NCBI GenBank assembly: GCA_051941275.1
Contig: JAVEBF010000060.1
Span: forward strand, 1 to 36,821
Reading direction: 5' to 3'
Source: Dirinaria sp. TL-2023a
Lineage: Eukaryota
Length of the DNA stretch: 36,821 nt
The notes beneath the pieces were generated by a model. That model worked only from the letters and a program-made list of their open reading frames with translations, did not search any database and had not been told where the DNA came from. Made by a program: the position numbers and the translations under genes. Shown piece after piece: positions 1-36,821 of the stretch. Position 1 is the first letter of the stretch, and each line of letters begins with the position of its first letter.

Positions 1-142
1 CCCCTAAACTTCGAAATTGCATTTGGTCAATAAAACGCCATGATTGCGTCATCAACATAGTCCTTGCTAAGAGAAGATCACGCGTTGAGAGTGCTCCGCG
101 CCTTGCAATTCCCGGGGCCGTTTCGATGTCAGAGCCTTGACG

Positions 143-577
143 ATGAGCCCGTGGCTACGTATCTTTGAGGTCAGCGAGCCATGACAACAGCCATCGTTCT
201 CTCCTTCAGCCCAAATAGCGACAGATTTGATTTGCTGACAAATGGCAGGGATGGCTGATTGCGCGTGTGCGTCTGCGTCGTTTCGCTGCCGTTCCACACT
301 GCTTACACCTTGCTAAAGCTTCTGGCGAGCCCTACGTTCCACCGCACTGTTGAGAAGGTGCACAAGAGAGTGCGACAAATAAGGCGTGGCCCGGATCCAG
401 AGGATATGGGTGGCACCAACATTGATAGTCAGTGTGATATTCGCGTTGGCTGAACAGCTTTCTAACCTTGATGGACCATGTGCAGAACCAGCCGAGCAAG
501 GGAAGAAGTTCTTAGACCACTTCTTAGAAGAGCTTAAAGATCAGTTCCGCGGTGGGTCATCGGGCTCCAAGAAGTAG
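143..577 (+). CDS. MRX7: MRX7-like (MIOREX component 7 / DUF2697-type) small mitochondrial protein, 81 aa; exons 143-169, 249-266, 319-427, 486-577
   Basis: Spliced product MSPWLRIFE|GWLIAR|LLASPTFHRTVEKVHKRVRQIRRGPDPEDMGGTNID|KPAEQGKKFLDHFLEELKDQFRGGSSGSKK*. The LLASPTFHR, GGTNID and FLDHFLEELKDQ motifs match my recollection of the fungal Mrx7 family. Three GT..AG introns with GCTGAC/CTTAC/CTAAC branch-like sites; 246 nt total, in frame. Confidence 0.75.
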
Positions 578-1092
578 TTGCGTCATCCATGTATACATAA
601 CATGAGCGAGCATCAAGGGGTGTTGGTCTCGCAAGAGCCATTGGGGCCACAGCTGTACACTATTGTGTGAGGCTGGTGTACATAGCATACATCGAAGCTC
701 ATTAACAGGAGCGATTTATCACTCACAATAAAGCACACGCTCACCCACGGATGAGAAATTGGGCTTCTTGGACATTATCCATGTCACTTGGCTCTCATTC
801 CATCCGGAGATTCAAAGCACACGGAACCCACGGAATGATCATTGCACTACCATGTCAACCTCCGTATTCAATCTTGATGTGGATATACCCTCTGAACTAT
901 CTGCACTAGTGGCCTGCCTGTTGAGCAAAGCCAAAAAGAAGTTTAATTGAATACGACAACAACCAAGTCCCTTTTACTTATTGCGTATTGCTGGGTTTGA
1001 GTCGTAATCTCCGGGCACAGTACACACTTAGAGTTGACAGAGATACCTTCTCTGCTCAAGCACAATTGAGGGTTTCATGATTCCACTGCAAT

Positions 1093-1530
1093 CTACCTCC
1101 CTAAAGTTTCATCAAATGGAATTCCATCCCGACTTCTATCTCTTGGGCGGCAATCGAGCTCAAGGCCGATCCCCAGGCTTTTAATGTCGTCAATGGTTAT
1201 GCTAAGTCCTAGTAGATTCTCTAGCCGATCGTAGCAAAGAGATACGGATACACGATCCTTGATGACTATTTCGCCGTTGAAGTGGGCGGGGTTATTGGGC
1301 GAGAAATGCCATTCTCGGAGAACCTCCCCCCCACCCCCGTGGTGGGAATGGCAGTAGAGAGGGAATTGAAGGGTCGATTCGAGCAAAGTACATGTAAGGT
1401 GATGCAAAGGATCGATGTGATTCGGTGGAGCCAGAGGGAGGACGTCCGGCAGTCCTGAAACAAGCTCGCGCCGAGAGAGTGATTGGAAAATTGGACTAGA
1501 AAATGCCATTTGGGGTTTCCTTGCGTTCAT
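1093..1530 (-). CDS. Hypothetical 145-aa ORF of unknown function (possibly spliced further, or spurious)
   Basis: ATG-initiated open frame in the gap between MRX7 and the POL2 3' end; no recognisable motif. Confidence 0.25.
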   Translation of the reverse strand: MNARKPQMAFSSPIFQSLSRRELVSGLPDVLPLAPPNHIDPLHHLTCTLLESTLQFPLYCHSHHGGGGEVLREWHFSPNNPAHFNGEIVIKDRVSVSLCYDRLENLLGLSITIDDIKSLGIGLELDCRPRDRSRDGIPFDETLGR

Positions 1531-1946
1531 CTCGTCGTTAGTATGAGTAAAGCAAGAAGGCTGGATCGGACTGGGTCATGTCTTCACTGTTGTCTGAGAG
1601 CCGGTAGAAGAGCTAACGCACAACAAATGTATAAATAAGTATGTGCGTAAGGCTTGCTGAATGCTCCAATGAGTTGAGCGGTGAAGAAACCATTCCAAAG
1701 ATAAAGGCTTAGACTTACTGCGCAGTACGAGGAGACGCCGAAATCTACGGGTCTCAAGTAAGTGGAAAACTCATGTGAACGACAACTGCGAAGCATGCTG
1801 AGCGAAGGATTTTGAGGACGTGAATGTTAGGCCATGCCATCAGCCAAATTGAATTCCTCTATCCACGAATCGCGCGCCCACAGAATCATACTCCGCCGAT
1901 CGCCGTCGCTCAATGCACGCTACCACGCAATCATCCATGACCGACT

Positions 1947-4900
1947 CTATATACAAGCCAAAACATCGCTCACAACGCCCTGAAGCATCCGCAGCCCATA
2001 CCCACCAGCAACCCTGTCCAATATAAGGAGATCCTTCAAAACCGCATGCCTTTCCACAGTCCCCGTCCAATCCCCACCGCACGCGCAGTGGTCCATGAAG
2101 TCATTCACTCTTAGTCTTCCACACTTGGCGCACTTCAGATCTTGCATCTGCCATTTGGCCAACATTTTCTGCACCCGTGCTATCAACATCTCCTCGATCG
2201 CCAATCGATTGTATTCACGGCTACACGTGAGACACGCCCAAGCACGTTGCGTTGACTCCGGAGGGGCGGGAGCATGGTTGAGGAACTGCGGCGGTGGGAG
2301 GACGTCCTCATCGCGGCAAAGGTCCAAATCTCGGGCCATGGCGCAATTCTCACAAAGCAGCTGTTCGAGCTTCAGGCTGGAGCTCGGGTTCTCAAAACGT
2401 GCCTGAGCGCTGAATTCCTTAATTTCAAAAAAAGCCAGGAGTTCCTTGCGCAGCAAGCGGGCTTCCATCTGAATTGTTCGGTCCAGCAGGAGAACATGCA
2501 TGATTGATTTCACGAGCTGCAAAACTGGATGTGCATGGGTAAGTTTAAGGTGAGATCCAGGAAGCAGAGGGAAGTCGTGGTCGGCTGCAAGGGTGGGATG
2601 TGCAAGTTCGGAGCGGTACCGAGATATGAGAGAGAGAGTCTGCCGTTTGAAAGGCTTAGCAATTGACTTCGTAAACAAATTGTTGTTGTGCAGATCGTCA
2701 CTATCGTGATCTTGAGAGGATAGCGCTCGAACTGGTAATTGCGTCGGTCGAACGGTAGGATCTAGGATCTGGACATCCTTATTGTTTGATAACTCACGAG
2801 GCCGCTTCAACTGATGCATGAGCTCAATAAAGGCAATGATCCAGGCATGAAAAACGGATTGGTACTGTGTTGGAAGAAAAGTATTGAGCTGCCAATGCAT
2901 AATCGTTTCAATGGTTTGCGACGATGCATCGACAATTTCTTTGCAGGCTTTGCCACCGTAGTTGTATTCATCATACCAGACAAGATAGTCCCAGTACTCT
3001 TTGATCTCAAGGTCTAAGAAGTGGAACAATGGCTTTGCTTTGATAGACTTTAGAATGTATTGGCTGTAGGCATATGCATTACCGACTTCCGCTTTAGTTG
3101 TCTGTAGGAGCAAGCGGTTGGCGTTGGCAAACACGACATGCGAACCTACCCGCTTGAAGTCGGTCATGAGTTGCTGGAACGCTTTTCGAGACATCATTTG
3201 CACGTAATAGTGCAACGACTGGTCGTAAAGGAAAGAGTCCGCATTTCCGACCCAGCGAATAAGGTGCTGAACCATAACATCAGCCATATGACTCCCCTTG
3301 CAGGCTTCAGTCCACCAGGCCTTGACCATCTCTCGTAGGACTGTGATCCCCGCCGATGCGAATGCATTTTCCGAGTAGAGCACGCCCGCTGCATTCCCCG
3401 GATCATCTTCCGAGGGCGCCGCAGGGTTGAAAGCAACTGAATCGCTACCCTCGAGCTCATTGATTAGGGACGACGTCAGAATCGTGTTGATAGCTAGATT
3501 ACGGACATCAAGCTGGATGCATACGGACGAGTACGTCCCAGGGTGATTGATTGAAGGCATATCAACGTTCTCTATGGGACCGACAATGTTGTCTTTCTGA
3601 TAGTCTGCATGGTCTGGCAACGGGCCGCCAGACCACCATAGCACAACATTACTCCTCTGCAACCGGCGAGCGTATGCAATGTCGATGAGATAACGGGTAT
3701 CGTCTCTCTCAAGATTGCAGAGCGGGATGTCACCATAACGTGCAAGCTCAAGGAGATGGCTCACCCAAGGTCCCAGTGCAAGGTAGTGGGTTATCAAGCG
3801 CTTGATTACGAAGCTTTGCCAGCCTAGTGGAGGCAGATTGCTGTCTGAGCTTTCGGCCTTGAGCTGAAGCACAGGCAATTCCTTCGCCGCCGGAAGGTCG
3901 TGCAGGAGAAGACGTTGCTGAGGTGACTGCATGACCAGCATTAGGGGTCTGCTCTCGTTGCTGCGCAATTTCTTGATACAGTCGCTTAGCTGAAGGTAGG
4001 CTTTTCTCTTCGTAGTGACTTGACTAATGTTGAAGCGAATTCTTTCCTGATACGCGAATGAGTCATGTAGTGGCTCGCCACTTTTTTCCTGCGTTCGCCT
4101 TTCCTTAAGTTCCTTATAGAGCTTCTCTGCATTGGGAAAACTCTGCGGGTCTTTCGATCGGTTAAGGATTACAATACTAGCTTCATCTTTGTTTGTGGAG
4201 AATAACGCAAATACTTGTCGATCGCCAGCAACTAGGTGATAGAGGTAAATGTATATCATCCCAGACTGGGAAAGATACGGCATTGACGCTGTAGTACGGT
4301 GCAATGTTGAGAGGTCGAAGCCATTTTCAAGGCCAGTGCCTAAAACACCTTTCTGACTCTCATCAATCGCGCAAAGACTGCCCAATTGTAGCACAGCCCG
4401 CACTGTTAACGGCACCTGCTTCTCGTAAACGCCCTCGACGCTAGGATGATTGAATAGAATAGCCAGCTTATTAGCTTCTCGTACGTAGATGTCTTCCGAC
4501 ATTACGAGCTTGAAAAGGTGGACCGATGCATGGCCGTTTGGTAACGTATGTGTAACTTTCTCGACCGCGCAACCTTCGATATCGACATCTGGTAGCTCTT
4601 GGCCCTTAAGATTTAAGTACAGTAGCCGGGGCACTTTGATGGTCATAGGATGAACTTTTTGGTCGATCAAAATAAAAGCTCGAAGCTCGCCGGGTGATTC
4701 GGTCTCTCGTAGTTGTATTATTTGCCATGATTTTACGAACAACGTTTCCGCTTGTGATCGAAAGAAACCACCAACGCTATCGGAAGCAATATTGCTCCGT
4801 TCTCCAAACAGTTGTCGCCGGCGTATACGTGCCTGTTTTTGAATTCTCCATTTTTTCTTCTGGTAGCGAAGAAAGCCTTCATAATCTTCAGTCAAAGACG

Positions 4901-7900
4901 GCATTTTAGGAGGTAAGCTGGCGAAAGGGTCCGCAATCGCTGTATCTGGAGCTTCTGGCGCTTTTCGTTTTGGCAAAGCGTTCAATTGGCTCGATTGTGC
5001 TTTAGCAGCTAAGTGCGAGGCTCCAAAATCCTCTACATCTACGGGAAGCCGGCGTTCTAAAATGTTAGTAGACAACTCTATCAAAGGCGTCTTGTTGAAG
5101 AGGTCGGTCATCTTCTTCTGCTTGAATTTGTCATCCTTGACGTTGATCCTCCGTTGAAGCCAGTCAGGATGGCCCACCCTTGGAACAGGATTTCTGATCT
5201 TCTGCAGCGCCGCAGGTATAGTGATAAGCTTCTGGACTACCGAGCTCAGCCTTTCCAAGTAATAATCCCAATCGATTAGACTCCGGGGATTCATGTCACT
5301 CGGCTCTTCCCGCATCCACTTCCTGAGGAAATAGCATTTCACCTGGTCATCGGCCGAAAATATAGCAACAGGTATCGCTCTCTCGGTCACAGGTGCATTC
5401 TTGGGTCTTGAGGCAATAACGTATTTGCAGTTTAGACCCTTGTCCTTGACCATTTGCGCACCTAAGAAATCAGCTAGCCGTTTCGCTGTGGTGATAGAGG
5501 TCGACTTTTGGGCTCCATACTCCTCGAGCGCTTTCGACATACTTCTGTTTTCACAAATCAATTCAATCAATTCTTCGTCAGCCAGTGTCGAGCCCCGTTG
5601 ATATAGGACGTCAAGCCAGCGATCTGCGACCTTTGCGACAGCGGCGTAGGTTTCTGCGAGGCTGCTACCTTCAAGGAAAAACTTGAAGATCTGCGTCTGG
5701 AAGATCTTGATGAGTTTGAGTTCTCCTCGACGTTTCACTTCAAAGCCTTTGAGTTCTGCTAGGGTCCCGTCATGATTGAACACTGCGTAGCGTTTCTTGA
5801 GATTTTTGTCCTCTTCCTTCGATGTTGGGAGTATCATAGCTTTATAGGGCCCATCGACTTCGAAGAAGATTGAATTGTCTTTATGCGTTTCGTACCGAAA
5901 CGTTTTTGGATCGACCAAATCTTGATACTGATGGTTCGTAAACCTGCCATGCACAAGATAATTGAGCATGACACAAGGATAGGATATTGGCAACCTTTTT
6001 CCGTTACGCAAAGTGAAGGCGGCGTTATCGGGGAAGGTGGCGGGAAGCATACACCAAATACCATCTGTGTCGAGTTCTAAAGGCCTCCCTATGCGTTCGA
6101 CAAGTTCCCTAGCCATTTGGATAATGCGAGCTCCCGTCAAACACGTCACGCCCGCCATTTCCATAGAATACCATCGAGAGCCTTTGCGCATGACATACCC
6201 ATAGAAACTGTTCAAGATGACTTTGTGAGCAAGTTGCAGTGAGTCGAACAGTATGACCATCTTCTTAGCTTCCTCGATCTCCGTAGCCGCTGCACCGGAG
6301 CCTTTCAAGGCCTCAGTCTTGATTTTCCACGTTTTCTGCTTGCCCTTGAAGTCGTAACGCCGATCACGAAAATTTTTTACAGTATCGACATAGAAGGGAT
6401 TCTCGCGCTGACAAATGATAGCCTCCCTTTCAACAGTTTTCGTATCGTGGATTTTGTGATAGATCTTTTTGCTGTAATCTTGAAGCCGTTTCTTCACAAT
6501 CGCAGCTTGTTCATCGGCACTCAGCTCTTGAAACGTGCGAAGGGGACTTTTAGGGGATCGGCCCGGAAAGCGCTCATTTTCGAGAGCATGTCTGACCATG
6601 TTATACTCATTTTTTTTCGCAGGTAAGAATTCTCCGCGCCATGACCAAGGAAGTCGGCGGTCGCAAGTCTTGCCTGGCCGGTTGAAATCGCAGGCCGCAC
6701 AATCAGATTCTTGTATCATCGAATCGGGCTGTAGTCTATTAGTTGTCATGATGTTGGGGTACATTGACGCAACGTCCAAGTGATAGATTGAAGGCTTTTC
6801 GTTCCTATTAGGTTGCGCCTTCAAGCGCTCGAGTTTGGCGACAATTTCGGCCTTGACTTCGTTGTAGTTGGTAACATCGTCCAAGCTCTTCTTTTCTTCG
6901 ACCTCGACACTGAAGCGTAAGGCTGCATCCAAATCTTGGATAAGCTCGTCGAACGCAGTAACATCCAACGCAAAGTTAACGGGTATGTCGCTTCGGAAAA
7001 CACCGGCTTCGATGCTCTCAACATGGCCTCCGACATAGGTTTCAGACTCTAAAAGATGGCCCTCCCAAAATGTTTCTTTCGGTTCCTTGTGCTTGTTTGG
7101 TAGAACGATGCCTTTTTGATATGCTTGAACCATTAACAACATCTCGCAAAGCGTTCCTGTTCCCTTCCGAAGAACGTCATCTGGGTTCAATGGGATGATG
7201 TTGCACAAGGAGAATATGAATGGATGTACATATTTCATGTATAGATAGTACGTTGCGACTGCATCGGAGACAGAGTACTCCGCCAGCGTCTGTGGTCGCT
7301 CGCTAGCATACCGCGTCATGAGCTCGGGATCGAGTTCATCAGGATCATAGCCGAGTTTGGCAACTGTTACGGCTTTGAGACCTCTGCTGCCCTGAGGGAG
7401 GTAGCTGTCCCTGTTCACCCAGCAGAAGCAGTCCATGTGAACGCCATAATCGCTCTGATAGATGTCCTCGCTGTTCTTGCGAAAGCCTATTTCATGGTAC
7501 ATATCCATTCCAAGGACGCTAGCCCTTGCCTCGACAAAAGGCCAGTCGAAGAAGTCTCCGTTATACGTCACAATAACGGTTGGTTTGGCCTCCTTAATGT
7601 GTAAAAAAAACCTTTCAACAACCGCCTTCTCATCTGGTTCATTGAAGACGAGAAATGGCCCATCGTACTCAGGCTTCGGAGTATAATCGAAGTCGGCGAT
7701 GTCTTCTGAGACAATCTCCCTGTTCGTAATTAAGAATCCTTGGCCGTCGATCATATAAGAAATCATCATGATTTGGTCAATAACAGCGTCCGGAAACTTC
7801 AATGGAAGCTTGGTCGTTTCAATGTCGTATGCCAGAACCACAGGATCGGCTCTCTGTATGCGTTCTTCAATGCAGCTAAGGCTGATAACGCCTTGTCTGG

Positions 7901-8775
7901 CCTCGACATCATACCATTTTCCGATTCTTATATCTGTCGCAGTCAGTAATGTCGCTTTCTCAGCTTCCGAACTTGCCCAAACCTTTATCAATGGCAACTC
8001 GTACATGGTACGGTACGTCGTATTCGCGAATATCAACAATGAAATTGCTTGCATCTGCTATTTTAAAGTGCCTGAGGTCCTCTTGGTTATCATCATAGAT
8101 ATCGATGCCACTGTTTGCACTTGTCTATCAGCGAATGCTAAAATGAAAACATGCCGATGCTCACCTAGCAACTTCTGCATAAGTATCCATAGCGTTGACG
8201 GATTTCTTGTTCTCCTCCGCCAGCGGCATGATGAATTTTCTTACGGCCAGGAGATTGTTGACGTTCGCGAATAACAATTGCAGAAAAATTCTCCGATAGC
8301 CTAGGAGATGGTTCGGCATTTGTAGATCCTCCTTTTCGATACGCTTCACCCCTTTCACTAGACCCTCGAACTTCTTACGACACCATTCTTCGACCTCGGC
8401 CTCCTTTCCTTTGCGAACGGCAATCAGGAAGTAGGGATCGTATTCAACCGTCGCCTTGAAAGTGCCACCATCTTCCTGGATAAAGTAATAGTCGACGCCC
8501 GCACGGCCTCCAGGGATCATGTCATCCTCAATACTTGTACTATGCATATTGCACAGCCACCCGGTCTTGCGTTTGCCAGATTCGTACCTGGCAAAGCCCA
8601 TCGACTCATCAATGTTATGCGCAAGCCGTGTTGCTTGGATCTTTTCATCTTGTGACGTACCCTCCCCAGGTCGTAGTGTCGAAGCATCAATTGTTCTGGC
8701 GCGACGTGGGTTGAAGGACGACTTGGCCGATCGAAAGGTGCGTCCATAGCTCCGAGCTGGTTTCCGTGAGGGCAT
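1947..8775 (-). CDS. POL2: DNA polymerase epsilon catalytic subunit A, ~2244 aa; exons 8775-8165, 8119-7983, 7933-1947
   Basis: Exonuclease motifs YDIETTK and YNGDFFDWPF; PolB motifs LDVASMYPNIM, KVILNSFYGY and LELDTDG; Fe-S CysX CAACDF..KTC..ICQRE; C-terminal CysA (CENC..CLTC) and CysB (CAKC..CACG). The middle exon, absent from the ORF track, restores the conserved [25 protein letters not shown]. Confidence 0.98.
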
Positions 8776-8990
8776 GGTACGAGGGTGCCGAGAGGCTCAC
8801 TGGAGGGTCGAAAACTTGCTCAAGAGATGGCCATCATTTTTGTTGGAGTCGGGACGCACTGCACCGCGAGAAAAAACAAAGATCTTCAAACAGACAGTAT
8901 CGCCCAGCTCACTCAACGTCCGATAGAAGAGCAGCTCGTAGCGAATGTCAGCTGTGATAAATGCTGTACAGCCGAATAGCTTGGAAAGCA

Positions 8991-9087
8991 TCGCGTTCAA
9001 TCACTTGTAGTTCGCGTCGCGTAAAGTGATTGACCAGGGTACGAGCACTTACGGATGCGACAAGGTACGCGTACGAGTTTACGCGCC
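8991..9087. promoter_or_regulatory. Cluster of MCB-like (ACGCGT / CGCG) G1-S elements upstream of POL2
   Basis: TCGCGT at 8991, CGCGTCGCGTA at 9013-9023, ACGCGT at 9067-9072 and TTTACGCGCC at 9078-9087, all 215-310 bp upstream of the POL2 ATG. MBF/MCB control of replication genes is established in ascomycetes. Confidence 0.65.
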
Positions 9088-9358
9088 GACTGGGACTGCC
9101 AAGGTTTTTAGTTCGTGTTCACCCACCAAACCGCAAGAAGGCTCCCTCGGCTGTAAAGTAAGGTACTACTGTACTGGGCTCGCTCGGCTCGGCTATCCTT
9201 CCTATCACGTTGTCAACCTCATTTCTCGATTTCTCGTCACCAATCAACATTATCAAATTGTACTTGCCGCGGAGCGATTCAGGAACTCCTGATCACGCGA
9301 GGGCGTCCAGCTGGATATAGCGACCTGCTTCGGGACTCCGCAACTTGGATCCTTTGCG

Positions 9359-9857
9359 ATGGGCGAAGACCAAAGAATTACGGATTCAAGTGGACCAGTA
9401 CGGCCAGAAAATGCCAACGAGCTTCCAGGAGGTAGCGTCAACACTGCTGGCGGGCAAGCGAAGAATGCGAATGTCTTGGATGCTCTAAGGTCAGTTCGGT
9501 TGAGGGACTTCAAAGAGGTGCACAGGAAGCCTTGTGTAAGAGACGCTCTCTTGCCAGGCATCGGGGCCGGTTTTGCCCTGGGTGGTATACGCGCCATCAT
9601 GGGCGGTATGTCGGACATGGTCGCGTTGCCGATGAAGTCTGACGGGGATAGGTCCAATCTTCACCGCATGTACTTGGGCAGTCGGTAGCTTCTGTGCCGG
9701 TTCGGCTGCAATGTACGAATTCTGCCAACGAAAAAGGAAACTGGAACGGGAAGGTATGCAAAGGGTCGTTGAAGTCGTTGACCGGAAAAAATCGGAGAGG
9801 TTAAAGCAGGCAAAATCGCTGAATGCGGCACGCGACACAGAGAAAGAAAGCAGATAG
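9359..9857 (+). CDS. COX20: Cytochrome c oxidase assembly protein Cox20, 150 aa; exons 9359-9605, 9652-9857
   Basis: DFKEVHRKPCVRDALLPGIGAGFALGGIRAIMG|GPIFTACTWAVGSFCAGSAAMYEFCQRKRKLEREGM gives the PCxR motif, two TM segments and the YEFCQ motif typical of Cox20. Intron GTATGT..CTGAC..TAG. Confidence 0.9.
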
Positions 9858-10040
9858 CATGCACGGAAAAGTAACCCTGCAAACACCCAGAAGTGCAGCT
9901 TTGACCCATGCCCTCACACGTATAGTCTTGCCGTCTGCTATCATATCGAAGTGCACACGGGAGAGCAAAGTATCCCGGCCGCCCGGACTGCAGCCTCCAG
10001 GTCCAAAAAAGATAAGTGCGGTCACGACTGGCCCAAGTAA

Positions 10041-11762
10041 CTACCGAGTCGGTCGCAGATCGACGACTTCAAACTCCAACCCCTTGGCTTCGTAAACATG
10101 ACCCGGTCGCAATGCATCGGTATAGATGTGCTCCTCAGCATGTGGGTGGAAGAGCCCTGTTTGAGTGCAGTTGATCACTGACTTCATTCCCGGAGGATCC
10201 GTCAGTCGGAATACACCCCAGCTATAGCATATTCAGCTTCCAAAGGTCAACCTACAAAAGGTCAAGGCTGCAACTCACTCCCCTTTGCTTGGCGCACAAA
10301 CAATGGCAATGCTCTCCGGCATCATCATTTGGTAGCCTGCGTGCGTATGTAAATCTCTGGAACTCATGAAACACGTCTGAGTGGGATGTGTATGTATCCA
10401 GCCGAGGACCATCAAATCTTCCCCATCGACGAAGTCAAATAATTCGCTTTCGTTAACCGTCTCGCAAGTATCAGAGGTACTTTCTTGATCAGGAATGACA
10501 AGTTTCGAGATAAAGAGAGCGTTCGATATAAGGGTCCCGCATAGGATGCCACAAGTCTCAAGGTTAGCATGTGTGTTTGGAAGTGCGAGGGATAGGAAGC
10601 GGTGGCGAAGGTCTGGCGGCAAGAAAACAGTCCTTAAAGGCGTTCCATTTTCAAGATAAGCTGATGGCTTAAAGGTAAAAGTGGAGGGTTGTATGTTGTC
10701 AGTTGAACTTGGTATTGCGGCCGGAGATATATGTCTCTCCGCCGGCAATTCCTCTTTGGCTGGCCTAGGCGGTACGGGCCCAGCACGCTGTGGAGGCTCG
10801 ACGTACTTGGGTGGCAGTCGTGGTGCATGATCATCGTTCTCAGAACTGAGCCACTCGCTTGATGCTGCTGGCGAAGGCTGGCGATCATGTAGGGATGGGA
10901 CTTCTGGGTAGTGGTATCCTGACCGAAGGTTTTCGAAAGAGGGGCGCCGAGAGCCTGGATTTCGACCGCTTACAGACCCATTCACTTGTAGACGAACTTT
11001 TTGCATCTGGCGACTCAGGGTATCTTGATCGATGGCGTGATCGTTCTTGGTGAAAGCCTCCTCCCAGTCGCCCCACAACCCTGCTGTTCGCCTTTCGTGT
11101 TCCTGCTCTTCTGATATCCCGGCTTTTCGTGTTGCTTTCCTCGCTGTAGCACGCCTTCTGATCTCGTGATGGGCTAGCTTGACTGCTAGGTCCTTGTTCT
11201 CATGTGCTGCAATTGCTTCGTTGCTCCCGGCCACAGCAGGGTCTGAAGGTAGTCGTCTGTGGCTGCCATCCTGCAACGGTATATTTTTGGTGGAGCCCGT
11301 ATCTTTTGCATCGCTCGAGGCCCTCCTTGTATCTCTATCATGTAAGAGCTGCTCATATCGTTCATAGCGTTTGTTAATTCGTGGTTTGAGGATCTCAAGT
11401 TTCTGAAGGCTGCTTTGAACTTCTCTGCTGGCTTGAGCCAGGTCAGTGCGATTTTTAGGTTGCCGGGCGTCTGGATGGCTCGACAATTTGTTGACTACCA
11501 GCTGCGCATGTCGGAACAGTAGCAGATAGGTTTGTTGGTCGTTACCCTCCTGTTCGTAAATGTCCGCCTGTATGACATGTGAGCCGTCACTCTTGTCATT
11601 TGGCGTATGAAATACCTCTTTGAGGAGGATTCCAGCTGTCCTCAGCCAATACTTCAGAGGAATGAACTCGTTGTACTCGTAGTTTTGGGCCTTGTGCACA
11701 ATCTGTCCGACATTCATCGGTCGGTATGGGTTGCCCTTGCTAGTGTTGACCTGCTCAGCCAT
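10041..11762 (-). CDS. AMSH/STAMBP-like endosomal JAMM deubiquitinase, 538 aa; exons 11762-11616, 11567-10279, 10221-10041
   Basis: N-terminal USP8-dimer/MIT-like region (PLKYWLRTA..EGNDQQTYLLLFRHAQLV); JAMM motif ETCGILCG..GWIHTHPTQTCFMSSRDLHTH. The last exon restores DWGVFRLTDPPG..TGLFHPH..FEVVDLR. Confidence 0.93.
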
Positions 11763-12144
11763 GGCTGCGAAATAAAATTTGCAGAGTCGAAGCTTCGTTC
11801 AAGAGAGCTATCATTGAGAGAGTATGAGGGACTTTATACGAGCTATGATTGACTCAAAGAATGTGACTGCTCCTGCGAATCCCACCAATATCGCTGCCAT
11901 AATGACTCGAATATCAAGTGAAGAGCCCTGGCTTATCGATAAGAAAATACTTAGTCAGTTCAGCCTTAAGTGAAGAAATATCGTGGCGTGCATGGCTCGC
12001 ATGAGTATCTCCCCTACTACCTTGGATATGAGGTGTACCTTACACAAGGACAATCATTGAATCATAAGTTTCACTGCCTATGATTTTGTATGGCAAAGTG
12101 GAACCTACGCTATTGGAATCCACATCCGGCATCGTTCGCTTCCT

Positions 12145-13912
12145 ATGCCCGCGCAAACAATCCCTTCCATTCCCTCCAAGAACTGCATAGCGCAGACCAT
12201 TCGCAAATTAAAAAGCCGTTCCAATTTTTCTCAACATGAGATCAATGTTGCCAGTCCTGGCTTGTGTGGTATGACAGTGGAATCGCTTTCATGCATGGCT
12301 TGGAAGCTGACAGGATACAGACGATATCATACGGCGCCTGGCACCATCACTGTCGGCTCATACTGGATGTACGATTATAGACATCAATCCTGGGCCAGGT
12401 CTCTTGTCTTCCAAGATCCATGAGCTACTCAAACCCAGAAGCCACATTTTAGTGGAGCCTATTCGAGACTACCACCAGCCCTTTCTCCAACCGCTTGCGG
12501 ACGCGCCTGGTTCCAGATACCATTTGAGGGGTTGGGACTATGGCGATGCCGTCCGAATCCGATCCTACCTGGATGAAGGACTTTTGAGTAATGAACAGCA
12601 TGATCACGGCGACGCTTTGGCGTTCACGAAACCAAATAACTCGATTTTGTTAATAGCAAACATGGCACGTGCTAAGCTCCCGTACAGTGGGATAGCTAGT
12701 GGTTCCAAGACTTCTCACTTCAGGGCTCTTAGCTTTGTCAATGCTCTTCGCAAAGGCACGGAATTACACTCTCAGGGGCCCATTCGCATGTTGATGTGGC
12801 TGGCTGAGGCTGAAAAAACGTCTATACTTCCCAGGACCGTGGCTTTACGGAGGAAGACAGCCCTACAAGTCGAGACTTATTTCCATGTGGAAGAAATAGT
12901 GGGCATTGGGAAACGTCTCCAAGTTCATCGAGAGGACAGGTTAGAGTATGAGAGCGGTAGAGCGGTGGCGCATCGCATGGAGAAAGCAGGCATCGATATA
13001 CCCTCACACCGTCAAGATGAAGTGCAAAAGGAGATCCAAAAGGCTATGTCTAGTCCGGGGGTCGATGTACCAATAGCAGCAGCCGAGCTCTCGCGCGATT
13101 GGAAGAAAGAACTGCAACAACTGCAGGAGGAGTTTGACCAGGGTAAATTTTCGCAGTTCGAAGGAGGTCCTGTAGGTCCGAATGAAGTTCGTAGGTATAA
13201 GAGCTATCCTCGAAACGGCCTCACTGCAAAATATTTGCGCCTCAGAGAATTACGTCATAACAGAAAAGACACCAGTAAGCAGCTAGCTGAAGTTGAGGGT
13301 CTTCTACAAGAAGAAGCGAAAATAGACAGATTGGACGACCAGCTTCTGCATCTAGACCTGGACCCTGAAGCACGTAGCGCCAAAATTATAAAACGAGACC
13401 GCATTGCTAGCAGCCTACAGGCGAGTTTGGAAAACACTCAACCCAAAATTGCTGCGCGATTCAATTTTCTTGGGGACGACCGACGTGCATTTGCCCTTGA
13501 ACCCCCCCTGTTGATGTGGGATCGCCGAGGAGCAGAGCCGCTCATGGCGCAAGATGACGAGTTTTTTCCCAATCATAATCTCGCGCTCCTCGACTTTCAA
13601 CCTCGAGTCCCTTTGCAGTACCCGCTTACCGCAACACAGACCATTTACTTCGACTATATATGCCAACTTTTACTTAACAATGGCAATCAAACAGTGAAGA
13701 ACCTTGCGCATGCGGCGCCCGGAGCCTTCGAAGCCTTAACACCACAAGTTCCTGCGTTGCGAGATCCTCGCAAAGGGGGGCGCTTCAACTTGGAAAATTT
13801 CCGAGTCAGAAACTTGACGCCGGAGATGGTATATGAGCTAGCTCTGGCCTGGGAGAAATGGCCTTTTAGGCCTCCCATCTCTGATTTGATGGGAGAGGCT
13901 TTCTTACGATGA
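12145..13912 (+). CDS. MTF1: Mitochondrial transcription factor Mtf1 (rRNA adenine dimethylase-like fold), ~571 aa; exons 12145-12268, 12321-13912
   Basis: The spliced junction gives SPGLCDDIIRRLAPSL..GCTIIDINPGPGLLSSKIHELLKPRSHILVEP (SAM-binding-like motif). Also NNSILLIAN, IRMLMW, LLMWDRRGAEPL and WEKWPFRP, typical of Pezizomycotina Mtf1. The start codon is uncertain. Confidence 0.85.
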
Positions 13913-14617
13913 CTCACAGCTCGAAGCTTGTGTCCTATGTATTCCGACGTCGCTCGTAGTGATTTGTACCTCTCCAAATCATCGCAATCTGGGTGGCCTG
14001 ATTGGAGTCTCACTCGATCAAAGGACGTAGAACTATTTCTACTGATCGAAACTCGTAGTAGGCTACCGTGGCTCTCTGTCTACCGGAGAAGCCTCTGACG
14101 AGCCTGTGTTAAAAAGCCGTGATGGATTTCATCCGTGGTGTACCTCAAACATTCCAGCTGAGACCGTATCGTACGGCTTGTCTCTGCCGTGATAAGAGGC
14201 AACGCTTTGCATCGTGCGTGGTGGGGAAATATTTCACCCCCCGGGCTCAGGCAGATATCGCGCAAAAAATACATATTGCTGCGGCATATCACCCGCATGT
14301 TCAAGCCATCATTGCGCAAACATACCAAATTGTTAATTGAGTCGATAGACCAGGGCTCTCGTTTCCATACTGTGTGCTGGACACCGGTGTTTCGATACCA
14401 AGTTCTTTTCATCTACGAAGAGCGTTTCATAGTCCCGAAGCATAGCAAAGGTAGCCGAACAGAAGTACAGCATATAATAAACAGCTAATCCTAACGCTTT
14501 CCCTAGCTCAGGCCTACGAACCCAAGCTCATGAGCACAGAAGCAGAAAATGCAAAAGCGTACATGACGTAGCAAGCCTCGTGGGAACGCCTGGTGATACT
14601 TTTTTAAAATCGTGCGA

Positions 14618-17600
14618 TCATACTTGCGATACGTTGTGTGTTCTCTTTCGCACAATCAACCGCGCTTTTAGTGCTTCAATAACCTCCTGGCCGATCCATC
14701 CCCACTTCATATCACTCCTGCTTTCAAATTCCGCCCACGCAAAGAGAATTCTCAAGTTCCATAGTCTCTCAATTTTTCCACTTTCAAGACATGCTTTTTC
14801 GAGCACCAACCGGTCATCGATAACGGTGCCTCGTGTAACCCTGTAAACTGTGCTTGCCAGGTCAGGCGGTAAAACAAGGGCCCGCTCGGCTCTATCGAAA
14901 CCCTCAAACGTGGGCAATGTGAAAATCCATTCAAAGATGTGCCTCCCAAGGCGATGAGCCGACTGGACGTCATTCAGCGCTTGTGTGGTGGCACCGAAAA
15001 TGGAGACCTGGGCATTGTAGATGGCGCGCTGACGAACGTAGATGCTCTGATGACGCTTGAACGATCGCTGATGCGCCGGATTTCCTGCGAGATCAACGGT
15101 AACAATCCAGTATTCCGGGTCGTTGGTCTCAATCTTCGCGATGGTGTCGAGCTCAGGAAGAAGACAAGGCGCACTTTTGGCAATCTCCGAACCCTCTTTG
15201 AGCGTGACAATCACAGGAAGCGAGAGGAGCCGCCTCGTATCGATATCATAGACGACGAGACAGCGCGGCTCAGCTGCCAGGACCCAGAAATGCCGGAATG
15301 CTTGAAGATGGGATTTGTTGTCAAGGACAGTGGTAGGGAAGAGAGGATACAAGGCGCAGAGGAGTGAGGCAATCGCGATGTTAGATGTACTGAAGGTGTG
15401 AGTTCCGCCACCCAAAAATAACATACCAAGTGCAAGGTGAGTAGCCAGATGGCTTCCGTATGGTACATCAACTTCTGTTCGGCCATGAAGAGACCGCAAA
15501 CGGCGGAAGAGCTGTAAATCTCCAGTACCAGCCATGACACAAGCTATAGCAAGAGCCACAACGTCCTGACAATTTCGTACGGTAATGCGCGTTAATTTAT
15601 TATCATAGTTCAGCACCGGAAGTCTACATATTCTCATAAACTGGTCGAGATAGTGGCAGAGTAGGTTCCTCACATCGATGGACCCCGTACCCGCGAAGCG
15701 AAACCCAATGCTCAAGCAAAGACCCGCAATAATATTGAAGAAGGGCAGGTCTTCACTATTCAAAGAGCGGATGATGATCAATTTAAATTTGTACTGATAG
15801 ATCGACGGTAATTGCTTCTTCATCCAAGCATGTGTAGCACGAATATTGTACCACATGATAAGGTGGCGAGCGACTGTGCGCAGCAGGAACAAATCAGGCC
15901 GGACATAATCAAATTGATGGACGGTATCTGGCACATCGACCCTTCGTGCGAGAGCAGCATCTTGAGTCTTCATGAAAATAAGCGCAATGGCGACTGTAGC
16001 TGCAGCTGTGGCTTTGTCAAGAATATGTACTAGGTTCACTTTCTTCGTGCCAACAGCCAGAACCAGCAAACGCTCGACGATGCGCATGTCGTGCAAACCC
16101 TTCAGATCCTTACCTCGGCCTAGGTTTATGTAGCCAAGGGCAAAACCGGCAGCCAATCTGTAACCCTCATCTCGTAGGCTATCTTGTGGGCTTGAATTGT
16201 CATCTTGGTCGAGATTCTCCATCTCAGAGAGCATGATCTCACTCATTCTACGGTGCTGGGAGTTGCAATATAGAAGGCCTATGCCCATAATACCACTCGT
16301 CTGCGTCAATAGAGAGAGGTTAAGTTCTGCGGCTCCAGGAGGAAGCATTCGCGTCACGTGCACCGAAAGCAGACGAGTGACTAGGGTGTTCATTGTACCT
16401 AGGTAAGAAGCCGCAAGACCCAGCAGAAGCCCGATAGAAGTCATGGTGTGTTTCGGCGTCAAATACTTGAACGCAACCCATTTAGCAATAGCTTTCAGGT
16501 GGCCATTCAGTCCAAGAGCAAGCAGAAAGCCAGCGTGCCTATTCTTAAGCTCCGAGGGTTTGTTGAAAATGATCCAAGATGTATCAACACCCTTGGCGCT
16601 TGTTGCAATACTCAGACCCGCTTCCACTCCAGCATGAAAGAAAGCCCAAGAAACTTTCTCTTCTGTGTATGCTACCTTGTCTGCTGTGACAGTTGTGTTC
16701 GATGGCTGCATGACACAGCTAAGTGTGAAACCATGAATTGGAAATTTCTCCGTCAACAAAGGCAGCCGAGCATTGTAAAAAAGACAGCTTCGGCCCGTCG
16801 ATACTGCAAGGGTCCGCATAGCAATCGCTTTCGCCAATTCTTGTTGAGCTTCGAGCAGCTCCGTGTCTGACCAATCTGGTTCTGGGATGCATTGAGCTAC
16901 GGGGGCATGCAAGGGATGGAGAAGCTTGCTGGCTTCTGCAAAGCGTTGATCGTCTTTGAAAAGTATTCTTGTAATAGACTGTCTGTCTACTTCGGCTGAC
17001 CCATCGTATGCTCCAATCGTTTCAACTTCGGTCGTAGAATTACAGATCGTGTGAATATCCCGTGTGCCCTCACTGGTGAGCGGCATAATTGACTTACCAT
17101 GGAATGCATCTAGAGACACCTTACTGTCCAGCACACTCACATCATCTCTGCCTATCATCTCCAGCGTATCCTTTCCAAGGGACGGCGACGGCCGGGCTTG
17201 ACAGAACGAAAGTGCAGCTCGATAGCGGACTGCTAAACTTTCTGGAAGCGTCTCTAATGATGACAATTTTAAGCCCCAGGAAGACATCTCCAAAACAAGA
17301 GCAAGCACGCTCTCGTTTGCGCTGGAGGTCAGAAGGCTGATGGTCATTGTCGTTCTTGGTGTCAGTGCCATCAGCAGTCTATTGGAGGAACCTTTATGAC
17401 TTGACCATCTTTCAGAGCCGTCAGGGTGACCAACTAGATTAAGTAGAGTGACAAATGGCTGCGGCATAGATTTTGAAGTCACTGTCTGAATGAACTGCAG
17501 TATTGAGGGGGGGGGGAAGGGCTCTGCCGGCTTTTCGAGATCTTGAACAGCAGAATCGTCAAATAACCAGTAGTCCATTTCGATATTTTCCAGCGTATAA

Positions 17601-20600
17601 CTTGCAGAACCCCTGAATCCCCATGACGGCCACTTAAGCCAACCACCGAGCTGTGTCAAGATCGGAGTCATTCTATGAAGGAGATCTGACGATAGGGTGT
17701 TCAGCTTGAACTCTTCCCGAAGCAGATGTAGCCCAATCAGCAGCGTTGCGAGCGTCATTCGTACGGAGTCAGCTGAGGAGTCGATGGGTATCTGACCACT
17801 TCCAGTCTGCGTGGACGTGTCCAAGGACTGTTTGAATTCCCGCGCTAGAGATACACAGTTGGCCAGATATGAAGATTTTTTCTGTGTTGGAAGTGTACCA
17901 GGAAGGATCGAATTACTACTTCGGCCACGTACTGCCTTTTTTGAAGTGTTAGTTTGCGGTCGTGGCGATGAACGTTCGTGGATTATAGCCCAATTCCAAG
18001 CTTCGCTCTTCATCCACGCCGGCCAGATACTGCAAGGGTTACACTCTTCAATCAGCATGGCCTCCCAGCTCTCAAGGTTAGTGTTTGCGCCGCTACTGGA
18101 TCGCAACAGACCGCTTTTGCGCTTTTTCTGTCTAGTTGTGGTCTCTGAACGCTGGTCCGCTATAGAAGCCACCGCCATGGAGAACAAGCAAAGAACAAAA
18201 GCCGTCCACTCAGGATCGACTTCATCTTCCGCCCTTCTTCGTAACCAGGAAAGGGCGCTCCACCAGCCATGTAATATTTGACCACCGCATTGTCCGAAAT
18301 AGGATAAAATCGAGTCGCACAAATCTATCATCTTGCTCACAGCATAATTGCGTGGCAAGAGCTGTATCTCAATGCGGTGCCTAGTGCCTTTAGTGTCTAC
18401 TAGATCAACTTCATTTCGCTGGCCGCTGTGCTCGAGCCCAATCAGCGTTTGAGGACCCTGACTGATGACGCGTCTGAAGCCACCTTCGCGCGTCTGCTTT
18501 GAAGGAACGTTATTGGCTATTTGAAAAGGGTTGTAAACGTTAAGCCTTGTTGGTAGTTGAATGCTGAACGATGTTGCCCACGGAGCCTGTAAAGACAGGA
18601 GGGGGCTCCCATCAGCACTGTTGTCAAGCACAAGCATTCGACTGCAATCGCCGTCGCGAATTGTGCAAGCGTCCACAGGATTATCTTGTTGGCTAATATT
18701 CACTACGCGGATTCTTGGATCATCATACAGCCTGGTGGATGCCTCAGGTGGTCCTTCAGATCCAGTACCGGGAGCCGCTGAAGGTTCGTTTGCAATATCA
18801 AGCGTTAATGTTGTAAGGCTGCCAGCGTCTGGATGAAGTACAGACAAAAAGCAACGAGAGTGTTCAGCCTCGGATCCTGTCTTACGATTAGGAGATCTCA
18901 GCACAAAGACTTTTGGACGTGTGAAAGAGTTCGTGGATTTCTTGTCATTCAAGCGATTCAGACTTCTGTACGGAAGCACTTGGATCTTGCTCATGGCTAG
19001 ATCAACACGCAAATCTTCGAATCCGCCATCGAAGCTCAATCCTTTCATCTCTGCGCCTAGTTCATCACCGTCGGAGGTTTCAAATATCGGCTTATTTTGG
19101 GGCTCCACGGCTTCGGGAGGCTCTATGCTCGATCGTAGTCCATGGGATACTTTCGCGCGAGCCAGAGCGATGTCGTTCTCAAAACCGTGAACCAGTCGTA
19201 CGCTACTTCGCCCAAACGACGTGCTGCGTTGGCCATTGCTGAACGACGGGTGACCAATTGCAAAATCAGTGAAAAGCGTCTTTTCATAAGTCGTCGATAA
19301 GTCTCCTCGCGCCAGTATAGAACTAACACGTCGCGAGCGAACTGTAGCATTTGTATCCTCTAGAGCTGAGTCGAGGTGTGAGACCAAATCCTTATCGGTC
19401 TCGTTGAAGCTGTCATCAGATAAAACGTCTCTGTTTTGAGTCGCCCTTGATCTAACCGCACCAAGGCTGTCCCTCCCATTGCTGACATTTCGCGCCACGG
19501 GAGTGTTAGCTCCGGTGCTCGTACCCCGAACATACGAGCTGCGCCGCCTCGAGACACTGGAACTAAGACTTAAAAGGTCGCGAGGCTTTGGTTTCCTCGA
19601 GGATTCGTGGATGATATACCGAACCGACCATATAGAAAAATCTTTCGATTCTTGGTTTTGAGTCACGGCCAAAAGGAGCGGCGGCGCCGCTGGGGAACCC
19701 ATTCCAGTTTCCTTGAGTTCATCGCTTGATGAGATGTAAATTATTTGTTCCTTGGGATCAACCGCATCATAGAGAGACAGTGCTGAGAGATGGCGACGGG
19801 ACGACGCTCTGGCAACCGGCGTCTTCTGCGCTACAACCGTACGCACCTCAGTTAAGGGATCAGCCAGACAGTACAGCCGTGGGACGGTCGTTTCTAAAGT
19901 GCAATCACGCGCTTGGCGCAAAATGTGACTCAGTGAAGGCACATGTGGATCTTCTAAGGCCGAGCTTGTCTGCAAGTCTGCTAAGGTAGTCTGACCTTGT
20001 GAGCTAGGTATAAAGCTCGAGCAAGCTCCCTGTGAAAATGCAAAGGAGTTTGGCGGTACAGCTGGTATTGTAGGAGATCTAGGTAACATGGGTTGATAGG
20101 ATACTCGTCTCTGTAATAAGATCCCGTGAGGTAATGGATGTATCTTATCCACCTCGAATGGCAAATGGACAGTGTAACTGGTACCTGACAAAAAGAAAAT
20201 GTGGGCTTGAGTTCTGAGAATAACCACGAGCGCTCGACTAATAAACCTTTTATGTTGGTCAATAGCACCGTTGGTAAATGGAGGATAGACCACTGTGGGA
20301 TCTTCATTGATGTCAGCTGGAGCGTCCACGCCATGTTGATTACGCCCATCAATTCGACCACGAAAAGGCGACTTGAATCTTGATGCATCCGAGGTAGAAT
20401 CATGTTCTCTACTGGTAAAGAAATGGGTGAATGTTGCTTGGCTAACAGCCTCGCCTTCGATATCAAAGCGAAACGCTCTTTGTACAACGCCGCCGCGCGA
20501 CCAGATCACGCAGTGCTGCGTGCTGAGTAGCTCCTCTTCCTCGTATCCCCCTTCATCATCACCTCCGGTCGTGCCAGCTCTCAACGGATTACTCTGTACG

Positions 20601-20710
20601 GTTTGCCATTTGTAGAGATTCTCAGAGGGTTCAGGGGGAAGAACACCTTCGGAAATCAGGTAAGCAATGGCAGAAGGCTTGTGAATGCCCAAAGAGATTA
20701 CGGAAGCCAT
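14618..20710 (-). CDS. APC1: Anaphase-promoting complex subunit 1 (BimE/Apc1), 2030 aa, single exon
   Basis: Start reassigned to ATG 20710 (MASVISLGIHKP). Motifs EEELLSTQHCVIWSRGG, WAFFHAGVEAGL, HAGFLLALGLNGHL, PC repeats (EGYRLAAGFALGYINLG), YGSHLATHLALGMLFLGGG and HLQAFRHFWVLAAEPRCL. Confidence 0.97.
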   Translation of the reverse strand: MASVISLGIHKPSAIAYLISEGVLPPEPSENLYKWQTVQSNPLRAGTTGGDDEGGYEEEELLSTQHCVIWSRGGVVQRAFRFDIEGEAVSQATFTHFFTSREHDSTSDASRFKSPFRGRIDGRNQHGVDAPADINEDPTVVYPPFTNGAIDQHKRFISRALVVILRTQAHIFFLSGTSYTVHLPFEVDKIHPLPHGILLQRRVSYQPMLPRSPTIPAVPPNSFAFSQGACSSFIPSSQGQTTLADLQTSSALEDPHVPSLSHILRQARDCTLETTVPRLYCLADPLTEVRTVVAQKTPVARASSRRHLSALSLYDAVDPKEQIIYISSSDELKETGMGSPAAPPLLLAVTQNQESKDFSIWSVRYIIHESSRKPKPRDLLSLSSSVSRRRSSYVRGTSTGANTPVARNVSNGRDSLGAVRSRATQNRDVLSDDSFNETDKDLVSHLDSALEDTNATVRSRRVSSILARGDLSTTYEKTLFTDFAIGHPSFSNGQRSTSFGRSSVRLVHGFENDIALARAKVSHGLRSSIEPPEAVEPQNKPIFETSDGDELGAEMKGLSFDGGFEDLRVDLAMSKIQVLPYRSLNRLNDKKSTNSFTRPKVFVLRSPNRKTGSEAEHSRCFLSVLHPDAGSLTTLTLDIANEPSAAPGTGSEGPPEASTRLYDDPRIRVVNISQQDNPVDACTIRDGDCSRMLVLDNSADGSPLLSLQAPWATSFSIQLPTRLNVYNPFQIANNVPSKQTREGGFRRVISQGPQTLIGLEHSGQRNEVDLVDTKGTRHRIEIQLLPRNYAVSKMIDLCDSILSYFGQCGGQILHGWWSALSWLRRRAEDEVDPEWTAFVLCLFSMAVASIADQRSETTTRQKKRKSGLLRSSSGANTNLESWEAMLIEECNPCSIWPAWMKSEAWNWAIIHERSSPRPQTNTSKKAVRGRSSNSILPGTLPTQKKSSYLANCVSLAREFKQSLDTSTQTGSGQIPIDSSADSVRMTLATLLIGLHLLREEFKLNTLSSDLLHRMTPILTQLGGWLKWPSWGFRGSASYTLENIEMDYWLFDDSAVQDLEKPAEPFPPPSILQFIQTVTSKSMPQPFVTLLNLVGHPDGSERWSSHKGSSNRLLMALTPRTTMTISLLTSSANESVLALVLEMSSWGLKLSSLETLPESLAVRYRAALSFCQARPSPSLGKDTLEMIGRDDVSVLDSKVSLDAFHGKSIMPLTSEGTRDIHTICNSTTEVETIGAYDGSAEVDRQSITRILFKDDQRFAEASKLLHPLHAPVAQCIPEPDWSDTELLEAQQELAKAIAMRTLAVSTGRSCLFYNARLPLLTEKFPIHGFTLSCVMQPSNTTVTADKVAYTEEKVSWAFFHAGVEAGLSIATSAKGVDTSWIIFNKPSELKNRHAGFLLALGLNGHLKAIAKWVAFKYLTPKHTMTSIGLLLGLAASYLGTMNTLVTRLLSVHVTRMLPPGAAELNLSLLTQTSGIMGIGLLYCNSQHRRMSEIMLSEMENLDQDDNSSPQDSLRDEGYRLAAGFALGYINLGRGKDLKGLHDMRIVERLLVLAVGTKKVNLVHILDKATAAATVAIALIFMKTQDAALARRVDVPDTVHQFDYVRPDLFLLRTVARHLIMWYNIRATHAWMKKQLPSIYQYKFKLIIIRSLNSEDLPFFNIIAGLCLSIGFRFAGTGSIDVRNLLCHYLDQFMRICRLPVLNYDNKLTRITVRNCQDVVALAIACVMAGTGDLQLFRRLRSLHGRTEVDVPYGSHLATHLALGMLFLGGGTHTFSTSNIAIASLLCALYPLFPTTVLDNKSHLQAFRHFWVLAAEPRCLVVYDIDTRRLLSLPVIVTLKEGSEIAKSAPCLLPELDTIAKIETNDPEYWIVTVDLAGNPAHQRSFKRHQSIYVRQRAIYNAQVSIFGATTQALNDVQSAHRLGRHIFEWIFTLPTFEGFDRAERALVLPPDLASTVYRVTRGTVIDDRLVLEKACLESGKIERLWNLRILFAWAEFESRSDMKWGWIGQEVIEALKARLIVRKRTHNVSQV

Positions 20711-20814
20711 GAGTTCATCACCATACTTCCACACGTACTGTGCGGTCAGGATCCACCTAGTTTGTAAAGCTTGTCAAATTTTTCCCTAGGGATAACAGTA
20801 AATATGACAGCATC

Positions 20815-20826
20815 TACGCGACGCGT
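20815..20826. promoter_or_regulatory. Tandem MCB-like element in the APC1/NUP37 divergent promoter
   Basis: TACGCGACGCGT about 105 bp upstream of the APC1 ATG; its first 11 nt are the exact reverse complement of 9013-9023 in the POL2 promoter. Confidence 0.55.
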
Positions 20827-21256
20827 GTGATGAAGAAGGCGCGAGGGAATGGGCAACGACTTCGGCTTTAAATGAAGCACCTTAGTCCAAGTGTTGAAGT
20901 ATGATAAAGTAGATGTTTATCGGAGGCGCGAATTTATGATCTCATCATCACCTTTCTATCTTTTTGAAACTAAGTCGAAGCTGAGTCGAGACGTGCAATT
21001 CGAATCATACCGCAAAAACCCCTAACTGAGCCCTACATCTTAGGTCTTATTTCACTTGTTGTGATAAGATACCCTAAAGTACATATTAGGTGACTAAGTA
21101 TAAGTGGGAGGGTTACTTACAGCAAGGAAGGTACCAATATTTGTACCTCGTTCCTACCTACATCGCATCTGAAAGACAGATTTGCGTTGTAAATTACATT
21201 ACTATTCGATCAAAGCATAAGGCGTCCACGCCAGCCATTCTGCATGGCTTGAAGGC

Positions 21257-23267
21257 ATGAATCCGAAAGCCCGGCGACGCGGCAGCTTAATTCAGCTAAG
21301 GTTGATCGATATCTAGAGCTCCCGAATGTCGATGCTGACAATTTGACAATAGCTTTGACCTACCACATCGTATTCACGTCACCCACCAATATCCTGTATC
21401 TGCTCCCAATGGCTCGAGTGTCATCGTTTACGGTCACGAAGATGGTCTCTCACTGCTTTGGAGAGGGGGCCGGCCGTTTAGACCTATCCAAAGGGGACGG
21501 TCAACTCATGTACCTCCTCTAAAGACCAATGGCACAAACCCTCAGGAGGACTTTTCGCTCGAATCAAAATCTGATGAAGGATCGGCCAATTCTGCGCAGT
21601 CACACTTAGACGAACAGATCACTAGGGATCAACAAATCGGATGTGATCCGTTACAGCCTTACGAACAAGGAACGCAAGTGCTAAATCTTCCTTTGGGTAC
21701 TGGTGTTCTGCATTTGGCTTTTCCCCATCTACGTCCAGATTTGCAAAAAAGCAACTTGGGGTCTTTACCGAAGATGCTGCTGGACAGATTGGTACTGGTC
21801 ATTGGATGTACAGACTGTAGCGTACGACTGATCACGATACCGCTCACGCCGCCGACTTCAGAGACCAAAAGTAGACTTGAATCCAGAACTAGAACCCTTG
21901 GAGGATACGCCGGAAACGGCGTCTTTCAGGAGCAGATGCTCACGTTTGACGGTAGAACAGGGCACCGAACAATTCCAGGTGGTGTTTCACTTGCATTGAC
22001 AATGCATTCGACCTGTACCACACAGGATACTTCGATGAACGATGCAGCCGATCAAGATACCATGGTTTCTGACACGAGCCCACCAGCTCAGATGCGTACC
22101 TATCCTGGAGAAGAAATGCACGAAAACAAGAGCATGTGGTATCTTCTGGTAGCATCGCATTCGAACGAATCATCAGGAATGTTGATAGTCAACCGCGTTC
22201 CAGTATTATCAGATGGTAGCGGCATCGACGTGGAGCATTCCATAATCAATGTTCCTTGGCGGAAGCAGTATCTGTCCTCACCCGCCGTCTTCATCCAGTT
22301 TAATACGCTGCTTTACCCTTCTGCTCGTCACTTGCAACTCCTTCTTGCAGATGTAAAGGGAACCGTGCGTATTTACGATTGTCGACCTAATCCGGAGGTG
22401 GATCCAGGAGCATGGCTAATCGAGCTATATACTGAGTGGGGGTCCCCTACCGATGAAATCCCCAGGCGCAAGCAAATCTTGGCAGCGCAATGGGTACTGG
22501 GAGGTAAGGCAATTGCGGTACTTCTGGCCAATGGGGAGTGGGGAATCTGGGACTTGGAAGGTAGCGGGCCTAGGGCCCAACGCAACAAAGATCTACGGCA
22601 GTCTGATCCTGGCGTGGACTTAACTAAATTTGCAATCAGCGGTCGGGTCCGCACCTCATCTAGCGCCAAAGAGTCTGTCAGGGGTACAGCAGGGAGCGAA
22701 AGAACATCATGTCTTGCGCCTATGACGCCTGGTACACGCAAGGTCCGGCAGGAAACGCTGTTCACTAGCCCTGCTCTGGAAGCTGAGGGGCCCATACGTG
22801 GAGGGTTTGCTGCGACTGCATGCGCTGAAGGGCCGAGCAATCGGGCAGACGACGAAAGCCTACTACTATGGTACGGTGAATCCATATCGACTATTCCAAG
22901 CCTTCTAAGGTACTGGCAAATGAAGGTCCAAAGTTCTGGCAACTTGTTAGGCAACGGTGTCAAAACTGAGGCAAAACACCTTAACAACGTTGAGCTAGGT
23001 GGTCAACTATGGAATAACGTGACACTGATGTCTCAAAGCCCTGCGTCAATGCACGGCACAAATAGCGGCAGTGGCAACCAAAATAGCGTATTAGTCGCAG
23101 GAGAGTACCGGCTCGTCATTATCACTACGCCGCTGGCTGAACTCTCGGTATCAATCAAGCCGAAGCCGTCAACTCGAGCAGCAGCCCACGATCAAGCACT
23201 ACTGAGAAAGGGCGAGCTTGACGTGAATGGTATTAATGACGTACTTGACAACATGGTCAATGGGTAG
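21257..23267 (+). CDS. NUP37: Nucleoporin Nup37-like WD40 beta-propeller protein, ~652 aa; exons 21257-21300, 21353-23267
   Basis: The spliced N-terminus MNPKARRRGSLIQLSFDLPHRIHVTHQYPVSAPNGSSVIVYGHEDGLSLLWRGGRPF resembles Pezizomycotina Nup37. WD-like motifs LLLADVKGTVRIYD and LLANGEWGIWD; LAPMTPGTRK and GELDVNGINDVLDNM are conserved-looking segments. Confidence 0.8.
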
Positions 23268-24007
23268 CAGTCGACAAAGTTCTCGGGTTCCCAATAAAAC
23301 AGAAATTGACTGGGACGCTCAATGTCATGGTCAGTTGGCTTTGCGCGTTCAATTCATGCTGCGTTTATGTACCACTACATCCATCTTCGGCGAGTAGATA
23401 ACCAGGGTGTTTGAACAAGGAGGAGACTTCCCCTATGTTGATCTATCTTCCTTCGCAGATTCGCACGACATTGGCTTCCCAGATGCTGTCCCAATTTGAA
23501 ATGCCGCAGGTACAAGGTTGAGCGTTGGGAAGATCAATCCCCTTGGCTCAGTATATCCTGCGAGACATCGACATGCGATACTCATGCTGTCCGCAACGGC
23601 ACAACCGTATCGGGACGCATGCCGGTTAGGAGTAAATCGCTGCGCATTCCTCCTTTGTCACATCCCAGTGGCGGCCCCTGTCGAGTATGGAGCTTGCCAC
23701 AAGTCAGGAAACTCTTCAGGGTAGATACGAGGCGCGACATCGTTGAAACACTGCTGGAAGGCTTTTCTCCCGGATTTCACGCCATCTTTTTCGCACCATT
23801 CTTCTCGCACCTGCAGGACCTGAAGAATGTCTTAGTCTTTGAATTTAATCGCCTGTGCTTGCTCTACATCTATATGCTAATGGCTGCCGGTGGTGTCCCA
23901 CGGCTTGGATGGCTGATAACTCGGTAGTCAAACACGGATGCTGGCTCCTCGGAATAGTCCCCCATATTCATTTCGATCCAACTTGCACACGTAGTAACAA
24001 TTATGGC

Positions 24008-26427
24008 TCACTCAGTCCATCCCAAGCCCTCCAGCTCCTTTCTCACTTCGTCCTCGGTTTCCATCTTCTTGATCTGTGTGCCTTCAAGTTTCTCTCCTCC
24101 TGCACGCCTCATCTTCAGATCATCGATTGCCCGCAACTTCTTCAGCAGTGCTCTAGCCTTTTTGTCATGGGATGTACCATTTGTGCTTGGGCTCGTCACT
24201 TTGACATTAGGGGTCTCTACTGGAGCTTGCTTTGAAGACGGTGTGGCCGAAGCAGGCGGCGTTGCTCTACTGTCGGTGGGTGCGCCATGCTGTTGCCGTT
24301 CCTTATGTCGCTGCTGTGATCGCGGCCGTGCATCGACGTTGCTCCTAGAGCGACTTCTTTCGTGTCCTTTTGCGTTGCGTCTTTCCGGACTTCGACTGGA
24401 ATTTGGTGTTGATCCGGGTGCGGTGCCGTTGACAGTTGGAGCAAGGCCGGTAGCTTTGTCGGCAGCGTCTTTTGCTTTCTTAGCTTCTCTTTTCTTCTTG
24501 TTTTTTAAAGCTGCCTTGGACAAATTGTCCTCCCCGTCACCACTGGGATGAACACCATCCGCTTCAGGTGCTGCTTCAGCACCCGGTACTTCTCGTTTCC
24601 TTGGTTTGCCGAAACCGTTCACGCCGCTCCCCAATGATAGACTGCCATTACTGACAAACGCTGCGCCACCTTCATCCTCGCGTTTGAAGGCCAGAGGCGT
24701 TACTTGACCGCGTGCTCCAGGTGGTCGATATGCTCCGGCCGGTTTTGACGGCGTCTTGACAGTACCGAGATAAGCCAACGCTGATGCATGGGGCGTCGGA
24801 AATGGGTGAAATGGGTCTCCCAAAGGATGTGTGGTCGGTGTCTGAGGCCGCCAGATAACATGGTAGAGCTCCTGCAGATCTTCATTGTACATCAGGCCTC
24901 CACTAACGTGCCATATTCGCACGCCATTATCCACGCGGAGCCGTGGGCTTGTAGTAGCAGTTAAGATATGCTTTCCATCAGGGCTCCATTCACAAACGCT
25001 CGCATTACTCGCTTCAATTGTACATATCTTTTTATGATCCTTTTCCAAATCGTAGACATCCATTTGACCAGCAAGATTACCAAAGCCAGCAACCAGCACG
25101 AAGCGTCCATGGGGCGAGAAAAGTATTGTGTTTCTTGGGGCTAAAGCAAAGCTATGTGTAGCATTCGCTCGCGTGTTAAATAAAGTTGTCTTTGCGGGCA
25201 TGTAGCCATACACGACTCCGAATTCTTTCGAATTGGGAGACCAAGTCACATCATGAATCGGGCCATCCTTGTCTGCTCTTACGTTAGTGAAGCTCTGAAA
25301 TCGTCCACGAAGTGAGACACACCTAGCTCTATTCTTGAGTCAAACCCTCCGTTTGCGCTCATGAGGTACAAAGTCGTCTCGCCATAGTAGCTCTTCCCAG
25401 ATCTGTCGACTTCGGTCTGGGCAAGTACGATCAGACTTGAGCCCTCGTCATTCCACTTGAGTTGAACTTTGTCACCTTTGAAAAAGGCCTTCTGTGAGAC
25501 GGCATTCTCAAAGTGTGGTACGTTAAACACCTTGACGGCCGCGGGTTGACCCTAGATGCGGGTTCAGCGTCTGGGGCGGCTTTGGTTTCAAGGGCTGTTC
25601 TACCTTCCGTTCTGGTACAAAGACCGCGATTGAGTGATTCTCACCAGGAGACACTGCGAAGTCCGTCACGCCTTCGACCCTTAAATTCTTCCATACAGTT
25701 CCCAAATCGTCGCTCTTGTAGAATTGGACCTCGTTTGTGACGACACGCGCACAGTAACGCTCGTCAAAGGTGTATTGTAGGTTCCAACCCGTCTGGGACT
25801 TTTGTACGTACCGCCCAACCACATTTTGCTCGTCTTCTCCGGAGTCTGCGCCCCCTTCTTCGACGACGGTCCAAACCTTCAGGTTTTTGACTGCGTCTCC
25901 GTCGTCGTCCTTGGATGGTCGCTGCCAGGTGATGATGTAGGTCCCTCGGGGCGAGAAGCCTAATTGATAGACATTCTGTGCGGGCAAAGTAGTGATGACA
26001 TGACCCACGGAGGCATCAATGACAGTTACTCTGGGACACGTCAGCCGGACATGGGCTAGTGGCGACAGGTATCTGTCATGGTAACCTTTCTGGAGACGCC
26101 CAGGCGAAGTACCGCCCCAACGGAGAATATGCACAGCATCTGAGATTTCCTTCCGGCCTGCGATCCTAATTAGCAGCGATACCCAAACGGCATTCCAATT
26201 ACGAGCACAAGTGTCGACCTACGTACCTCTGAAAACCAGGTAGTGATTCGTACAGGGGAGCAGCATCCACAACACCGATCCCCTTCAGCGTCCGGTCTGT
26301 GAATGAAAGTTCGATTAGTATTGCTGGCACTTGGTTGTGGCTATAGAGGCTAGTAGGTGGTTTGCTATTAATGGACAGTGCCTGGTATTCTTGATTGCTT
26401 ACATGCAAATTGAGTTGGGTTGGCCAT
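24008..26427 (-). CDS. eIF2A: Eukaryotic translation initiation factor 2A (eIF2A), 695 aa; exons 26427-26403, 26296-26227, 26157-26086, 26030-25604, 25551-25323, 25272-24008
   Basis: Motifs FSPRGTYIITWQR, KSYYGETTLYL, DKDGPIHDVTWSP, AGFGNLAG, ATTSPRLRVDNG, AYRPPGARG and the C-terminal KKLRAIDDLK..LEGTQIKK. Six exons sum to 2088 nt, in frame. Confidence 0.96.
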
Positions 26428-27083
26428 GACTAGTCAAAGTCACAGACTGAGATCATACAGGAGTTCGAGGACGGTGTTGGCTACAGTAGCTGATTGGGTC
26501 GCCGGGAAGAAGCAGGAGAGACTTGGGAAGAAGGAGGGTGGAAGACAAAGGGAAGCACTGCATGTTCAATTGAAATGTACTTTATCGATTTCAATGCGCC
26601 AAGCTTTTGCTGTGAAGCGAATTAATGCCGAAGTGAGATGTCAATAATTGAAGCAAGATTACTAAAGTACCTGATCCAAGGTCCCCTCTATGACCTACCT
26701 TACCTTACCTCACACCTTAAAGATAACGCTGAAGTAAGGCGGGTACACAGAACATAACGTTTCTAGGGTCTGTTATCTGCTGACCCAAGCTATTCGAGCA
26801 ATTCGACGGCATTGTTGCACTGGTTTCAAACTACCTCATACAGCCATTATCATGCTTTTGATAATGAATTCAAAGTTCTGGATTGCATCTCAAGCACTTT
26901 CCCAGATTTGGGTATCTTCTACAATTCGCACAAAACCCCAGGACGTCAAGCCATACCTTAATGAACGAGCAAATGCTGAGGCTGCTGTGTGTTAGCCTGC
27001 CTGCAAAGTGACCCTAGCTTCCAGGAAGCCAAAGCTCCTTCTATAGGTCCAGTATACGCCACCTCGTGCAGTCGTCTCCTACC

Positions 27084-28056
27084 TTACTTGCCTTCGAAAT
27101 AGAACTTCCCCAACCCTTTTCCCTCATCAGGGCTGCGCATGGGATATCTACCACTTTCGCCTTCGTCCAATCGCTCCTTGATGATCATTTCTGCCTGTTC
27201 CTGTCCAGTCATGCTAACATCCCGTCCTCCACCCCGCCGCGGAGTGGTATCTATCGTGTCGCGACCGTGCGAGATACCGTCTAGCATAGCGGGGTTGCTC
27301 TCTTGCACCCCTTGCATTGGACTCGCACTATCAGGCCGACTCTGTCTCAGCGTTGTCGGACTGCCCACGCCGCCGCCGGATGCTCGAGCGCCAGCGGCTA
27401 TGCGCGCGGAAGCCGAGGTAGGCCCACTGATAGTGCTGCTTGCTGCCTCTCCAAAGCCAACTAGGCTCGCGTTGCCTTCATCGCTCATTCCGGCACTGCT
27501 ACTCACGCCATCATCCTGGTCTTCGCTCATCTTGTCTGCGTCATAAACGTCGCCTTCAGTGGTTCGACCGCCGACACTGCCGGTTGCAGACGCGCTTCCA
27601 ACGGTACTCCTCTCTTTCGCTTGAGGTGCAGTGGTGTTGTCGAAGTAGCCCAGAGGCGGTGGCGGTTGCGTGTGAGAGGCGCCCGAAGCCAGGTGAGCGG
27701 AAGCACCTCGAAGTGTAGCCACTCTCTCAAGCCCAGCCAGGCGTGAAATGCGGTCCGCCCTTTCGGCGTCAAGCGTGTTTGTGGAAGAGTTTGAAGCGGA
27801 GGAAGTAGTGTGCATGTGTCCATGGGAGGCTCCATGGCCTTGATGCCCGTCTTTGATCGCCGTCGTAGATAAGGCAGAAAGAGAAGTGGTGCCAGAATTC
27901 GGTGTACCTCTACGAAATTTAGTTTGTGTCGCAATACGACAGTAAACCACACGGGTGCGAGTATCTGATCGCTGGCAGAACTTACGGGCCCATGTCCGAG
28001 GGAGTAATCGGATCGGAAGGCGGAGGTGGCAGATTGATCAGTGTCGGTGTCGACAT
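27084..28056 (-). CDS. Conserved Pezizomycotina low-complexity hypothetical protein (tentatively RfeF-like), 298 aa; exons 28056-27986, 27909-27084
   Basis: MSTPTLINLPPPPSDPITPSDMGP|GTPNSGTTSLSALSTTAIKDGH..DAERADRISRLAGLERV..ASLVGFGE..GLGKFYFE; intron GTAAGT..CTAAA..TAG. The RfeF name is from memory only. Confidence 0.8.
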
Positions 28057-28906
28057 TTTCAGACTCGAGACTTATAGTAGACTCGATGAGATCTTCGAAG
28101 CCGAGTGTGAATGGGTTTTCCGTTACTTTCTTAACAGACCTTAGAACAAAGAACACAGAACGTGGCAAAATCTAGCACGGATAAGTCAATTAAGACGAGC
28201 TTCTCAAAGTCGAGAGATGTGTTTCTCACTTTGCTTGTCTATAATTGGATGAAGTCTGTGAGCGGAAACATGCTTCGGGCTCTAGAGGTGATTCAGAAGC
28301 GTCCGGTGTGAAAGCGGCGCACTTGTTCTGTAGTTGTGGATAGTTCTGGTTGTTTATGACATTGAAGGTTGAATTCTTGGGTACTCCGTAAGGTAGTTGC
28401 AGCAACAAGCTCAGGGAAAGTGGGGGTTGAATAAGGTAGGATTACCTAAGTAAGGAAAGGTCGGACTAGGTACCTTAGGTAAGGTAGGTACCTGAGGTTT
28501 CGGAGTTCTATGAAACTCAGCCACATGAGCCACATAAAAAACTCCACCGCCACACAGCCCACTACTCCAAGGCTACCATGCTTTTTGGCTCCTCCGGCTT
28601 CCCTCCTCGCGGCGCCTCTACCCTACCTTTCTACCTTATATCTCCCACAAACCATCTCCAAGTGCTCCACTCAACCATAGCATCCAAAGGATTGAGAGGC
28701 ATCTCTTCAGAAAAAGTTAATTTACCGAGAGCATAACCTTCGGGTGAAGATTCGTACTTGCTAAGCCCTTATTACTTGGTAAAGTACTACTGTTCACAGG
28801 AGTTGTTATGTTGCAGCCTACTTAGGCTCATTGCTTCAAAGACCGGATTTTTACGAATGCTTACATGTAAAATAAAAAGTCCCAGCACAGTCTCCACGAT
28901 CACATC

Positions 28907-31900
28907 ATGCTCCCTCCATTCCGGATCCGCAAATTAGGCCCTTCTGCGCCTACTGCTTCTCGTGCATCGCACGGCAGCAGGCTGGTCCCCGATGAGGATC
29001 CTCTACTACGCATAACTGCGCCCCAGTATGACAGTACTATCTCAGATTATCCAGATGCTAAGCTACGATATGTCGATGATGACGATGGTGAGATCGTGAC
29101 TGTAAGCGCAGCCTTCTATTGCTCGGGTTCGATCTGACTCGCCAAATCCAGGTTGGTACCTCACTTGAACTTTCTCAACGCCTTCAGGAACCTCTATCCC
29201 AGCGTCTCTATCCACAACAAGAACACCACGTATTCGATGTTAACCGCAAAGAGGCTTCCGTCAAGGTTTGGCGCTCACTGGCTGAACAAGAAACCAAATG
29301 GGGTTCTGTAGGACGCCTCATTTCAGCGGAATGCGGCCATAGCATATTAGGCCAACACTCATCCCGGTCATTGGGACCGGACGCTCCGAGAATCTGTACG
29401 CCTACGGCAGTTGCTCGAGATCAGGAAGTCGACCATACTTCAATAGAGAGCGAAGTCGAAGACTATCGTAAAAAATACATCGAGGCTTGTAACCCGCCCC
29501 AAGTCATTCCTTCTCAAAATATCACGCCGGCACTTTTCAGAAGATTTGATACAACGAAGCACACTTCCCGAGCAATCTCGAATTGTGCCACCGATCCAAG
29601 AACGCTTAATCTTATTGCAGGACCAGCGAGCCTTACCCCTGAAGGCCAACGCCAGGTAAGTAGAAGCGTCCACCTCGCATGTCATGCGTCCTAGGACCGC
29701 AAGCTTACGACTTCAAAGGCTCAGGCGGCCGGTGACCGGATGCGAGCATCCCGATATTCAAGGCGCACAGTGGCTGCTCCTGAACCCTCACCATTAAACT
29801 ATCAAAATCGCTGGGCAAGCTACAATCGTTCAACCTCATGCTTTGGCGTCGACAACAGATTGAATTTTTTCGATCCACTAGCCGGCGGCAGTAGCGGCAG
29901 GAGACAGGTAAGTTCTCATAAGTTTTCCGCGGACGGCCCTTCCCAAGTTCCATTAAATGCAATATTGATCAGTCATAAAGTGACTGGCACATAATTTTTG
30001 GAGCTTGGCTCATGGTGAGGTCCTGAGGAATCAAATTTGTCGTTGATTCGAATATGTGGGCAAAAAATTAGCGCAAAGCAAGAATGATCGCTGCAACTTA
30101 TCACTGGATAAAATGGCTTCTTGGCTGGTATTTTGCCATGACATTTGAGCCATGCGATCTGCCCTCTGTCGTCGCTTCGCGTCCAAATAATCTCATTTTA
30201 AGCGCACTTTCCTATAAACTTGCCTCTTCAAAAAGACCTTAGTAACCTCGATAATAGGCACAGGCTGCTGGTGATGTAATGCGAAGCCAAAGAAGCTGCG
30301 TCAGGCAGCCTCCATCCAAGTCAGACGTGTGCAGTCCAGCAATGATAGATACCAGGAACTTGGCGAATACTGGTCGTCGAAGTGTCCACTTCGACGTGCC
30401 GAATGCTCATGCGACCAGCACAAGCGGATCTTTGGCGACCGAGCCGCCAGTGAAAAGCGTCCAGTCTCAAAATCTACTAGAAGTATTCGAATCAGAATTC
30501 TGCAAAAACACAACTGAGGGAGAACTTGGAGGAGTCGCTCCAGATCAAACTTTTTCTTCGCCAAACGTCGATATATCGACACTCCCAATACGAACTCAGA
30601 ACCACACGCCTAGCACGCTGTTTGAGGGGCGAAATTCAGCGGAGTTAAAAATAACGAATCCGTCAGCAAGTACACCCTCGGGTCAGGAAATTTTACCCTC
30701 CATTAAGCAGTCAGTCGACGATATAACCAGTGTAATATCACACCTCCAAACACAAGCACGCTCTTCTCAGGTGGATATTCCAGCACAGGAGATGGCTTTA
30801 GGCCTCGAGAAAGCTTTGAATTGTGCTCTTTGCGAACTGAAGCTATGTCTGAGCAAGATCGCGGAGTCCGCCCAAGATGTTACCAAGTTGGCATACAGTA
30901 AAAGCCAGCACCGTAGCAATCAACAGACCGAGGACACGTTGCAGCCGCGCCATAGCTTCTCCCACAAGGCCACCGCTTCTCCGCGAATAAAATCGTGCCC
31001 GCAGTGCTCATCAGCGAATAGAACCGTTAGGAAGTCTTGCAAAATGTCTGGAGCGTCATTGCAGGAGTCGCCAATTGAGAAAGCTATCAATGCAGCATCC
31101 AACCTGGATCTGAGCATCTCGCGGAGTTGTGAGCCTAGCCGGAATCAAAAGTTTCGCCCTAAGGCGGACTCGTCAAAATCAGGATTGGAATTTTCAGATC
31201 CCGAATCCATTTCAGAGGCAACAGCTAGAGCTGGTCTGCACGAACAAGAACCAACACAAGACTTGCCTGTATCTTTGTCTCTCGACCACGACCTACCGAT
31301 CACCAAAGAACACACAGCGATCAATAATGACTTGAACTCAGGCATACATTCCTCTGGTAGCTTTACTCTTGACCAAGGAAGTTCGGCCGAACTCACCAAT
31401 GAATACCCAACAAAATCCCTTGGCTCTAGCTTCCGGGAAACAGATGGCGGTCCTTCACAAGTCTTTCCGTCGTTGCCAGGCATGAAGCCTTTAGTACCTT
31501 CTCAGAACGTCCAACCTTCAAGCGAAGATTCAGTAGTTAGAGTTGATTCTTATGCTTCTTTGGATGTCGCGGACCCTTTGCCAAGTAGGCTTCCCTTTCC
31601 CGAAGCGCCGGTCCGCAAATCCCAGGTAGCTGGATCGAGTGACAAGTACACAGAAAGCAGCCGCCGACCCTATTCAACGGACTTCGATGGCAGCGGCAGG
31701 ACGCCATATTCCTCTTCCTTGCAACAGAGATCCGTTGATGTCGAAGGATCATCAGCGAACGACGCTCGTACCATAGGCAGCCGGCCAGATTCGTTGCAGC
31801 TTGGAGCGCAAAACGGCCATTTATCAGCGTTATTCTCGCAAGACATCTACGCTGCCGAACACACCGATGTTACGACGGCTAGTAAGGTACAAAGGTGCGT

Positions 31901-32048
31901 GGAGCAACTGCGAAAGCTCGGTTTTGGCAGCGATGCGGATGGTAGTATGCAGAGGCTCGTGATATATGCTCAGGCTGCTGACGGTGATCTTGTTGAAGCC
32001 ATTGACATAATTGATGAAGAGCAGCGAGCATATCGACAAAGATGCTGA
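28907..32048 (+). CDS. PB1-like N-terminal / UBA-like C-terminal protein, ~892 aa; exons 28907-29101, 29152-29655, 29719-29907, 30258-32048
   Basis: The N-terminal LRYVDDDDGEIVT|VGTSLELSQRL is an acidic OPCA-type PB1 motif. The C-terminal VQRCVEQLRKLGFGS..LVIYAQAADGDLVEAIDII is UBA-like. All junctions are phase 0 with GTAAGC/GTAAGT donors. Joining across the 350-nt third intron is inferred. Confidence 0.7.
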
Positions 32049-32462
32049 TCAAAACATAAATAAATGGGAAGAGTTCAATCATGTGGGTCTGCTTAAGGCA
32101 ATAATTAGGTAGTCATGCCTACTTGGCGCCCAGACCCTACGCCCTACCTTATGCTTCCTTGTTCTTCGATGCGTTTACATCATTGAAATAGTCAAGAGCA
32201 GTGGGCTACAGTCCGACTTGTTGATGAAGTAAGTTCATCAATATGATCAGTCCCAGTAAAAGGCCATATTAAATGCTTGAAACGGCTGCTTGCGTCCAGA
32301 CTAACGCAATTAAACGCTTTAATATTAATATCTATAGGAAGTAGAAGAGCAACTACTTTACATGAGAGTGAAACTAGAGAGCCGAGGGCCGAGTAGCCAG
32401 CCCATCGCTCGATTGTAGTATCTCTTCATTAGCAATACCCTCGTTGGGAATTTACCGCATGC

Positions 32463-34906
32463 TTAAACCTGCGTACAAACACCTACCGGCCAAGTTCCGG
32501 GAGGGTAGCAGTTGGTTTGGAAAGAGCGCAGGCTATAAGTACCGTTGGGGTCATCATTGAGATCCGTGACGAGATCGATCCGATTTCCAGGTACGACTGT
32601 ATTTGGCGTATTGAAGTCGTAGGTGACCGCCTGCGCAACATGCATCGAGTCGAATCCCTGGGCCCCGATGGTGACATTAGCTCCTCCATCCCCGCAAGAA
32701 AAGTAGTAAAGCTCAGCCAATCCGACGGCGTCGCTATCGTAGACAAGTATAGCGTGATAGAATTGTTGATCATTGCTGTCGTCGTCGTAAGCAGTCAGAA
32801 TGTATTCAACCGATAGCTGTGAGTTCGCCCCATAGTGGTCGATCTGGTAATAGATGCCTTGATTCCCAGCGGTGCGAACTATGAGGTCTTTCCAGAAAAC
32901 GCAGATCGAACCGGGGGGTAGCGCGGAGGCATATAGGTTTGTATGGATATTATCATTTCCCACGTTGGCGAGACCGACAACGAAGAGCTGTGGTCATGAT
33001 TAGACAGATCGCTATCAAAACACGTTCCGGAGCATTTGGTGTGACTTACACCGTTAGTAGAAACGGTGAAATTCTGGCTCCGCTGTTGGTATATTTCTAT
33101 GGGAAAGCCAGCAAGACTGGCCCGTGCGACGTCGTCATATTCATCGGAGATATTTGGGTTGGTAACGATTGCTGTAGGTTTTGACAGTCTAATGCCTGTG
33201 GTATAAGTATAGCTTGAGGCTAGTGACGCGCTATTGTTTGCACCCTGGATGATGGATGTCGACGTTGGCAATTGACTAGCAGATGAAAAGTTGGTGGTGC
33301 TATTGAAAACAAATTGACTGCTCGAAGTCACAGCTGGCGAGGACAACGTCGTAGAAGATGCTACTGAGGACGTTGGGGCCGTCATAGACTTTGTGGAACT
33401 AGTATTGAAAGTAGAAAGAGTCATACTTAAGCCGCTGCTGATTCCGCCCAAGAAGGGACTGGGTTTGGTGGGTCCGCTGAATGGCGTCGATGAGAACAGT
33501 GATATGTTAGCAGATGAGTTCGCTTGCAGTGATAGGCTATTTGCTCTCGGTAAAGAAGTGGACATAGCTTTGGATCCGTTTGTAGCATATAAGACTGCGA
33601 TTGAGCTTGGTCTGGGCGGTATAGTTGCATTGTGATCCGAAGAGGCGGGAGGAAGACTCTGAGTAGGATTCTGACTATTTGCCGGATGGCTTGTATTGAT
33701 GAGGGTGACTGAATGAAAAGAGCTTCGTAGGGGTGCTTGAATTAGAGACTACTCATTCTAGACATACGATCGGCAGGAAGCTCACCTAAGGGAGCTCGAC
33801 GAGAATAGAGAAGTATTGAGACCGAAAAGCGCTGTTGTGAAATTTGAAAGTGGTGAGTTCAAGGATGACACGCCATAGCCAGCAGAGTTATATTGAGTTA
33901 CTAATAAGGACGATTCATTTAAGAGCTTGGCCTTATGTGTAGAGGCGCTTGTTCGCAGCGCAGGAGGTGGGTTTGTTATACTGCGGTTAGTCTTTTTTGA
34001 GGGTGAAGACCAAGAACTCAAGCTGTTGGCCGCAGTATCGATTATGTTACACGAATAGTTCCCTGTCCAATATTTATTATTAGATTTCCATCGTTCGTGC
34101 CAAATTGCGCTTACCTGCGGAGACCGCCAACAATTTTACCGGGACACAATCTGGAGGAGTGGAGCCGTTGAATACTGCCAAAATTGTATCATTGATGGCA
34201 CAGAACTTCGCAGCTCCGCCATTAAAGGCTCGATTATTCCAGGCCAGATAGCCATTGGCGATAGTGAAGTTCGTATTCATCATTCCAGTCGACGACGACA
34301 CTGCAAAGAGGGCATCTATGAGGTCAAGCTCAGAAACTGATGCCTTTTAGGACATTGTTTGATGAAAAGAACGATTTCAAAGTAGTGATTCCATCTTTTG
34401 CCAGAAGGAGTATTCGATTGGGACAGAGCAAAGCTCGAAATTACATAAAACTTACAAGGCATGTTAGGCGATGCTGAAACCCAAAGGCCGTCACTGGACA
34501 GCGAATCGTTCAGTAGAGTAAATACTGTTCCAAGTCCACATATCGAAGTCTGCCGGCCGTCCTCGCCGACGTAGGACGTCTCATTCTCCAGTGCACGTGA
34601 AGCTAAAGAGCTCAGCGACCTAACCACGAACATATAACGCTTGCCTTTAGGAACAGCAGAGATTACAGTAGGCATGGAAATAAGACCGTGTGGAGGGGCC
34701 GGCTGGCGGAGGTTCACTGCAGAAAATGGTGTATCTAGCTTGCTCGGCGCCATCGATAGAAATTGAGGGTTCGCTTGCTCGTAGTTCACAGAGCTGGCGC
34801 CTGGTACACATGGTCCTGTAGCTACTCGCAATGTCGCAACTGTACCAGCAGTGCTACCACCAAGATTTAAAAAAAGCGCTACAGCGAGAGCCCTGCCAGC
34901 CATCAT
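32463..34906 (-). CDS. Secreted Ser/Thr-rich (cell-wall/adhesin-like) multidomain protein, ~708 aa; exons 34906-34456, 34315-34115, 34062-33786, 33722-33050, 32987-32463
   Basis: Signal peptide MMAGRALAVALFLNLGGSTA; a Cys-containing beta domain (C..FTL..LAWNNRAFNGGAAKFC..DCVPVKL, DUF7908-like from memory); a long S/T linker with many N-x-S/T sequons; and a C-terminal beta domain (FPIEIY..VSTNG..FWKDL..QGIYYQ..DGGANVTIGAQG). No GPI tail or TM segment evident. Exons sum to 2127 nt. Confidence 0.75.
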
Positions 34907-35979
34907 TGTCGATTTGATGCGAATTTTTCTGGGTGTCGCGGGCCGTGGCTCGCAGTTGAGATCAAGCAGTTTTTAATTCTGGAATGCAAGAGACAGCAAA
35001 TTAGGAATGCGGAGTCCTGAGACAAGTCATGTACTTAGATAACCACAAAGCGAACGTTGGAAATCAACATCAGATTGTCAAGAGCCTTTACATTACCCCA
35101 GGAATTTTCTTTAGTCGGGTGATTTCACCTATACTTACAAGATGGATTTCCATGGCTTTTGAAAGATGGGCGAGACGTTTGTCCTAATTAGTAATTTCCA
35201 TATTCGCTTTTGACGAGAAATCAAGATCTCTGTTCACTAGCAGCGAGTGTTCGAAGCATTAACATACGGCCTTAGATGGTACTACCGTTTCATATCATAA
35301 CGTGCAAATCGTCAATATCCAGACCCACCATCGAGCGCATTCCACTTAAAAGCCAGATATTATACTCAAGAAACACAAAAAAGCGATGTAGTGGGTTTGG
35401 GCTCTTCCTGTCATGCAATGATGCATGGAGTTCAGGGAGAAGGTGCAATTTGTATGCAAGTGTTGGTCGTAGGCCCGACTGGTCAATTCAGGGTATTGTC
35501 GAAACGCTTTTTATCCAATGAACGGTTGTATCATGCGCCAATACCATCGACTGCAATATTAAAATCTGGGATGCAGTTTCATCTGAAAACGGTCCAAAAT
35601 TAACCAGATGACGCAAGGAGTCAAATTTGGCGAGCATTCGGATGACGGAATGCATTCCAGCACTTAAAAGGGCAGATGAGTGAAGGTCCATAGTCATCAT
35701 CGTTTGCCATAGGTATCTTCTTTCGAGATACACATGTGGCACTTTCTTCGCTCGAGGTGCTTCATCCGGTTCATCTAACCGGCGCACCCCCTACCTTAGG
35801 ACGGAGTAGGGGATCTACGATTACCTTACTTAACCGCGGATCCTCGTACCTGGATTCTTGGCTTCTTGGCTTCACCTACTTTCTTGGTTCACTTGCCTAC
35901 CTTAGCGAAGATATACGATTCCCTGGGACCGAGAAGGCGCGGTGGCTCCTGAAAAACAGTATAGACACCCTTTTGTAAA

Positions 35980-36340
35980 ACCGGGACCGGGTGGACCGGT
36001 ACACCACCAAGAATGCGGAGACTAGCCGTTTTTTCGCGGGTTGTATCTAGTTCACGCCAGGTGTAATTCCACCCGGTCCGGGTGCATGATCGATAGATGA
36101 CCCCGGGTGGAAAAACCCACCCGGGCCACCCGGACCATTTAGTAAATTTAACTCAATTTGATTTAAATAATCAATACAAGAAATTGAGTGAACGTCTCTT
36201 AATATGCTTTATTTCAATTGAATATGACATTTTTCTGAGTCAATATCATTATAAAACTCGGTTGAGTGAATTTAGAATCTGTAAAATTGAATCATCGATA
36301 TCATCAATTAAAACTACCTTTGAATTCGAAGAGCTACTGA
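35980..36340. repeat. End of a probable DNA transposon/MITE with multiple CCGGGTGG/CCACCCGG subterminal repeats; interior hypermutated
   Basis: CCGGGTGG or its reverse complement at 35987, 36069, 36103, 36117 and 36126; perfect 9-bp hairpin at 36102-36125; palindrome CACCCGG-T-CCGGGTG at 36070-36084. Transition-degraded copies TTGAGTGA occur at 36184 and 36262 in the AT-rich continuation. Boundaries are approximate. Confidence 0.55.
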
Positions 36341-36355
36341 GGGTTATCACTGGCG

Positions 36356-36800
36356 ATGGGGCCCGCGATCCACCCTGACCGTCGCGGTGAGGTGAACGCG
36401 GTCGACGCGACGTCGACAAGTGAACGAGATATCATCGAGACGTTTTCGCAGAGAAGAATATCAGAATCGAGCGAAATATTGAATGAGGTAAATAAGATTG
36501 TGAGACTCTATGAGTCTAAAGAAATCAATGTCAGCGAAATGATGTCGATGACTGAACTGCACAATCTGTTCGACATGATTCGCGCAAAGACGCGTCAGAG
36601 CGAAGTCGCAACTATTTCAATCACACAAAATGATAGCGACGCGATGATTGCGCGATTTAAGAAGATGATCAGCAGACTTGAAAAAGCTGTACAAAAGAAG
36701 AAACACGTGCAGAAAAAGAGCAATTGAGCGAAGATAACGATTATGAGCACCGCGAGCGCACAGAGAACAACACGCGTCAACGTTACTGTCATGATACTTT
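36356..36800 (+). mobile_element. Degraded non-LTR (Tad1/LINE-like) retrotransposon ORF1 5' fragment
   Basis: ORF MGPAIHPDRRGE.. followed by a coiled-coil (MIARFKKMISRLEKAV), then SN*AKI, read as a mutated S-x-W-A-x-V/I motif typical of fungal LINE ORF1 (TGG>TGA). Strong CC/GG depletion indicates a repeat-silenced sequence. No RT or zinc knuckle lies in the window. Confidence 0.55.
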
Positions 36801-36821
36801 GACCCTTACGACCTAGTGACT

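Follow-up and report, generated by a model that had tools for sequence, protein, structure and literature searches.

Introduction

The end of the window, by which we mean the whole 36,821-nt stretch of DNA analysed here, raises the question of which process could have removed nearly every CC and GG from one segment while leaving CpG, CpA and TpG in place. The preliminary description had attributed this pattern to RIP-like hypermutation over 36137-36800, caused by a repeat-directed C-to-T mutator with a preference for CpC. The question is of general importance because RIP surveys sort fungi as competent or not by CpA>TpA indices. A CpC-directed process would escape such surveys, and its relics would not be AT-rich.

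Results

Location and extent of the depleted patch

The G+C content of the 36.8-kb window is about 49%, and long, nearly uninterrupted ORFs in it encode DNA polymerase epsilon, APC1, a JAB/MPN AMSH-like protease and eIF2A, which suggests a fungus-like eukaryote with few introns. An Atlas search with the neighbouring ORF at 30279-32045 returned no usable match, Rfam gave no RNA family in 33000-36821, and none of the 11 window ORFs that were checked is a RID/Masc1-type methyltransferase gene. The features to which the text refers are as follows.

1947-8054, minus strand: ORF of DNA polymerase epsilon, long and nearly uninterrupted
14618-20710, minus strand: ORF of APC1, long and nearly uninterrupted
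36137-36330, plus strand: AT-rich leader 5' of the 123-aa ORF, 24% G+C, homologous to the N-terminal extensions of some ORFs of the family
36331-36401: unmutated G+C-rich island, 66% G+C, 14 CC/GG in 70 nt
36356-36727, plus strand: 123-aa ORF corresponding to the 5' part of the repeat family's first ORF, belonging to no Pfam family
36402-36802, both strands affected: patch of about 400 nt saturated for CpC>TpC / GpG>GpA, 2 GG/CC against about 37 expected
36487-36488, plus strand: sole surviving GG in the patch, at the codon junction GAG|GTA
36725-36727, plus strand: TGA stop, according to the homologue alignment a former TGG (Trp) altered at the 3' G of GG
36750-36751, plus strand: sole surviving CC in the patch, within an ACC codon
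36800-36802, plus strand: second in-frame TGA, met on reading through the first and located at the patch's 3' edge, where homologues have E/K/K/Q
36803-36821: final 19 nt of the window, in which CC returns (CCC at 36803-36805, CC at 36812)

A sharp boundary at 36136/36137 separates the leader from CC/GG-rich DNA, the flank at 35700-36136 containing 82 CC/GG. The leader has 2 CC/GG against about 5.7 expected, with o/e values of 1.66 for TC and 1.60 for GA, suggesting that it was possibly mutated as well. The island next to it comprises the start codon, codons 1-15 and the preceding 25 nt. Its residues G2, P3, P7 and G11 are intact, and homologous copies are mutated at exactly these island codons.

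The edges of the patch itself lie at about 36401/36402 and 36802/36803, the final GG before it being located at 36400 and CC being back at 36803. Since GG and CC are present at normal levels in 36331-36401 and return at 36803, the saturated tract extends over about 36402-36802 and is therefore narrower than first reported. Within the span originally given, 36402-36800 is indeed depleted, 36331-36401 has normal CC/GG, and the counts for 36137-36330 are not decisive. The last 19 nt, 36803-36821, are probably the 3' edge of the patch, with the element extending past the window.

The untouched 70-nt island inside the element and the CC at 36803 require an extra assumption, either that the pairing partner was short or that conversion took place later.

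Dinucleotide composition

The 380 nt of 36421-36800 (A143, G89, T79, C69) contain a single GG, at 36487, against 20.8 expected, and a single CC, at 36750, against 12.5 expected, in exact agreement with the counts reported earlier. The corresponding background o/e values, taken over 1-36000, are 0.91 for CC and 0.90 for GG. When 380-nt windows are moved in steps of 50, the o/e of (CC+GG) falls to 0.056 in the one at 36401 (2 against 36.0); the lowest value outside the element is 0.63, and the first percentile window-wide is 0.65. The longest gaps free of GG and CC, which measure 263 nt (36487-36750), 125 nt and 87 nt, are all found within the element, against a maximum of 83 nt elsewhere.

The loss is specific to CC and GG, and the sparing of CpG, CpA and TpG that had been proposed is borne out by the same 380 nt. 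CpG is retained with 29 occurrences (o/e 1.79), and CA and TG occur 28 and 25 times (o/e 1.08 and 1.35). GA and TC reach 51 (o/e 1.52) and 20 (o/e 1.39), as against 34 for AG (o/e 1.02) and 11 for CT (o/e 0.77), and TpA is low with 15 (o/e 0.50). The high CpG value arises because the changes CCG>TCG and CGG>CGA preserve CpG while using up C and G; CGA, with 17 occurrences, and TCG, with 9, rank among the 20 commonest trinucleotides.

The CpC>TpC class and its index are defined by RIPCAL, as the accessible text of the RIPCAL paper states (PMC2621366). An index of this type, (CpC+GpG)/(TpC+GpA), stands at 0.026 in the patch and at 0.79 over the remainder of the window. As the preliminary description had anticipated, the standard RIP indices miss the tract, with a TpA/ApT of 0.43 in the patch against 0.72 in the background and a (CpA+TpG)/(ApC+GpT) of 1.22 against 1.25. 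The value of (CpT+ApG)/(TpT+ApA), 0.68 against 0.94, corresponds to a mild depletion.

Controls for base and amino acid composition

Mononucleotide shuffles of 36401-36802 (n=20,000) yield 36.9 +/- 4.9 GG+CC with a minimum of 19, against 2 observed. In a separate control, the 134 codons of 36401-36802 were shuffled 20,000 times with both the amino acids and the codon usage preserved. GG or CC at codon junctions then number 14.5 +/- 3.0 (minimum 4 in 20,000), against 1 in the actual sequence, implying that the effect operates at the nucleotide level and is not a consequence of amino acid composition. Synonymous choices within codons agree with this count: only 1 codon has an internal GG or CC, where 9.6 would be predicted by the encoded residues together with the Pol-epsilon/APC1 codon usage of the window, TCC, GCC, CGG and AGG codons are absent, and ACC is used once. 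The depletion of CC and GG also runs 75 nt beyond the stop at 36725.

The ORF and its repeat family

Residues 12-123 of the ORF at 36356-36727 contain no G, P or W, so the absence of these residues from its last 112 positions, which had been noticed earlier, is accurate. Relatives of the ORF were recovered by an exhaustive HMMER search (10), a word-indexed search (5) and a profile search (120), giving 125 distinct sequences in total. All of them are singleton broken ORFs of 45-283 aa from ENA assemblies and have no family assignment; all come from assemblies other than that of the window, and none is identical to the window's ORF. As 125 short, broken and scattered ORFs are related in this way, we conclude that the element is a dispersed, decayed, transposon-like repeat.

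Attempts to place the family more precisely gave little. Pfam returned no match for the ORF or for 10 longer relatives, and 8000 candidates of 453-2000 aa included no longer form of the family, which is weak evidence. The Atlas yielded only unnamed fungal clusters for it, with scores up to 0.89, and its structural row for L1 ORF1 has a TM of 0.28, under its own bar. The AlphaFold model of P0005, built from 28 sequences, is mostly helical and of poor quality (mean pLDDT 59.4, pTM 0.42).

A tblastn search with all family proteins found no further copies in the window, which thus carries a single copy at its very end. Marginal tblastn hits at 1471-1566 (E 0.003) and 3321-3395 (E 0.01) were dismissed as belonging to the Pol-epsilon ORF. 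A metagenome locus (L001; 39% identity over 46 residues) was also rejected, as a chance match to 'EILNEVNKI'; its contig is AT-rich (20-36% G+C) and full of unrelated intact genes.

Direction of the changes

The reading frame of the patch stays in register with the homologues, and at sites where they have G, P, T, A or W the query shows a stop or one of D, E, S, I, F and T. The preliminary description had supposed that the TGA at 36725 stands where TGG is expected. Each of the four A2 homologues that cover this codon (codon 124, TGG>TGA), namely P0003, P0004, P0005 and P0010, has Trp there, and the corresponding column of the family, 275, is W in 27 of 31 sequences, in support of the supposition. 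The same description had allowed that homologous proteins might naturally lack Gly, Pro and Trp; they do not, since P0013, P0073, P0009 and P0005 carry these residues at the aligned sites.

Individual codons point to the same type of event. Codons 17 and 25 are GAC/GAT (Asp) against Gly in P0013, P0012, P0009 and P0005, corresponding to GGY>GAY. Codon 29, read as GAG|ACG, stands against Ala in five relatives and fits G|GCG>G|ACG. Codons 20, 31, 36 and 64 are TCN (Ser) against Pro in P0013, and at codon 64 in P0009 too (CCN>TCN), and codons 26, 27 and 57 are ATC (Ile) against Thr in P0013, which fits ACC>ATC; at codons 20, 31, 36, 53 and 57, however, the residue taken as the earlier state comes from P0013 alone and is absent in distant relatives, making the direction weak there. 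At codons 30-31, TTT TCG stands against Pro-Pro in P0013 and fits CCC CCG>TTT TCG, in which all the Cs that precede a C are converted and the one that precedes G survives.

These comparisons were tallied with a script that accepts patch codons which C>T or G>A changes by themselves can derive from the homologue residue, and that takes the context from the query DNA. With eight homologues, the 39 query-side transitions deduced for the patch comprise 27 of the CpC, 6 of the CpT, 4 of the CpA and 2 of the CpG type. The six close homologues by themselves yield 17 CpC, 4 CpT, 2 CpA and 0 CpG changes in the patch. Shuffled columns produce on average 7.9 CpC-type changes for the eight homologues (maximum 18) and 4.9 for the six (maximum 13), and none of 1000 shuffles reaches 27 or 17, respectively. 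The query thus carries the CC>TC / GG>GA products that had been postulated for it.

Identity of the target cytosine and of the strand

The products are always TC or GA: Pro is changed to Ser and not to Leu, Gly to Asp or Glu and not to Ser or Arg, and TGG to TGA and not to TAG. Likewise, ACC>ATC leaves the third C intact. The target is therefore the C that has another C on its 3' side, implying that the 3' neighbour is read, as in RIP. GA and TC together number 77 in the patch and AG and CT 46, the corresponding background counts being 5018 and 4735 (odds ratio 1.58, p=0.014). Because G>A and C>T changes are intermingled over the length of the patch, both strands have been hit.

Recurrence in the family at the protein level

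Gly and Pro are rare throughout the family. They make up 1.07% of the residues of 126 related proteins (the 125 relatives and the query), against 12-14% in the least-decayed ones, P0013 and P0073; 74 of the 126 have neither residue, and 103 have at most one. The protein-level counts given here register non-synonymous changes only and are biased by ORF ascertainment, copies with many stops being lost, as well as by shared ancestry.

For a site-by-site comparison, the least mutated protein, P0073, served as the reference over its first 64 residues in the large subfamily, with 61-96 other copies per site. Transition products occupy 318 of the 340 cells (94%) at its G sites and 309 of 332 (93%) at its P sites. 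Other transitions relative to P0073 are H>Y in 7 of 61, L>F in 39 of 342, E>K in 135 of 281, D>N in 42 of 61 and M>I in 88 of 429, the column classes R>K, S>N and M>I being noisy because their direction is ambiguous and being used in broad outline only. When pooled by column, H is retained at 83-85% and C at 86%. In contrast to Gly and Pro, His, Cys and Met have thus largely survived. Changes of the CpT type (S>N, R>K), again of ambiguous direction, are intermediate and come second to CpC in the large subfamily.

The presence of G or P at the same columns across subfamilies supports these residues as the ancestral states. In the large subfamily, all four combinations of states occur in 16 of 28 pairs of G/P columns. 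In addition, P0011 keeps G23 and G53 and has D25, and P0012 keeps G25 and has E23 and E53. Such incompatible patterns imply that CpC-type losses recurred in different copies.

The six closest homologues were also compared over the codons that are intact in the window. In codons 1-15 these homologues show 30 CpC-type events at 9 sites; the other contexts account for 11 events at 5 sites (CpA), 5 at a single site (CpT) and 3 at 3 sites (CpG). Over the patch, the same six have 37 CpA-, 36 CpT- and 28 CpG-type events, and their CpA- and CpT-type changes occur at rates similar to the CpC-type ones. The family is therefore also subject to a broader C>T process, and at the DNA level the pure CpC pattern is seen in one patch only.

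Discussion

Proposed origin of the patch

With modest confidence, we favor the explanation that a RIP-like C>T mutator targeting C before C made the patch. The changes are transitions only, fall on both strands, approach saturation, have sharp edges, lie in a repeat and depend on the 3' neighbour, and the reading is therefore RIP-like in all but the dinucleotide. The dispersed transposon-like repeat would belong to a fungus-like eukaryote, the window would end within the 5' part of one of its decayed copies, and within this copy nearly each C before C, on either strand, would have been turned into T over about 400 nt, with CpG, CpA and TpG spared. The mutator would be homology- or repeat-directed and act on duplex DNA. 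Its enzyme is probably DNA-methyltransferase-like (RID-type), and it would prefer CpC, or more loosely CpY, in place of CpA while reading the 3' base as in RIP. The sharp edges may delimit a segment that was paired with another copy, or may represent a later recombination or conversion junction between mutated and unmutated copies. The data show the dinucleotide pattern and its significance, its derived state in the query, which C of the pair is hit, the involvement of both strands and the recurrence among the family's proteins; we infer the repeat-dependence in this genome, the enzyme and the timing.

Tentatively, and at slightly less than even confidence, we extend this proposal to the fungal lineage as a whole. 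The lineage would have a genome-defence mutator that acts on CpC first and then on CpT and spares CpA and CpG, the reverse of the Neurospora order. Its relics would be moderately G+C-rich and CpG-rich and would be missed by TpA/ApT scans. The enzyme could be a RID-type methyltransferase whose preference for the 3' neighbour has changed, or else a different deaminase of duplex DNA.

Alternative explanations

The mutations might instead have been inherited from one ancient, CpC-biased event in a master copy, with the window's copy being a recombinant or conversion mosaic and no mutator acting any longer. The pristine 5' island adjoining the saturated patch does resemble a mosaic, and many of the states S20, I26, I27, S31, S36, I57 and S64 are common to five of the six close homologues, only P0013 being without them. 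We nevertheless consider this scenario unlikely: the incompatible patterns of P0011 and P0012 and of the 16 of 28 G/P column pairs mean that CpC-type changes were recurrent, and although a master copy would explain the edges, a CpC-biased mutator would still be required. Editing of replication or retrotransposition intermediates by a single-strand DNA deaminase, whether AID/APOBEC-like or other, appears quite unlikely to us. It would account for hypermutation that is local, nearly saturating and limited by sharp boundaries to about 400 nt, the patch corresponding to the exposed single strand, and the family may be a retroelement, its ORF being predicted to be helical and possibly ORF1-like. 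Editing of a single cDNA strand would, however, be one-sided, and both strands have been hit here. The specificity poses a further difficulty, as it resides in the 3' base (CC>TC), and P>L, G>S/R and TGG>TAG products are not seen. To our knowledge, the known AID/APOBEC enzymes, including APOBEC3G, read the 5' neighbour and produce CC>CT (GG>AG). The target of APOBEC3G is the 3' C of CC, which it deaminates on a single strand, giving GG>AG and TGG>TAG. Its editing shares with the patch the CC dinucleotide, the dense local hypermutation and the conversion of Trp codons to stops, whereas in the patch it is the 5' C that has changed (GG>GA, TGG>TGA), and this on both strands.

Two further explanations dispense with a biological mutator. 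The composition might be native to a coiled-coil-like protein that has no Gly, Pro or Trp, or might be due to selection, and both the predicted helicity of the ORF region and the fact that A-rich coding strands are common are compatible with such an origin. This is very improbable, given that GG and CC are missing at junctions (1 against 14.5) and among synonymous choices (1 against 9.6), that the depletion continues past the stop at 36725, and that homologues have G, P, W and T at aligned positions. Scarcely credible is a chemical or technical cause, such as alkylation-type G>A change at 5'-GG, mutagenesis of the strain, or an artefact of assembly or sequencing. SN1 alkylating agents do prefer G>A at the 3' G of GG, which counts in its favor. 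Of the 36.8-kb window, however, the effect touches just 400 nt, which lie in a repeat, both strands are saturated with the frame still in register with the homologues, and the loss of Gly and Pro is mirrored in 125 relatives from other assemblies.

Relation to known signatures

The RIP-like mutator that we favor is best compared with RIP of Neurospora crassa. The two have in common C:G>T:A transitions on both strands, near saturation of a sharp-edged repeat segment, a specificity set by the 3' base of the target C, and new stops in a transposon ORF. They differ in the order of contexts, which is inverted, CpC being hit and CpA/TpG kept in the patch, and the patch has no TpA enrichment (TpA/ApT 0.43) and a new stop that is TGA rather than TAG. 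The accessible text of one report gives the N. crassa order as CpA>CpT>CpG>CpC and that of T. reesei as CpA~CpG, CpT>CpC (PMC5496416). According to the available part of another, the RID and DIM-2 pathways of Neurospora both favor CpA (10.1101/344036), and CpA dominance is likewise what the accessible portion of the RIPCAL paper describes (PMC2621366).

The preferred C>T context on transposons also varies among fungal lineages, and in this respect the patch is similar to the CpT- and CpG-type signatures. RIP-like signatures at CpT occur in Magnaporthe, Botrytis and Sclerotinia, and those at CpG in Tuber, Microbotryum, rusts and Rhizoctonia. As far as its available text goes, the ten-genome survey of Amselem et al. 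(2015, PMC4352252) contains CpA, CpT and CpG signatures only, with no 'CpC', and ties CpT to a RID motif. The patch differs from the CpT-type signature in that CpT-type changes, 6 of 39, are not dominant. It also differs from the CpG-type RIP-like signature and from 5mC decay, its CpG o/e being 1.79 and only 2 of the 39 changes being of the CpG type. Our literature search, the scope of which excluded an older context survey (Clutterbuck 2011), found no report of CpC-dominant RIP in the accessible portions of its sources. Wherever those portions of the RIP literature mention CpC, it is the class preferred least or one that does not dominate.

If the proposal is true, the patch represents a natural specificity variant of the RIP machinery. 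A comparison of the RID-type enzyme with the CpA- or CpT-preferring ones could then reveal how the preference for the 3' neighbour is set. De-RIP tools and the dating of transposons would need another mutation model in such genomes. The outcome at the codon level is distinctive as well: Gly and Pro are erased and Trp codons become TGA, which alters the speed and the manner in which transposon proteins are inactivated.

Recurrent truncation of the family

In the alignment of the query ORF (123 aa, 36356-36727, plus strand) with its relatives, a conserved Trp coincides with a fall in aligned ORFs from 102 to 47; a second fall, from 54 to 31, occurs at the Trp matching 36725, where the query itself carries TGA. 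Since both falls sit at Trp positions, Trp-to-stop change is a recurring route by which copies of the family break. A further shared end is seen in four close homologues of 80-82 aa (P0001, P0012, P0013 and P0014), all of which stop exactly before query Gln81, suggesting a common or repeated CAG>TAG stop, of the CpA type, in those copies. The query codons at the first fall and at this shared end are:

36548-36550, plus strand, query codon 65, aligned with the conserved Trp of alignment column 215
36596-36598, plus strand, Gln, query codon 81, CAG

Sequence upstream of the element

About 1.2 kb (34900-36136) separates the element from the last gene-like ORF and contains no ORF longer than 100 aa. 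TpA/ApT is higher in 35700-36136 than in the window (1.24 versus 0.72). Features of this region are:

34316-34906, minus strand, last gene-like ORF, weak DUF7908 match
35980-36136, both orientations, CCGGGTGG 8-mer cluster, immediately 5' of the AT-rich leader

Five copies of CCGGGTGG lie within 147 nt in both orientations (six window-wide, against 0.64 expected), and as DNA the cluster folds into two hairpins, at -38.1 kcal/mol with z = -3.7. The cluster is rich in CC/GG, with no trace of the proposed CpC mutator, and could be the terminus of a different element or a protein-binding array.

Other ORFs and the metagenome locus

Pfam returned no family for five window ORFs of 228-589 aa, and an Atlas search with the fourth gave no usable match either:

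12662-13912
21774-23267
27084-27815
30279-32048
32879-33565

The sole locus from the metagenome scan for DNA relatives of the query (L001) was rejected as a chance match, unconnected to the finding. Its 8823 nt (20-36% G+C) hold tightly packed intact genes, namely an FtsH-like AAA protease, a papain-like protease, a RING/IBR-type protein and a prolyl-hydroxylase-like ORF, and are giant-virus-like or protist-like in character.
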